A stretch of 64,000 nucleotides of DNA from Kofleriaceae bacterium (GCA_965215005.1 CBDCCZ010000054.1:64001-128000), one strand, 5' to 3'; counted from the first letter of the stretch, positions 1 to 64,000 are shown. The notes: generated from the sequence alone by a model not told the origin. A program made the numbers and translations.

Positions 1-48
1 TCCGCTGCTGCGTATCGGCAGCTGGTATACCGGCTCACGTGTCTTCCT

Positions 49-136
<88 letters not shown>

Positions 137-166
137 GTTCTGCTTCTCCACTCGTTCTTGTGATTT

Positions 167-252
<86 letters not shown>

Positions 253-322
253 TTTTTTGCGGCCGGTGATCGTCCATGAGACGGTCGCCGGCCGTTTCTT
301 TATGCGATAGGGTGGGCTGGCC

Positions 323-2485
323 GTGTCGTACCTGGTTCTTGCGCGAAAGTATCGGCCTCAGACCTTTAGCGAGGTGGTTGGCCAAGAGCACGTCACGCGT
401 ACGTTGGCGAACGCGTTCGCGCAGGACCGCGTGCACCACGCGTTTCTGTTTTGTGGGCCGCGCGGCTGTGGCAAGACCACCACGGCGCGCATTCTCGGCA
501 AGGCGCTCAACTGCGAGGTCGGGTCGTCGCCGGAGCCATGCGGCAGGTGCGCCGCCTGTCAGAGCATCCTCGCCGGCAGTGCCGTGGATTACTTCGAGAT
601 GGACGGCGCGTCCAACCGCGGTATCGATGCGATTCGCGAGCTCACGGATGCGGTGAGATACCAGCCGGCGGTGCTGCGCAAGAAGGTCTACGTCATCGAC
701 GAGGTCCACATGTTGACCCCGGAGGCCTTCAACGCGCTCCTCAAGACGCTGGAGGAGCCGCCCCCGCACGTGACCTTCGTTCTTGCCACCACCGAGCCGC
801 AAAAGCTCCCCAACACGATCCTGTCGCGTTGTCAGCGGTACGACTTCAAGTTGGTTCCGAGCCAACGGCTGGCCGAGCACCTCACAGCAATTTTTGCCGC
901 CGAGTCCCTGGCGGCCGAATCCGGAGCGGTGAACCTCATCGTTCGTGAATCGGGTGGGTCGGTGCGCGATGCGCTCTCGATCGCCGACCAGGTCATCTCC
1001 TACGCCGGCGATAGCGCTCTCACCGAGGGAAGCGTCGCCGAGGTGCTGGGCGTTGCCGACCGTGCCTTGACCCGCGCTATCGTGACGGCGCTTGCCGCTG
1101 GCGACGCGGCCAGCGCGCTAGACGCGGTCGACCAGGCGGCAACGCGCGGTGTCGATGAGGTGCAAATCGCGCGGGCGGTGGTGCGATACCTGCGCGACCT
1201 CGCAGTGCTGCAGGTGGCGCCGCAGTCCGAGCAACTCGTCGATGGCACCGCCGAGGAGCGTGCCGAGCTGGTTGCGGAGTGCAAGCGGCTCGATCGGGCT
1301 CGTGTGCGGCAGATGTTCGACCGCATGGTGCGGGCGTGCGACGAGCTGGGTGAGACGCAGATGCCGCGAATGGTCTTGGACCTGGCGCTGATTGACGTGG
1401 CGGCATTGGAGCCGCTGTTGCCGCTCGGCGATCTGCTCGAGCGGCTCGCCGAGCTCGAAATCCGGCTCGGCGGTGGTGGTGGTTTGGGTGGTGGCGGTGG
1501 TTCGGTGCGCGGGCCGTCATCGTCATCGGGCTCGCGCGGAACCAGCCGGGATTCTTCGCGCGGCGGGACCGGCGAACGGGGCGGCGCCTCGGCCGCTTCG
1601 TCGGACGCCGCACGTAGTGACCTTGATGAGCGGGCGCCCGTCGAGATGAGCTTGCCGCCGAGAGGCGCGGAGGCCCGACCGTCGCTGACGGCGGATCCGG
1701 GCGGCTTGGGCGAGGTCGCGTCAGGTGACGCTTCGTCTCATCGGCGCGCTGCGCCAGGCAACGCTGTCACCGGCACCTCGCCAGGCAGCAGCGCGAACGG
1801 CGCCACGGCGTCGAACGGCGCCACGACGTCGAATGGCGCCACGACGTCGAACGGCGCCACGACGTTGAATGGCGCCACGACGTCGAATGGCGCCACGACG
1901 TCGAACGGCGCCACGGCGTCGAATGGTCGCGGCCGAGGTGAGCTCGGTGGGGCGCTCGGCCAGCACTCAGCCGCGGACACGGTGAGCAACACGACTGCTC
2001 CGAGTCGCCACGAGCGCGGCTCGGAGCGGGCCGGCTCCCGCGATGCCCCCGCGGCGCGCGATGCGACGGCGGCGGATCTAGCGGCGTGGCAAGAGCTCCT
2101 GAGCGCCCTCGCCGAAAGCCGCAAGATGTCGCTGTACGGCATCTTCGAGCAGGCGCGGCTGCTCCGCTGGCAACACGATTCGCTCGAGGTCGGCTTCACG
2201 CCCGACCTTGCGGGGCTCGCCGAGATGGCCGGCGAGCGCGACAACCTCTCGGTGATGAAGGCCTTCCTCACCGAACGCTATGGACGTTCCATCGACCTCG
2301 TCGTACGTCAGCTGGCAGACGGCGAGGCGGCCAAGAGTTCGGCTCGATCGGTGCTAGAGGTAGAGCAAAAGCGGCGCTCAGATGAGCGCGCAGTGCTCGA
2401 GGCGGAGGCGCGCGCCCACCCGCTCACCAACATGGTCCTCGAGACGTTTGGCGCCACAATCAAGGAGATCAAAACCGATGTCTAA
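323..2485 (+). CDS. dnaX: DNA polymerase III subunit gamma/tau
   Basis: MSYLVLARKYRPQTF start, Walker A GPRGCGKTT, Cys4 zinc module, DEVH, SRC motif; long low-complexity linker. Confidence 0.97.
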   Translation: MSYLVLARKYRPQTFSEVVGQEHVTRTLANAFAQDRVHHAFLFCGPRGCGKTTTARILGKALNCEVGSSPEPCGRCAACQSILAGSAVDYFEMDGASNRGIDAIRELTDAVRYQPAVLRKKVYVIDEVHMLTPEAFNALLKTLEEPPPHVTFVLATTEPQKLPNTILSRCQRYDFKLVPSQRLAEHLTAIFAAESLAAESGAVNLIVRESGGSVRDALSIADQVISYAGDSALTEGSVAEVLGVADRALTRAIVTALAAGDAASALDAVDQAATRGVDEVQIARAVVRYLRDLAVLQVAPQSEQLVDGTAEERAELVAECKRLDRARVRQMFDRMVRACDELGETQMPRMVLDLALIDVAALEPLLPLGDLLERLAELEIRLGGGGGLGGGGGSVRGPSSSSGSRGTSRDSSRGGTGERGGASAASSDAARSDLDERAPVEMSLPPRGAEARPSLTADPGGLGEVASGDASSHRRAAPGNAVTGTSPGSSANGATASNGATTSNGATTSNGATTLNGATTSNGATTSNGATASNGRGRGELGGALGQHSAADTVSNTTAPSRHERGSERAGSRDAPAARDATAADLAAWQELLSALAESRKMSLYGIFEQARLLRWQHDSLEVGFTPDLAGLAEMAGERDNLSVMKAFLTERYGRSIDLVVRQLADGEAAKSSARSVLEVEQKRRSDERAVLEAEARAHPLTNMVLETFGATIKEIKTDV
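1796..1927 (+). repeat. 18-bp in-frame tandem repeat (7 units plus partial) encoding NGAT(T/A)S in the DnaX linker
   Basis: AAYGGCGCCACGRCGTYG repeated 7 times. Confidence 0.95.
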
Positions 2486-2828
2486 CGAAGAAGGTGGCGG
2501 CGGTACGTTCCCGGATCTGAGCAACATCATGCAAGTTGCTCAGAAGCTCCAAGGGGACGTCGCGCGGATGCAAGAGGAGCTGACCAAAATGACCTCCGAA
2601 GCCTCGGCTGGTGGCGGCATGGTTACCGCCGTGGTCAATGGTCAATACGAGGTGGTCTCACTTCGCCTCGACAAAGACGTGGTCGACCCAAGCGACGTTG
2701 GAATGCTCCAGGACCTGGTCGTGGCGGCCGTCAATCAAGCCATGGGCAAGATGCGAGAAGTCGCCAAGGAGCACATGGGTAAGCTGACCGGCGGGATGAA
2801 CATCCCCGGAATGCCCAACTTGTTCTGA
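2478..2828 (+). CDS. ybaB: YbaB/EbfC family nucleoid-associated protein
   Basis: AGGGMVTAVVNG and LQDLVVAAVNQA motifs; between dnaX and recR; ATG 2478 overlaps the dnaX end. Confidence 0.95.
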   Translation: MSNEEGGGGTFPDLSNIMQVAQKLQGDVARMQEELTKMTSEASAGGGMVTAVVNGQYEVVSLRLDKDVVDPSDVGMLQDLVVAAVNQAMGKMREVAKEHMGKLTGGMNIPGMPNLF

Positions 2829-2847
2829 AGAAGGCCGGCGGCGAGTC

Positions 2848-3444
2848 GTGCAAGGTCCCATCGAGCGTCTGGTCCAGCACCTCGCGCGGCTACCTGGCGT
2901 AGGCGAAAAGACTGCTACGCGATTGGCGTTTCACATCGTGCGCAGCCCTAAGGCGCACGCGCGCGATCTCGCCACCGCACTCCTCGATGTTGTCGACCGC
3001 ATCCGGCTTTGCTCGGTATGCGCCAACATCACCGAAGCCGATCCGTGCTCGGTGTGCACCGACGGACGCCGTGACGGCAGTCAGATCTGCGTCGTCGCAA
3101 ACCCCTCCGACCTAGTCGCCATCGATCGCTCTGGTCACTTTCGCGGGCGATTTCACGTGCTCCACGGACTGCTCTCACCCCTGGAGGGGATAGGGCCCGA
3201 AGACCTGCGCATCGACGAGCTTCTCACGCGCCTGGAGAGCCAGGAATCCAGCGTTGCCGAGATCATTCTCGCCACGGCGGCGAGCGTCGAGGGCGAGGCC
3301 ACAGCCATGTATCTGGCCCGGCTCATCAAACCGCTGGGGGTGGCGGTGAGTCGCATTGCCAGCGGCATACCGGTGGGAGGGGAGCTCGAATACTCTGATC
3401 AAGCGACGATTGCCCGCGCGATCGATGGCCGTGCACGAATGTAG
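2848..3444 (+). CDS. recR: Recombination mediator RecR
   Basis: HhH LPGVGEKTA, Cys4 zinc finger, TOPRIM with EGEATA, GIPVGGELEY. Confidence 0.97.
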   Translation: MQGPIERLVQHLARLPGVGEKTATRLAFHIVRSPKAHARDLATALLDVVDRIRLCSVCANITEADPCSVCTDGRRDGSQICVVANPSDLVAIDRSGHFRGRFHVLHGLLSPLEGIGPEDLRIDELLTRLESQESSVAEIILATAASVEGEATAMYLARLIKPLGVAVSRIASGIPVGGELEYSDQATIARAIDGRARM

Positions 3445-3610
3445 GTCCGTTGACTTCGGAGTCCGTTGCTATCTCGAGACCCGGCAGCCGCATAATTGCC
3501 TGGAAAGGTTGAACGAATCAGGAGCGCCTGTTAGCGTCAGTCGGTACGCGAAGCAGGCGTTACTGCTTCGTCGGTTCGGATCGTTAGCGGCGTCAAGGAG
3601 CCTCGAGGAC

Positions 3611-4090
3611 ATGGGGAACCAGCTGGTCATGTACGAAGAGGAGCTGCAGCAGATCAATGCGGTCTGCGAAGTGCTCCATCGGGACTCGAACGCCAAGGCG
3701 GTTCTCGTCATCGACAAAAACGGGCAAGCCATCGCGCAGGCCGGCGACGTCGATCACATCGACGTCACCTCTCTCTCCTCGCTAACCGCTGGCAACGTTG
3801 CGGCCACCGGCGGTATTGCCAACCTTCTCGAGGAGAAGGAGTTTGCCGGACAGTTCCACGAGGGCGAGCGGACCAACGTTCACATATCCATCGTCGCGGG
3901 GCGCGTCATCTTGCTGGTGCTGTTCGACGAGCGGTCTTCGCTCGGTTTGGTGCGGCTCCGCGTGAAAAAGGCCACCGGCGAGCTAACCTCTGTGCTCGAG
4001 GCGCTGGTGCAGAAGAGTCAGTCGGGTTCTCAACCGTCGGTGTTCGCGGAGATCACCGATGATGACATCGACAACCTCTTCAACGATTAG
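3611..4090 (+). CDS. mglB: MglB roadblock/LC7 GTPase-activating protein
   Basis: MGNQLVMYEEE...SLTAGNVAATGG...SSLGLVRLRVKKA...ITDDDIDNLF; GAGG before ATG 3611; directly upstream of mglA. Confidence 0.95.
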   Translation: MGNQLVMYEEELQQINAVCEVLHRDSNAKAVLVIDKNGQAIAQAGDVDHIDVTSLSSLTAGNVAATGGIANLLEEKEFAGQFHEGERTNVHISIVAGRVILLVLFDERSSLGLVRLRVKKATGELTSVLEALVQKSQSGSQPSVFAEITDDDIDNLFND

Positions 4091-4108
4091 GCGCGCTGAG
4101 ACACTCGC

Positions 4109-4696
4109 ATGAGCTTCATCAACTACTCATCTCGCGAGATCAACTGCAAGATCGTCTATTACGGTCCGGGTCTGTGCGGCAAGACCACCAACCTGCAGTA
4201 CATCTACAACAAGACCAACCCGGAGGCGAAGGGCAAGATGATTTCCCTCGCCACGGAAACCGAGCGGACGTTGTTCTTCGATTTCTTGCCGTTGTCGCTC
4301 GGCGAGATCCGCGGCTTCAAGACCCGCTTTCACCTCTACACCGTGCCCGGCCAGGTGTTCTACGATGCGAGCCGCAAGCTCATCCTCAAGGGCGTCGACG
4401 GCGTGGTGTTCGTGGCCGACTCGCAGATCGAGCGCATGGAAGCCAACATCGAGTCGCTCGACAACCTGCGCACCAACCTCGCAGAGCAGGGCTATGACCT
4501 CGACAAGCTTCCCTACGTCGTGCAGTTCAACAAGCGTGATTTGCCCAATGCATCGCCGCTTGCTGAGCTACAAGAGGTACTAAATCCCACCAACGTGGCC
4601 AGCTTCGAAGCAGTGGCCACCAAGGGCTCGGGCGTATTCGACACCCTCAAGGCGGTGGCCAAGCTGGTGCTGACGGAGCTCAAGAAAGGCGGCTAA
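4109..4696 (+). CDS. mglA: MglA small Ras-like GTPase (motility polarity)
   Basis: [37 protein letters not shown]. Confidence 0.98.
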
Positions 4697-4771
4697 CGGC
4701 TGCCGCGCTCAGGCCCGCTCCATCGCTCTCATCCGCCACGGCCAGGGCGGTGCAACGAACAAGGTGGCCTC

Positions 4772-6889
4772 ATGAACCTCGCAGAGCGACCCCGATTCCG
4801 CAATGACTTGGTAGCGCAGCCCATCGAAGAGGCAGGGCAGCTGTTCGTCGACGTCACCGACCCAGACTCGGGCGAGACGTTTCGCTTCTATGAGGTCGAG
4901 TACGCCCTTGCCTGTGCCATGGATGGTCAGCGCGACGTCGGCGGCTTGGTGCATTGGGCGGAAGAAGAGCTCGGACTCGTCCCGTCGAGCGACGAAATTG
5001 GCACCGTCGTAAAGACCCTCGACACGCTTGGATACCTCTCGCGCTCGGCGCGCAGCGCCGCGAGCGAGGACGTTGAGCTCGGCGCACCCGGAGCCGGTTC
5101 GCGGCGCTCCGCATCGGCCACCGAGCCACCGCAGGTGGAGCTAGGCGCTGCGGGAAGCGCCATCACGCCTTCTGAGGAGATGCCGCCACCGCCAGGTGAT
5201 GAGCTCGAGCTTGGTCGTGCGGGTGCGGATCAAATTCGCGGCTCGATGGCGGCCATCCCTTCTACCCCTCGCGGCGACGACGAAGCGCTCACACCGCGAG
5301 GTCAGTCGGCAGCGCCGAGCGTAGCCGCGTCCCAGGGCATGGAGCCGTCGGCTCCGCAGCGAGCCGAGTCCTCGGCTTCTTCCTCGTCCGCCGCGACCAA
5401 CCGCTTCGAACGCAGCACGCACGACGATAGCCTGGCGGCCTCGCGCGAAGCGTCGGGTCGCGCGATGACGCAGCCGCCGCGCTTGCCTACTGCCCCTCCG
5501 GGGCCCGCGCGTGGCTCTGCCGCGGAGCTGTTCGAAGAATCGTTTGCCGGCCTCATGGAAGAGCGGGCGCGGCCGGCCGCTGGCCCCTCGGCGATGGAGA
5601 TCGATGCGATCACGCCGCTTCCAGGGGAGGTGCAGCCATCGCTGCGTCCTCGTAGCAATGCCGACGCCGATGAGGATGGTCCCACCAACCTTCCCCCGGC
5701 ACAGCCCGACTTTGAAGACGAAGAGGTCTCGGTCGATCTCAGCCAGCATCTGTCGCTGGGCACCGCGGATGTAAAGGAAGCCGTTCGCGCCTCCAAGGTG
5801 ATGAAGGCGGTCGACGTGCCGCGCGAGCTCCTCGACGAGCTCGACGATCGGTCGCCTGCCGCGGCAATTCCGACCAGCACGGCGGCCGCGGCGGCGGCCT
5901 CTGCGGGCGCGGCTGTGCCCGCTCCCACCGCGGCGACGAGCGCTACGGCGCCGGCAACTCCCATGGCTGGCAAGCCGGCTCAAGAGCTACCGGCGACCCC
6001 AGCGGGCATGGAGCGGAGCGCGCCGGTTGGGCGGCCCGTCGAGGTTCCCACCGAGGGCGGGCATCCGCTGCCGAGCGAGGTCCGTCGCAACATCTCGCCG
6101 CTGCTCGTGGTGCTGATGGTGGTGGCCCTCCTCGGTGCTTGTGCCTACTACTACTGGGCTTTCATCTACGACCGCGGTGCAGTTTCGTCGGTCGACGAGC
6201 CCGCCGCGCTCGAGCCCGTCGAGCCGCTCGAGCCGTTACCTCCGCCGCCTCCAACCTCGGTGTTGGCCGCCGGAGCGCCCGTGGTGGAGGAGCTCGCTGC
6301 AGGAACCAACGGGCGTCTTGACGAGGTGGCCGAGCAAGGCGCAACCGTGGCCACCGATGATGTCGTCGCGCGTTTCGCCGGCTGGAAGCGCTATCAAGAC
6401 GAGATGGACCGCGATGAATACGATCTGAAGCGCTACGATCGCCGGATTGAGCGCGCATTGAGCGACAAAGAAGCGGCCGAGGCTGCGAGCAATGAAGCGG
6501 CAAAGAAGCGCGCCGAGCAGTTGATCGCGCAGACCGAAGACAAGATTGCGCGCCGCAAGGAAAGCATCGCCGCGAGTGCCGCTGCCATGGACAAGCTTCT
6601 TCTCAAGGCACCCTCGGATGGAGTCGTCGAGCGCGTCGCGCAGCCCGGCGCGGTGGTCAAAGCATCCGACGTGGTGGTGCGCATCCAGGGCGAGCCCACG
6701 ACTGTGGCTAGCTTTGAGCTACCGGCGGGGCAAGAAGCCAATTATTCGGCGGAGCAGACGGTGACACTCAAGGATGCCGCGAGCAGTCGCAGTATCGATT
6801 GCACCGTCAGCGAGCTCGTCGGACAGACCCTCAAGGCTCGATGCCCGTCGGAGGGGCTGCCAATCGGCAGCCAAGTGAAACTCGACTGA
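4772..6889 (+). CDS. Single-pass membrane protein: PqqD/winged-helix-like N-terminus, disordered Pro/Ala linker, TM helix, membrane-fusion-protein-like C-terminus
   Basis: 705-aa ORF; TM LLVVLMVVALLGACAYYYWAFI; lipoyl-like half-motifs flanking a coiled coil (KAPSDGVVERVAQPGAVVK). Confidence 0.7.
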   Translation: MNLAERPRFRNDLVAQPIEEAGQLFVDVTDPDSGETFRFYEVEYALACAMDGQRDVGGLVHWAEEELGLVPSSDEIGTVVKTLDTLGYLSRSARSAASEDVELGAPGAGSRRSASATEPPQVELGAAGSAITPSEEMPPPPGDELELGRAGADQIRGSMAAIPSTPRGDDEALTPRGQSAAPSVAASQGMEPSAPQRAESSASSSSAATNRFERSTHDDSLAASREASGRAMTQPPRLPTAPPGPARGSAAELFEESFAGLMEERARPAAGPSAMEIDAITPLPGEVQPSLRPRSNADADEDGPTNLPPAQPDFEDEEVSVDLSQHLSLGTADVKEAVRASKVMKAVDVPRELLDELDDRSPAAAIPTSTAAAAAASAGAAVPAPTAATSATAPATPMAGKPAQELPATPAGMERSAPVGRPVEVPTEGGHPLPSEVRRNISPLLVVLMVVALLGACAYYYWAFIYDRGAVSSVDEPAALEPVEPLEPLPPPPPTSVLAAGAPVVEELAAGTNGRLDEVAEQGATVATDDVVARFAGWKRYQDEMDRDEYDLKRYDRRIERALSDKEAAEAASNEAAKKRAEQLIAQTEDKIARRKESIAASAAAMDKLLLKAPSDGVVERVAQPGAVVKASDVVVRIQGEPTTVASFELPAGQEANYSAEQTVTLKDAASSRSIDCTVSELVGQTLKARCPSEGLPIGSQVKLD

Positions 6890-6945
6890 GCAAATCCGTG
6901 CGCTCGGCTGGTCGGCGCGGGGCACGTGTGTGTTGCTGAAGCGGC

Positions 6946-7164
6946 TTACGTCGCCGACCAGGTCTTCACGTCGAGGATGGGCCCTGTCATACCGATGCCC
7001 ATCGCGTCGCGGGCGATGGAGCCTTCGATGGTGACCTGTTGGCCTTCGCAGCGAAGGCTATCGTCGCCGCCGCGAAGTTGATAGCGCTCGCCATCGTCGG
7101 CGTGCAGCTCCCAAATGCCGCCCTCGAGATCGTTCTTGCGTACGGTGCCGGTGATGTTTGCCAT
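6946..7164 (-). CDS. Small beta-rich hypothetical protein (OB-fold/DUF5818-like)
   Basis: 72 aa, LEGGIWEL..DGERYQL..GQQVTIEG pattern; AGGA SD; downstream of the transglycosylase gene. Confidence 0.75.
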   Translation of the reverse strand: MANITGTVRKNDLEGGIWELHADDGERYQLRGGDDSLRCEGQQVTIEGSIARDAMGIGMTGPILDVKTWSAT

Positions 7165-7225
7165 GAGTTCCTTCGCAGCAAGGTAGCGTGGTTCGCGGTC
7201 GACGCCAATGCGTCAACGACTGCGA

Positions 7226-9326
7226 TCAATAGGTGAGGTCGTTGACGAGATAGTCGGCATCGATGGCGAGCGGCTGCTCATAGATGGTGCCCTCATAGAG
7301 GTAGAGGTAACGCGCGTAGATCTCGGGCACCTTCTTCATGTAGCCGCGCGTTTGATTGTACGAGACGAGCTCGATGAACTCATCGATCGGTCGCTCGCCG
7401 TTCTTGTCGAGCCAGCGCATCACCGGCCGCGGGCCGCTGTTGAACGAGCCCGCACCGATGGGAATCTGCTGCTTGAACTTCTCGAGGAGGTGCCCGATGT
7501 ACCAGGCGCCCGCGCGAATGTTCAGCTCCGGGTCGTAGAGCAAGTCGCTCGTGTACTCGAGACCGAGCTCCCCCACTACCCGGCGCGTCGTCGGCGGAAT
7601 CATCTGCAGCAGGCCGATCGCATCGGCGTACGAAACCGTGTGCGGATTGAAACCGCTTTCCTTGCGCATGATCGAGTAGAGGTAGTACGGCGGGTTATCG
7701 CCGATGCGCTGGTGCTTCTCCACGAGCTTTCGGTACGCGAGCGGATATGCATGCTCCCACCACACCCGCGCTTTGCCTTTGGGTGGTGCATCGAGCGCTC
7801 TACTACCGCCGTAAATCACCGCCAGCATCCATGGGCGGTTGAAGTTGTTCGCTTTGCGATAGCGATCCATGAGGATCGCCAAGGCGGCCGAGGTCGCGTG
7901 CCGCCGGATGAAGGCGCGCTCGCCCCGACGCAGCTCTTCTCCGGCTTCGACATCCAGGCCCGCGGCCATGAGCTCATCGGCCGCGCGAATCAGAGGATCG
8001 CGAGCGAGCCGCTCATCGACGCGCTCGTCGATCGCGGGGGCATCGGCCGGCGCGCGCGGGGCATCGCCGAAAGGCCCGAGGTCCACGCCCACCTCTTTCA
8101 GTCGTGAGTGAGCCAGGAGCGCGTACCACGAAAATGGATAGCGGCTGACCAGCGCGCGATACTCCGCGACCGCCTCTTCCTGGCGCTCGAGCTTCTGCAG
8201 CGCGCGCGCCTTCCAGTAGCGACCCTTGCCGTCTTCGAGGCGATCGGAGCCCTTCGCCACTTCCCTCGAATCGCGACAAAGCGCGCTGGTAGTCGCCCAG
8301 GAACCAATGCGACAGACCGAGGAACCACGTCGCGCTATCGGCCCAGCGGCTGCGCGGAAACCGCCGCCGCGTCTCTTCGAGGTACGGCACCGCCTCTCGA
8401 TAGTTGCCCATGTTGAATTCGAGCCAGCCCGATAACAGCTGCGCTTCGCCGGCCCAGTCGCTGCGCGGGTACTTGGCAACTACGCGCTGATACCAGCCAA
8501 TTGCCTGCTTATCCAAGTCGGCCCGCGACAGCGCGCGGGCGCCGTGAAACAACGCTCGCGCGGCCTCGCCGCCCATCTGCTCGTAGAGCCCGAGCAAAAT
8601 TCTGCCGGCATCGCCGTAGCGCCGCCGCATGCTGAAGTACGTCATCCCCAGCCAGTAGTCGCGCAAGCGCACCACCGCCGGGTCCTCATCATCGTCGATG
8701 CGCGAGAGCTCTGCGACCGCTTCGTGCCAGAGGTGCGCGGCCTTGAGATTCTTGGCGCGCTCGATGCGGTCACGAGCATCGAGCGAGGCGTCACCACCGT
8801 AGGCGATCAACTTCTCACGGATGTCGCTCGCCAGCGGGTGCGCCGGGTACTCGAGCCGCAGAGCGTGGAGCTGCTGCCGCGCCAGCGCAACCTTGCCTCG
8901 CTTTGCGTTGGCCTCGGCGATGCGAAACCGAGCGATGGCTTCATCGCCGCCGCCCCCGCGTTGCACCAGCCGCTCATAGCTCACGCGGGCCGGCTCTACG
9001 CGCCCCATCGCCCACAGCGCATCGGCCAGGCGCCACACTGCCAGGCTGGCAAAGCGCGAGCTTGGCGTCTTGCGCAGCCGCTCGAGCTGCGCGACCGCCG
9101 CGGCGTGGTTGCCGAGCATCGCTGCGGATTGCGCGGCCACGTATAGCGCGTAGTCGGCGTTTTCGAGCTTGGTGGTGTCGATCTTGCTGGCCACGGCATA
9201 GGCGCGGTCGTAGTTGCCGGCTTGGTACGCGCGCCATGCAGTTCCCAACGCCCGCGCGGGAGACTCGGCGCGGGCGGAGGCTGCTACCGTGAAGAGCACG
9301 ACGATGGCCACGGTTGCGCTGCGCAC
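7226..9326 (-). pseudogene. slt: Soluble lytic murein transglycosylase (signal peptide, TPR-like, SLT domain) split by a +1 frameshift
   Basis: N-terminal frame (GTG 9326) and C-terminal frame (IMRKESGF, AIGLLQM, FNSG motifs) join as FEEVAKG if one base of the CCC at 8263-8265 is removed. May be a sequencing error. Confidence 0.8.
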
Positions 9327-9374
9327 GATGGCCGAAGTATATCGTCCGGGCCGGCTCGCGCACCTGGGGGACTC

Positions 9375-10544
9375 ATGGCCTTTCGCGGAATTGACTACTA
9401 CGACCTCGATCCTCTCCTGCACGACGAGGAGCGCATGGCGCGCGATACCGTGCGTGCGTTCGTGTCGGAGAAAATCCTGCCGACCATCGGCAAGCACTTT
9501 TCTGCTGGCACCTTTCCTCACGAGCTCATCCCACGCTTTGGCGAGCTGGGACTCCTGGGCGCCTCGCTCGAGGGCTACGGTTGCCCCGGCAGCGGGCCGA
9601 TGATTTACGGCCTCATTTGCCAGGAGCTCGAACGCGGCGACAGTGGCGTTCGCTCGTTCTGCTCGGTGCAAAGCTCGCTAGTCATGTACCCGATCTGGGC
9701 CTACGGCTCGGAGGAGCAGAAACGCAAGTATCTGCCCAAAATGGCCGCTGGCGAGCTAATCGGCTGCTTTGGCCTTACCGAGCCCGACTTCGGCTCCAAC
9801 CCATCCGGAATGTTGACCACGGCCAAAAAAACCGCCACCGGCTATCGTCTCAACGGCGCCAAGCGTTGGATTACCAACGGCAGCATCGCCCAGGTGGCGC
9901 TGGTGTGGGCGCGGCTCGATGGTGGCAAGGTGCGCGGCTTCCTCGTCCCGACCGAAGCGGCCGGATTTTCGGCTCGAGACATTCACGGCAAGTGGTCGCT
10001 GCGCGCTTCCATCACCAGTGAGTTGATCTTGCAAGACTGCGACGTCGACGAAGACGCCATCTTGCCCGGCGTGGAAGGGCTTCGAGGGCCGCTGTCTTGC
10101 CTCAATCAAGCTCGATTCGGCATCTGCTTTGGAGCGGTCGGGGCGATGCAGGCGTGCTACGACGAAGCGCTCTCGTACGCCCGCGATCGGGTGCAGTTCT
10201 CGCGTCCCATCGCGGGATATCAGCTGGTGCAGCAAAAACTCGTCGACATGGTCACTGAGATCACCAAAGCACAGCTTCTGTGCCTGCAGCTCGGTCGGCT
10301 CAAGGAGAGCGGCGCGCTTCGCCCGCAGCAGGTTTCACTCGCAAAGCGCAACAACGTCTATTGGGCGCGCGAGCTGGCGCGAGCCGGTCGTGACATTCTC
10401 GGCGCAAACGGCGTCACCGATGACTACCAATGCGGCCGGCACATGCTCAATCTCGAGTCCGTGTACACCTACGAGGGCACGCACGACATCCACACGTTGA
10501 TCGTCGGGCAAGACGTCACCGGATTGGCTGCATTCGATACGTGA
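9375..10544 (+). CDS. gcdH: Acyl-CoA dehydrogenase, glutaryl-CoA dehydrogenase-like
   Basis: ELERGDSGVRSFCSVQSSLVMYPI, FGLTEPDFGSNP, YEGTHDIHTLI. Confidence 0.88.
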   Translation: MAFRGIDYYDLDPLLHDEERMARDTVRAFVSEKILPTIGKHFSAGTFPHELIPRFGELGLLGASLEGYGCPGSGPMIYGLICQELERGDSGVRSFCSVQSSLVMYPIWAYGSEEQKRKYLPKMAAGELIGCFGLTEPDFGSNPSGMLTTAKKTATGYRLNGAKRWITNGSIAQVALVWARLDGGKVRGFLVPTEAAGFSARDIHGKWSLRASITSELILQDCDVDEDAILPGVEGLRGPLSCLNQARFGICFGAVGAMQACYDEALSYARDRVQFSRPIAGYQLVQQKLVDMVTEITKAQLLCLQLGRLKESGALRPQQVSLAKRNNVYWARELARAGRDILGANGVTDDYQCGRHMLNLESVYTYEGTHDIHTLIVGQDVTGLAAFDT

Positions 10545-11299
10545 AGAACATCCTCATCATCTCGGGGCTCGATCCCAGCGGCGGAGCCGGATTTCTGGCT
10601 GACGCCCGCGTGGTGTTCGAGCACGGGTATCGCGCCGTGGGTGTGGTTACCGCGCTCACCGAGCAAACCACGAGCGGCGTGAGCGGCGTGACCACCAGCA
10701 GCATGGAGGTAGTCGCCGCCCAGCTTCGGGCGCTGCTAACCGATATCGAGGTGGCGGCTGTGAAAATCGGCATGCTCGGCAGCGCCGCCATGGCGCACGC
10801 CGTCGGTGAAGCGCTTGCTCTCACCTGGGCGCCGGTGGTTTGGGACCCGGTGCTGTTGCCCAGCCGCGGCCGCCTGCCGCTGTTCGTCGGCAATCCTGCG
10901 GTCGCGGTCGCCGCGCTGCGCGACCACGTCACGTTGCTCACGCCCAACATCTCCGAGGCCGTCGCTCTGGGCGAGCGAGATGAGCCGCACGCGGCGGCCC
11001 AGCGGCTGCGAGATATCGGTTTTGAGGCGGTGCTTCTCAAAGGAGGACATCGCCTCGGTGAGGAGGAGGTGGTCGACGTGCTGCTGCGAGCTGGCGAGCC
11101 AGATTTCGAGCTGCGAGGTCCGCGTATTGCGGGGGCCACGGAGATCCACGGCACCGGCTGCGCGCTCGCCACCGCGATCGCGTGTCGCTTGGCCGACTCG
11201 GTGCCACTACCGGCGGCATGTGAGGCAGGTCGAAGCTTCGTCGCGGAGCGGCTGCAGCGGCCACAGACGCCGGGACGTGGAGCGGCAGCCCTGCTATGA
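10541..11299 (+). CDS. thiD: Hydroxymethylpyrimidine/phosphomethylpyrimidine kinase
   Basis: GLDPSGGAG..AD, VKIGML, TPN, LKGGH, HGTGC; GTGA overlap with the upstream gene. Confidence 0.9.
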   Translation: MKNILIISGLDPSGGAGFLADARVVFEHGYRAVGVVTALTEQTTSGVSGVTTSSMEVVAAQLRALLTDIEVAAVKIGMLGSAAMAHAVGEALALTWAPVVWDPVLLPSRGRLPLFVGNPAVAVAALRDHVTLLTPNISEAVALGERDEPHAAAQRLRDIGFEAVLLKGGHRLGEEEVVDVLLRAGEPDFELRGPRIAGATEIHGTGCALATAIACRLADSVPLPAACEAGRSFVAERLQRPQTPGRGAAALL

Positions 11300-12294
11300 G
11301 CTCGAGCAACAAAGGCGCTGGTGGTGCACAAGAAGACATTTCCGGCACTTCGTCGCGGCGGGTCTTCCTCACCGGTGGCACCGGCTTCATCGGCTCTGCA
11401 CTGGTCCGGGCGCTCGGCGCACGCGGCGACGTGCCGGTGGTGCTCACCCGCAGCCCCGACAAAGCGCGCCAGCGGCTCGAGGCTGATACCGTCATCGTTT
11501 CCGGCGATCCCGAGCTCGGCGGCGATTGGCAATCGGAGCTGTGCGGTGCCAACGCCGTGGTGCATCTTGCTGGCGAGTCGGTGGCGAGCAAGCGCTGGAG
11601 TGCGCGACAAAAGCAGATCATCCGGGATAGCCGCGTCGAGAGCACGCGCAATCTGGTCGAAGCTCTCGCGGCGTGTCCGGCAGAGGAGCGCCCGGCCGTG
11701 CTGGTGAGCGCCTCTGGGGTCGACTATTATCCGTTTTCCCACGAGCTCGGGCTCGGGGATGACGATGCGATCACCGAGTCGGATCCGCCGGGGGACTCGT
11801 TCTTGGCGCGGGTGTGCCGCGCATGGGAGCAAGAGGCGCGGGGCGCGGAGGCGCATGGAACACGCGTGGTGCGGATGCGAACCGGCCTCGTCGTCGGTCC
11901 GGGCGGGGCGCTCGACAAGATGACGACGCCGTTCAAAGCCTTCATCGGCGGCCCGGTCGGGAGCGGCGCGCAATGGATGAGCTGGATCCACCTTGACGAC
12001 GTGGTGCGCGCGTATCTACGGGCCATCGACGACGCCACGCTGACCGGCGCAGTCAACTTGGTGGCGCCGCAACCGGTGCGCGCCAAGCGGTTCTTCAACG
12101 CGCTGGGGACTGCCATGCAGCGGCCGTCGTGGCTGCCGGTCCCGGCGTTTGCTGTGCGTCTGGCGCTTGGGGAGTTTGCCGAGCACGTGCTCCACGGTCG
12201 CCGTGCCGTGCCGCAAGCGCTGCTCGCCGCAGGGTTCGAGTTTTGCTACCCCGAGGTAGCGCCGGCGTTAGAAAACGCGATCCAGAACGACTGA
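11296..12294 (+). CDS. TIGR01777/YfcH-family NAD-dependent epimerase
   Basis: TGGTGFIG, HLAGE..W, SRV.ST, WIHLDD. Confidence 0.9.
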   Translation: MSSSNKGAGGAQEDISGTSSRRVFLTGGTGFIGSALVRALGARGDVPVVLTRSPDKARQRLEADTVIVSGDPELGGDWQSELCGANAVVHLAGESVASKRWSARQKQIIRDSRVESTRNLVEALAACPAEERPAVLVSASGVDYYPFSHELGLGDDDAITESDPPGDSFLARVCRAWEQEARGAEAHGTRVVRMRTGLVVGPGGALDKMTTPFKAFIGGPVGSGAQWMSWIHLDDVVRAYLRAIDDATLTGAVNLVAPQPVRAKRFFNALGTAMQRPSWLPVPAFAVRLALGEFAEHVLHGRRAVPQALLAAGFEFCYPEVAPALENAIQND

Positions 12295-12333
12295 GGCAGC
12301 CATCGCGAGCATATTCGCGCGCCGCGTCTCCGC

Positions 12334-13917
12334 TCAGCGTGCCGGCGCAAGCTCATACTTTTGCACCAGGCGGATGAGGTTGCGGCGAGAGATCTTGAGC
12401 TCGGCCGAGGCTCGGGTCTTGTTCCACTTGTTGCGCTCGAGAGCCTCGAAGATCATCCGCCGTTCGAGACCTTTCACCGCCTCGGGAAGCGAGTCTGAGC
12501 GAATCAGGGCGCTGCTACTATCGCCCCGTTGGCGCTGCTCGCGAATTCGCATCGACAGCAGCGACGGACCGATGGTCGCCTCGTCGCCCGATAGCACCAC
12601 GAGTCGCTCGACCTCGTTCTCGAGCTCACGGACGTTGCCCGGCCACCCATACGACAACAGCAGCTGCTTACACTCGGTTGAGAGGCGCTTGCTCTTGCCA
12701 TGACGAGCATGCTTCTCGAGAAAGTGCTCGAACAAGATCTCGATATCCTCGCGGCGCTCACGCAGCGGAGGAATCAACAGGTTGATTACGTTGATGCGGT
12801 AGTAGAGATCCTCGCGGAACTCTCCGCGGTCAACCATGCCTTTGAGGTCGCGATTGGTCGCAGCGATGATGCGCACGTCGACCTGGCGCATCTCGGTGTC
12901 GCCCACCGGCGTAAAGGTGCCCTCTTGCAGAACCCGCAATACTTTCACTTGCAAGGCGGGCGACATATCGCCGATCTCATCGAGAAAGAACGTCCCCTGA
13001 TCGGCGACCTCAAAGAGCCCCTGCTTATCGGCGATGGCGCCGGTGAATGCGCCGCGGGTATGCCCAAAGAGCTCCGAATCGAGAAGGTTGTCGTTGAACG
13101 CCGAGCAGTTCGTCACGATGAAACGCCGCGTCTTGCGCGGTGAGTTGAAGTGAATGGCGCGCGCGACCAGCTCTTTACCGGTGCCGTTTTCACCTTGAAT
13201 GAGCACCGTGGAGTCTGAGAGCACCACGCGATCCAAGATGCTGTAGAGGTCTTGCATCGGCCCGGACCTGCCGATGATGGCGTCGTAGCTGTAGCGGGTC
13301 GCGAACTCTTCTTCGAGGCCGGCCGCGCTCTGGCGCACCACCGGTGCGGCGACGTTGGCGACCTCGAGGGCGGCTTCGCGCACCAGCTCGGCCACGTAGG
13401 AGAGATCGCGCTCGTCGAGCCATGGGTGCTCATCGCGTGCGGCTAGATATTCGGCCGGTGCCAGCGCCAACGATGCGGTGCGGTGATCGACCATTGCAAA
13501 GGCGGCGCTGTGGTTGATGCCTCCGGCGACGAAGAAGCCGCCGCACAAGAGCGCGCCGTGCACCCGACCATCGATGACGATCGGCGCTGCCAGCTCGGTG
13601 AGGCCGGCGTGGCAACCTATGCGAATCGGCTCGACGGAGGGCTCGCCGTCGCTGTTGCGGGCAGCCTCGATCAGCCGCCGGATGGTCTCACCCGCACTCG
13701 CCTGGCAGGCGCGCTCGCCCGCTTCGCGGTCGCCGATGACCTGGCACAAACCACGCGGGCCGGCGTGATGGCTGGTTCGAGGCGGGCGCCGCTCACCGCT
13801 GGCTGCATCGACATACCCAAACCCCAAGCGCCAGCGTCGGCTGGCGATCTTCGCCACCTTCTTGACGACATGAAGCTGGAGCAATTCGCTCCATGGAAGG
13901 CCGGATCGCGGAGGCAA
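12334..13917 (-). CDS. Sigma54 enhancer-binding protein with N-terminal PocR-like sensor
   Basis: [28 protein letters not shown], Fis HTH; N-terminal C..CHAGL..AAPI pattern. TTG 13917 after GGAG is a tentative start. Confidence 0.85.
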   Translation of the reverse strand: MPPRSGLPWSELLQLHVVKKVAKIASRRWRLGFGYVDAASGERRPPRTSHHAGPRGLCQVIGDREAGERACQASAGETIRRLIEAARNSDGEPSVEPIRIGCHAGLTELAAPIVIDGRVHGALLCGGFFVAGGINHSAAFAMVDHRTASLALAPAEYLAARDEHPWLDERDLSYVAELVREAALEVANVAAPVVRQSAAGLEEEFATRYSYDAIIGRSGPMQDLYSILDRVVLSDSTVLIQGENGTGKELVARAIHFNSPRKTRRFIVTNCSAFNDNLLDSELFGHTRGAFTGAIADKQGLFEVADQGTFFLDEIGDMSPALQVKVLRVLQEGTFTPVGDTEMRQVDVRIIAATNRDLKGMVDRGEFREDLYYRINVINLLIPPLRERREDIEILFEHFLEKHARHGKSKRLSTECKQLLLSYGWPGNVRELENEVERLVVLSGDEATIGPSLLSMRIREQRQRGDSSSALIRSDSLPEAVKGLERRMIFEALERNKWNKTRASAELKISRRNLIRLVQKYELAPAR

Positions 13918-14008
13918 GGCTCCAGAGCGTGACAAGGAGTCACACCAAAAGCAAGCGCCCGGCTGCAATTGCGGCGCGCCGCTCGCGTCCGCGCGAGAGC
14001 GAGCGCGG

Positions 14009-14665
14009 CTACGGCGGTAAGTCGACCGCGTGTCGCAAGGCGGCGCGGTTCTCCGCCCAGGCGGCGTCATCTTCCATGAACGGCACCTCGAGAGTGACAA
14101 CTTCGAGACCGCGGTCCACGCCGTACTTCGAGCCAAGCGAGCCTGGCGTTGCGTAGCCGATGTCGGCGGAGGCGCCGTAGCCGTTGTGTGCGGCCATCTC
14201 TTCGGCGAGCGCTTGGCCGGCGCCGTCCCAGTTGACGGTGCGAAACGGCTGGTGAATCGCCAGGAGCCGCCGTGGAGTAACGCGCTCGATGAGCGCCGTG
14301 AGTGCCTCGACCTCGGGCTCGGACTCCGGCGCAAGGCCTGGCCGATAACCGGCCTTGTGCTGCGCAGTCCAATTGCGCGCGGCGAAGTTGCGGTTCAGGT
14401 CCACGTCGTTGGCGTTGTTCTTGGTGCCTGCAGCGAGGCCATCGCCGTTGAGCGCAAAGATGATCCACGTGTCGCGGCCGGGCGGCCGCTCGATCAGCTC
14501 CTCGGCCAGTCGCAGAAGCAGCACCGCGCCAATGGGCTCATCGCCGTGAATGGCGCCAAACAAGATCGCGGGGTCGCGAGGGCGAGCGTAGCTCGGAGGC
14601 GCAAAGTGCACCGCGGTGATTGGCCGTCCCAGGACCGTGGTGCCGATGTCTAGCTCGCGCCTCAG
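14009..14665 (-). CDS. mpaA: M14 zinc carboxypeptidase, murein peptide amidase A-like
   Basis: IHGDE, NGDG, NANDVDLNRNF, SEPE, GYATPGSLG, TLE. Start inferred at CTG 14665. Confidence 0.8.
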   Translation of the reverse strand: MRRELDIGTTVLGRPITAVHFAPPSYARPRDPAILFGAIHGDEPIGAVLLLRLAEELIERPPGRDTWIIFALNGDGLAAGTKNNANDVDLNRNFAARNWTAQHKAGYRPGLAPESEPEVEALTALIERVTPRRLLAIHQPFRTVNWDGAGQALAEEMAAHNGYGASADIGYATPGSLGSKYGVDRGLEVVTLEVPFMEDDAAWAENRAALRHAVDLPP

Positions 14666-16200
14666 GCGTGCTCCAGCGTCTTGCCAACGATGGTGGCGCC
14701 GCCGTACGCGGTGAGGCCGAGCCACGCCGCCTGCGCCAGTGGCAGAAGTATCGTGGCGCCGAAGCGCTCGGCGAGCACCGCGCCGGGCGCAGTTGCGAGC
14801 GCGACGTGCAGCACCGCGACCACCAAGCCGAGAAAAATCCACGCCCACGCCAGCGGGACGCCGGCGCCGCTCGATGACGGCGGCATCCACACGAGAAGGG
14901 ACAGCACCGCCAACACCGCGGGCAACAGCCCGAGGAAGGCGTCGAGCTTGTGGCTTCCGGGCGTGGCGCCGAGGGCCTCGATGCGCTCGAGCAGCGAAAC
15001 TCCCCCTTCGGCGGGCAACAGCAGGCCGAGTAACACCAGCACGGCGCCGGCGCTGACGAGCAGCCGCGGCGCGAGATGGTCGCGGTAGACGCTGCGCGCG
15101 ATGAGGCCGATGGTAACCGCCGCCACCCCAAGCACGCCCAGCAGGCTCTGCCACGAGGTGGTTTCCGCGGGTCCGAGATACATCAGCGGGCCCATGGCGA
15201 TGAGCAACGCGATGATCCCGCGCCCGAGCGTCGCCAGCGGCAGCAAGCTGATGACCACCGCGAGCCCCCCCGAGCCCAATAGCAGCAGCGGCAACACCTT
15301 GGCGGGCATCGCTTCGCCGCTGAAGCCGGTGAAGGCAAACTGCACCGTGGGCACGAACGACCATGGCAACACGGCCGTGGCGAGAAGCGTAGCGCCCAGC
15401 GCCAGCATCACGGTGCGCAGCGTTTGCTCCCACGGGTCGATCGGCGCATTCAAGCGCGCCGCAGTCTGCGAGGCCAGATAGGGCGGCTCGCTCGGTGGCA
15501 GCGCTTGCGCCTGGCTATCAGAGTACGAAACCGGCGGCGGCGGCCCATGAGCGCCCGCGTTGGCGGGACTGTAGGCCAAGGTTCCGCCGGTGCCGGCGAT
15601 GATGGTCTGGGTGGTGGGGCCAGCGGGCGCGGCGCTGCTCGCTAGCGGAGGCTGCGCCGGCGGCGGGCCCTGCAGCTCGTGCTGCGCCAGGTGCTGCGAT
15701 GATGCGCCAGGGGAGGCTGCCGCGTCCGGTGCTGGCCCTGTCGGCTGCGCGATGATCGTGCGCTGGCTGGCGGCGCTAGTCGAGGAGACGCCCGGCGGCA
15801 GCGGCGCGACCAACGTCGTCTGCGAAGCTCGCGCGGCGGCATCATCATTAATAGGAGGATGCGCGGCGGCAATTTCGCCCTGCACAGCGGTGGGCGCGGA
15901 GGGGGCAGCCCAGAGGCGGTCCTGGGATTGGTGGGGCGCGTTCGCTGGCGGTCCGTCGGAGGGTTGGCGCCCGGGGCCGTCCGCTGCGTCACGGGAATCG
16001 CTGCTGTCCGCGGCGTCCGTTGCGCGGTTGTCGGCTTCGGCTTCTGGGTTGCGATTCGCCCCGGCCGCCTCCGCGCCACCGATATATCCGAGCATCGTTT
16101 GGCCCAGCGCCGCCACCGGAGCCGGCTGCTTGGTGCCGCAAAACACGCAGTGCAGCGCGGTGTCGGGGAGCTCTTTGGTACAACTTACGCAGGTCTTCAC
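14662..16200 (-). CDS. Zinc-ribbon, Pro-rich linker, multi-pass membrane protein
   Basis: CVSC..CVFCG N-terminus, disordered region, about 8 hydrophobic segments. Confidence 0.8.
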   Translation of the reverse strand: MKTCVSCTKELPDTALHCVFCGTKQPAPVAALGQTMLGYIGGAEAAGANRNPEAEADNRATDAADSSDSRDAADGPGRQPSDGPPANAPHQSQDRLWAAPSAPTAVQGEIAAAHPPINDDAAARASQTTLVAPLPPGVSSTSAASQRTIIAQPTGPAPDAAASPGASSQHLAQHELQGPPPAQPPLASSAAPAGPTTQTIIAGTGGTLAYSPANAGAHGPPPPVSYSDSQAQALPPSEPPYLASQTAARLNAPIDPWEQTLRTVMLALGATLLATAVLPWSFVPTVQFAFTGFSGEAMPAKVLPLLLLGSGGLAVVISLLPLATLGRGIIALLIAMGPLMYLGPAETTSWQSLLGVLGVAAVTIGLIARSVYRDHLAPRLLVSAGAVLVLLGLLLPAEGGVSLLERIEALGATPGSHKLDAFLGLLPAVLAVLSLLVWMPPSSSGAGVPLAWAWIFLGLVVAVLHVALATAPGAVLAERFGATILLPLAQAAWLGLTAYGGATIVGKTLEHA

Positions 16201-16293
16201 GATTCGTGCCTCCAGGCTGCGTAAACCCGCTGGAGCAAAGGAAACGTTGGGGCCCCGCACGCGGCCAGGAGTATAGGCGATGCGGCCGCGAAG

Positions 16294-17628
16294 GTGTCAA
16301 TCGGTGCTACCGTGCAAGACGTGGCAACCGTCGGGGAACTAAAGACCCACGCGACGCGACGATTCGCCAATGGCGACGCGGCCAGCGCTCTGCGCCTCTA
16401 CGACGCGGTGGTGGCCGCCGCGCCGCTCGACTACGAAGCGCGTTTGCGCATCGCCGACTGCCTCACCGCGCTTGGTCACAGCGATGCCGCGGCGCCCGTA
16501 TATCGCGCCGTGGCGTGGTATGCGATGAAGTCGGGTCATCCACTGGTTTCCGTGGTGTGCGCGCGGGTGCTCGAGTCGCTGGGCGCCGAGCACGAGGATC
16601 TCGCCACTGCCCTCGTCGTGCAGTACGGCAGCGACTCTGAGCTCATCGGCTCCTTTGCTGCGCGGGTGAGCCTGCCGCCGGCAACGCTCGAGCTGGAGGC
16701 GCCGGAGTTGCGAGCGCCGCCGACAGCAGATTGGCTGGCCGAAGTCGCCGCCCGCGCGGTGCACTGCTGCGACGACTTCGATGCCTTCCCCGAGGTGCTG
16801 CACCCGATTCCGCTGTTGTCCAGCATGTCCGAGGCTGCCTTTCGCCGCGTCCTGGCCACGCTGGTGGTTCGGCGCTTGCCGCACGGCGAGCAGGTGGTGC
16901 GCCAAGGGGATCCTGGCGCGTCGTTCTACTTCGTGGCAACCGGCGAGGTCCGCGTGTGTAGCGCCACCGCCGAGGGCCAACGCGAGCTGGCTCGATTGCA
17001 CGAGAATGCCTTGTTCGGCGAGATGGCGCTGCTCAGCGCGCAGCCGCGCAGCGCTTCGGTAGAGGTGCTGGGGGAGGCCGACCTCCTGGAGGTTACGCGC
17101 GCGTCGCTGGCGGCCCTGGCTGATGAGCTGGCGCCGGTGGCGCAGGCGCTGCACGGCTTCACGCGCGAGCGTCTGATCAAGAATTTGATGGCCCAGAGTC
17201 CTCTGTTCCGGCCATTCGACCGCACGCAGCAGCGCGAGCTCCTCCGCCGCTTTACCAGCCACGACGTCGCCGCCGGCGCCGCCATCATCGGCGAGGGCGA
17301 AGAAGGGCGAGGGCTGTTTTTGGTGCTGTCGGGAGAGGTCGAGGTGACCACCCGCGATGATCAGGGCGAGTCTGTCGCGCTGGCCAAGCTGGGTGCTGGC
17401 GACGTGTTTGGCGAGATATCGCTGTTGCGCGGTGGCGCTACGACCGCCTCGGTCATCGCCGTGCAGCCGACCACGGTGCTTTTTCTGGCTCGCGATTATG
17501 TCGAGCGGATCGTCGCGGGTGTGCCGGAGATCGGCCAGTATCTGGCCGCGTTGGCCGAGGACCGTGCCCTCGACCGCGAGCTTGCGCGGGACCGCGACGA
17601 GGACTCGCAGGTCGTCGTGCTCTTCTAG
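16294..17628 (+). CDS. Protein with TPR-like N-terminus and two cyclic-nucleotide-binding domains
   Basis: FGEMALL...PRSASV and FGEISLL...TTASV cassettes. Confidence 0.85.
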   Translation: MSIGATVQDVATVGELKTHATRRFANGDAASALRLYDAVVAAAPLDYEARLRIADCLTALGHSDAAAPVYRAVAWYAMKSGHPLVSVVCARVLESLGAEHEDLATALVVQYGSDSELIGSFAARVSLPPATLELEAPELRAPPTADWLAEVAARAVHCCDDFDAFPEVLHPIPLLSSMSEAAFRRVLATLVVRRLPHGEQVVRQGDPGASFYFVATGEVRVCSATAEGQRELARLHENALFGEMALLSAQPRSASVEVLGEADLLEVTRASLAALADELAPVAQALHGFTRERLIKNLMAQSPLFRPFDRTQQRELLRRFTSHDVAAGAAIIGEGEEGRGLFLVLSGEVEVTTRDDQGESVALAKLGAGDVFGEISLLRGGATTASVIAVQPTTVLFLARDYVERIVAGVPEIGQYLAALAEDRALDRELARDRDEDSQVVVLF

Positions 17629-17702
17629 TACGACGGCTTTACAGCGCCCCCTTCGGCGATGGTTGCTTGCTAGCGGTTTGCGACGCGCGCCCAAACCGCT
17701 AG
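17625..17702. repeat. Short copy of the CTAG-bounded hairpin repeat family
   Basis: Shares CTAGTACGACG, GCCCCCTTCGGCG, GTTGCTT and the terminal CTAG..CTAG hairpin with the copies at 23252 and 36756. Confidence 0.75.
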
Positions 17703-17811
17703 AGGTCGCGTTCGCGGTGCGGGAGCGGCGGACGGGTCACGCCTGCCGATTGGCTGCGCCGGCTGCCTTTGCACGAGCGCCGACTTCATCAACCGGTATA
17801 ATCGAGACCAC

Positions 17812-19653
17812 ATGGACGAACGCAGCACCTCAAAGCGCAAAGGGAGCGGCCTTCTATGGCTGCTCGTGTTGGTCGCGGTCCTACTCGTGTGGTGGTACTG
17901 GCGGCCCGATGCAAATCGCGCGGTCGCTGCCTCCGACGATGCTGCCGACCGCTATGCCGATCCCGACGATATCCTCGTCGATATGGTCGATGACGTCGAT
18001 GCAGACGCCATTGCCGCCATCGAGCGCGAGCTGAATATCGAGCTCGTTCTGGTCTCGGACCAATCCTTCGACGAGCGCTTTTATCGCGCTCACGTCGAGC
18101 CCCAGCGGCGCGACGCGGTGCTCGCCGCGCTCTCCAAGAGCGGGCTGGTCGAGATTGCCGAGCCCGATGCCACGGTCTCGCTCTGGCCTTCGGAGACCTT
18201 TCGTGCACCCGCGGTGCATGATGGTTCTGGCTATCCCAACGATCCCCTCTACAAGCACCAGTGGCACCTCGACCAGATTCGCATGCCCGCGGCGTGGAAG
18301 CTTGCCGATGGCAATGGCGTCATCGTTGCCGTGCTCGATACCGGCGTGGCGTTTCAGACCCGCGAACGGTTCCACCGCGTTGAAGACTTAAACGGTGTCT
18401 CCTTCGTCAAGCCCTTCAACTTCGTCAACAACGATACGTTTGCCGAAGACGACCACGGTCACGGCACCCACGTGGCTGGCACCATTGCGCAGGTCACCAA
18501 CAACGGCATCGGCGTGGCCGGCGTAGCGCGCAACGTGAAAATCATGCCGCTCAAGGTGCTGAGCGGCTCGGGCTCCGGCTCGGTGGGCGGCATCGCCGAT
18601 GCTATCCGCTACGCGGCCGATGAAGGCGCCAAAGTCATCAACATGAGCTTGGGCGGTCGGTTTCCGTCGCGCGTGCTCAAGAAGGCTGTTGAGTACGCCC
18701 ACAGCAAAGGCGTGACGGTGGTGTGCGCGGCCGGCAACGAGAGCCGCGGCAAGGTTGGCTATCCCGCTGCCTATCCCGGGGCAGTGGCGGTGTCGGCCAC
18801 CCAGTTCGACGAAGCCACCACCTTCTACTCCAACTATGGCGTCGATATCGATATCGCAGCGCCCGGTGGCAACACGCGCATCGACCAAAACGGCGACGGC
18901 ATGCCCGATGGCGTCCTGCAGAACACCATTGCCATTCAAGATCCCAGCAAGAGCGACTATTTCGGCTTTATGGGCACCTCGATGGCGTCTCCGCACGCTG
19001 CGGGCGTGGCTGCCTTGGTGGTTGGCGAAGGCATTACCGACCCAGACGCGGTGGAGCGAATCCTCAAGTCTACGGCCCGCAAGCCGGATCGCCAGCGCTG
19101 GGATCCCGAGCGCTACGGCGCGGGCATCATCGACGCCGAGGCGGCGGTGCTGGCTGCACGGTCGAGCCAGGGCGGCTGGCAGCTACTGCTAGGCCTGCTG
19201 CTCGCGGGCGGGGTTGCCTCGTCGGTGCGCCGGCGCGGGCTTGGGGTAAGGCTCGGTCCGAGTTATCTGGGGGGCGTGATGCTCGGCGCGAGCGGGCTGT
19301 TCTTTCTCCCGTGGCTCGCAGCCGGAATGTCGTCGCTGCCCGGGATTGCGATGCTCACGCACGGCCTGCCGTCGTGGGATCTCGCTGTGCTCGGCGGCCA
19401 GGGCCATGGCAACGCGCTGTTCTTTAGCGCCCTGCTGCCACTCGGGCTGTTGGTGCTCGGGGCCGGCGTGTCTCGCTTGCGCGCGCCGCTGGCCGGTCTG
19501 GCCGTGGGCGTCGCCGGGCATCTCGTGTTTCACTTGGCAGCGCGCGTCACGGACATTCAGTACGTGCCCGGCGTGGGCCTGCTCGATGCGCTCTGGCTGG
19601 CGATGAACGCGCTGGTGTGCGTGGGTGCCGCGATGCTGGTGCTGCGCCGCTAG
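17812..19653 (+). CDS. S8 subtilisin-like serine peptidase with C-terminal multi-TM domain
   Basis: Triad VLDTG, HGTHVAG, GTSMASPH; N-terminal anchor; hydrophobic C-terminus. Confidence 0.92.
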   Translation: MDERSTSKRKGSGLLWLLVLVAVLLVWWYWRPDANRAVAASDDAADRYADPDDILVDMVDDVDADAIAAIERELNIELVLVSDQSFDERFYRAHVEPQRRDAVLAALSKSGLVEIAEPDATVSLWPSETFRAPAVHDGSGYPNDPLYKHQWHLDQIRMPAAWKLADGNGVIVAVLDTGVAFQTRERFHRVEDLNGVSFVKPFNFVNNDTFAEDDHGHGTHVAGTIAQVTNNGIGVAGVARNVKIMPLKVLSGSGSGSVGGIADAIRYAADEGAKVINMSLGGRFPSRVLKKAVEYAHSKGVTVVCAAGNESRGKVGYPAAYPGAVAVSATQFDEATTFYSNYGVDIDIAAPGGNTRIDQNGDGMPDGVLQNTIAIQDPSKSDYFGFMGTSMASPHAAGVAALVVGEGITDPDAVERILKSTARKPDRQRWDPERYGAGIIDAEAAVLAARSSQGGWQLLLGLLLAGGVASSVRRRGLGVRLGPSYLGGVMLGASGLFFLPWLAAGMSSLPGIAMLTHGLPSWDLAVLGGQGHGNALFFSALLPLGLLVLGAGVSRLRAPLAGLAVGVAGHLVFHLAARVTDIQYVPGVGLLDALWLAMNALVCVGAAMLVLRR

Positions 19654-19782
19654 CTTCCCTTCGCCCATTGCAGTTCACGAGAGCCGCGCGACGATGTCAC
19701 GCGGCTCTTCGTGCGCTCGGGCTCGGCGCTGGGGGCTCACGCTCGCCACCATTGGCGCGTGCTTCGCGGTACCGTGCCGCTC

Positions 19783-20280
19783 ATGTCGCCGCATCGTCTG
19801 GTCGTCGAGCGCCAGCAGTTCAAGTTTTCCTGTGCTCACATGACCGTTTTTCCTGACGGCAGCAAAGAGCGCTTGCACGGGCACAACTATCAGGTCGGAA
19901 TCGCCCTCGAGCTGCGCGAGGTGTCGTTTGCGACCATGATTCCCTTCGCCGACCTCAAGGCTGAGCTCGCAGCGCTGTGCGCGGAGTGGAAGGAGTACAC
20001 GTTCCTCGCCGCGAGAAACCCGTACTTCGAGCTCGTGCGTCATGACGACGACGAGGTGGAATTTCGCCTCTGCGGCAAGCGCTACGTGCTGCCTGTGGAA
20101 GACGTCAAGATCTTGCCGCTGGACAACATCTCGGTCGAGCGGCTTGCGGAGCACGTCGCTTCCCTGCTGATCGAGCGGACGCGTCGGGTGTTCGAGCGCG
20201 AGGTGGTTCTGGGCCTCGAGGTGACCGTCACGGAGAGCCCCGGGCAAGGCGCCAGCTGCTATCGACGGCTGCGCGAGTAG
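19783..20280 (+). CDS. 6-pyruvoyl-tetrahydropterin synthase/QueD family
   Basis: FSCAH, LHGHNY, S.E.LA, V.V.ESPG. Confidence 0.85.
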   Translation: MSPHRLVVERQQFKFSCAHMTVFPDGSKERLHGHNYQVGIALELREVSFATMIPFADLKAELAALCAEWKEYTFLAARNPYFELVRHDDDEVEFRLCGKRYVLPVEDVKILPLDNISVERLAEHVASLLIERTRRVFEREVVLGLEVTVTESPGQGASCYRRLRE

Positions 20281-20429
20281 GTCGCTACGACCGGTGGATA
20301 GACCCCGACCTCAGTCCGCGACGCGAGGCCGGGGGAACTGCGACATCTTTGTCAGGGCGGGCCATCGGGAATATGAACGGGTCGCCAGACGTTGCGATTA
20401 GGACCACCCAGGGTCCTAAACGATCACCG

Positions 20430-20466
20430 AAAAATGCGAAAGCCCCCGGCCTGCTGACCGGAGGCT
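20430..20466 (-). terminator. Intrinsic terminator of the candidate sRNA
   Basis: AGCCTCCGGTCAGCAGGCCGGGGGCT hairpin followed by TTCGCATTTTT on the minus strand. Confidence 0.75.
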
Positions 20467-20589
20467 CTCACCCCCAACTCCACGGAAAGTCTAAGAAAAG
20501 GCGCTAACGAAGCTAGTTGAGTAAATCAGTCGAAGTGTAATGAGGGGGCAAAGGCGCGGGCCCGATCGATAGTCGCCCGCTGCCTGCCC
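20430..20589 (-). ncRNA. Candidate sigma54-dependent small RNA (~160 nt)
   Basis: Sigma54 promoter with +1 predicted at the base of a 5' GC hairpin, U-rich middle, intrinsic terminator; no ATG on this strand. Confidence 0.7.
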
Positions 20590-20598
20590 TAAGCCTAG

Positions 20599-20614
20599 AG
20601 CAAGGGACGGGCCA
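20599..20614 (-). promoter_or_regulatory. Sigma54 (-24/-12) promoter
   Basis: TGGCCCG-TCCC-TTGCT, one mismatch to TGGCACG-N4-TTGCW. Confidence 0.8.
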
Positions 20615-20752
20615 CACCTGCTACTCCTCGCAATCTCTTGTGTTTGTCGATCGCCCGTGTTACCGACGGGCTCTGCATGCCCGTCTGAATCGGCGTAGGT
20701 AGGACATCCGTGTCACGGCCGGGCGAGCAGGCGCAACTTTCTGCACAGCCCA

Positions 20753-22411
20753 ATGCCAGAGAACGTTCTTGTCGTGAATGCAGAGGGCCCCGAGACCCGC
20801 GTAGGCGTGGTCCACGAGGGCGTCCTCTCCGAGTACTTCGTCGAGCGCAAGCGCGAGCGAGGCATGGTCGGCAACATCTATCGCGGTCGCGTGACGCGAG
20901 TGTTACCGGGCATGCAAGCCGCCTTTGTGGATCTCGGCCCCACCGTTGAACGCGCCGCGTTCCTGTACGTCGCCGATGTGCTGGGCGCCGCTGACGAGAA
21001 GAAGCACCTCACTGAGGATAGCGACGACTCCAGCGACGACTCCCCCGAGGGCACCGCCTCGCGCATCGTGCGGTCGCGCAAACGCGATGAGAACCGCAAG
21101 ATCGAGGACTTGCTCAAGCCCGGCCAGACGGTGCTCGTGCAGATCGTTAAAGATCCCATCGGTCCCAAAGGCGCGCGGGTTACCGGATATCTGTCGCTGC
21201 CGGGGCGCTACTCGGTGTTCATGCCGGCGATCGACCACATCGGGGTCTCGCGTCGCATCGCCGCGGATGCCGAGCGCAAGCGACTGCGCGACATCGTGAG
21301 GGAGGTCAAGCCCAAGGGCGCCGGGTTCATCTTGCGTACCGCCGCCGAAGCCACCGCCGATGACGAGATTCGCGACGATGTGACCTACTTGGTGCGCCTA
21401 TGGGAAGAGATCATGCGGCGCGAGAAGACCACCAAAGGTCCTGGTCTGGTCTACGCAGATCTCGATTTGGTGCTGCGGACGGTGCGGGATCTTCTGCGGC
21501 ACGACACCACGCACATCTATATCGATGATCCCGACCAGTACGACCGCGCGAAGAAGTTCACGTCGGCGTTCTTGCCGCGCTATGCCGATCGCATCCAGCA
21601 CTACGATGGCCGGCAGGCCATCTTCGATCACTTCGGCATCGAGGCCGAGCTGCGCAGCGCTTCGTCGCGCCGCGTACCGCTCAAATCGGGCGGCTCGTTG
21701 GTGATCGACCAAGGCGAGGCCCTCACCGCGATCGACGTCAACACCGGCAGCTTCGTCGGCAAAGACGATCTCGAGCAGACGGTCACCAAGAACAATCTCG
21801 AAGCCTGCAAAGAGGTCGCTCGTCAGCTTCGGCTGCGCAACATCGGCGGCATCATCGTGATCGACTTCGTCGACATGGACAAAGAGGCCAATCGCAAGAA
21901 GGTCTGGGACGCCTTCAACAAGGCGCTCGAGGGCGACCGCTCGCGCTGCAACGTCACCAAGATCAGCGAGCTCGGGCTGGTAGAAATGACCCGCAAGCGG
22001 ACGCGTGAGTCGCTGTTGCAGCTGCTCACCGAGCCGTGCGCGGCGTGTGATGGCGCTGGCGTGGTCAAGAGCACCACCACGGCGGCGTACGAGATCCTGC
22101 GCGAGGTGCGGCGGCTCGGCAACACCGCCCCGGCGGACGAGATCGACGTCGAGTGCGCGCCACGGGTGGCGGAGCTGCTGCGCAAGTTCGAACGCGATTA
22201 CCTCGACGAGCTCGAGAAGAAGTTCCAAAAGAAGATCGAGATCAAGGGCAACGCGTCGATGCGCGCCGGGCAGTTCAAAGTGGCGGGCCGCGGTGGCGAC
22301 ACCAACGCCGTCGAGCTCGCTGGCGGCAATGGCAAGGCCGGTCGCCGTCGCTCGAGCCGCGGCGGCCGTAAGCGCGGCAAGCCCAAAGACAGCGAAACGC
22401 CAACCAGCTGA
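20753..22411 (+). CDS. rng: Rne/Rng family ribonuclease
   Basis: GNIYRGRVTRVLPGMQAAFVD, IDVNTG, RLRNIGGIIVIDFVDM, CxxC zinc link; short basic tail. Confidence 0.93.
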   Translation: MPENVLVVNAEGPETRVGVVHEGVLSEYFVERKRERGMVGNIYRGRVTRVLPGMQAAFVDLGPTVERAAFLYVADVLGAADEKKHLTEDSDDSSDDSPEGTASRIVRSRKRDENRKIEDLLKPGQTVLVQIVKDPIGPKGARVTGYLSLPGRYSVFMPAIDHIGVSRRIAADAERKRLRDIVREVKPKGAGFILRTAAEATADDEIRDDVTYLVRLWEEIMRREKTTKGPGLVYADLDLVLRTVRDLLRHDTTHIYIDDPDQYDRAKKFTSAFLPRYADRIQHYDGRQAIFDHFGIEAELRSASSRRVPLKSGGSLVIDQGEALTAIDVNTGSFVGKDDLEQTVTKNNLEACKEVARQLRLRNIGGIIVIDFVDMDKEANRKKVWDAFNKALEGDRSRCNVTKISELGLVEMTRKRTRESLLQLLTEPCAACDGAGVVKSTTTAAYEILREVRRLGNTAPADEIDVECAPRVAELLRKFERDYLDELEKKFQKKIEIKGNASMRAGQFKVAGRGGDTNAVELAGGNGKAGRRRSSRGGRKRGKPKDSETPTS

Positions 22412-22619
22412 GCACGACGTCGTCGAGGGCCCGCCTGCGGCCCTCGACTCATCGGTGATTCGGCGCTAGCCCGCCGGTCAGCCGTGTCGTCGGCTCCGCG
22501 GCCAAGGCATTGCGTGTTGCCACGGAGAGACTGGCCGGCCAGAGCCACGCCCGCAGTGCTGCCGCTGGCGCTGGTGTCGGCTACACTGCTGCCGCGCCTT
22601 TGGGGCGCTTGCATTCGCC

Positions 22620-23255
22620 ATGAGCTACACCCGCCGGATCATCGAGACCGCCCGCGACGGGCTCAACACGTTGATGGCGCGCGTTGCCGCCGACGACACG
22701 CCGCTCTCCCACGTGCATGCAGAAGAGCTCCACGGTGAGCTCAGTGACCGCAAAGCGGCTCGCGATGCATCGGGTAAAGGACCGCTGGACAACCCTCGCG
22801 CTAAGCTCGCTGGCGCCTCGGAAGCGGCGCAGCGGCAGCGGCAAAAGATGGCTGCAGACCGCGAAGCGCGGATTCTCGGGGCGCGCCGCAAGCAGCAGGA
22901 AGCCCAGCAACGCGCCCAGGACGCTGCCTTTCGCGAGGCGCAAGAGCGGGCGCGGCGGCAGACCCGCTCCAGCAGCAATACCAGCGCCGGCTCTCAGCAG
23001 TCCAGTGGTAGCCGTCGCACCCAAGGCTTTCCGTTCGGCCGGCACGACGAGAAGCTCGCGCAGTACTACAAGGTGCTCGACCTAGCTCCGGGCGCCAGCT
23101 TCGATGAAGTTAAGCAGGCCTATCGGAAGGCGATGCGCAAGTATCATCCCGATCGTCACGCTGGAAATCCCAAGAAGCAGAAGGCGGCCACCGAGCTCAC
23201 GATGCGCGTGACTCAGGCCTACAACGAGCTCGAGCAACATTTGAAAAAGCGCTAG
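22620..23255 (+). CDS. C-terminal J-domain co-chaperone
   Basis: YYKVL..VKQAYRK..KYHPD at the C-terminus; coiled-coil N-terminal part. Confidence 0.88.
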   Translation: MSYTRRIIETARDGLNTLMARVAADDTPLSHVHAEELHGELSDRKAARDASGKGPLDNPRAKLAGASEAAQRQRQKMAADREARILGARRKQQEAQQRAQDAAFREAQERARRQTRSSSNTSAGSQQSSGSRRTQGFPFGRHDEKLAQYYKVLDLAPGASFDEVKQAYRKAMRKYHPDRHAGNPKKQKAATELTMRVTQAYNELEQHLKKR

Positions 23256-23406
23256 TGGTTCACGGCGGAAGTCGTGAACCGCTAGCAAAGCAACAATCGC
23301 TTGGGGAGACGCCGAAGGGGGCGCGTGAGTAGCGGAAATCTGCCGCCCTTGCCCGCATCGGCGCGGCGGATCTCTGCGTCATGAGTCCCGCGGTGGCGTA
23401 CTCTAG
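23252..23406. repeat. ~155-bp CTAG-bounded structured dispersed repeat (MITE-like)
   Basis: Closely matches the reverse complement of 36756-36908; its first CTAG overlaps the TAG stop of the J-domain gene. Confidence 0.9.
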
Positions 23407-23495
23407 TCCGAGTGCGACAGCGCTAGAATCATCAGGTTTGGAGCGCGCTCTGCGCTCGCCGTTGCACTCACTGCGGTGAACGTTGCCGCGGTGTT

Positions 23496-24122
23496 CTACG
23501 AGCCAGGAATCAGGTCGAGGTGGTCGGCGGGGGCGATCTTGCCGCGGAGTGCGCGATACTCGCCTCCCCACTGCTCGACGATGAGCGTATCGTCGTCGGT
23601 GCCGTTGTAAAGCCACCAGCGGCAGCGCTCGACGGTATCGGGGCGCGTGGTCTTGGCGCCGGCCAAGGTGCCGATCTCGCCGCTGAGGCGGACGGTCGCA
23701 GTGCCGCGCTTCTCGAGGTTGTAGCGCTTGTTCTCTGCCAGAATGGTTTCGGGTGGATATCCCGCGAGCTCGAGCTGCGAGTCTTCCGTGAGCATGCGCG
23801 CTTGCAGCTGCCCGAGCCGCTCGATACCGATGATCATCCAGCGCGCGTCGGCGCCATCGGTGAGCTTGCCGCCGATCCACGTGTGGCCATCCTCGTCGTA
23901 GCCGAGCACGCCTTCGACCAAGAAGTCTTTGCCATCGTAGGTCACCACGTCGCCGACCCGGAGCTCACGCAGACCCCGCTCGATCATAGAGGCGCCGGGC
24001 AGCGCTTTGGGCGCGGGCCGACCTTCGAGGGCGCGCTGCCGTCGGCCCAGCGCCAAACCGGCGCCCACCGCGGTCGCGGCGCCAGCGACCACGAGCAGAG
24101 TAATGATGAGGGCCGTGAACAT
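23496..24122 (-). CDS. Membrane-anchored DUF4178-like protein
   Basis: N-terminal TM, L..GDVV.YDG.DF.V.G...Y, Y...E.G.A, LIVEQW pattern. Confidence 0.65.
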   Translation of the reverse strand: MFTALIITLLVVAGAATAVGAGLALGRRQRALEGRPAPKALPGASMIERGLRELRVGDVVTYDGKDFLVEGVLGYDEDGHTWIGGKLTDGADARWMIIGIERLGQLQARMLTEDSQLELAGYPPETILAENKRYNLEKRGTATVRLSGEIGTLAGAKTTRPDTVERCRWWLYNGTDDDTLIVEQWGGEYRALRGKIAPADHLDLIPGS

Positions 24123-24300
24123 GATGGGCGAGGCATTGTGCCGACCGCGAGTGCAGTGGTCAAACGCTAACGCAGCGCGGCAAGATTGTTGGCTTTTGGC
24201 TCCGCGGGATCGCTTGACACCCCGCCGGTGATCTCAGTACACGGTCAATGCGCTCCGTCCCGGTTCCCCGGCGTGGTGCGCAAGATCCAGGAGGAGCGAC

Positions 24301-25413
24301 ATGGTAGCCGTTCAAGTTCAATCCGAAGAAATGCGTCGCGTCCTCGACGACGAAGGCAAGGTCCTCCCCGGCGCCAAGCCGCCCGCGATTCCCGAAGACG
24401 ACCTCGTTCGCATCTTCGACACGATGATGATGGTGCGCGTCATGGACGACCGCATGATGCGCCTGCAGCGACAGGGCCGGCTCGGCTTTTATATGAAGTC
24501 GATCGGCGAAGAGGCGAGCCACTTTGCCGTCTACCCGCTGCGCCAGAGCGACTGGGTGTTTCCGAGTTATCGCGAGCCGGGCGCGTTCTTCTGGCGCGGT
24601 TACACCATCGAGACCTTCATCAATCAGTTGTTCGGCAACGTTCGTGATCCCATCAAGGGTCGGCAGATGCCGGTGCATCACAGCTTTCGCGAAGGCAATG
24701 TCGTCTCGATTAGCTCTCCGGTTGGTACGCAGATTCCGCAGGCCGTGGGTGCCGCGCAAGCCGCCAAGATCTCCGGCACCGACGATGTTGCGGTGACCTA
24801 CTTCGGCGAGGGCACCTCGTCTACTGGCGAGTTCCACGTCGCGATGAACTTCGCCGGCGTATGGAAGGCGCCGGTTGTGTTCATCTGTCGCAATAACGGC
24901 TGGGCCATCTCGGTGCCGCTCGAGAAGCAGACCGCTGCCAAGAGCTTTGCTTCCAAGGGCGTTGGCTACGGCATGCCGGGCGTGCTCGTCGATGGCAACG
25001 ACGTGCTGGCCGTGATTGCGGCCTCCAATGAAGCCGTCGAGCGCGCTCGTGCGGGCGACGGCCCAACGCTCATTGAAGCGCGCACCTATCGCGTGCAGGG
25101 ACACTCGAGCTCCGACGATCCGTCGGTGTATCGAGATGCCAACGAGCCGGCGATTTGGGAGCGAAAAGATCCGCTCAAGCGGTTTCGCAACTATCTCAAG
25201 AGTAAAGACGTCTGGTCCGAAGAGCTCGAGAGCTCGATCGTCGAGAAGCACAATCAGGCGATTACCGACGCACTGGCGCAAGCCGAAGAGCTCGGCCCGC
25301 CGCCCCTGGAGACGCTGTTTGACGACGTCTACGAGCACACCACCTGGAACCTTGACGAGCAGCGCGAGTGGTTGCTCGCTCAGGACCGCGTCAAGTCCCC
25401 CCACAGCCACTGA
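24301..25413 (+). CDS. 2-oxoacid dehydrogenase E1 alpha subunit (copy 1; PDH or branched-chain)
   Basis: LQRQGR, KGRQMPVH, GEG...NNGWAIS ThDP motif, HSSSDDPSVYR. Confidence 0.93.
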   Translation: MVAVQVQSEEMRRVLDDEGKVLPGAKPPAIPEDDLVRIFDTMMMVRVMDDRMMRLQRQGRLGFYMKSIGEEASHFAVYPLRQSDWVFPSYREPGAFFWRGYTIETFINQLFGNVRDPIKGRQMPVHHSFREGNVVSISSPVGTQIPQAVGAAQAAKISGTDDVAVTYFGEGTSSTGEFHVAMNFAGVWKAPVVFICRNNGWAISVPLEKQTAAKSFASKGVGYGMPGVLVDGNDVLAVIAASNEAVERARAGDGPTLIEARTYRVQGHSSSDDPSVYRDANEPAIWERKDPLKRFRNYLKSKDVWSEELESSIVEKHNQAITDALAQAEELGPPPLETLFDDVYEHTTWNLDEQREWLLAQDRVKSPHSH

Positions 25414-25506
25414 CCTCGCACTGCGGCTCGTCCGCGCCGCGCGCGTGCGAGCCGAGTAGCGAGTGCTGCGCCGCTTAGACCGCCGCCGGAAACTCAGGAG
25501 CAATCG

Positions 25507-26481
<975 letters not shown>

Positions 26482-26483
26482 CC

Positions 26484-27842
26484 ATGTCGTTCAACTTCCA
26501 TCTGCCCGACATCGGGGAAGGCGTCGTCGAGGGCGAGATCGTGAGCTGGAAGGTCGCGGTTGGCGATCCGATTGCCCTCGATCAGCCCATGGTCGAGGTC
26601 ATGACCGACAAGGCCACGGTCGAGATTCCCGCGCCGCGGGCTGGCACGATCAAACAGATCAACTTCAAAGAGGGCGAAATCTGCCCGGTGGGCGACGTGC
26701 TCGTCGTCATCGAAGAAGCGGGTGGCAAGGCCGCGGGTGGCAAGGCAGTAGCGCCACCGCAGGCGCCGCCGGCCAGCAAGAACGGCAACGGCGCCCATGC
26801 TCCTATGGCGGCGGGTGCCACGAAGGCCGAGCTGCCCACGCCGCCGCGCCAGGACCGCGCTAAGAACCAGCCAATGGCAACTGCTTCGGCCTCGCTCGTC
26901 GATGTCTCGGCGGACCGCCAACGGGTCAAGGCAACGCCGGCAACGCGCCGGTTAGCGCGGCAGATGAGCGTCGACATCACCACGGTCCCCGCGACCGGCA
27001 AACACGGTCGAGTCACCTCTGACGACGTTCGTGGGTTCGCCGAAAACGGCGGCTCGAGCGCCGGTCAAAGCGCCCGCGCTAACGGCGCCGGCTCGGCGCA
27101 AAGTCGAGCATTCGAGCCGCTGCGCATCGAGGACACCGGCGCCGAAGAGCGGGTGCCGCTGCGCGGAATGCGCAAGCGCATCGCCGAGAACATGACCAGG
27201 TCGGTGTTTACCGCCACGCACTTCACCTACGTCGAGGAGGTCGATATGACCGAGCTCGTCGAGGTGCGCGAGCGTGCCAAGAGCCGCGCGCAGGCGCGCG
27301 ATATCAAGCTCACCTATCTGCCGTTCATCGTCAAAGCGATCGTCTCGAACCTGCGCAAGTGGCCGCAGCTCAACGCCTCGCTCGACGAGTCGACCCAGGA
27401 GATCGTTCTCAAAAAGTATTATCACATCGGCATCGCCGCGCAGGGGCCGCAGGGGCTGGCGGTGAGTGTCCTGCGCGACGCTGATCGCCGCTCAATCTTT
27501 GATTTGGCGCAAGAGATTCAGCGGCTCGGCGACGCGGTGCGAACCGGCACCGCCTCACGCGAGGAGCTTACTGGCTCGACCTTCACGATCACCTCCCTCG
27601 GCAAGCTTGGCGGGGTGCTGGCGACGCCGATCATCAACTTCCCCGAGGTGGGAATCGTTGGTGTGCACAAGATGGAGCAGAAGCCCGCCATTCGCGACGG
27701 CGAGATCGTTGCGCGCTGGCTGATGAATCTCTCTATCTCACTCGATCATCGGTTGGTCGACGGCTGGGATGGCGCGATGTTCTTGCAGGACGTCAAGTCG
27801 TTCCTCGAAGACCCCACCACCATGTTCTTGGAGATGGTGTAA
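26484..27842 (+). CDS. Dihydrolipoamide acyltransferase E2
   Basis: One lipoyl domain (TDKA), E3-binding ATPATRRLA, catalytic DHRLVDG. Confidence 0.95.
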   Translation: MSFNFHLPDIGEGVVEGEIVSWKVAVGDPIALDQPMVEVMTDKATVEIPAPRAGTIKQINFKEGEICPVGDVLVVIEEAGGKAAGGKAVAPPQAPPASKNGNGAHAPMAAGATKAELPTPPRQDRAKNQPMATASASLVDVSADRQRVKATPATRRLARQMSVDITTVPATGKHGRVTSDDVRGFAENGGSSAGQSARANGAGSAQSRAFEPLRIEDTGAEERVPLRGMRKRIAENMTRSVFTATHFTYVEEVDMTELVEVRERAKSRAQARDIKLTYLPFIVKAIVSNLRKWPQLNASLDESTQEIVLKKYYHIGIAAQGPQGLAVSVLRDADRRSIFDLAQEIQRLGDAVRTGTASREELTGSTFTITSLGKLGGVLATPIINFPEVGIVGVHKMEQKPAIRDGEIVARWLMNLSISLDHRLVDGWDGAMFLQDVKSFLEDPTTMFLEMV

Positions 27843-29030
27843 ATGGCGGCGCCGACGGTCGCGAGTGGCAAGGGCAAGCCGGCAGCGCGCCCGGCGGCGC
27901 GACGCGGCGCCTTCGCGTATTTCGACAAGAGCCCTGAGGACAAGGCACGCGGGCTGTTTCAGCTCATCGACGAGGATGGTCACGCCAAAGCGGCCGATGT
28001 CGCCGGGGTGAGTGAAACGCTCGCGATGCGTCTCTATCGCGGCATGCTCACCATTCGCGTCACCGACGCTCGAATGATGGCGCTGCAGCGGCAGGGGCGC
28101 ATTGGCTTCTACGGTGAGGCGCTCGGGCAAGAGGCCGCCGTGGTCGGTTCCGCGGCGGCTTCCACGCCCGAAGACTGGATCGTCCCGGCGCTACGCGAGG
28201 CGGGCGTTGGCCTTCTGCGCGGAATGTCCCTTGGCGGCTACATTGCGCAGATCTATGGCAACGGCAACGACGTCACCAAGGGCCGGCAGATGCCCTGCCA
28301 TCCCTGCGATCGCCCAAGCAACTACGTGGTGATGTCATCGTGCGTGTCCACGCAAATTCCCCATGCGGTTGGCATCGCGATGGCCATGAAGCTCTCTGGT
28401 GACGGCGGCAAATGTTGCTTTGGCTACATGGGCGATGGCGGCACCAGCGAAGGCGATTTCCACGTCGCGCTCAACTTCGCAGGCGTGACTGCAGCGCCTG
28501 CGGTGCTGATCTGTCAGAACAACCAATGGGCCATCTCTACGCCGGGCACGGCACAAACCGCGGCTCCGACCATCGCCGTTAAGGGGCTTGGCTATGGCGT
28601 CGAGTCTCTACGTGCAGACGGCAACGACGTGCTCGCGGTTTACGAAGTTTGCAAATACGCTGCAGAGCGCGCTCGACGGGGCGACGGGCCTTCGTTCATC
28701 GAGCTCCTCACCTATCGCGTGAGCGCGCACTCCTCGTCAGATGATCCCTCACGCTATCGCGATGAGACGGTCACGGATGTGTGGAAGCGCAAGCGCGACC
28801 CGCTGGCTAGGCTGCACGCGTTCATGCAAGCTCGCGGATGGATCGATGACAAGCGGCGCGATGAGATGGCCGCTGAGCTCGAGCGCGAGGTGCGCAGCGT
28901 GATCGATTCGCAAGAGAGTGCTGGCAAGCCACCGCTCTCCTCCCTCATCGAAGATGTTTACGAAGAGCCAACTTGGCTGTTGCGCGAGCAGATGGACGAG
29001 CTCGTCCGCTCGCTAGAGGAGAATGACTAA
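27843..29030 (+). CDS. 2-oxoacid dehydrogenase E1 alpha subunit (copy 2)
   Basis: LQRQGR, KGRQMPCH, GDG...NNQWAIS, HSSSDDPSRYR. Confidence 0.93.
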   Translation: MAAPTVASGKGKPAARPAARRGAFAYFDKSPEDKARGLFQLIDEDGHAKAADVAGVSETLAMRLYRGMLTIRVTDARMMALQRQGRIGFYGEALGQEAAVVGSAAASTPEDWIVPALREAGVGLLRGMSLGGYIAQIYGNGNDVTKGRQMPCHPCDRPSNYVVMSSCVSTQIPHAVGIAMAMKLSGDGGKCCFGYMGDGGTSEGDFHVALNFAGVTAAPAVLICQNNQWAISTPGTAQTAAPTIAVKGLGYGVESLRADGNDVLAVYEVCKYAAERARRGDGPSFIELLTYRVSAHSSSDDPSRYRDETVTDVWKRKRDPLARLHAFMQARGWIDDKRRDEMAAELEREVRSVIDSQESAGKPPLSSLIEDVYEEPTWLLREQMDELVRSLEEND

Positions 29031-30454
29031 TGGCAAGCGAGCAGCGAGTCGACTGTGTCGTCATCGGCAGTGGCCCCGGCGGATATCCAACCGGCATCCG
29101 CCTCGGTCAGCTGGGCGTCAAGACCGTGGTGGTCGAGAAGGAATATGCCGGCGGCGTATGTCTCAACGTCGGTTGCATTCCCTCCAAGGCTCTCATTCAC
29201 GCAGCCAAGACCTTCGAGAAGCTCGGGCACTCGGCCGACATGGGAATCCAGGTCAAAGAGGCGCCCGGCGTGGACATGGCCAAGATGCAGGAGTGGAAAT
29301 CCGGCATCGTCAATAAGCTCACCGGCGGCGTCAAGCAGCTGCTCAAAGCGGCGGGCACTGAGCTCGTCATGGGCACCGCCCGTATCGAGAAGGGCGGCGC
29401 CGATGGCCATAAAGTCATCGTCAAAGGCGAGAAGGGCGAAACCACGATTCTAGCCAAGAACGTGGTCATCGCGACCGGCACTCGTCCCATCGAGATTCCC
29501 GGCTTCGAGATCGACCAGAAGCGCGTGCTCGACTCGAGCGGCGGGTTGGCGCTCAGCGAAGTGCCCAAGCGAGTTGTGGTAATCGGCGGCGGCTACATTG
29601 GTCTCGAGCTCGGCACCGTCTACGCCAAGCTTGGCAGCAAGGTCACCGTGGTGGAGGCGTTGCCTTCCGTGCTGTCGGGAATGGAGCCCGAGTGCGTGAA
29701 GGTCGTGGCGCAGAAGCTGCGCAAGATGGGCGTCGAGGTGATGACGGAGGCCAAGGCCAAGTCGTGGCAAGACAAAGGCGATCGCGCGGTGGTCACCGTC
29801 ACCGCCAAAGATGGCAGCGAGGTCACTATCGACACCGACAAGATCTTGTTGTCGGTTGGCCGCCGGCCAAACTCGGAGAACCTTGGCCTCGACGGTCTGG
29901 GAGTCAAGGTCGAGCGTGGCTTCATCAAGGTCGATGAGTTCATGCGAACCAACGTGGCAGGCATCTACGCCATCGGCGACGTGGTCGGCGGCATGATGCT
30001 GGCGCACAAGGCGACCAAGGAAGGCATCACCGTCGCTGAGATCATCGCCGGCCACAGCGCCGCGATGGATGTACGCACCATTCCGGCCGTGGTGTTCACC
30101 GATCCGGAAATCGCTTCCACCGGCATGACCGAGGATCAGGCCAAAGAAGCCGGCTTCAAGAACCTCAAGGTCGGCAAGTTCCCCTTCGCCGCACTGGGAC
30201 GCGCCATGAGTGTCAATGACACCACCGGCTTTGCCAAAATCATCGCGGATGCCGACTCCGGGGAGATTCTCGGCCTGCACATCGTCGGCACCGGCGCCTC
30301 CGATCTCATCAGCGAAGGCGCACTCGCCATCGAGATGGGCGCGGTCCTGCACGACGTAGCCCTGACCATTCATCCGCATCCCACTCTCTCCGAAGCGGTC
30401 ATGGAAGCCGCCCACGTCGCCCTCGGCGAAGCCGTTCACGTTACCCAACGCTGA
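29030..30454 (+). CDS. lpdA: Dihydrolipoamide dehydrogenase E3
   Basis: GGVCLNVGCIPSK, GGGYIGLE, HPHPTLSE. Confidence 0.97.
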   Translation: MASEQRVDCVVIGSGPGGYPTGIRLGQLGVKTVVVEKEYAGGVCLNVGCIPSKALIHAAKTFEKLGHSADMGIQVKEAPGVDMAKMQEWKSGIVNKLTGGVKQLLKAAGTELVMGTARIEKGGADGHKVIVKGEKGETTILAKNVVIATGTRPIEIPGFEIDQKRVLDSSGGLALSEVPKRVVVIGGGYIGLELGTVYAKLGSKVTVVEALPSVLSGMEPECVKVVAQKLRKMGVEVMTEAKAKSWQDKGDRAVVTVTAKDGSEVTIDTDKILLSVGRRPNSENLGLDGLGVKVERGFIKVDEFMRTNVAGIYAIGDVVGGMMLAHKATKEGITVAEIIAGHSAAMDVRTIPAVVFTDPEIASTGMTEDQAKEAGFKNLKVGKFPFAALGRAMSVNDTTGFAKIIADADSGEILGLHIVGTGASDLISEGALAIEMGAVLHDVALTIHPHPTLSEAVMEAAHVALGEAVHVTQR

Positions 30455-30594
30455 GCTCGCTCTGGCGGGCAAGCTGGCTCGGGAGGTCGGCCCAAGGCTA
30501 CGAGTATGGCTTTGCTCGCTGCAACTGTCTTGTCCGCCAGCGCTGCGCCTAGCCACGACCGCTGCGTTGGCGGTTCCACCGCAGGCGGGCAGTC

Positions 30595-33500
30595 GTGGCC
30601 GCCCGGGTTGAGTATGATGAGTGCCCCGTGAGCGCGAGCATTCCACCGGCAGTCGTCCGCCGTGGGGCGCAGCACTTTGACGCCGAAACCCTCGCGAGCG
30701 GCTTGGCGCTTGCGATCGAAGGGCGGGTGAGCCTGGTGCGGGCGGAGTGGCCGGTGGTCGCGCAAGTCGGCGGCTACAAAGGCCACGTGGTGACAGTGCA
30801 CTACGTGGCGGCCACCGAAACGATGCGCGGCGACTGTAGCTGCTCGGAGCGGGTCGATTGTGCGCACGCGGCGGCCGCGTTCGTCGTCGCGGGAGCCGGG
30901 GAGGCGAGCGAGGACCGGCTGGCGGCCCAGAAGCAGGAGGCGGTGGGCGAGTGGCTAACTCGATTGTCCGTTGAGACGACCAAGGAAGAGTCACGTGAGA
31001 CTCGGCAGGTTGTCGTTTACGTATTCGTGCTGGTGGAGGGCGCGCTGGCGTTGACGGTTCAGCGTACGACGCGACTCATGCGCGGCGGCTTTGGTCGAAG
31101 CTCGGTGCTGGGAGCGCTCGGTGACCCTTCGCGGGGCGCGCCGAGCTGGGTTCCGGTAGAAGACTTGCGCCGCATCGCGCTGCTCCGCGCAGTCACTGGC
31201 GTGGGTCCGCTCGATACCAACATGCGGCTCGAGCGGATGGATGGCGACCTGCTGCACGACGTGGTGCACAGCAAGCGGTTGTTCTATGAGAGCGTGGGGA
31301 CCCGGCCGCTGCAGTGGGGCCTCCCGCGACGAAGCGAGCTGCGTTGGGAAGTCGATGCGAAAACAGAAGAGTATCGCGTGGGGCTCGGAGATAGCCTGAT
31401 CCTGTTGCCAACGCGCCAATGCCACTACCTCGACCTGATCGAGGGCCTCGTCGGCCCCCTCGACGTCGGTGTGGCGCCCGCCGTCGTACAGCATCTGTTG
31501 ACGGCACCGCCGGTGCCCAAGGCGATGCTCGCGGTGGTCACCGCCAACCTGCAGCGAGTGCTCGGCGAGCAATCACCGCTCATCACCACGGCACAAGCAG
31601 GTGCAAGCAAGCGCGCCTCGCTCCCCCAGATGCAGCCAGAGCTGCGCGTGATGCTCGACGATGCTACCGGCAATCTGGAGGTCGTGGCGGATGCGCTCTA
31701 CGATGACGACCGGTTTTCGCTGGCGGCTTGGGATGCGCAGCGGCCGCTGGTGCGCGACCTGGCGGCTGAAGGGCAACGGCGTCGGCGCCTCGATAGCTTG
31801 CTCGCAGCCGCCGTGCGCGGCAGCTCTGGCCACCGCGCGCAAGACGTCTTGGCACAGGCGCGTCATCTCGCGCACACCGTCGTGCCGGTGCTTGCGGAGG
31901 AGGGCTGGCGCTGCGTGATCGATGAGGACGTGCCGGTCGAGGCGCCGACGCTGCCCGAGGCGTGGGTCGAGCGTCTGGAGCCGCTGCGCGAGGACCGCGA
32001 GTGGTTTCGCCTCGAGCTCGGGGTGGTCATTGCTGGCCGTACCGTGTCGCTGCTGCCTATTTTGCTCGACGCGATTGCCAACGGCGAGCTGCCTTTGGAC
32101 CATCCGCTTATCGGCACCGTGGCGCTCGCGGGAAAGAATCTGCGCTTGCCCGATGGCGAGCTGGTTCACATTTCGGGAGAACGACTCGAGCGGTGGCTGC
32201 GACCGCTGATCGAGCTCCAGCTGCGAGGCCTCGAGAAAGGTAATCTAGAGGTTCCGGCGCTGATTGCCGCGCAGCTGGTTGAGAACGACAGCGCCGGGCG
32301 CTTCTCGCATGCGGCGGAGCTCGCGCAAGCACGCGCTCGGCTCGAGCAAATGGTGTCGCTGTCGGCGGCGCAAGAGCCAGGTTCGTTTGCCGGCACGCTG
32401 CGCGACTATCAGCGCCGGGGACTGGCGTGGCTACGACTCTTGCATGATAGCGGCTATGGTGGCCTCCTCGCCGATGAGATGGGCCTTGGCAAGACAGTCC
32501 AGGTGCTTGCCTTTCTCGAGTCGCTACGCGCCGATGGCAAGCTGAGCTCTCCGGCGCTCGTCATCGCGCCGCGCAGCGTAGTTGGCCACTGGCGCGCCGA
32601 AGCGCAGCGGTTTGCCGCTTCACTGGCGCCCGTGCTTCATCTAGGACCGGGACGCGCGCGAGATGCTGAGGCGCTGGCGACGGCGTCTGTCGTGGTGACT
32701 TCCTACCAAACCATGTTGCGCGACGGCGAGATGCTGGCCGGGCTGAAGTGGTCGACGCTCATCTTTGATGAGATGCAGGCGCTAAAAAACCCAAAGACTC
32801 GCCTGCGCAAGGTGGCGGCTTCGCTGCGCGCTGGCAGTCGGATTGGAATCACCGGCACGCCAATCGAAAATCGTCTGCGCGAGTTATGGTCGCAGCTCGA
32901 TGTGGTGATGCCGGGGCTGCTCGGACGCAAGGCGACCTTCGAAGCGGTGTTTGGCCGCCCGGTGGAGAAGCACGCCGACAGCCGAGTGCTGGCGCTACTG
33001 CGGCAGCGCATTCGCCCGTTTCTGCTGCGGCGCACTAAGCGAAGTGTCGAGCTCGAGTTGCCAGACAAGGTCGAGCTAATCGAGCGGGTCGAGCTCGGGG
33101 CTCGTCAACGGGACTACTATGAGAGCTTGCGCGCCAGTCTGGACGAGGACGTGCGCAGAGCGCTGCATAGCAAGGGGATCCAAGGCTCCTCGCTCATGAT
33201 CCTGGACGCTCTGCTCAAGCTGCGCCAATGCTGCTGTGATCCGCGCTTGGTGAAGATGCCGCAAGCACCTGCCATACGAGAATCGGCGAAGCTCGAGCGA
33301 CTCATGAGCATGCTCGAGGAGCTCGCTGATAGCGGCCGCTTCGTGCTGGTGTTCTCGCAGTTCACGACCATGCTGCGGTTGATTGCCCGCGCATGCGATG
33401 CCGCCAAGCTGGCGTATCTCGAGCTCACAGGAGCAAGCCGCGACCGCGACGAGGTGGTTCGTCGCTTCCAAGCAGGCGCCGCACCGGTGCTGCTGGTGAG

Positions 33501-33786
33501 CCTCAAAGCCGGTGGTCTCGGTCTCAATCTCACGCGCGCCGATACCGTGATTCACTACGATCCTTGGTGGAATCCGGCGGCGGAGGATCAGGCCACCGAT
33601 CGCGCGCATCGCATTGGCCAGACGCGGCGCGTCTTCGTGTATCGGCTAGTCGCAACCGGCACCTTGGAGGAGCGCATCGTGGAGCTGCAGGAGCAAAAGC
33701 GAGCTCTCATGAACGCGGCGCTCGCGGGCGGCGCCGGAGCGATTGACGCTAGCGACCTCGAGGCGCTCTACCGGGTGTTGATTTGA
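30595..33786 (+). CDS. SWIM zinc finger plus SNF2-family helicase/ATPase
   Basis: CSC..CAH; LADEMGLGKT, DEMQ, TGTPIEN, QATDRAHRIGQ. Start uncertain. Confidence 0.9.
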   Translation: MAARVEYDECPVSASIPPAVVRRGAQHFDAETLASGLALAIEGRVSLVRAEWPVVAQVGGYKGHVVTVHYVAATETMRGDCSCSERVDCAHAAAAFVVAGAGEASEDRLAAQKQEAVGEWLTRLSVETTKEESRETRQVVVYVFVLVEGALALTVQRTTRLMRGGFGRSSVLGALGDPSRGAPSWVPVEDLRRIALLRAVTGVGPLDTNMRLERMDGDLLHDVVHSKRLFYESVGTRPLQWGLPRRSELRWEVDAKTEEYRVGLGDSLILLPTRQCHYLDLIEGLVGPLDVGVAPAVVQHLLTAPPVPKAMLAVVTANLQRVLGEQSPLITTAQAGASKRASLPQMQPELRVMLDDATGNLEVVADALYDDDRFSLAAWDAQRPLVRDLAAEGQRRRRLDSLLAAAVRGSSGHRAQDVLAQARHLAHTVVPVLAEEGWRCVIDEDVPVEAPTLPEAWVERLEPLREDREWFRLELGVVIAGRTVSLLPILLDAIANGELPLDHPLIGTVALAGKNLRLPDGELVHISGERLERWLRPLIELQLRGLEKGNLEVPALIAAQLVENDSAGRFSHAAELAQARARLEQMVSLSAAQEPGSFAGTLRDYQRRGLAWLRLLHDSGYGGLLADEMGLGKTVQVLAFLESLRADGKLSSPALVIAPRSVVGHWRAEAQRFAASLAPVLHLGPGRARDAEALATASVVVTSYQTMLRDGEMLAGLKWSTLIFDEMQALKNPKTRLRKVAASLRAGSRIGITGTPIENRLRELWSQLDVVMPGLLGRKATFEAVFGRPVEKHADSRVLALLRQRIRPFLLRRTKRSVELELPDKVELIERVELGARQRDYYESLRASLDEDVRRALHSKGIQGSSLMILDALLKLRQCCCDPRLVKMPQAPAIRESAKLERLMSMLEELADSGRFVLVFSQFTTMLRLIARACDAAKLAYLELTGASRDRDEVVRRFQAGAAPVLLVSLKAGGLGLNLTRADTVIHYDPWWNPAAEDQATDRAHRIGQTRRVFVYRLVATGTLEERIVELQEQKRALMNAALAGGAGAIDASDLEALYRVLI

Positions 33787-33811
33787 GTGAGATGCCGGCC
33801 CACTACCTCGA

Positions 33812-34447
33812 CTACCGCCGCTGCGTAGCGAGCCAGCCGATTGCCATCGCCACCAGCGCTTCGCCAAACGCCTCTGCATCGATATGACTGGGCTGATCGC
33901 GGCCGTAGCAGAGAGTGCCGTAGCGAACGGTGCGGACCAACGTGAAGGCCGCCATGTCCGGATCTGCAAGCGTTGGCTCCCTGACCCGAAGAAACCCAGT
34001 GAGCGCCGCAGTGGCCAACCGGTCGATCTCGGTACTCACCTCCAGCGCATCGGTGGTCGGCGCATGGAGAAGGAACGAGCGGACCAGCTCGGGTTCATCA
34101 TGTGAACGGCGCATCATGTAGCGAACCGCCTCGCGAATTGCCTGCTCGGTCGTCGTGGACTCCGTCAATAGCGACAGAATGACCTGTCCGTCCTGTTGGA
34201 GGCGTCTGCGAGCCGCCTCGGCCAAGAGGGCATCCTTGTCTTCGAAGTACTCGTAGAGGCTGGCAATCCCAGTTCCGGCGACCTTGGCGATTCGGTTGGT
34301 GGAGGTGCCGGCGTAGCCGTACTGTGCCAGGCAGCGCTCCGTGCTCTCTACGAGCGCGTCGATGGTGGCCCGCGCTCGATCTTGTCGCGGTAGCCGCCGG
34401 CGACCGGATTTGACGTTCTTGGGCTCGGTCTTGGTCTTTCGCGCCAC
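33812..34447 (-). CDS. TetR family transcriptional regulator
   Basis: PRQDRARAT..TNRIAKVAG.GIASLYEYF.DK HTH. Start GTG 34447 tentative. Confidence 0.88.
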   Translation of the reverse strand: MARKTKTEPKNVKSGRRRLPRQDRARATIDALVESTERCLAQYGYAGTSTNRIAKVAGTGIASLYEYFEDKDALLAEAARRRLQQDGQVILSLLTESTTTEQAIREAVRYMMRRSHDEPELVRSFLLHAPTTDALEVSTEIDRLATAALTGFLRVREPTLADPDMAAFTLVRTVRYGTLCYGRDQPSHIDAEAFGEALVAMAIGWLATQRR

Positions 34448-34792
34448 GTGAGTAACTAGCGTAGCGGGTGCAGCGAGCGGCAACAATCGCGTGTTGAATA
34501 GTCGTGGTGTTTTTGTAGTGTGACTTGATACGTCTGAAAAATCTGCTGCGGTGATAGCTGTAGCGTGAGCTACGTGCACATTACTGCGCGACGAGCTGCT
34601 CGGATTTTGCAATCCGCGCAGAGCCCGCCAATCCGTTCGCTAACGTCCCAGATGCCGCGGTGCGCTCGGATCTGAAGTGGGAGCTGCGAGCAAAGAAACC
34701 TGCGTGTTACTTTGGATGCACGGGTTGCCGGCTGTGGGATGGCCAAGCGCGACCTGATTACCGGACCTCAGCGGTCCAGGAAAGGGATATCT

Positions 34793-36730
34793 ATGTCCAC
34801 GAAGTTCGTGTTGATCATGACACTGTGCATGGCAGCGGCATGCGCAATGCCGGAAGATGATGGTGAGGGAGTGCTGCTGGCGCAGGCAGCTTCCTGTGCC
34901 ACTACCAAGTACGACGCCCGAAACGACTTCTCCCATGGTGTTGGCGCGGACGCTGGCGATGGCTGGAACATCTTCACCAATGGCTCGATCTGGCGTGATC
35001 ACGCCTTCTCGGGCGAATCGACGATCAGAGTACGAGCCCGAGGTGAGCGCGCGGGCGGCGCATGGCCACGCATGCGAGTGTCCGTTGGTGGAACCAATCT
35101 GGGGGAGCGCGTGGTGTCATCTGCCAAGTTTGCGACGTATAGCTTTGATACGTCGGGAATTCGGGGCAGTAAGAGGATTCGTATCGAGTTTCTGAATGAC
35201 TATGTTGGCGGCGGAAACGACCGCAACCTCATCGTGAAACATGCATCTCTGGTGTGCACGGGCTGTCAGCCCACGACCTACGACGCGCGCACCGACTTGC
35301 GCCACTCGACGGGTGGCGACGCGGGCGACGGATGGAACTTGTGGACCAACGGTCGCGTTTGGACCGAGCACAGCTTCGCTGGCGAGCGTCGCGTGGTGGT
35401 GCGGGCACGCGGCGACTACGCGGGCGGCGCGTGGCCGCGCATGCGCTTGGTCGTCGCAGGACAAACGATTGGCGAGGTCAACGTGAATTCGTCAGATTAC
35501 AAAAACTACGCGTTCACGATTCCGGCTCGGACGAATAACGCGGAGCTGGCGGTGAGGTTTCTGAATGACTACGTGTCGTCGGATGGCGACCGCAACCTCT
35601 ACATTGCCACGGTCAAAGTGACGTGTGACGGCGGAGGCGGTGACGGCGGCGGCGGTGATGGCGGCGGCGGTGACGGCGGCGGCGGTGATGGCGGCGGCGT
35701 GTGCCCCAAGATCGCTGAGCTGCCGCGGTTGCGCGGCGTCAATCTCTCGGGCGCCGAGCACGCTTCGGGCAATCTCCCCGGATGCCACGACGATCAAAAC
35801 GGCAATTGCTACTACTGGCCGGAGAATCGCGAGGTTGATTATTGGAAAGAGAAAGGCGCCACGATGTTGCGCCTACCGATTCTTTGGGAGCGGCTGCAGC
35901 CCACCGCCGGTGGCGGGTTCGATGCCTTCAATCGCGACAACCTAGATCGGCTGGTCAAGCGCATTACAGACAAAGGCATGTACGTGCTCATCGATGTGCA
36001 CAACTACGGCAGCTACCGCGGCAACGCGGTGGACTCCGACGCTGAGCGGCGCAACTTTCGCGATCTTTGGAAGCGCCTTGCCAACCGATATGGTGACAAC
36101 TGTCGGGTGATCTTCGGGCTCATGAATGAGCCTGTTTCGTGCGGTGGCAACTGCACGTTGCGGATGATGAATGCGGCGATTGCGGGCATCCGCAACGATG
36201 CTGGCAAGTCCAATCCGATCTTCGTCACGGGACTCGGCTATTCGGGTGGTCACGAATGGGACAATCCGTGGTGGGATACTCGCTTTGGCGGCCCTGGGGA
36301 GACCACAGCTTCGATCCTCGATGATGGCGTGCAGGATCCGCTGGATAACTTCGCGATCGAGGTCCATCAATACGTCGACGATCAGCACAGTGGTAGTAAC
36401 TCCTCCTGCTCTGATGACAAAAGCGGTCGACGCAACCTCACTCGACCCACCGAGTGGGCTCGTGAGCATGGCTATAAGCTGTTTCTCGGCGAGTATGCGT
36501 CGAACGCCAACAGTGCTTGCTATGACGCGGCCAACACGATGATCGACTACACCGACGCCAACACGGATGTGTGGCTTGGCTGGACGTATTGGGCTGGCGG
36601 CAGCGCGTGGGGCTGTTACGCTGATGGCAGCTACGATCCGCAAGCGCTGGTATCCCCGCACTGCGGCCCCGGCGGCTGGGGCGATAGGCCCAGCACCAAC
36701 AACGTGCTCGAGCGCCAGGGACTGCGTTAG
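34793..36730 (+). CDS. Exported (probable lipoprotein) GH5 glycoside hydrolase with two tandem CBM60-like modules
   Basis: Signal ending in AAAC; duplicated RARG..AGGAWPRM..FLNDY..DRNL modules; GH5 motifs RLPILWERL, IDVHNY, MNEP, GEY. Confidence 0.88.
   Translation: MSTKFVLIMTLCMAAACAMPEDDGEGVLLAQAASCATTKYDARNDFSHGVGADAGDGWNIFTNGSIWRDHAFSGESTIRVRARGERAGGAWPRMRVSVGGTNLGERVVSSAKFATYSFDTSGIRGSKRIRIEFLNDYVGGGNDRNLIVKHASLVCTGCQPTTYDARTDLRHSTGGDAGDGWNLWTNGRVWTEHSFAGERRVVVRARGDYAGGAWPRMRLVVAGQTIGEVNVNSSDYKNYAFTIPARTNNAELAVRFLNDYVSSDGDRNLYIATVKVTCDGGGGDGGGGDGGGGDGGGGDGGGVCPKIAELPRLRGVNLSGAEHASGNLPGCHDDQNGNCYYWPENREVDYWKEKGATMLRLPILWERLQPTAGGGFDAFNRDNLDRLVKRITDKGMYVLIDVHNYGSYRGNAVDSDAERRNFRDLWKRLANRYGDNCRVIFGLMNEPVSCGGNCTLRMMNAAIAGIRNDAGKSNPIFVTGLGYSGGHEWDNPWWDTRFGGPGETTASILDDGVQDPLDNFAIEVHQYVDDQHSGSNSSCSDDKSGRRNLTRPTEWAREHGYKLFLGEYASNANSACYDAANTMIDYTDANTDVWLGWTYWAGGSAWGCYADGSYDPQALVSPHCGPGGWGDRPSTNNVLERQGLR
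35627..35701 (+). repeat. 15-bp tandem repeat x5 encoding a DGGGG linker
   Basis: GAYGGCGGMGGCGGT units between the CBMs and GH5. Confidence 0.9.
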
Positions 36731-36755
36731 TCGCTCCCCTGGCTAACACCGACGG

Positions 36756-36908
36756 CTAGTACGACGCCGCGGGATTGATGACGCAGAAATCCGCCGCCCC
36801 GATGCGGGGCAAGGGCGGCAGATTTCTGCTACTCACGTGCCCCCTTCGGCGTCTCCCTCATCGACCGTTGCTTTCTAGTGGTTCACGACTTCCGCCGTGA
36901 ACCACTAG
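36756..36908. repeat. ~153-bp CTAG-bounded structured dispersed repeat (inverted relative to the 23252 copy)
   Basis: Direct sequence comparison with 23252-23406. Confidence 0.9.
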
Positions 36909-37287
36909 CAGCCGTCGCGTGCCTGTTCGGGCATCCCATGACGGAAGAGGCGAGCAGCGATTCGACGCTGCTCGCCATCTTCGTCGCCTCGACTACTCCT
37001 CCGCTCGTCTTTCCCTTCGGTGGCCTTCTCTCCGCGGCTGTTGGTGCCTGATTGCTTCGCGTCGAAGGTGCGGATGCGAGCGCCAGCAGAGGAGCAAAGG
37101 TTCTGATTTTTCAGGCTCAGCCGGAGAAGTAGTAAGCTACATCTCGTCAGTAACGCCGTTCTTCGGCGGCTGGAAATGTTTCTTGCAGTACGGTTAGCGG
37201 CGCACTATATGTCCGAGGCCGACATGGTCGGACATCACAGTGATGTTCCTCAACGTCGGTGTGCATCACCACGACGAGGAGTCGTTC

Positions 37288-38565
37288 ATGACCGAGCCGC
37301 CAATCAGCCGTGCCGTTGCGTCCCGTGGCACAGCCGCAAGCAGCGATCATCGCCACCCGCAAGCAGCCATCAGTCGCGTTGGTCGGCTGCCCGCACTGGG
37401 ACTTCTGGCGTGTGTGTTGGCAGCGAGCGGCTGTGCCATGGAGCCAGCGTCGCCGTATGCCTTCGATAGTCTCGATGAAGAGCTCACTGCAGGGCAGATT
37501 CGCGGTGGCGATCTCGCCGCGCGCACGTTGAGCCTCACGTTCGATGATGGCCCCGGTCCAAGAACCGCCGAGCTCGCCCGTTACCTCGCGGCAGAAGGCA
37601 TTCGCGCGACCTTCTTCATGGTTGGCAAGAATGCCCGTGGCCAGGAGGCACTGCTCGAGGAGGTGCAGAGCCTCGGTCATCTCGTGGCAAATCACAGCTT
37701 CAATCACGAGGACATGCGCGCGGTCGCCGCTCCGGTGAGCGAAATCAGCGACACTCATGACGTCATCGCGCCGTGGGTGTCGGGCTCGGCGTTTCTGTTC
37801 AGAGCGCCGTACGGCGCATGGAACGCCGCCGTTGCGGCCTTGTTGAATCAACGCGGGTTCGACTACTACGTCGGTCCCATCTTCTGGGACATCGGCGGCG
37901 AGATGACCAGCCGCTACGCCGCCGACTGGGCCTGTTGGAACGCCGGCCGAAGCGCCGAGAGCTGCGGCCAGAGTTACTTAAATGAGATCCACGATCGCGG
38001 TCGCGGCATCGTCCTTGCGCACGATACCCACAGCCGCACCATCGACATGGTCAAGTGGCTGGTTCCCCGGCTCAAGGCAGAGGGCTACGAGTTCGTGCGC
38101 GTGGATGAGGTTCCCGCGATCGCGGCAGCAGTGACCGCGGCCGGCGGTGAGCCAGGCGTCGGCGCAGGTGACGAAGAAGGCCAGATTCTTGGCCCGATCG
38201 AATGCCCCGCGGGTTATTCGTTGATCGACATCGGTAGCCAGGGTGGCAAGCTTTGTGTCGACGGCACCAACGCCTGGGGTCCGTTTACGCAGGGAATGGT
38301 CGACCAGTGTCGGGCGTGGGGCGGCGGCGATGCATGTCAAACCGATCGCTGGGGCCAACGACTGGCGATTTCCGCCCGCGGTGATGGCTTGTGCCCACGA
38401 GGCGCCTCGTTCGACAGCGAGACTCGTTACTGCCAAGAAGCGGGCAACGCCTTCGGTCCGTTCCCCGCGGAGCTCGTTGCTCGCTGCATCCGCTACGGCG
38501 GTGGCGAGACCACGTGCCGCTCCGCCCGGTGGAATCGCAACTTCCTCGCCGCTCTTCTGCGTTAG
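37288..38565 (+). CDS. CE4/NodB polysaccharide deacetylase lipoprotein with two Cys-rich C-terminal repeats
   Basis: ASGC lipobox-like; TFDDGP, HSFNH, RAPYG, LAHD. Confidence 0.88.
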   Translation: MTEPPISRAVASRGTAASSDHRHPQAAISRVGRLPALGLLACVLAASGCAMEPASPYAFDSLDEELTAGQIRGGDLAARTLSLTFDDGPGPRTAELARYLAAEGIRATFFMVGKNARGQEALLEEVQSLGHLVANHSFNHEDMRAVAAPVSEISDTHDVIAPWVSGSAFLFRAPYGAWNAAVAALLNQRGFDYYVGPIFWDIGGEMTSRYAADWACWNAGRSAESCGQSYLNEIHDRGRGIVLAHDTHSRTIDMVKWLVPRLKAEGYEFVRVDEVPAIAAAVTAAGGEPGVGAGDEEGQILGPIECPAGYSLIDIGSQGGKLCVDGTNAWGPFTQGMVDQCRAWGGGDACQTDRWGQRLAISARGDGLCPRGASFDSETRYCQEAGNAFGPFPAELVARCIRYGGGETTCRSARWNRNFLAALLR

Positions 38566-38591
38566 CCCAACTGCACTCTCGAGCGAGTCCT

Positions 38592-39335
38592 ATGCATAGT
38601 CCCGCCAGCCGCCATACGTCCGACGCGTTCGAGCTCGTCTCGACCAGCGGTGAATACGATCTCGTCATCACCTGCGAGCACGCCTCGGAGCGGATGCCGG
38701 CGCCGTGGCAATGGCCGGCGGCCGACCGCTGGCTGGTGGGGACTCACTGGGCCTGGGATATCGGTGCTGAGCAGCTCGCGCGTGAGCTCAACGCCGAGCT
38801 CGGCGGCACGTTGGTGTTGTCGCGCTTCACACGTTTGCTCATCGACCCCAACCGCCCACTCGACGCTTCAACGCTGTTTCGCGCGGTGGCGGAGGGGCGC
38901 CAGGTCGAGCTCAACCGCGACCTCGACGAGCACGAACGCAATCGGCGAATCGAGCGCCTGTGGACGCCATATCATGAGGCAGTGGATGCAGCGGTAGGTG
39001 CTTGCCGCGCGCCGCTGCTGCTATCGATCCACACGTTCACTCCGATCTATGAAGGTTCGCGCCGTGAGCTCGAGGTTGGAGTGCTTTTCGATCGCGCCGA
39101 AGAGCCGTCGGCAAGCTTGGCGGCTGCGCTATCGGCGCATGGGATCGCCACCGAGCTCAACGAGCCATGGAGCGGGAAGGACGGGCTGATCTACGCGGTC
39201 GAGCGGCACGCGAACGCGCATGGGCGGATGCCGCTCGAGCTCGAGGTCAGGCAGGATTTGGCGGTGGAGGAAGTGTTCCGCGAGCGCCTCGTTGCGGCGC
39301 TCACGTCATGGCTTCGGGCTCGGCTGAGCGCTTAG
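38592..39335 (+). CDS. N-formylglutamate amidohydrolase family
   Basis: CEHAS, H.AWDIGA, SRFTRLLIDPNR, PYH, SIHTF, NEPW, LEVRQD. Confidence 0.88.
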   Translation: MHSPASRHTSDAFELVSTSGEYDLVITCEHASERMPAPWQWPAADRWLVGTHWAWDIGAEQLARELNAELGGTLVLSRFTRLLIDPNRPLDASTLFRAVAEGRQVELNRDLDEHERNRRIERLWTPYHEAVDAAVGACRAPLLLSIHTFTPIYEGSRRELEVGVLFDRAEEPSASLAAALSAHGIATELNEPWSGKDGLIYAVERHANAHGRMPLELEVRQDLAVEEVFRERLVAALTSWLRARLSA

Positions 39336-40663
39336 AGAAAGTCGATGCAGGCGAGGCGATCGCTGCCCATGGCGGCGTGAATGACCAGCGACTGCGCCCA
39401 AGCGCGCGCCAAGTGAGGCACCTGCACGCTGTCGCTTGCCGTACCGTCAGCCGCGGTGTCGAGCATTAGCCATATCTCATTGGCCTGCACGACCTCGGCG
39501 ACGCTTTGGTCGATCTTGTAGTGACCACCACCGTCACCGACGCTGCACGGCCGCTCATGAACGTGCACCATGTAGCTAGCGTTGGCCGCCAGGCCCGATG
39601 CCGAGAGCTCGACGTTCGTCGAGCCAGCAATCGTTCGCTCCATCGAAGCAGTGGCCATCAACTGGCCGAGACCCGCGGCCGTGGCGGCCTCGAGCACCAC
39701 CGCGGTTCCTTGCGTGGTAACCGTCGGATAGCTGTCGCGGGTGAGGTCGGCGCAGGCGACTTTGGGCGCCATCATCGGCGCCACGACGCGATGGATGACC
39801 ACACTTTGAGCATCCGCCCGCGCGACGTGCGGCGAGTTCAGCACCTGGTTCGTCGCACCGGTCGCGTCGAGCGTCACCACGGGCCACAGCTCATTTTCCT
39901 CGACAGTATCTTCGATGAGCGGGTCGATCTTATAGTGGCCGCCGGCGTCGTTAACGCTGCAAGGCAGCGCATGCACGTGGGCCATGTACTCGAGCGCGGG
40001 ATCCAGGCCGGTCGCCGCGAGTGTTACTTGCGTACCACTGGCGGTAACGGTCATCTGCGCCGAGCCCGCGATGGTTTGGTCGCCGGCTTCGGCTCCGGCA
40101 AAGGGTGCCAAGGTGCCAGCGGCGGAAAATGCGGTGCTATCGATCAAGTCGGCGCACGCCATCTTCTCCATGGTCATCGGTTCGTGGACCACCACTGACA
40201 TCGCATCTCCGCGCACGCGATGAGCAGCGCTGACCTCGGCTTGGCCGACGCCATCGGCGTCTGTGGTGAACCCAGGCCAAATCTCATTGCTCTCGACGGT
40301 GTCTTCGACGATCGGGCTGATCTTGTAATGCCCGCCGCCGTTTGCCGAACACGGCAATGCGTGCAGGTGGACGCCATACTTGACGTTGGCAGTGAGCCCG
40401 ACGACCTGCACTTGCACGATGCTGCTGCCATCGGTGTTGCGCACCAGCTCGGCAACGCCGTCGATGCCAACTCCCTGCGGATAGCCCGGCAGGGCAGCGA
40501 ATCGACCCGTTGCCACGGATTCGACAGCGACTGGCTGACCGCCGCCCATGGGGGTGCCACCACCTCCGGGCGCCGATTCGCCTACTTCACAAGCGACGGT
40601 CATGAGCGACAGCGACAGCCCGGCTGTAGCTGCCCAGAAACGAAGCGTTAATCGAGTCGACAT
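39332..40663 (-). CDS. Lipoprotein with three tandem Cu/Zn-SOD-fold domains (Cu-only-like)
   Basis: Lipobox TVAC; three repeats of H.H..PC...GGHY...E.W...S.V.H....AC. Confidence 0.8.
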   Translation of the reverse strand: MSTRLTLRFWAATAGLSLSLMTVACEVGESAPGGGGTPMGGGQPVAVESVATGRFAALPGYPQGVGIDGVAELVRNTDGSSIVQVQVVGLTANVKYGVHLHALPCSANGGGHYKISPIVEDTVESNEIWPGFTTDADGVGQAEVSAAHRVRGDAMSVVVHEPMTMEKMACADLIDSTAFSAAGTLAPFAGAEAGDQTIAGSAQMTVTASGTQVTLAATGLDPALEYMAHVHALPCSVNDAGGHYKIDPLIEDTVEENELWPVVTLDATGATNQVLNSPHVARADAQSVVIHRVVAPMMAPKVACADLTRDSYPTVTTQGTAVVLEAATAAGLGQLMATASMERTIAGSTNVELSASGLAANASYMVHVHERPCSVGDGGGHYKIDQSVAEVVQANEIWLMLDTAADGTASDSVQVPHLARAWAQSLVIHAAMGSDRLACIDFL

Positions 40664-40927
40664 ATCCACCTCCCCCGCGCCAAGCGGGCGAGGGGCCGTA
40701 CTGCAACGGAAGTGCCGCGGCACGTAGACGCTCACCCGAGACGGCTGAGCGTGAGACGCAAGCGTTTGTACGACTACGACCTTTACTTGGCGTAAACGCC
40801 CACCCGGGGCTGGGCGTCACCGATCGGGAAGTACAGACACCGGCAGCGGAGCAGCCGGTCGTGCAGGCGCAGCTGCGTGCGCCGGCCGACGTGCGAAGAC
40901 TTCGCACGTGCCCGCGCGCGTGTCATC

Positions 40928-42697
40928 TCAGCGATCGACCGCCTTCAGCCCAGCCTCGATGATGTCGAGTCCGGCATCGAGCGCTGCGCGATCTATGGTG
41001 AGTGGCGGAAGTAGCTTGAGAACCTCGCCGCGCGGCCCGGAGGTTTCGATGATGAGCCCGCGCTCGAAACACGCCCGCGACAGCGCACTCGCGCGATCGC
41101 CCGCTAGCTCCATGCCGGCGATGAGCCCGCGTCCGCGCACGTCGGTCACGATGGCGTGCGACGCTGCCATGGCCGTTAAACGCTCACGAACGTGCTCGCC
41201 TTTGGCGACGACCTCACGGCTGAGCGAATCGTCGCTCCAGTAGCGCTCGAGCGCTGCCGTGGCGCTCACCATGGCGAGCTGAAAACCGCGAAACGTTCCG
41301 TTGTGCTTGGCAGGCTCCCAAATGTCGAGGTCTGGCCGGATGAGCGTGAGCGCAAACGGCAGCCCGTAACCCGACAATGCTTTCGAGAGGGTGACGATAT
41401 CGGGGACGATGCCCGAGGGCTCGAAGCTGAAAAATGGGCCCGTGCGTCCGCAACCGACTTGAATCTCATCGACGATGAGAAGGATCTTGTGCCTGCGGCA
41501 CAGCGACTGCAGCCGCGCTAGCCACTCATTGCTCGCGACGTTGACGCCGCCTTCGCCTTGCACCGTCTCGACGATCACCGCCGCCGGCACGTCCACTCCA
41601 CTGCTGGTATCGACCAAGTAGCGCTCGAAGTAGCTAAGCGTATCGGCATCGCCGAAGTAGCCGGCAAAGGGCATGTGCTGGGTATACGGAAGCGGCACGC
41701 CGGCGCCTTCGCGCTTGGATTCGTTGCCCGTAACCGCAAGGGCGCCGAGGGTCATTCCGTGGAAGCCCTTGGTGAAGGCGACGATGGTCTCGCGGCCGGT
41801 GACCAAGCGTGCGAGCTTTATGGCTGCTTCGACCGCGTTGGTCCCGGTGGGGCCGGGGAACATGATGCGGTAGTCGAGGTTGCGCGGGGCCAGCACGCGG
41901 TCGACGAACGCGCGCAAGAACGCGCGCTTGCCGGTGGTGTACATGTCGAGGCCGTGAGTAATGCCGCCGCGTTCGAGGTGCGCCATGATCGCCTGGCGCA
42001 GCTCGGGCGGATTGTGTCCGTAGCTAACGACACCAGCGCCCGCGAAGAAGTCGAGGTATTGGCGGCCTTCTTCGTCGATGAGGAGGTGACCCTCGGCGCG
42101 ATCGAAGACGGTGGGAAACGATCGGCAGTAGCTGCGGACGGCCGATTCGTGCTCGCGAAACACCTGCGTGGCTTCGCGCGTGTCTTCAACCACATGACGC
42201 TGCGTGATGGGGCCAATGCGATGCAGCTCTTCGGCCGCGTGATCGCCAGGAAATTGCTCGGCCGTGAAGCACGGTGAGATGGCGATCGAAGTCTCGAGCG
42301 AGCGCGCAATCGAAGCGAATAGGCGCTTTGACGCTTCATTCGTGGGCGTCACGGTTGCTTCGATCCAGCGCACGCTGCGGCAGCTGGAGCGCGCCAAAAT
42401 CTCACGGACCATCTGCCGTGCGAGCCCGCGGCCGCGCGCTTCCGGCGCGCTGCCGACTTGCCACACAAACAGTGCATCGTCGTGCGTGGGCGGTCGATAG
42501 GCGGCGACGAAGCCGACGATGGTGTCGCCCATGTAGGCGACCACGCTGGTGGGTGCCCAGTGTGTGCCCACCAGCAGATAGGCGTAGGCGGAGTTGATAT
42601 CGAGGCCGATGCGTTCGGCCAGCCGCCACATTGCCGGGCCGTCGTCGGCGGTTGGGATACGGAGTGAGATCGATTCCTGAGAAGCCGTTGTCGTCAT
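40928..42697 (-). CDS. ectAB: Fused diaminobutyrate acetyltransferase (EctA) and diaminobutyrate-2-oxoglutarate transaminase (EctB)
   Basis: N-terminal LDINSAYAYLL, LFVWQV, EATVTPTNEAS, RIGP; C-terminal ESAVRSYCRSFP, DFFAGAG, GPTGTNAVEAA, PLP lysine LSKALSG, HNGTFRG. Confidence 0.9.
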   Translation of the reverse strand: MTTTASQESISLRIPTADDGPAMWRLAERIGLDINSAYAYLLVGTHWAPTSVVAYMGDTIVGFVAAYRPPTHDDALFVWQVGSAPEARGRGLARQMVREILARSSCRSVRWIEATVTPTNEASKRLFASIARSLETSIAISPCFTAEQFPGDHAAEELHRIGPITQRHVVEDTREATQVFREHESAVRSYCRSFPTVFDRAEGHLLIDEEGRQYLDFFAGAGVVSYGHNPPELRQAIMAHLERGGITHGLDMYTTGKRAFLRAFVDRVLAPRNLDYRIMFPGPTGTNAVEAAIKLARLVTGRETIVAFTKGFHGMTLGALAVTGNESKREGAGVPLPYTQHMPFAGYFGDADTLSYFERYLVDTSSGVDVPAAVIVETVQGEGGVNVASNEWLARLQSLCRRHKILLIVDEIQVGCGRTGPFFSFEPSGIVPDIVTLSKALSGYGLPFALTLIRPDLDIWEPAKHNGTFRGFQLAMVSATAALERYWSDDSLSREVVAKGEHVRERLTAMAASHAIVTDVRGRGLIAGMELAGDRASALSRACFERGLIIETSGPRGEVLKLLPPLTIDRAALDAGLDIIEAGLKAVDR

Positions 42698-42710
42698 GGG
42701 ATTGCCTTTC

Positions 42711-44228
42711 TCAACGCTTGGAAGAAGCTTCGCTGCGGCGCTCGGGGCCATCGGAGCCAAGCGTAAATAGCGACTCCCACGGGGGGCCTAAGGTTGGATC
42801 GTCATCATCGATGGGAAACAAGCGCGCGTGGACTTCCTCGAGTAAGCGATCGGCGTTGGCTTCATCGACCACCAGCGACAGATTCGCGCCGTTGGCGGCT
42901 TGTGAAACCATGTGGACGTCGTGCCCTTTGAAGAACTCGAAGATCGGTCCGAGCTCGTGAAAGATGCCGTGAATGTTGGTTCCAACCAGGCTTAGCGCCG
43001 CACCGAGGCCCACGATGCGCGCTGAGCCGAGCTGGAGCAGATCACTGAGCGCGCCGTTGACGGTGACTTCGTCGAGGCGATTGGTGCCGGGGTCGAGGAG
43101 AAAGGTGATGCTGGTTTCCGACGCGGCGACCATATCGATGGACAAGTTCCAGCGCGCAAAACACGCCGAGCTGTCGCGCAAAAAGCCGACGTTCTGCAGC
43201 GCGCGGTCGACATCCACCGAGATTAGGTGCATGCCTTTGCGCAGCGATACCGCTTTGATGTGCGCGGGCCCCTCGGGAATGCCGCTCGAGATGACCGTGC
43301 CTACCAGCTCGGGCGCCAGCGTGCACTTGATGTGGAGCGGAATTTGGTGTGCTGCGACCGGCGCGATGCAGCGCGGATGCAACACGCGCCCACCCATGAG
43401 AGCGAGCTCTTCGGCCTCGCGGTAACGCAGCCGGCGCAACAGCCGAGCGCTCGGAATGGCGCGTGGGTTTGCCGAGAACATGCCCGGTACGTCGGTCCAG
43501 ATTTCTAGCCTGCGTGCTCCCAATCGCGCGGCGAAGTAGGCCGCGGAGGTGTCGGAGCCGCCGCGGCCGAGCAACACCGTGTCGCCGGCGGCGTCGGAAG
43601 CGATGAAGCCTTGGGTGAGCACCACGTCGGCCTCTAACGAGCCGAGGCGCTCGCACAGCGCGCGGTCGTGATCGCTCGAGCACACTGCCGACAAATAGTG
43701 ACGAACCGGCGCGGTAGCGATGGTGTGCGGGTTGCTCACCGCGGTGAGGAGCGAGCGCGCGTCTTGCCACGAGGTGTGCACGCCTTGCGCCGAAAGCCAC
43801 GCCGCGCCCAGCCGCGTGCTCATCAGCTCACCCATGCTCATGACGCGGGCTCGTACCCGCGGGCTCGCTTCTTCGAGCATATGGGCGCCGCGCGCGAGAC
43901 GCTCGAGCTCTTCTAGTAAGTCACCGATGAGCTCGTCGGCGTCCAAGCCCATGTCGGCGGCGAGCTCGCGGTGGGTCTGAGCAACAGCGGCCAATGTCGG
44001 TCGCGTGTCCTCTCCCGCTTCTGCGGCGGTGAGGAGCTGCTCGAGCAAGTCCGATCCGCCGGCGACAGCGGAGCAAACCACCACCGGTCGCAGGCCCTCA
44101 GCGAGTCGCGCGCGAAGTGTCGATGCGATGATGCGCCAACGCTCGATGGAGGCGACACTGGTTCCGCCAAACTTCAGCACCACGTAAGCGGCGTGGTGAG
44201 CTTCGGCAGCTTGATACTGTTCGGTCAT
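42711..44228 (-). CDS. Aspartate kinase with ACT domains
   Basis: VLKFGGTSV, GELMS, LGRGGSDTSA, IWTDVPG. Confidence 0.92.
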   Translation of the reverse strand: MTEQYQAAEAHHAAYVVLKFGGTSVASIERWRIIASTLRARLAEGLRPVVVCSAVAGGSDLLEQLLTAAEAGEDTRPTLAAVAQTHRELAADMGLDADELIGDLLEELERLARGAHMLEEASPRVRARVMSMGELMSTRLGAAWLSAQGVHTSWQDARSLLTAVSNPHTIATAPVRHYLSAVCSSDHDRALCERLGSLEADVVLTQGFIASDAAGDTVLLGRGGSDTSAAYFAARLGARRLEIWTDVPGMFSANPRAIPSARLLRRLRYREAEELALMGGRVLHPRCIAPVAAHQIPLHIKCTLAPELVGTVISSGIPEGPAHIKAVSLRKGMHLISVDVDRALQNVGFLRDSSACFARWNLSIDMVAASETSITFLLDPGTNRLDEVTVNGALSDLLQLGSARIVGLGAALSLVGTNIHGIFHELGPIFEFFKGHDVHMVSQAANGANLSLVVDEANADRLLEEVHARLFPIDDDDPTLGPPWESLFTLGSDGPERRSEASSKR

Positions 44229-44416
44229 AGAATCTCCGTCTACGCAGCGCCCGACCGCGGTACAGATGTGCGGCGGGCAACGAGGCGGGCATTCTCGCAT
44301 CCGAGGGGGCGGCGTCCAAGCGCGGGATATGGGCAACCTGGCGAGGCAGCTTCACCCGCGAGATGCGAAGGGCGATGCTGCCTGCGGCGGTGCAGGGCGA
44401 GCGGCGCTCACGGAAA

Positions 44417-45859
44417 TCAGGCGGCGTCAGCGTCGAAGACGATCGGCGCGCTGGCCGCTTCGGCGCGAATGGGAATGACGGCGGCGCTGGCCAAGCGACG
44501 GGTCAGCCAGCCGTTCTTCTGCAGGGTCAAGAGCGCGTACGGCGTGATCCACGACAGCGCGATGATTGAGTAGACGCTGTATGGGAAGGCCCACAGGCTG
44601 TGCCGGCGATCGCGCAGCAGCGCATGCACGGCGGCCGGCGCAAGCGAGCCAGCGACCGCAGCGCCGAGCATCATGAGGGCGCCAAGACCGGGGTGCAGCA
44701 GCGCCAACGCCATGGTCGGTAGCCACATGCCGATCGACCAGCCGAGACGAACGATGCTGTAGCTGTATTTAAGCCGAGCGCCGGTGGTGCTGGTGGCGCG
44801 AAACCGGCGAAACACGAACCGCGCCATCACCAGCGACTCACGAAGGTTGCTGCGCGCCCATCGCAGCAGCATGCGGCACAGCGGGGCCAATCGAGTCGGC
44901 ACTTCGGTGTGGACGATGGCGTTGCCTTGAAAGGTCACGTGAAAGCCTTCGCGGAGGATTAAGTTGGTCATCGCGCGGTCTTCACCGATGCCCGCGGGGC
45001 GGCCGAGGAACTGCTGATGCAGCCACTCGTCTTCGACCTCCATCGCGACCGAGCGGCGGTACGCCGAGAGCGCGCCCGGCGTGCACATCACGGTGTTGAC
45101 CTCGCTTTGGCTGGCGCGAACGAAGTCAAAGCCGTAGGTGAAGACGACATCCATCATCCGCGGGATGATGCCGCCGTCGTAGTTCAAAACCCGCACGTTG
45201 CCGGCAACGGCGCCGATGCGAGCGTCGAGAACGAACGGGCTCACGAGGTTGCGAAGCGTGTCGTGCTCGACTTCAGAGTCGCTATCGACGGTGACTATCA
45301 CGATGCCGCGACTGCGGCGAAAGCCTTGCGACAGCGCATGGCGTTTCCCGCGGTTGATGGCGTAATGCACTGCCTGGATGCGGTCGGGTGCTTCGGCGGC
45401 GGCAGCACGAATCCACGACCAAGTGTCGTCTTGACTGCCATCATCGACGGCGACGAGGTTGAGCTTATGGGCTGGATAATCGCTGGCTAACAGGCTCCGC
45501 AGCGTGCGCAGCACCTGCGCGCCTTCGTTGTAGGCCGGAACGATGACGGTGATTTCGGGCAGCTCGTCGTCGTTCACGCTCTCGACGGGCCGATAGCGGG
45601 CAACCAGCGCTACTCGCCACACCAGCATCGCCAGTCCCAGTGTAGCCATCGTCGTGGCGGCGAGCCAGAAAACCAGCCCCGCTGGGCCTGGCACCAGCGA
45701 CTGCGCCCACGCCGCACTCAATGCGCCCGACGTTACGGCAGCGATCTGCGCTACGAGAAGTGCAGCAGCGATGACGAGTAGCCAACGGAGATGATGATAG
45801 CGATGAGGCTTGGTGCTCACGGGCGAGGGTGCTTGGGCGTGAGAAGCTGTAGCGAGCAT
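44417..45859 (-). CDS. Processive membrane GT2 glycosyltransferase (HasA/NodC/IcaA-like)
   Basis: PAYNE, DDGS, GKR, DSDS, PGALSAYR, GEDR, LRW; TM helices at both ends; GGAG SD. Confidence 0.88.
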   Translation of the reverse strand: MLATASHAQAPSPVSTKPHRYHHLRWLLVIAAALLVAQIAAVTSGALSAAWAQSLVPGPAGLVFWLAATTMATLGLAMLVWRVALVARYRPVESVNDDELPEITVIVPAYNEGAQVLRTLRSLLASDYPAHKLNLVAVDDGSQDDTWSWIRAAAAEAPDRIQAVHYAINRGKRHALSQGFRRSRGIVIVTVDSDSEVEHDTLRNLVSPFVLDARIGAVAGNVRVLNYDGGIIPRMMDVVFTYGFDFVRASQSEVNTVMCTPGALSAYRRSVAMEVEDEWLHQQFLGRPAGIGEDRAMTNLILREGFHVTFQGNAIVHTEVPTRLAPLCRMLLRWARSNLRESLVMARFVFRRFRATSTTGARLKYSYSIVRLGWSIGMWLPTMALALLHPGLGALMMLGAAVAGSLAPAAVHALLRDRRHSLWAFPYSVYSIIALSWITPYALLTLQKNGWLTRRLASAAVIPIRAEAASAPIVFDADAA

Positions 45860-45915
45860 TGGTCACTCCTGATGGCCGCCGAAAACGAAGCAGGCGGCGC
45901 TGGAGCCCGGCCCAG

Positions 45916-45931
45916 AGCAACCTCCGTACCG
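45916..45931 (-). promoter_or_regulatory. Sigma54 promoter for the GT2 gene
   Basis: CGGTACG-GAGG-TTGCT with GG-N10-GC spacing, ending 56 bp before ATG 45859. Confidence 0.72.
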
Positions 45932-45994
45932 AGTTGTAAGCCCGCAGAATGCAAGGTGGGAGAACCGCGCTCCATGCCGTCGCGCGCCGACAAA

Positions 45995-46052
45995 GGGGAA
46001 AGTTTCCCGGGCGTGCTCCCGCAGGCACGATTGGCGGCGGGAAATCTTTCCC
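45995..46052. promoter_or_regulatory. Paired palindromic candidate enhancer (UAS) sites
   Basis: GGGGAAAGTTTCCC (45995-46008) and GGGAAATCTTTCCC (46039-46052), 44 bp apart; weaker GTGAAAGGTTTCGC at 46124-46137. Confidence 0.65.
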
Positions 46053-46189
46053 TCCGGTGCCGCTTGGCCTCACGAAGGCTCGGCGAGATGCGCTTGTGCT
46101 CGCTGAAGCTGCCTTGGCACGTGGTGAAAGGTTTCGCCGCCGCCGTTTCCAAGCTAGGTTTTGCGGCTAGCTCCTGGTCCGGAAGTCCC

Positions 46190-47527
46190 ATGCCCAACGT
46201 CCGAGTTCTGGTCGTCGAAGACGACACCGCCATGCGAGAAGTGCTCGAGGCCCGCCTGCAAGGGTGGCGGTATGAGGTGGCAACGGCGGATTGCGGGGCG
46301 CGCGCTGCAGAGCTGCTCGATGCCTTCGATCCGCACGTCGTCATCTCCGATCTGGTCTTGCCCGATGTCACCGGCCTCGAGCTACTGGCGGCGCTCACTG
46401 CGGAGCCACGGCGACACGTCTTCTTGATCACCGCGTACGGCACCATCGACACCGCCGTGGAGGCGATGAAACGCGGTGCGCGCGATTTCTTGACGAAGCC
46501 TCTGGACTACGTCGCGCTCAAGCGACTCCTCGATGACGCCGAAGGCGAGCTCGGCGCAGAGTCGCCGGTGTCTGCACCGGGAGGCCTTGGCAGGCTGGTC
46601 GGCGGCTCCAACCAACAACAGCGTTTGTATGAGCTGATCCGCATGGTGGCGGCGAGTGACGCAACCAGCTTGATCGTCGGTGAAAGCGGAACCGGCAAGG
46701 AGCTCGTCGCGCACACCATTCACGAGCTCAGCGATCGCCGCAATGGGCCTTTCGTCGCGGTGAACTCGGCAGCGATTCCGGAAGGCCTCACCGAGGGCGA
46801 GCTGTTCGGTCATGCCCGCGGTGCCTTCACCGGCGCCATTGAGTCGCGGGCTGGGCTCTTCGAGCAGGCCGATGGCGGCACCTTGTTTCTCGACGAGATC
46901 ACCGAGATGCCTTTGGCGCTGCAGGCAAAGTTCCTGCGCGTGCTCGAGGATCGCAAGGTTCGCCCGCTCGGAGGTCGTCACGAGCGCAGCTGCGACGTTC
47001 GCATTCTCGCAGCGACCAACCGCGACCCAGATCTCGCAGTGCGCGACAACCTACTGCGCCAAGATCTCTACTATCGCCTCAACGTGTTCCGCATCGACGT
47101 ACCGGCGCTGCGCGAGCGTCGCTCCGACATTCCCGCGCTCGTAGAGCACTTCCTGCGTGGTCTCCAGAGCAGGCGTGGAGGGGGCGTCGGACGCATCGAG
47201 CCCACGGCGCTCCGGCAACTGGCAGCGCATTCGTGGCCTGGCAACGTGCGCGAGCTGCGGAACGTGGTCGAGCGCGCGGTCATTCTCGCCAGCGGTGGGC
47301 CGATACGCGTAGAGCAGGTGCCGCTCGAGGCGCCGAAGGCGGCGTCCGAGGCGCCCCGCGGCATCGTCCTTCCGCATCGCGTCACCAGCGCAGAAGCCGA
47401 GCGCATCTTGATCCTCGAGACCTTGCGGCAAAGTGGCAACAACAAAGCAGAAGCTGCACGCCGCCTCGGGCTCGACGTCAAGACCATTCGCAACAAGCTC
47501 AAGTCGTTCGCGGCGCGGGCCGAATGA
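46190..47527 (+). CDS. NtrC-family sigma54 response regulator
   Basis: REC (VVEDD, SDLVLP, TAYG, KP), [14 protein letters not shown], Fis HTH. Confidence 0.93.
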
Positions 47528-49050
47528 GAGTTGCGAGCAAGTTCTCGGTGGGCTTCGCGCTGGCGCTGCTGCCGCTGGTCGGGGTCCTGGTGTACATCGT
47601 CGGCCAAGTGGATCGCCTCGCCACCGCCAATCGCACTCTAGCGACCGTGCAGTTCACCGCCGCCAACCAATCGCTGCAGCTCATCCGCCAGCTCGAGCTC
47701 GTGGGCGAGTACGCGGGGAAGTATGCGGTGAGCGGGGATGTCCGCTATGTCGAGCGCGTGGCGGAGGTCGAGCGCCAGGTGAGGGCCGTGTTGACGACGC
47801 TGGCGGCGTTGCCGCTCTCGGAGCGCGAGCGACGGCAGGCGCAGGCATTTAGCGCCGCATGGGAAGTATTCCACGCGCAACTCGATCGCGAGACCGCCGC
47901 GATCGCGGGCGGGGCTCCTCGTGAAGATGCGCTGGCGCCGGCGCTCCAGCGCATCGAGGGGCTGCGCGAGCGTGCGCACGCCATCGTTCGCGCGACTCGC
48001 GAGACCATTGATGGACAAGCGCGAGCAGCCGCTGAGGTAAGCGCCTACAGCGAGCGGATGTCGCTGGTCGTCGCTAGCGTCGCAACCCTGGTGAGCCTGC
48101 TCGTCTTCATCATCACGTTTCGCGCCATTCACCGGCCGATCAAGCGCCTCGCCGAGGGAACTCGCGCGGTGGCGCGCGGGCAGTTTTCGTTTCAGATTCA
48201 GGAGCGCGGCAGCGATGAGCTCGCGGAGCTGTCACGAGCGTTCAACAGCATGGTGCGAAGCATTTGGAAGCTGCTTCGCATGAAGTCCGAGTTCGTGTCC
48301 CACGTGTCGCACGAGCTCAAGACGCCGCTGGTGTCGATGCACGAGACCAGTCAGCTGCTACTCGATGAGATTCCTGGCGCGCTCAACGACAAGCAGCGGC
48401 GCTTGCTCGAGCTCAACTTGGCGGCTTCGCGCCGATTATCGGCGATGATCACCGACCTGCTCGAGCTGTCGCGCGCGGAGCGCGGTTTGCGTGCTGCGCC
48501 GCGCCGTCATGACTTGATCGACCTGGTAGAGCAGGCAACGGCGGAGTTGGAGCTGCGCGCGGCGGATCGCGAGGTTTACGTGATCCTGCGGTTTCCGGTC
48601 AAAACGCTGCCGGTGGTGTGCGACGGTGATCGAATCATTCAGGTCGTGCAGAACCTCCTCGACAATGCGCTCAAGTTCACGCCCGCCGGCGGCACCATCG
48701 AGGTGCGCGGTGGGCTGGCCGGCGAAGACGTCGTTCCGCCGGGCATTCGCGAGGCGCTGGCCACCGATGTTGCCAAGCGCTTTGCGCTGCTCGAGATCGA
48801 CGATAGTGGTCCCGGCCTCGCCGACAGCGAGCGCGAGCGTATCTTCGAGCGCTTCTACCAATCGCACGGCGGCGAGCGCGGCGGCGTAGGCCTTGGCTTG
48901 GCGATCTGTCGCGAGATCGTCACCGCGCATGGTGGCGTCATCTGGGCCACGCGCGGCACTCTCGGCGGCGCGTGCTTTGCTGTGGTGTTGCCGTTTGCCT
49001 CCATCGAAAGCAACTCCCTCTCTCAAACTCCGCTCGAGCCTCGGTCATGA
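47524..49050 (+). CDS. Membrane sensor histidine kinase with HAMP
   Basis: Two TMs, helical periplasmic domain, SHELKTPL, NLLDNALKF, DSGPG, GLGLAI. Confidence 0.93.
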   Translation: MRVASKFSVGFALALLPLVGVLVYIVGQVDRLATANRTLATVQFTAANQSLQLIRQLELVGEYAGKYAVSGDVRYVERVAEVERQVRAVLTTLAALPLSERERRQAQAFSAAWEVFHAQLDRETAAIAGGAPREDALAPALQRIEGLRERAHAIVRATRETIDGQARAAAEVSAYSERMSLVVASVATLVSLLVFIITFRAIHRPIKRLAEGTRAVARGQFSFQIQERGSDELAELSRAFNSMVRSIWKLLRMKSEFVSHVSHELKTPLVSMHETSQLLLDEIPGALNDKQRRLLELNLAASRRLSAMITDLLELSRAERGLRAAPRRHDLIDLVEQATAELELRAADREVYVILRFPVKTLPVVCDGDRIIQVVQNLLDNALKFTPAGGTIEVRGGLAGEDVVPPGIREALATDVAKRFALLEIDDSGPGLADSERERIFERFYQSHGGERGGVGLGLAICREIVTAHGGVIWATRGTLGGACFAVVLPFASIESNSLSQTPLEPRS

Positions 49051-49667
49051 TGTCTGCGTTGCGATTGCTGGTGGTTTTGTTATGCGCCGTGTCCGCGTGT
49101 GCACACGCGCAAACCTCACCACAATGGCGCGGGGATGCGTCGTTCGAGCGCGGCGCCTTCGACCGCGCGGTCATCGATTACGAACGCGAGCTGCGCGAGC
49201 GGCCGCAGGCGCCAGACCGCCGTGAGGCGCAGCTGCGGCTCGCGCTGGCGTATCTGGCGCACCCGATCCTCGCCCAGCGGCAGCGGGCGCGGCCGCTATT
49301 AGAGCAGATGGCCAACAGCTCGCCGCATGATGCCACCGGCCGGCAAGCGGCTATTTTGGCCGGCCATCTGGGTGAGCTCGAGCGCGGGGCTGCGCAGCTT
49401 CGCCGTGAGCAGCAGCGGCTGGCGGCGCTCGAAGAAGCGGTGGCGCGGCTGCGTGAATTGTCACTAGAGCTGGCCAATCGCGCGCGCGCGAGCGAGGAGC
49501 AACGGCTTGTCAGCGATGAAGAACGGTTGCGCCTGAGCCGCGAGGTCGAGCAGCTCAAAGCAACGGTCGCGGAGCAGAAGGCGCACGTTGCCCGGGTGAC
49601 CGAGCAGCTCGATCGACTCAGCGAGCAGCTAGATGGCCTAAAGTCCATCGATCTCCAGCGCCGCTGA
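49047..49667 (+). CDS. Helical/coiled-coil lipoprotein (QseG-like position)
   Basis: Lipobox VSAC, TPR-like helices, long coiled coil ending LDGLKSID; ATGA overlap with the kinase. Confidence 0.7.
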   Translation: MMSALRLLVVLLCAVSACAHAQTSPQWRGDASFERGAFDRAVIDYERELRERPQAPDRREAQLRLALAYLAHPILAQRQRARPLLEQMANSSPHDATGRQAAILAGHLGELERGAAQLRREQQRLAALEEAVARLRELSLELANRARASEEQRLVSDEERLRLSREVEQLKATVAEQKAHVARVTEQLDRLSEQLDGLKSIDLQRR

Positions 49668-49699
49668 GCGAGCTCACGGCTCGTGGTACAAGCGCGGCT

Positions 49700-50407
49700 A
49701 TGCTGCAAGCGCTCGCCGAAGAGCTATGGGGTTGGGACTATGAGCTGCGGATGCCGGGGGGAGTCATCCTGCCTTCGCGCGCCTGCATCGTGCGCTTGGC
49801 CGGTGACCGATTGGTCGTCATCTCGCCACCAGACCTCGACGATGCCGGTTGGCAGCAGCTCGAGGCGCTAGGCGACGTTGCCTATCTAGTAGCGCCGAAT
49901 TGCTTCCATCATTTGTATATACGACCGGCCGCCGAGCGTTATCCGCAAGCGGAGGTCCACGTGGCGCCGGGGCTGCCGGCAAAGCGACCGAACCTGCGCG
50001 TGACCTCGGTGCTCGCAGCCCCGGGGCCCGCGAGCTGGGGTGGCGAGCTGGTGGCGCTGCCCGTCGAAGGTGCGCCGCGGATGAATGAGGTGCTGCTACT
50101 CCACCAGCCGAGCAATGGCGCGAGTAAATCGCTGCTAGCGACGGACGTACTGTTCAATCTGCAGGGCGCCGCCAACCTCCGCAGCCGCGTCATGTTCACG
50201 CTGCTTGGCACCCACGACCGCTGCGCCACGAGCCGACTGATCAAGCTGATCGTCCAAGATCGCGGCGCCTTTAGCGCCTCGGTCGAGCGCGCTCTGGACG
50301 CGGAGTTCGACCGCATCGTGCCGGCCCACGGCGCCATTCTCGAGCTCGACGCCAAGGCTCGTGCTCGCGAAGCGCTCGCGAAGCGAGGTCTGCGGCCGGC
50401 TTCGTGA
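49700..50407 (+). CDS. DUF4336-like metallo-beta-lactamase-fold protein
   Basis: L.VISP, VAPNCFHHLY, E....H, L.TD, PAHG. Confidence 0.75.
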   Translation: MLQALAEELWGWDYELRMPGGVILPSRACIVRLAGDRLVVISPPDLDDAGWQQLEALGDVAYLVAPNCFHHLYIRPAAERYPQAEVHVAPGLPAKRPNLRVTSVLAAPGPASWGGELVALPVEGAPRMNEVLLLHQPSNGASKSLLATDVLFNLQGAANLRSRVMFTLLGTHDRCATSRLIKLIVQDRGAFSASVERALDAEFDRIVPAHGAILELDAKARAREALAKRGLRPAS

Positions 50408-50425
50408 CTCGCTGCTAGGCGGTCC

Positions 50426-51526
50426 TTATTGCTCTGCTGGGCACGTAGCCAAGGGCTGAGAATCTGGCTTCGCTGGTTTGGCCTGGTAGGAGTACGATAC
50501 GCTGCGTTCATTGCCGGCGAGTGGACGCGTGAGCACCACCACCGAGCAGCCGCCGGGGGGAACGGTCAGGGTTTTGGAGCCTATCAGCTTGGCCGAGGCT
50601 ATCGGCTTCACGACGGGAAGCGCCCGACCGTCTAACATCGCCTGTGCGACCTGCGTAGCGTCCTCTTCGCAGACCACCTGCAGCTGGATGCCGCCGCTGG
50701 TTTTCATATTAGCGACGACCTCGAGCGGTTGCTTGCGATCGTGCGGTCCGCTCAGCAACACGCCATCGCGGTGCAGCGTTGCTTCTACTGCCGGGCCCTC
50801 GCTTGGCTTGCCGACCATCTCGCCAGCAGGCGGATGCCCAAACCCGGTGGCGAGCTCGCCGGTGCAAAGGTCGAGCGTCACCGCGTAACCCTTCGCGAAC
50901 CGCTTCTCGAACTTCTCGCGTCCTTCGCTCTCGAGTTTTTGGTCCGCTTTCTCGTCGGGCGAGGTCGCGAACAGCGATGCCGCACCAGCGACCACCGTTG
51001 CCCATAGACCCTCCTTATCCACGGCCACGTCACCGATGGATTGAAACGAGACCTCGGGCGCTCCCTCGGGAGTGAACCACAGCGTCGCGATATGGGAATC
51101 GGGCGCATACGCGATGTCCATGGTGCCGCGGACTGTCACAGTGACTGCGAAGCGGCCGTATTGTGAGACCTCGAAATCAGCGCCGACCTTCTCCGGGGAG
51201 CGTTGCAGCCATCGCCAGCCTTTCCCAGAGAGCTGAAGGGTCATGTCCTTGCCGTCTTGCGTCGCGGTGCAGCCATCGAGCCATAACGTTCCCGTGGTCC
51301 CGGCCTCAGGGCCTCCCGAGAGGCCCCGGAAGGTCCCCTGCGCGCGCTCGCACGCCTTGAGCGCGGCGATCTCAGCGAGCATCACCCGCAGGTTGTCGGC
51401 CTCGGCGGCGGTGCGCTGCGGAGGAGGCGGAGGCTGGGGCGGGGCCGGCTGCTGGGACTGGCTCGAGCCACCGCAGCTGATGCATAAGGCGGCGAAGGAG
51501 CATAAGGTGCGTCGCGTGATAGCCAT
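50426..51526 (-). CDS. Hypothetical lipoprotein
   Basis: Signal ending in ISC-GG, Pro-rich spacer, globular domain with several Cys. Confidence 0.7.
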   Translation of the reverse strand: MAITRRTLCSFAALCISCGGSSQSQQPAPPQPPPPPQRTAAEADNLRVMLAEIAALKACERAQGTFRGLSGGPEAGTTGTLWLDGCTATQDGKDMTLQLSGKGWRWLQRSPEKVGADFEVSQYGRFAVTVTVRGTMDIAYAPDSHIATLWFTPEGAPEVSFQSIGDVAVDKEGLWATVVAGAASLFATSPDEKADQKLESEGREKFEKRFAKGYAVTLDLCTGELATGFGHPPAGEMVGKPSEGPAVEATLHRDGVLLSGPHDRKQPLEVVANMKTSGGIQLQVVCEEDATQVAQAMLDGRALPVVKPIASAKLIGSKTLTVPPGGCSVVVLTRPLAGNERSVSYSYQAKPAKPDSQPLATCPAEQ

Positions 51527-51580
51527 GGGGCGCGGACAGGCAAGACTGGTGCCGCGATGGGCGCTCGCCACGGCGAGAAC

Positions 51581-51934
51581 CTAGCGCCACGCGGGCGGCA
51601 GCAGCGCCGCGATTCCCCGCGTCTCGGCGATGAAGTAGACGACGTAGAGCGAGCCGTAGGCGAGGATGTAAAAGATGCCAACACCGGCAGCGCCACCGCC
51701 GCGTCGGGTGCTCCGGCGAAGCCGTGCGAGGAGACGGCCGAGCCACGGTGCAAGCTTGGTAGCCGCCAATGCGAAGCCCACCCCGTAAAGGAACAGCATG
51801 AGCGCGGTGCGGAGATACGGGTTTGGTAGCCGCTGCCGAGCTTCATACGCGATGAGCTCTTCGACGATTACCACCGTCAACAGCACCAAGGGCAGAAGGA
51901 GCGCGGAGCGGCGGCCGAGCCGGAGCGAGTTCAT
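51581..51934 (-). CDS. Small membrane protein (about 3 TM)
   Basis: 117 aa with hydrophobic segments; follows the 51967 ORF on the same strand. Confidence 0.65.
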   Translation of the reverse strand: MNSLRLGRRSALLLPLVLLTVVIVEELIAYEARQRLPNPYLRTALMLFLYGVGFALAATKLAPWLGRLLARLRRSTRRGGGAAGVGIFYILAYGSLYVVYFIAETRGIAALLPPAWR

Positions 51935-51966
51935 GCGCCGGTGGTAGCAGAAAGAACAGCGGCGTA

Positions 51967-52365
51967 TCAGTTGAGAGCGCGAGCTGCAGGCACAGAAGAA
52001 CGATTCCCGAGGACGCCGCCGATGACAGCGCCGAGGAACAAGCCGACGTCGGCAAGCAAGATCAGAATTCCCACGGCGAAACCGGCTACGATGCCCAAGA
52101 GCGGCAGGTCGAGGGCAATGAGTAGCAGCCAGAGTCCGGCAGCCACGATGATCGCCGGTAAGATGGCGGCGATCAAAGCGCTGCGCACCGAACCGACCTT
52201 GTAACCGCCAACCGCGCCTGCGATGAGTCCGTTGATGGCAGGAAGCCAGAATAAGAGAAGGCTGATCACCACCATCCAGATCGCGCCAACAATCACGGAC
52301 GATGATCCATTGCCGCGCTGAACGGTGTGACTTGACCGTTGCTCGAGCTCGCTACGATGCGTCAT
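51967..52365 (-). CDS. Small Gly-rich membrane protein
   Basis: LLLFWLPAINGLIAGAVGG and glycine-zipper-like TMs. Confidence 0.7.
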   Translation of the reverse strand: MTHRSELEQRSSHTVQRGNGSSSVIVGAIWMVVISLLLFWLPAINGLIAGAVGGYKVGSVRSALIAAILPAIIVAAGLWLLLIALDLPLLGIVAGFAVGILILLADVGLFLGAVIGGVLGNRSSVPAARALN

Positions 52366-52377
52366 AGCGCAGTCCGC

Positions 52378-52393
52378 TGCAGCACCTATGCCA
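52378..52393 (-). promoter_or_regulatory. Possible sigma54 promoter
   Basis: TGGCATA-GGTG-CTGCA; predicted +1 within a few nt of ATG 52365. Confidence 0.5.
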
Positions 52394-52513
52394 CGAGTGG
52401 CGTGCGGGTGAGGTGCTCAACACAGCAGAAACGCTGCCGCTGCCGACCTTCCTAGTAGAGGTCGTGAGCGTCGCGCGGTATGCGCTGGTGCGCGAAAACG
52501 GAGTTACGCCGCG

Positions 52514-52741
52514 TTACGCCGCGCGTGGCAACGTTGCTGGCGACCAGCAATCGGCTCGGCGTAGCCAATCCTCCAGCTCCTGGTGGCTGGCTCGCCGCGC
52601 CACCAACTCATCGAGCTCGGTTAGCACGGTGCGCAGCCAGGCGCGTTCAGCGCGGGCGCGGGGTCGGCTGTTGCCGCTCAGCTCAGCAAGGCGAGCGCTC
52701 AAGCTTACGGCGGTGTATTCGAGTCGCTTGGGAAGAGTCAT
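52514..52741 (-). CDS. Possible small helical hypothetical protein
   Basis: MTLPKRLEY... amphipathic ORF in an otherwise empty gap; no recognised motif. Confidence 0.35.
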   Translation of the reverse strand: MTLPKRLEYTAVSLSARLAELSGNSRPRARAERAWLRTVLTELDELVARRASHQELEDWLRRADCWSPATLPRAA

Positions 52742-52939
52742 CTCCGGACATGGAAACTGCACGCATCATACCCAAGTCGCGAGCGCGTGTAGTAGCCACG
52801 AACCAAGCGTCTATGATTGCGCAGTTGTAAAGATCTTCAATGCTTGCAAGTAGTGGCCGCATGGTTGGCAACGGGAGAATGCCAATGCAGCTGCGTACAA
52901 GATGTGGCAGGTCGCGTCGCCAGTCTCGCGGGTGAGGTG

Positions 52940-55801
52940 TCATTGCTCCTCATCGCTGGGCGCGCCTTTGATCACCAATCTGTCGGGATTATCGAAGCAG
53001 TACCGCTCGTTTACGTGCACGAGCACCTCGCTTAGCCCCTCACGACGCAAGGTGCTAATGGCGTTTTGCACCCGGTGCAGCGCCGACTGCCGGTGGATGC
53101 GCTCGCCGGGCCACCCGGCGGCGAATAGCTCGTCGACGCTGGCGCCTTCGGCCGAACCTCGCTGATACGCGGCGACGAGCCCGCATAGGACCCCGCACAG
53201 GGTCCGGCGACGGTGCAGCTCGACCAGCCGCCCGCCACTGCGAAACCAGCGTCCGTCGGCTGCGACTTCAATGGTGGCCTGGCCGGTGAGGTGGTCACGG
53301 CGGGTCGCGACCAGCTGTGCGGCTCGTTGCGCGGCCCGAGCCAAGGTCGAAGGTGGCAGCTCGGCGTCCCATTGCCGGTCTTCGAGGGCTGCTGCAATCA
53401 CGGCGATGCAGGAGGGGAGCGCCAGATCAGGGGACGTCGTCGCCACCTCGCGCGCTTGCATGAGTGTGGAGAGGGCGGCGCGGTGGTCGCGATGAACGAG
53501 TGCCGCCGCAAGAAACGTTCGCGCTACGGCTAACTGTCGCGCATCACGAACCCGACCACAGAGCTGTTCTGCGCGGCGCAAGCCGTCGATGGCGCTCTCT
53601 AGGTCGCCATCGAGCAGTGCCGCCACCCCAAATGAGAGTTGCGCCAAGCCTTTGCTGCGCAGGTTCTGAATGCCAGCGCTCACCTCGATCGCACGCAGAG
53701 CCCGGCGTCGAGCGAGCTCGAGCTCGCCGCGATCGATGGCGACCCACGCCAGGCTCACCAGCGGGTACGGCTCGAACTCGCGGATCTCGATCTGCTCGTT
53801 GATTCGCAGCGCCGACTCGAGCAGCGCTTCGGCCTCGTCATGGTTGCCGCGGTCGAGCTCGAGCTCGCCGCGATTGAGTGACACGATGGCCTCGGTGCGC
53901 GGATCCGCCTCGCGACGCAGTAGCTGCAACGCCCGGCGAAAATCGGCGTCTGCGAGGGTCAGCTCACCGAGTTCGTGCTCGGCCAGTGCGATGTTGCCGA
54001 GCACGCGGCCAACGTTCCAATCATCATCGAGCGTGTCGAAAACCACCATCGCGTGGCGCCAGACCTCGAGCGCCTCGGCAAGGCGGCCTTGGCGATAGAT
54101 CAGGTTGGCGCGATCGTTGAGGACGCCAGCTTCGCCAAAGCGATCGCCGATTTGCCGGTACAAGTCGATCGATTGCAGCAGGCATGCGTCGGCTTCGAGC
54201 TCGCCACGCTCGCCGTGCACCCATCCCAGCGTCATCAGGATATCGGCACGAGTCGCAGTTCCTTCGCGCCCGTCAGCCAGCGCCAGCGCGCGGCGAAGGT
54301 ACTGCTCGGTCGCGTCGACGTCGCCGCGGTTCGAGGCGATGCGGCCTCGCGCGCACAGCAGCTGAGCACGCAGCAGCGGCGGAGCCTCGGCGGGTAATCC
54401 TGCGAGCGCATCGTCGAGTAGTTGGGTATGCCAGCTGGTCGCGCTGGTACGGGCAAGGAGCGGATCGAGAACGATGACGGCGCGGGCGGCGCAGAGGGGC
54501 AGGTGAGGCCGACGCGTGATTGCCAACAGGTTGGCGCGCTCGAGCACCAACGCGCTCAGGTCGACGGAGCGGCGTGAGATGGTGTTTTCCAGCAATCCGA
54601 GGAAGTAATTGGCGTGGCGGGCTGCCACCACTGCCAGCTCGTGCTCGTCGATCCGAGCGCCCGCGTAGTCGCGCACGACGTGGTAGAGATCGAAGCGCAG
54701 CTGCACGACCCCGGGGGGATGGAAGGCGCGGAGAAGCGAGCGACCGCGAAGTCGTTCAATCACCTCGACGACCGCGGCCTCGCCCAGCTCGAGCACTGCC
54801 TCGGCCGCAGCGAGCGTGAAGCCGCCGCGAAACACGGCGCATTGCCGCAGCGCGTTTTGCTCGACCTCATCGAGGAGCTGCCACGACCACGTCAGCGCAG
54901 CCGAGAGACTGGCGTGTCGCGGTGAGCCATCGCGCACCTTGCGTTGCAGTTGCGTGCTCGAGCCGAGCCGAACGAGCACCTCGCGAGGAGTCATCACCGA
55001 GGCCCGGGCCGCGGCGAGCTCAATGGCCAGCGGGATTCCATCGAGACGCTGGACTAGCTCGCGCACGTGCTCACGCTCGCCGGCGATGAGCTCACGCGGC
55101 GCACCGGCGGTGATCGCGCGTTCTTCGAACAGCGCCATCGCGTCCTCTTCGGGCAGCGGCGCAACCTCGATCGCATGCTCGCGGGCGAGACCCAGACGCT
55201 GCTGCGAAGTGACGAGAAAGCGCGACTCGACCGCACGGTCGAGCCAAGCGCCTACGGTCTCGACGGCCAGATGCGTGAGCTGCTCGAAGTTATCGAGAAC
55301 GACGAGTCGCGGATCGCCAGCGGCCAACGCCGCGGTTACCGCATCCCGCCGGGGGCGACCTCTTGGATCGACTCCCAAGGCCGCCGCGAGGATGGTGGCG
55401 ACTTCATCGACGGCCGACGCCTCGGCGAGCTCGCACAGCACCGCGTCGTCGACACGAGTTTCGATGTAGGTGGTTGCTAAGCGCGTCTTGCCGATTCCAG
55501 GAGGCCCCCAGAGCGTGACGAGGCGCGCACCAGCGGCAAACGCCTCGTCGATGCGGTCAAGCAGGCCGCTGCGGCCGATGCACCCGCTCACTTGAGGACT
55601 CGCCGAGGTGGCGAAGTCCTCCCGTTGTACGCCGCCGCCCAGCAGCCGCAAGACGTCCTGGCGGTCGTATAGGCGGTAGTTGTTGACCGGGTGACGGCGC
55701 GCGCGAAGCTTGCCGCTGGCATCCCAGCGACGGAGGGTGCGGACGCTGACGCCGAGCAGCTTGGCGGCTTCGTGGACGGTGAGTGAGCCTTCGGACTCCA
55801 T
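52940..55801 (-). CDS. STAND-type ATPase regulator: MerR/excisionase HTH, NB-ARC-like ATPase, TPRs, C-terminal winged HTH
   Basis: EAAKLLGVSVRTLRRWD...YRLY; GPPGIGKTRLA, LDNFE, LDGIPLAIELAA; AGWPGE..NAISTLRR. Confidence 0.85.
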   Translation of the reverse strand: MESEGSLTVHEAAKLLGVSVRTLRRWDASGKLRARRHPVNNYRLYDRQDVLRLLGGGVQREDFATSASPQVSGCIGRSGLLDRIDEAFAAGARLVTLWGPPGIGKTRLATTYIETRVDDAVLCELAEASAVDEVATILAAALGVDPRGRPRRDAVTAALAAGDPRLVVLDNFEQLTHLAVETVGAWLDRAVESRFLVTSQQRLGLAREHAIEVAPLPEEDAMALFEERAITAGAPRELIAGEREHVRELVQRLDGIPLAIELAAARASVMTPREVLVRLGSSTQLQRKVRDGSPRHASLSAALTWSWQLLDEVEQNALRQCAVFRGGFTLAAAEAVLELGEAAVVEVIERLRGRSLLRAFHPPGVVQLRFDLYHVVRDYAGARIDEHELAVVAARHANYFLGLLENTISRRSVDLSALVLERANLLAITRRPHLPLCAARAVIVLDPLLARTSATSWHTQLLDDALAGLPAEAPPLLRAQLLCARGRIASNRGDVDATEQYLRRALALADGREGTATRADILMTLGWVHGERGELEADACLLQSIDLYRQIGDRFGEAGVLNDRANLIYRQGRLAEALEVWRHAMVVFDTLDDDWNVGRVLGNIALAEHELGELTLADADFRRALQLLRREADPRTEAIVSLNRGELELDRGNHDEAEALLESALRINEQIEIREFEPYPLVSLAWVAIDRGELELARRRALRAIEVSAGIQNLRSKGLAQLSFGVAALLDGDLESAIDGLRRAEQLCGRVRDARQLAVARTFLAAALVHRDHRAALSTLMQAREVATTSPDLALPSCIAVIAAALEDRQWDAELPPSTLARAAQRAAQLVATRRDHLTGQATIEVAADGRWFRSGGRLVELHRRRTLCGVLCGLVAAYQRGSAEGASVDELFAAGWPGERIHRQSALHRVQNAISTLRREGLSEVLVHVNERYCFDNPDRLVIKGAPSDEEQ

Positions 55802-56266
55802 TCGACAGCTCGTGGGAGGGTCCCATCGTAGCAGCGAACGGCTGGGGGTCACCGGCTCAAGTTCAGTGGTTTCGGGATGTTGAGGCTAGTACAGATCGGG
55901 GAATTGCGCGGTCATAGCAGGCACTCCTTGTGTGACTGGCAGAATTGCCTCCCAGTCCTCACACGCGCCTCCAATTCCCCTCAAAGTCGTAAAGCTCGTA
56001 CTTTCATGCAGTTATGGGCGGCTTAAGTCGGCGGACGATCGCCGTGTCCAAGGTTGTCCGTACCGGCCAGCGAGCTATGGACCCGGCCGCCCCCGCTAGG
56101 TCTTGCCGCTTCACGGCTGTCTTTTCCGGCCTGAGGAGCTTCAAATGACCGCTTGGTTTGATGATTCTGTATTCTAGATTGCAGGTTTGGCGTTGGTGTG
56201 AGGGTGTCGAGAAGACGGCGACCGAAGTTGCTTGCGCCCGCACTCGCGGCGCCATAGAAGGCGCAC

Positions 56267-56890
56267 ATGAAGCTTTCTCTCTTTTTCTCAACCGTAATGG
56301 CTTTCGCAATTGCTGGCGCTGCTGTTCCGGCACACGCTACCGTGGACGCACTGATTGACTATACGGTGGCTTATCAGCACACGCAGACCGACGACGTCTG
56401 CCTGGCCACACACCGCACCCTTGCCTCGCTCGGCGTCCCGGCCGCGGCTCAGGCCGAAGCATCCTTGGCGCCAGCGTTGGTGTATCGCAGCGGCGACGTG
56501 CCGGCTCAGGTCAATATCAACCTGTTGGCAACGCAGCCGGCCATGGTGGCCGGTTATGTCTTCGATTCGATCACTGACAGCGGCGTCTGGGAGTACTCGA
56601 TGACCTTGGACGTGCGGGCGCTGGCCGCAGCGAACGGCTCCACGGTCGCTGGTCGCAAGGCGACGGTGGACGCCGCAAAGCTGCTGGTCGTGGTGATGAC
56701 GGAGAACATGCAGCTGTTCGCGCCGGGCTCGTGGCGCTTGTCGGTCCAGATTCTCGGCCTGCCGAGCCAGTCGGGACTCAGCGGCACGTACCTCTATCCC
56801 ACGACGCGTTGGCCATACACTGCTTCGAGCAGCTTGGTCGCGAGCTATCGCAGCGAGCTCATCAACGTCGAGGGCACCTGCCCGATGTAA
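56267..56890 (+). CDS. Secreted hypothetical protein
   Basis: Signal peptide ending in PAHA; GAAGG SD; downstream GC hairpin. Confidence 0.75.
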   Translation: MKLSLFFSTVMAFAIAGAAVPAHATVDALIDYTVAYQHTQTDDVCLATHRTLASLGVPAAAQAEASLAPALVYRSGDVPAQVNINLLATQPAMVAGYVFDSITDSGVWEYSMTLDVRALAAANGSTVAGRKATVDAAKLLVVVMTENMQLFAPGSWRLSVQILGLPSQSGLSGTYLYPTTRWPYTASSSLVASYRSELINVEGTCPM

Positions 56891-57071
56891 TCGCAGTGTC
56901 ACCGCCCCCCGGTTACGTGAACGGGGGGCACGGCTCGTGCCTTCGGCCGCTGAGCTTGCACATCGAAGTTTGGGGAGGACGTGGAAGCCTTGTGTAACGA
57001 TGGCCGTCCTTCAGGGGGATAGCGAAGACGCGCGAGCAGCGATCGCAGGCGCTGTGATACGTAGAGAACCG

Positions 57072-57848
57072 ATGGTGGGGAACGCAGTTCGCGGCGGCCG
57101 AGACGTGCTCCGAGGGGCGAAGTTTCTCGTCGCACGTCCGCGTCTTTGGCCGCTGATCGCGGCGCCAGCGGGGCTCTCGCTGGTGTTATTGATCGCGGTG
57201 GGCGTGCTGGGATTCTGGTTGCTCGATCCCGCTATCGACACTCTCGTCGAGTGGTTACCTGCGGCTTTGGAGCGCTGGGCCGGAGGAGCATTGCGAATTC
57301 TCGCGACGGTAGCCTTCCTGCTGAGCGGCTTCGTCGTGTTCTTGTCGCTGGCTGTGCTGGTCGCGGCGCCGTTCAACGAGATGTTATCTGCAGCAGTGGA
57401 GCGGGAGCTCACCGGCACCGAGGACCCTCCCTTTCGTCTGCTCGACTTCATCCGAGACGCGCTGCAGGGGCTGGGACATGGGGTGCGACGAGTGAGCGCC
57501 TACGTTCCACTCGCCGCTGGTTTGCTCATCGTTGCCGTGGCAGTCCCTGTCGTCGGCACCGTCATCTCAATGATCGGCGGCGCAATCGTCTCGTCGAGAT
57601 TCGCAGCCTATGATGCTTACGACGCCGTCTTCGCCCGAAAATCGTGGACGTACCGTCAAAAGACTGGCTTCTTATCCCGCCATCGCGTCCGCAGCTATGC
57701 GCTCGGTGCGCTCACCGCCGCGCTGATGATGCTTCCGGTGCTGAATCTGCTCGCGCTCTCAGTGGCGGCGACGGCGGCGACGCTAGCGTTTCTCGAGCTT
57801 GGCTCGGCCTCGACCTTGAGGACGACGGTTAGCGACGAAGCGCGCTGA
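57072..57848 (+). CDS. EI24/CysZ family membrane protein
   Basis: G..FL...P.LW....P, AAPFNEMLS.AVE, PVVG, PVLNL. Confidence 0.8.
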   Translation: MVGNAVRGGRDVLRGAKFLVARPRLWPLIAAPAGLSLVLLIAVGVLGFWLLDPAIDTLVEWLPAALERWAGGALRILATVAFLLSGFVVFLSLAVLVAAPFNEMLSAAVERELTGTEDPPFRLLDFIRDALQGLGHGVRRVSAYVPLAAGLLIVAVAVPVVGTVISMIGGAIVSSRFAAYDAYDAVFARKSWTYRQKTGFLSRHRVRSYALGALTAALMMLPVLNLLALSVAATAATLAFLELGSASTLRTTVSDEAR

Positions 57849-58401
57849 TGAGCTGGTCTTTGTTCATGTTGGAGCGACCAGAGATATCCAGCTGTTGCGC
57901 GGCGTCATAAAGCTCTTCCACCGTCATATCGTCATAGTCGTCCCCGAGAAGCGCGTTGAGCTGCTCGGCTTTGGCCTCCAGATATTCCGTACGAATCTGC
58001 TGCGCCTCTTCGTCCGCCAGGTGCTGTTTAGCCTCCGGGAAGAGCTCGTTCTCTTCGTCGCTCACGTGGTGCTCGATGCACTCCTCGAGCTCGGAAAGTA
58101 CGCTGAGCCAATCTTTGGAGTCCTCCTCCATCTCCGTGAGTTGCTCGAGATAATCCTCGATCTCGCGGTGCTCGCGCAGATCGTCTTTGACCTCGTCGCG
58201 AGCGTCTTTGCTGAGCTCGCGAAAGCGGGTGTAAACCACCGCTTGCTCGGCTTCGGAGTGAGCCGTGAGCATGACTTTCAGCTTCTGGAAGAGTTCTGCT
58301 CGACCCGGAGAGCTGTCGGCTTTTGCCTTTTTAGTCTGCGCGAGGAGGTCTGAGACCTGTCGATGTTCTTCGGTGAGCTGTTCGTAGATTGTCTTGGCCA
58401 T
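57829..58401 (-). CDS. Hemerythrin domain protein with C-terminal Rho-N-like module
   Basis: EEH, H..AEQ, EH, HHV.DEE.ELFP; tail MTVEELYDAAQQLDISGRSNMNKDQLI. Confidence 0.85.
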   Translation of the reverse strand: MAKTIYEQLTEEHRQVSDLLAQTKKAKADSSPGRAELFQKLKVMLTAHSEAEQAVVYTRFRELSKDARDEVKDDLREHREIEDYLEQLTEMEEDSKDWLSVLSELEECIEHHVSDEENELFPEAKQHLADEEAQQIRTEYLEAKAEQLNALLGDDYDDMTVEELYDAAQQLDISGRSNMNKDQLISALRR

Positions 58402-59006
58402 GTCCCTCGCGGATTGCAAAGCTCGTTCCCTCTGTAGGCAGCGCAATGCAGCGCGAGACCGCGTCTGTAGTGGCAATCGGCTGCGGTGTGCCGAGCTGCT
58501 ACGCCATTGGGCCTGGCGATAGTTTTGCGGAGCTTGAGCCGCAGGCATTGAGGGCTGCGGCTCGAGCCTCGACTGAGGGCTGCTCGTCGAGCCGCGGGCA
58601 CTAAGGGCTCGTCCGAGCCTCGGCGGAGGGCCTCAGGCTCGACAGATCGACGGATGAATGAATCTCGATGCCATTCAACCCTCAAGGTTGTCGAGCGAGA
58701 GCTGAGGCCTGAGCTCGTCCGGCTGAGCCAGGACAGAGGTCGGCGCTTGAATCGGTGCGTGTGGGTTTTGCCTCTGTTCGTGGGTTGTGGACCGGGTTTG
58801 ACGGGAGGATGCCGATGTTCGGGATGTCTACGGCCCGGACCGAAGGGGAAGACGTTCGGGGGCGGCTCGAGCGTCCACGGTTGAATGATGAGCCAACGGC
58901 GATGTCGTTCAATCCTAGTGCTAGGAGGCAGCGTGGAGCTTGCAACGGGTTGACTGGTGAATGAATCCATATATTGTTCAGCGCTCACGACCGTCTGGAG
59001 CGGGTG

Positions 59007-59597
59007 ATGTCTTCCACTGCTGAACAGCGCCGCGAGCAGATTCTCAGCGCCGCCGAGCGCCTTTTCCGCCACTATGGATTCGCTAAGACGACCGTGGCAG
59101 ACATTGCTCGTCGGGCGGGCATCGGGGTCGGCACCGTTTACCTCGACTTCTCCTCCAAGGAAGGCATTGCCGCGGCACTGTCGGTGCGAAGTCATCGGCA
59201 GGTTCTTCTCGCGATGAGTCAAGCTTCATCCGCCGACGCCAGCTGGGCTAGTCGCCTCCAGGAGGTGTTCGCGGCTCGAACGCTCGGCCTGCGGCAATTC
59301 GCCGAGGCGGGAGCGCACGGCTATGATCTAGTCCACTGTGGCTGCGCAGCGGCCGAAGAGGCGTACCGCGACTATCGCACCGCGGAAGAAGCATTCCTCA
59401 CTGATTTCCTGGCGTCCGCAATCGCCGCGAAAGCCTTCCGCGACGACGATCCCGCGCGCCTCGCGCGCCTGTTGCTCCGCATCCATGATTGTTTCTCGCC
59501 TGAGCTAAACGATGGCCCAACTGCAGAGCTGGAGCGAGATCTCGACCAGCTCCATTCGCTGCTCATGCACGGCCTCGAGCCCCGCCGAGGCGGGTAA
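59007..59597 (+). CDS. TetR family transcriptional regulator
   Basis: ILSAAERLF..YGFAKTTVADIARRAGIGVGTVYLDFSSKE. Confidence 0.9.
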   Translation: MSSTAEQRREQILSAAERLFRHYGFAKTTVADIARRAGIGVGTVYLDFSSKEGIAAALSVRSHRQVLLAMSQASSADASWASRLQEVFAARTLGLRQFAEAGAHGYDLVHCGCAAAEEAYRDYRTAEEAFLTDFLASAIAAKAFRDDDPARLARLLLRIHDCFSPELNDGPTAELERDLDQLHSLLMHGLEPRRGG

Positions 59598-59881
59598 CAC
59601 CGCGCATCAGTCGGCACGTCGGAGCGTCGGCGTCGCGTGTGCTCAATGCAATGCTCGCGGCGCGGTAATGGCGGGCGCCACGTCTTGAGCTGTGGTGAGT
59701 ATGCCGGAGTCGTGAGGTGTTCGCGGCGCGCAAAGGTGAGCGCCTCGAAGACGAGCAGCCGGGAGTCCCCGCCCGTGCTTGTCCCGGCTGCTGTTAGACC
59801 TTCGCGAAGGGGCACCGGGATGCTCGGCAGCTGGTAATACGGATGGGTTGACTGAGCGATGAACGAATTTAGATTTTGTTC

Positions 59882-62275
59882 ATGACTCAGATCCCCAACC
59901 TCCCCGTGCCTCTGCTTCCGCTTCGTCACGGGGCGATGTTTCCCGGCACGATGGTGGTTCTTCCGCTCGGGCGACCTCAGTCGCTCGCGTTAGCGGCTAC
60001 GATCGACGAAGGCGATCTCATCGTGGTCGCGGCGCAGCGAGATGCTCGCGTCGAAGATCCCGGCATCGCGGACCTCGTTCCCATTGCCGTCTTGGCCCGT
60101 GTCCTCCGCAAAACGCGCCAAGACAGCAATTTGGTGCAGCTCGCCGTCGAAGGTCAATGCCGCGTCCGCCTCGACACCTTGATCGCGTCACATCCATACT
60201 GGAAAGCTGGAATTTCAGCCTGCGACGAGCAGCATGCCACCAGCAGTGCGGCTATCGCGTTGGCCGAGACTCTTGCCGAGCGGGTCGCGAAGCTGTCGGC
60301 GAGCATTTCCGAAGATTTGCTTCGTCGACTTAGCTCGCCGGAAGCGCGAACCTGCCCAAGCCGGCTGGCGGATTTAGTGGCCGCGGCGCTGGGCCTCGCG
60401 GCAGAGAATGAGCTCGAGGTGCTCATCGAGCTCGACGTTGAAGAACGTCTGCGGCTCGTGCATCAGTTGATTACACAGGCCAAGGCGTACGCGGAGGTGA
60501 AGTCCAAGATTCATCGCGAGGTATCCAAGGAGCTCGGCAAGAATCAACGCGAGCACATTCTTCGCCAGCAGCTCGAGGCGATTCGCAAAGAGCTCGGCGA
60601 AACCGACAGCGGCGACGATGCGGTGGCGCGGCTCGTGAGCAAGCTCGAGGCCCTCGAGCTGCCGAGCGACGTTCGTAAGGTCGTGGACCGCGAGGTGGCG
60701 CGGCTCTCGAGCATGCCGCCCGGGCAACCCGAGCACAACGTGATCTTCAAGTACCTCGAGCTCATCGGCGAGCTGCCGTGGGGCACTCGCGCTCCGGTGC
60801 TCGAGGACATCGATCGCATCGCTGCGAAGCTCGATGAAGATCACTATGGTCTCGAAGAGGTCAAAAAGCGCATCCTCGAGCATCTCGCTGTCGCCAAGAT
60901 GACGCATGACCATCGTGGCGCCATTCTCTGCCTCGTCGGACCGCCCGGGGTCGGTAAGACCTCACTTGGGCAATCCATCGCCGACGCTACGGGGCGGCCA
61001 TTCGTCCGCGTAGCCCTGGGCGGGGTGCGCGACGAGGCGGAGATTCGCGGCCACAGGCGCACGTACGTGGGCGCCTTGCCCGGTCGAATCATCAACGCCC
61101 TACGTCGCGCCGAAGCCAAGAACGCGGTGGTGCTGCTCGATGAGATCGACAAGCTCGGACAGGGATGGATGGGCTCACCAGAGTCGGCTCTCCTCGAGGT
61201 TCTCGACCCCGAGCAGAATGGCACCTTCACTGATCACTATCTCGAGCTGCCGTTCGATCTGTCGGAGGTGCTGATTATCTGCACTGCCAACAGTCTCGAC
61301 ACGTTGTCGGGGCCGCTGCGCGACCGTCTCGAAATCATCGAGGTGCAGGGCTACACGGTCGAGGAAAAGCTGGCGATCGCGCGCCGCCATCTTCTGCCGA
61401 AGCAACTCGCCAAACATGGTCTCGAAAGCACGGTGGTCGAAGTGGCCGACGAAGCGCTCAGAGCTACGATTGCCGACTACACCCGCGAAGCCGGTGTTCG
61501 GCAGCTTACTCGCGAGCTGACCAAGATTTGTCGGGCACTGACCCTCGAGCTCGCCCGCCGTGTAAGTGATAGCAAGAGTCCTTCGTTGACCATCGCCGCT
61601 GACGACGTGGTGACTTATCTCGGTAAGCCCCGCTTCTTCAATGAAGTAGCTGAGCGGCTGCAGATTGCGGGTGTTGCGACCGGCCTCGCTTGGACACCAG
61701 TAGGCGGCGACATCCTGTTCGTCGAAACGTCGAGGATGCCCGGCAAAGGCCGCTTGGAGACCACCGGCCAGCTCGGCGACGTTATGAAAGAATCGGCGCG
61801 GGCAGCGCTTACCTATGTCCGAAGCCACGCCGAAGAGCTTGGGTTGGATCCGAGCTTTCTCGAGACGATGGATCTACACGTCCACGTCCCGGCGGGTGCG
61901 GTGCCCAAAGATGGGCCCTCTGCGGGTGTCACCATTTTCACTGCGCTTACCTCACTCATGACGGGACGGCGGGTTCGTCACGACACGGCGATGACCGGAG
62001 AATGCACGTTACGTGGGCGCGTGTTGCCGGTGGGAGGCATCAAGTCCAAGGTGCTTGCTGCGCATCGCGCGGGCCTCAAGCGAGTCATCCTGCCGGAGAA
62101 GAACCGTCGCGACCTCGACGACGTGCCCGCTGAGGTCAGAAACCAGCTCGACGTCATCTTTGCCAACGACATGAGTGAGGTGCTCGCGAGCGCGCTGGAG
62201 TGGGCCGAGCCGCTAAACGATCAGGCGCACGCACCCTCCGAATCGTTACCCCGCGTAACAATGCAGCTGGCGTAG
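59882..62275 (+). CDS. lon: ATP-dependent Lon protease
   Basis: LON N-domain, GPPGVGKTS, LLDEIDK, PKDGPSAG, GGIKSK. Confidence 0.96.
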   Translation: MTQIPNLPVPLLPLRHGAMFPGTMVVLPLGRPQSLALAATIDEGDLIVVAAQRDARVEDPGIADLVPIAVLARVLRKTRQDSNLVQLAVEGQCRVRLDTLIASHPYWKAGISACDEQHATSSAAIALAETLAERVAKLSASISEDLLRRLSSPEARTCPSRLADLVAAALGLAAENELEVLIELDVEERLRLVHQLITQAKAYAEVKSKIHREVSKELGKNQREHILRQQLEAIRKELGETDSGDDAVARLVSKLEALELPSDVRKVVDREVARLSSMPPGQPEHNVIFKYLELIGELPWGTRAPVLEDIDRIAAKLDEDHYGLEEVKKRILEHLAVAKMTHDHRGAILCLVGPPGVGKTSLGQSIADATGRPFVRVALGGVRDEAEIRGHRRTYVGALPGRIINALRRAEAKNAVVLLDEIDKLGQGWMGSPESALLEVLDPEQNGTFTDHYLELPFDLSEVLIICTANSLDTLSGPLRDRLEIIEVQGYTVEEKLAIARRHLLPKQLAKHGLESTVVEVADEALRATIADYTREAGVRQLTRELTKICRALTLELARRVSDSKSPSLTIAADDVVTYLGKPRFFNEVAERLQIAGVATGLAWTPVGGDILFVETSRMPGKGRLETTGQLGDVMKESARAALTYVRSHAEELGLDPSFLETMDLHVHVPAGAVPKDGPSAGVTIFTALTSLMTGRRVRHDTAMTGECTLRGRVLPVGGIKSKVLAAHRAGLKRVILPEKNRRDLDDVPAEVRNQLDVIFANDMSEVLASALEWAEPLNDQAHAPSESLPRVTMQLA

Positions 62276-62828
62276 AGCGTCTCGAGAGGGGCCGCCGCAA
62301 TCGTGGTGGCTCCTCCTCCTCGTGCAGACATTCTCCTGGTGCTCGCAAATGTGAACCTCGTCGCTACGCCCTCTGCGCTTGCAGCAGTCCGGCGGACGCG
62401 CGCGGTAAGGAGGGCATTACCGCTTCGCCGTAACACCCGCACTTGCCAATACCTGTATTGCAAGCAATCAAGTGCAGCGTTGTAGCGTCACGTCTAACGA
62501 CGGCACCGACACCAGCCCACCTCGCGTTGCTAGGAGTGGCTCGACCCTTGCGTTATGCATCGAGGGTCGCGGCCACGATAACGACGCGTTCACCGCGACG
62601 TTTGCTCGCCAAACAAGTCACTGCTGTCGGGCGAATTCGCGAGGTTAGCGCGCGGGAGTAGAGGCCTTGGCTGCATTGTGCGACCGCGAAGGCACGACCA
62701 CCTCGAGTGCGGCGAGCCCCGCAAACCTTTGCCGCTGGGTACACGCCGAGGTGACGCACCCCGCGGGCGAGGCGCTATTCGTGGCGAAATCGCGGTAAGC
62801 TCGCGAGGAGCAGCGCCCCGGAGCGTCG

Positions 62829-63926
<1,098 letters not shown>

Positions 63927-64000
63927 GTCGCGCGAGCCGAGCGCAACCCGCACGGCTGGTAGGCAGCTCCTCCACTAACCTACAGCCAGAAAAACTAGTG

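What the first reader, a model, noticed from the sequence alone, without database searches (positions are those of the whole stretch)
20430..20614. Unannotated sigma54-driven small RNA divergent from RNase E/G
Seen on the minus strand: near-consensus -24/-12 promoter (TGGCCCGTCCCTTGCT); predicted +1 at about 20588-20589 coincides with the base of a hairpin (GGGCAGGCAGCGGGC...GCCCGCGCCTTTGCCC); a U-rich middle unusual for this GC-rich DNA; then a terminator hairpin with T tail; no ATG. Known: the Myxococcus Pxr sRNA is a sigma54-linked multi-stem-loop developmental regulator. Inference: an analogous and possibly new regulatory sRNA. Sequence homology to Pxr is not established.
Basis: partly seen in the sequence, partly recalled or inferred. 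Interest (0 to 1): 0.82.

Follow-up and report, generated by a model that had tools for sequence, protein, structure and literature searches.

The report
New sigma-54 small RNA beside RNase G
The flagged spacer holds a real, previously uncatalogued small non-coding RNA gene with an enhancer-dependent (sigma-54) promoter, conserved next to the RNase E/G gene in over a hundred related genomes; its target is still unknown.

Summary
The sigma-54 promoter is at 20614-20599 and the predicted start at about 20588, at the foot of a 5' hairpin. A G-poor, U-rich tract follows, then a 16-bp terminator with a U-run at 20434-20430. There is no ATG.

The promoter match alone is not significant. Conservation makes the case:
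- A model of the upstream block plus promoter hits 121 of 138 genomes of the family.
- A GACA-N4-TGTC palindrome lies 94-97 bp upstream of the promoter in 68 of 70 loci inspected. It also precedes other sigma-54 promoters, so it is most likely the activator's enhancer.
- Of 67 downstream RNAs (95-281 nt), 66 end in a terminator and 66 carry YUAG-type motifs, about six times the shuffled count.
- Two stems covary in 34 relatives.

No Rfam family matches, Pxr (RF01812) included, and the neighbouring genes differ from those of Pxr.

Best reading: a stand-alone sigma-54-dependent regulatory sRNA, a new family of a known kind. Its mechanism (base pairing through the YUAG/AGUUGG tract, perhaps after RNase E/G processing) is inferred only. 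In most related genera a ThrE-like exporter gene follows the terminator, so a leader role is the main rival. No expression data were available.

The parts
20430..20588 (-). Predicted small RNA, about 159 nt, from the sigma-54 +1 to the end of the terminator U-run
   Evidence: +1 is derived from the -24/-12 spacing and the 3' end from the terminator. No ATG and no internal ORF of 20 aa or more. Homologous RNAs of 95-281 nt lie behind the same promoter in 67 loci.
20599..20614 (-). Sigma-54 (-24/-12) promoter TGGCCCGTCCCTTGCT
   Evidence: Only match in the window. The same element is present in every related locus inspected. It is part of model R2, which hits 121 of 138 family genomes. RpoN is encoded in the genome.
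20703..20714 (.). Inverted repeat GACACGGATGTC, candidate enhancer (UAS) for the activator. Its centre is about -121 from +1 and about 45 bp upstream of the RNase E/G start codon.
   Evidence: Present in 69 of 70 loci, with the centre 94-97 bp upstream of TGGC in 68. The same palindrome at about the same spacing precedes another sigma-54 promoter in this genome and sigma-54 promoters of protein genes in other classes.
20631..20641 (-). Conserved ACAAGAGATTG block between enhancer and promoter, an IHF-like site (CAA-N4-TTG core; the IHF consensus is recalled, not tested)
   Evidence: ACAAG, T and GC are invariant in alignments A3/A4 of 10 loci. Similar blocks lie in front of the sigma-54 promoters of L234 and L235, which are not next to rng.
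20656..20664 (-). Conserved GGTAACACG block of unknown role (part of an IHF footprint or of the rng promoter)
   Evidence: GGTA, CA and G are invariant in A3/A4.
20732..20743 (-). Conserved block CAGAAAGTTGCG just upstream of the rng start (rng mRNA sense: CGCAACTTTCTG); probably an rng leader or ribosome-binding region element
   Evidence: Conserved in A3/A4 and in loci of other families.
20546..20589 (-). 5' stem-loop (SL1) starting at +1
   Evidence: Fold. A 5' hairpin (-10 kcal/mol or better, starting within the first 12 nt) is present in 58 of 67 homologues. The SL1 stem covaries in 34 sequences of genus g14.
20472..20545 (-). G-poor, U/C-rich single-stranded tract with UAG motifs (CTAGCT 20516-20511, GTTAGC about 20507-20502, CTTAGA about 20495-20490)
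   Evidence: Composition. YTAGYY motifs number 137 in 67 homologues against 22 +/- 4.6 in shuffles, and 66 of 67 have at least one.
20468..20485 (-). Conserved CCGTGGAGTTGGGGGTGA, directly 5' of and running 4 nt into the terminator stem; candidate seed. The AGTTGG core is shared with genus g14 (TTAGTTGGTCT).
   Evidence: Identical in the window, L002 and L004, with a one-base deletion in L003. The TAGTT core is invariant or nearly so in 34 g14 sequences.
20430..20471 (-). Intrinsic terminator: 16-pair stem (20471-20436) plus U-run (20434-20430). The CGG that follows (20429-20427) is also conserved.
   Evidence: Terminator-like 3' ends in 66 of 67 homologues. Compensatory changes in the stem.
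20342..20353 (.). Second copy of the palindrome (GACAAAGATGTC), 77 nt beyond the U-run; role unexplained
   Evidence: A similar second copy follows the terminator in three loci of genus g16. Only 7 TGACANNNATGTC sites occur in the whole 6.2-Mb genome, and 2 of them are in this spacer.
20753..22411 (+). RNase E/G family gene (552 aa), divergent neighbour; the only such gene found in the assembly
   Evidence: PF10150 E = 4e-104 and PF20833. One match genome-wide. The same neighbour is seen in related loci.
12334..14334 (-). Sigma-54 activator (PocR sensor + AAA+ + HTH_8), weak candidate for the cognate activator
   Evidence: Pfam. Its best orthologue lies 6.5-27 kb from the RNA locus in 4 of 5 related genomes. 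This may only be conserved gene order, and orthologues also occur in genomes that model R2 misses.

Best explanation
The spacer between the PTPS-like gene and the RNase E/G gene holds an independent gene for a non-coding RNA of about 159 nt on the minus strand (20588 to about 20430).

What the sequence and comparison show:
- There is a complete enhancer-dependent transcription unit: a GACA-N4-TGTC palindrome at about -121, an IHF-like block at about -50, a sigma-54 promoter, a 5' hairpin at +1, a G-poor single-stranded tract with YUAG motifs and a conserved AGUUGG-containing segment, and a strong intrinsic terminator.
- The unit is conserved next to the RNase E/G gene across a whole family of Myxococcota-type genomes and in some neighbouring families.

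What is inferred:
- A sigma-54 activator bound to the palindrome switches the RNA on in response to an unknown signal.
- The RNA then acts in trans. The exposed YUAG/AGUUGG tract next to the terminator base-pairs with target mRNAs.
- This may follow cleavage in the A/U-rich UAG-UU tract by the neighbouring RNase E/G, as several enterobacterial sRNAs and Pxr are processed to shorter forms.
- In genera where a ThrE-like exporter gene follows, read-through of the terminator would also make the RNA the leader of that mRNA.

The confidence given (0.6) is for the whole statement. That this is a real, conserved sigma-54-type non-coding RNA gene I hold at about 0.85; that it works in trans by base pairing at about 0.45.
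For: - Promoter, hairpin, tract and terminator sit at the stated coordinates. No ORF.
- The 3' part is 84-88% identical in three other genomes, one of them in another family. Every related locus has the sigma-54 element on the same strand.
- Model R2 (upstream block plus promoter) hits 121 of 138 family genomes, 67 of 73 high-quality ones and 13 of 17 genera. Without the two genomes flagged unpublished the count is 119 of 136. A fourteenth genus (g2) has the unit by model R1 and inspection.
- The palindrome is present in 69 of 70 loci, at 94-97 bp in 68. It also precedes other sigma-54 promoters away from rng, which argues for an enhancer.
- RNA-level selection in 34 g14 sequences: 97.1% of cells are paired against 89.6% in shuffles; 11 of 18 pairs have compensatory changes against 4.5 (0 of 500 shuffles reach this); slid controls give at most 6.
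- YUAG motifs occur six times more often than in shuffles, and 66 of 67 RNAs end in a terminator.
- The RNA is kept where no same-strand gene follows closely. PTPS is convergent in the window and in genera g16 and g18, and another gene is convergent in family f22. The genome's own ThrE-like gene is 50 kb away with no such RNA upstream.
- RpoN is present.
Against: - There are no transcript data of any kind, so +1, the 3' end and expression are predictions.
- No target could be nominated. Perfect complementarity of 9-12 nt to 3722 predicted start regions is no more frequent than for shuffled RNA. Pairing with the cognate rng leader is no better than shuffled in 31 loci.
- Hfq, ProQ and CsrA were not found in the 93%-complete genome, so no known sRNA chaperone is at hand.
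- A ThrE-like gene follows on the same strand in g14 (25 of 34), g15 (3 of 3), g6 (at least 5 of 12) and g9 (at least 1 of 2). In locus L166 it starts only 30 nt after the terminator, which fits a leader.
- The genomes compared are related, so the counts overstate independent support.
- The sigma-54 match in the window is by itself within chance.
Confidence: 0.6

Rival explanations
1. The RNA is a cis-acting leader or attenuator. It would be the 5' untranslated region of a sigma-54-transcribed ThrE/DUF1212-type exporter gene, and its terminator would be a regulated stop (riboswitch-like or protein-controlled). In the window's genome the exporter gene has moved away and the leader is an orphan, or has been re-used.
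For: A ThrE-like ORF (LHRYGTPAHRLEE motif) follows on the same strand in 25 of 34 g14, 3 of 3 g15, at least 5 of 12 g6 and at least 1 of 2 g9 loci. In L166 its GTG start is 30 nt after the U-run, which leaves no room for a promoter of its own. The CGG after the U-run is conserved and can pair with a CCG or UCGAA upstream of the stem. That would matter only in read-through transcripts.
Against: No ThrE-like gene follows within 420 nt in the 16 loci sampled from 12 other groups (g1, g2, g3, g7, g8, g10, g12, g13, g16, g17, g18, f22) (only 125 nt of downstream sequence was available for the g3 locus). In several of them the next gene is convergent, yet the promoter, the motifs and the terminator are kept. 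The terminator is strong (12-16 pairs plus a U-run) and I saw no conserved alternative pairing; this was not tested exhaustively. In G000 the ThrE-like gene lies 50 kb away behind a different upstream region.
Confidence: 0.2
2. The RNA is a protein-titrating (sponge or decoy) RNA. The repeated YUAG motifs, and in genus g14 the identical UUGCCG loops of SL1 and the terminator, would be binding sites for an RNA-binding protein or for RNase E/G itself, in the manner of CsrB/RsmZ, CrcZ or GlmY.
For: 50 of 67 RNAs carry two or more YUAGYY motifs, and the number of motifs grows with RNA length (5 in the 281-nt L005). The UUGCCG loop is invariant in the terminator of 34 of 34 g14 sequences and is seen in most SL1 loops. 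Known base-pairing chaperones were not found. Linkage to the only RNase E/G gene is conserved.
Against: No candidate binding protein is known. The window's own RNA has only one strict YTAGYY motif plus two looser ones. The motif differs between genera (UAGCUU, UAGUUA, UAGUCU), which suits drifting seeds as well as protein sites. Nothing here tests binding.
Confidence: 0.15
3. The RNA is a by-product of promoter architecture. The conserved DNA would be the control region of the RNase E/G gene, and the sigma-54 promoter would serve only to modulate rng transcription (interference, activator roadblock). The short transcript would have no function of its own.
For: The most constant feature is the link to rng. 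The palindrome lies only about 45 bp upstream of the rng start codon, so a bound activator could hinder rng transcription.
Against: Stems of the RNA covary. Motifs in the transcribed part are conserved and enriched. A dedicated strong terminator is kept in 66 of 67 loci. The same palindrome plus sigma-54 pair drives ordinary genes elsewhere.
Confidence: 0.05

Closest known systems
Pxr sRNA of Myxococcus and related Cystobacterineae (Rfam RF01812)
   Same: A sigma-54-type promoter with an upstream activator site; a multi-stem-loop non-coding RNA ending in a terminator; a Myxococcota-type host. A long form is processed to a short form in Pxr, which I propose here only by analogy (passages of PMC5568312; abstract of PMC10217877).
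   Different: - No match to RF01812 in the window (cmscan up to E = 10 over the spacer; gathering scan) or in 12 related loci up to E = 1.
- Pxr lies between the activator gene nla19 and an NADH dehydrogenase gene. This RNA lies between RNase E/G and varying genes.
- Pxr is 108 nt with three stem-loops. This family is 95-281 nt with a YUAG tract.
- I could not fetch a pxr locus for a direct comparison.
GlmY/GlmZ of Enterobacteriaceae with GlrR (QseF), IHF and sigma-54
   Same: From my own knowledge, not from a call: sRNA genes with a sigma-54 promoter, TGTC/GACA-type activator sites and an IHF site, and a functional tie to RNase E (GlmZ is cleaved by RNase E and GlmY acts as a decoy). Here the tie to RNase E/G is by conserved gene linkage.
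   Different: No Rfam match. The palindrome here is GACA-N4-TGTC, a single copy at -121, not TGTC-N10-GACA in three copies. No glmS context. No RapZ link was tested.
Qrr1-4 (LuxO), CrcZ (CbrB) and NrsZ (NtrC): other sigma-54-dependent sRNAs
   Same: The kind of unit: enhancer, sigma-54 promoter, short ORF-less RNA and terminator. CrcZ also carries repeated short single-stranded motifs. This is recalled knowledge; PMC10162802 was seen only as a search listing.
   Different: No sequence or model similarity. Those RNAs depend on Hfq, which was not found here. The motifs differ.
Other uncatalogued sigma-54 sRNA families noted earlier in this scan (for example e1-8065355, beside RNase D in a Myxococcota-labelled order)
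   Same: The same kind of unit. One of them also sits beside a ribonuclease gene in Myxococcota-type genomes (unchecked AI notes).
   Different: Different genomes and neighbours. A look-up with this window's sequence found no look-alike among earlier findings.

Membership tests
Pxr (Rfam RF01812) | Match to the family covariance model at or near its gathering score (80 bits) | tested here: not met
   No hit in the window at gathering, none up to E = 10 over 20250-20800, and none in 12 related loci up to E = 1. G000 has no match in the direct RF01812 search. That search rang in none of 151 genomes, so it had no positive control.
Pxr (Rfam RF01812) | Location between the sigma-54 response regulator nla19 and an NADH dehydrogenase gene | tested here: not met
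   The neighbours here are RNase E/G and PTPS. The nearest sigma-54 activator is 6 kb away. The Pxr context is taken from passages of PMC5568312.
Pxr (Rfam RF01812) | Sigma-54 promoter upstream | tested here: met
   (sequence level only).
Sigma-54-dependent small RNA (generic kind) | -24 GG / -12 GC promoter with correct spacing, conserved in relatives | tested here: met
Sigma-54-dependent small RNA (generic kind) | Upstream activator-binding site at enhancer distance | tested here: met
   The palindrome is present in 69 of 70 loci at a fixed 94-97 bp in 68, and occurs with other sigma-54 promoters. Protein binding was not tested.
Sigma-54-dependent small RNA (generic kind) | rpoN present in the genome | tested here: met
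   One PF04552 match, E = 5e-64.
Sigma-54-dependent small RNA (generic kind) | Short ORF-less transcript ending at its own intrinsic terminator | tested here: met
Sigma-54-dependent small RNA (generic kind) | Transcript detected, and dependent on sigma-54 and the activator | not testable with these tools
   No RNA data were available for this stretch.
Riboswitch or attenuator leader | Lies in the 5' UTR of the regulated gene | tested here: not met
   In the window the next gene is convergent. The feature is met in many related genera.
Riboswitch or attenuator leader | Conserved alternative (antiterminator) pairing | tested here: inconclusive
   None is evident in alignments A2 and A5 or their consensus folds. 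No dedicated search was made.
RNase E 5' UTR element (rne5) and other housekeeping RNAs | Match to the Rfam model | tested here: not met
   The only window hits are a tRNA and the SRP RNA at 49-258.

The most novel reading that the evidence does not exclude
The palindrome would be a two-way switch on global RNA decay. It lies about 45 bp upstream of the start codon of the cell's only RNase E/G gene, and it is the enhancer of the divergent sigma-54 promoter. One activator would therefore both turn on the small RNA and hinder transcription of RNase E/G. The RNA's A/U-rich UAG-UU tract would itself be an RNase E/G substrate or decoy. In most genera the same promoter would also feed a ThrE-type exporter by terminator read-through, which would tie RNA turnover to an amino-acid or metabolite signal.
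Probability: 0.1. Interest if true: 0.8.

Novelty: new member of a known kind. Interest (0 to 1): 0.55.

Why it matters
- Only one sRNA, Pxr, featured in the myxobacterial sRNA papers my two literature searches returned (mostly seen as listings and abstracts). This adds a second, much more widespread enhancer-dependent RNA family, with a defined promoter, a defined enhancer site and a clear conserved core to mutate.
- Its constant pairing with the sole RNase E/G gene, and its frequent pairing with a ThrE-type exporter, give concrete hypotheses about what it controls.
- The genomes examined appear to lack Hfq, ProQ and CsrA. A trans-acting sRNA here would therefore bear on how sRNAs work without the known chaperones.
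- Sigma-54-driven sRNAs are an established kind, and this scan has already met several uncatalogued families. The finding is solid but not surprising in kind.

Tried and rejected
1. A scan of genome contigs with a 15-base motif returned 118 loci.
2. Sequencing runs: no RNA holder was listed, only one DNA or unknown-type run. I laid no reads, so there is no information on expression.
3. Pxr comparison. The published 26-nt Pxr probe (PMC5568312), allowing up to 2 mismatches, was found in 0 of 301 genomes of the phylum sample. RF01812 was found in 0 of 151 (no positive control). No pxr locus could be fetched and no direct alignment was made.
4. Target search. Two genome-wide or start-region duplex scans timed out. 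A k-mer search over 3722 crudely predicted start regions found no excess of complementarity: 45 hits against 62 for shuffles at 9-mers, and 12 against 13.6 at 10-mers.
5. Pairing of each RNA with its own rng leader: the observed energy was lower than the shuffled mean in only 9 of 31 loci. Full-length duplexfold is a poor tool for this.
6. Activator assignment. The PocR-type activator's orthologue stays within 6.5-27 kb in 4 of 5 genomes. Orthologues at 60-72% identity also exist in 5 of 5 genomes that R2 missed, so there is no presence/absence signal.
7. Plus-strand readings were rejected (PTPS 3' UTR or terminator, bidirectional terminator). There is no U-run after the hairpin on the plus strand, and the element is conserved where PTPS is absent.
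8. A small peptide was rejected. There is no ATG, and frames shift with loop length between relatives.
9. The sigma-70 promoter scan found none in 19500-21500, so the rng promoter remains unplaced.
10. Taxon names are withheld. MYXO-CTERM (15 matches over cut-off, 0 in 14 control genomes) and TIGR02266 (35 matches, 5 over cut-off) fit Myxococcota. The Acidobacteria-type ADOP family had no match over cut-off.
11. Earlier findings by place and by sequence returned nothing.

Full report
**Observation**

- The promoter TGGCCCGTCCCTTGCT lies at 20614-20599. It is the only match to TGGC-N7-TTGCW in the window, but 1.25 matches are expected by chance.
- The -24/-12 spacing puts +1 at about 20588, the first base of a GC-rich hairpin (20589-20546).
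- The next 56 nt are 38% U, 12% G and 41% G+C, against 64% for the window.
- A 16-pair terminator stem (20471-20436) is followed by ATTTTT.
- The 159-nt transcript has no ATG, and no ORF of 20 aa or more starts in it.
- Rfam gives nothing here at the gathering scores or up to E = 10. The only listed match (a cyanobacterial S1 leader at E = 1.4, 17 bits against a 39.9-bit cut-off) is noise.

**Conservation**

- A blastn search of 40 related genomes found the 3' part (20427-20499) at 84-88% identity in three genomes, one of them in another family. It found the promoter part in two more.
- In every one of these loci a TGGC-N7-TTGC element lies on the same strand, 140-330 nt upstream of the conserved terminator.
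- Model R1, built from the 3' domain, found 11 of 138 family genomes. One of these is a false positive on inspection. In the order it found 12 of 147. So the 3' domain diverges quickly.
- Model R2 is a sequence-only model of the 157 bases from just upstream of the RNase E/G start to the sigma-54 promoter. It hit 121 of 138 family genomes, 67 of 73 of high quality, and 13 of 17 genera. Two of the 121 are flagged unpublished. Without them the count is 119 of 136, and no other claim rests on them.
- Genus g2, which R2 missed, has the unit by R1 and by eye.
- Outside the order, R2 gave weak but full-length hits in 14 of the class sample (29 of 151 in all). I inspected five. Two, from families f22 and f30, show the same layout: RNase E/G, palindrome, a consensus sigma-54 promoter, an RNA with a UAG-containing motif (CUUAGUUAGUUAG in f22, UUCUAGUUUGG in f30), and a terminator. 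One is cut by its contig end. One has the enhancer and promoter but a different RNA. One drives a protein gene.
- Outside the class there were only three weak hits among 151 genomes. There the palindrome and a sigma-54-like promoter (two of the three -12 elements are imperfect) precede protein genes or a different short RNA.

**The promoter region**

Alignments of ten loci show five conserved blocks upstream of +1. In order, they are:
- CAGAAAGTTGCG, next to the RNase E/G start;
- the inverted repeat GACA-N4-TGTC;
- GGTAnCAyG;
- AnACAAGnGATTGC;
- the sigma-54 element.

The palindrome is present in 69 of the 70 loci I held. Its centre lies 94-97 bp upstream of the T of TGGC in 68 of them. That is about -121 from +1, a usual enhancer distance.

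In the window's own 6.2-Mb genome TGACANNNATGTC occurs only seven times, and two of these are in this spacer. Only one other place combines the palindrome with a sigma-54 element at a similar spacing (110 bp against 100 bp in the same measure). It lies upstream of a 210-aa secreted protein with no Pfam match.

Because the palindrome travels with sigma-54 promoters independently of RNase E/G, I read it as the activator's binding site. The ACAAGnGATTG block has the CAA-N4-TTG core of an IHF site (consensus recalled), and it recurs at two of the unlinked promoters. This is an inference. RpoN is encoded once.

The nearest activator gene (12334-14334; PocR sensor, AAA+, HTH_8) keeps its best orthologue within 6.5-27 kb of the RNA in 4 of 5 related genomes. 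This may only be conserved gene order, and orthologues also exist in genomes that R2 missed. It is a weak candidate.

**The RNA**

I extracted 67 RNAs, one per genome, leaving out a near-duplicate. They are related, not independent.
- Lengths run from 95 to 281 nt, with a median of 136.
- 66 of 67 end in a hairpin plus U-run. The one exception is a mis-set end.
- 66 of 67 carry at least one YUAGYY motif and 50 carry two or more. The total is 137, against 22 +/- 4.6 in shuffles with a maximum of 32 in 200.
- 58 of 67 have a stable hairpin starting within 12 nt of +1.

In the 34 sequences of the largest genus (g14, alignment A5) the RNA has four parts:
- SL1 with a UUGCCG loop;
- SL2, a second stem that differs between loci while staying paired, with a UAAG-containing loop (seen by eye only);
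- a single-stranded UAGUUGG core that is invariant or nearly so;
- a terminator whose loop is again UUGCCG.

The named SL1 and terminator pairs are 97.1% paired, against 89.6% in column shuffles. 11 of 18 pairs show compensatory changes, against 4.5; 0 of 500 shuffles reach either value, and slid registers give at most 6. This is selection on an RNA structure.

The window's version shares SL1, the UAG motifs, the AGUUGG core (inside CCGUGGAGUUGGGGGUGA, 20485-20468) and the terminator. It lacks SL2.

The CGG after the U-run is conserved throughout and can pair with bases 5' of the stem. I cannot explain this for an RNA that ends in the U-run.

**Neighbours**

- The constant neighbour is the RNase E/G gene. 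It is the only gene of that family found in the assembly, which is 93% complete.
- The downstream neighbour varies. PTPS is convergent in the window and in genera g16 and g18. A secreted protein follows in g7, and a convergent gene in f22.
- A ThrE/DUF1212-like gene follows on the same strand in g14 (25 of 34), g15 (3 of 3), g6 (at least 5 of 12; only about 200 nt were held downstream) and g9 (at least 1 of 2).
- In one g14 locus that gene starts 30 nt after the U-run, so it must be transcribed by read-through or from within the RNA gene.
- In the window's genome the ThrE-like gene lies 50 kb away behind an unrelated upstream region.

**Interpretation**

That this is a conserved sigma-54-type transcription unit for a structured, non-coding RNA is well supported by comparison, though not by any transcript data. 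I favour a stand-alone, trans-acting regulator. The RNA is kept with promoter, motifs and terminator in many lineages where no same-strand gene follows closely.

The step from "RNA gene" to "base-pairing through the YUAG/AGUUGG tract" is inference.
- A simple complementarity search against 3722 crudely predicted start regions showed no excess over shuffles.
- Pairing with the cognate RNase E/G leader was no better than shuffled.
- Hfq, ProQ and CsrA were not found.

The leader/attenuator reading is a serious rival for the genera with the exporter gene. A protein-sponge reading fits the repeated motifs and the twin loops.

The position of the enhancer, about 45 bp from the RNase E/G start codon, suggests that activator binding could also affect that gene. 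That is the boldest reading the data allow.

**Comparison with known RNAs**

The kind is known: Pxr, Qrr, GlmY, CrcZ and NrsZ are sigma-54-dependent sRNAs (my own knowledge, plus passages of PMC5568312).

It is not a member of the Pxr family. The RF01812 model does not match, and the defining gene neighbourhood (nla19, NADH dehydrogenase) is absent. A direct comparison with pxr loci failed, because neither the published probe (0 of 301 genomes) nor RF01812 (0 of 151, without a positive control) found pxr in the phylum sample held here.

Two literature searches listed nothing on a sigma-54 sRNA next to RNase G in myxobacteria. I saw most papers as listings and abstracts only, and read passages only from PMC5568312.

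Earlier notes of this scan (unchecked) describe several other uncatalogued sigma-54 sRNA families, one of them beside RNase D in a Myxococcota-labelled order. This tempers the surprise. A look-up with this sequence found no earlier look-alike.

**Taxon**

Names are withheld. Three family searches fit Myxococcota:
- the genome has 15 MYXO-CTERM matches over cut-off, against none in 14 control genomes;
- it has 35 TIGR02266 matches, 5 of them over cut-off;
- it has no ADOP match over cut-off.

An mglB/mglA-like pair in the window agrees.

**Verdict**

This is a new family of a known kind. Its biological role is open, and there are concrete, testable links to RNase E/G and a ThrE-type exporter.

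Noticed in passing
window 20342-20353: A second copy of the enhancer palindrome (GACAAAGATGTC) lies 77 nt beyond the RNA's terminator, where no gene starts. Similar second copies follow the terminator in three loci of genus g16 (L132, L152, L153). No sigma-54 element lies at enhancer distance on either side.
   Followed up: partly
G000 contig C38 about 22130-22870 (locus L237 8127-8868, minus strand): A perfect palindrome GCTGACACCGATGTCAGC, 110 bp upstream of a sigma-54 element, precedes a 210-aa secreted protein with no Pfam match. It is probably a second member of the same activator's regulon. A queC gene lies about 2 kb away, while a QueD/PTPS-like gene flanks the RNA in the window; this may be coincidence.
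   Followed up: partly
loci L158-L215 (genus g14), alignment A5: The loops of the 5' hairpin and of the terminator are the same hexamer, UUGCCG. It is invariant in 34 of 34 terminators. Genus g6 has GUGCCG in its 5' hairpin. This could be a protein or kissing-loop site.
   Followed up: no
L133 (G043), about 1346-1590: This genome's version of the RNA is 245 nt long and carries long CCT repeats (CCUCCU..., anti-Shine-Dalgarno-like) between the UAG motifs.
   Followed up: no
window 49-258 and 323-2485: A tRNA with a long variable arm (49-133) and the SRP RNA (164-258) lie directly upstream of dnaX, the usual ffs-dnaX arrangement.
   Followed up: no
window 3356-4696: A Roadblock/LC7 protein followed by a small Ras/Arf-like GTPase, an mglB-mglA-like pair, in keeping with a Myxococcota-type genome.
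   Followed up: no
window 12334-14334 (-): A sigma-54 activator with a PocR-type sensor domain. Four of the five related genomes searched hold roughly 60-80 sigma-54 activator matches each and the fifth 41.
   Followed up: partly
window 20400-20415: A short hairpin (GGACC...GGTCC) lies between the RNA's terminator and the second palindrome. No U-run follows it on either strand and its role is unknown.
   Followed up: no
window 24301-30454: A 2-oxoacid dehydrogenase complex cluster (E1 alpha, E1 beta, E2, then E3) lies downstream of the RNase E/G gene and a DnaJ-domain gene.
   Followed up: no
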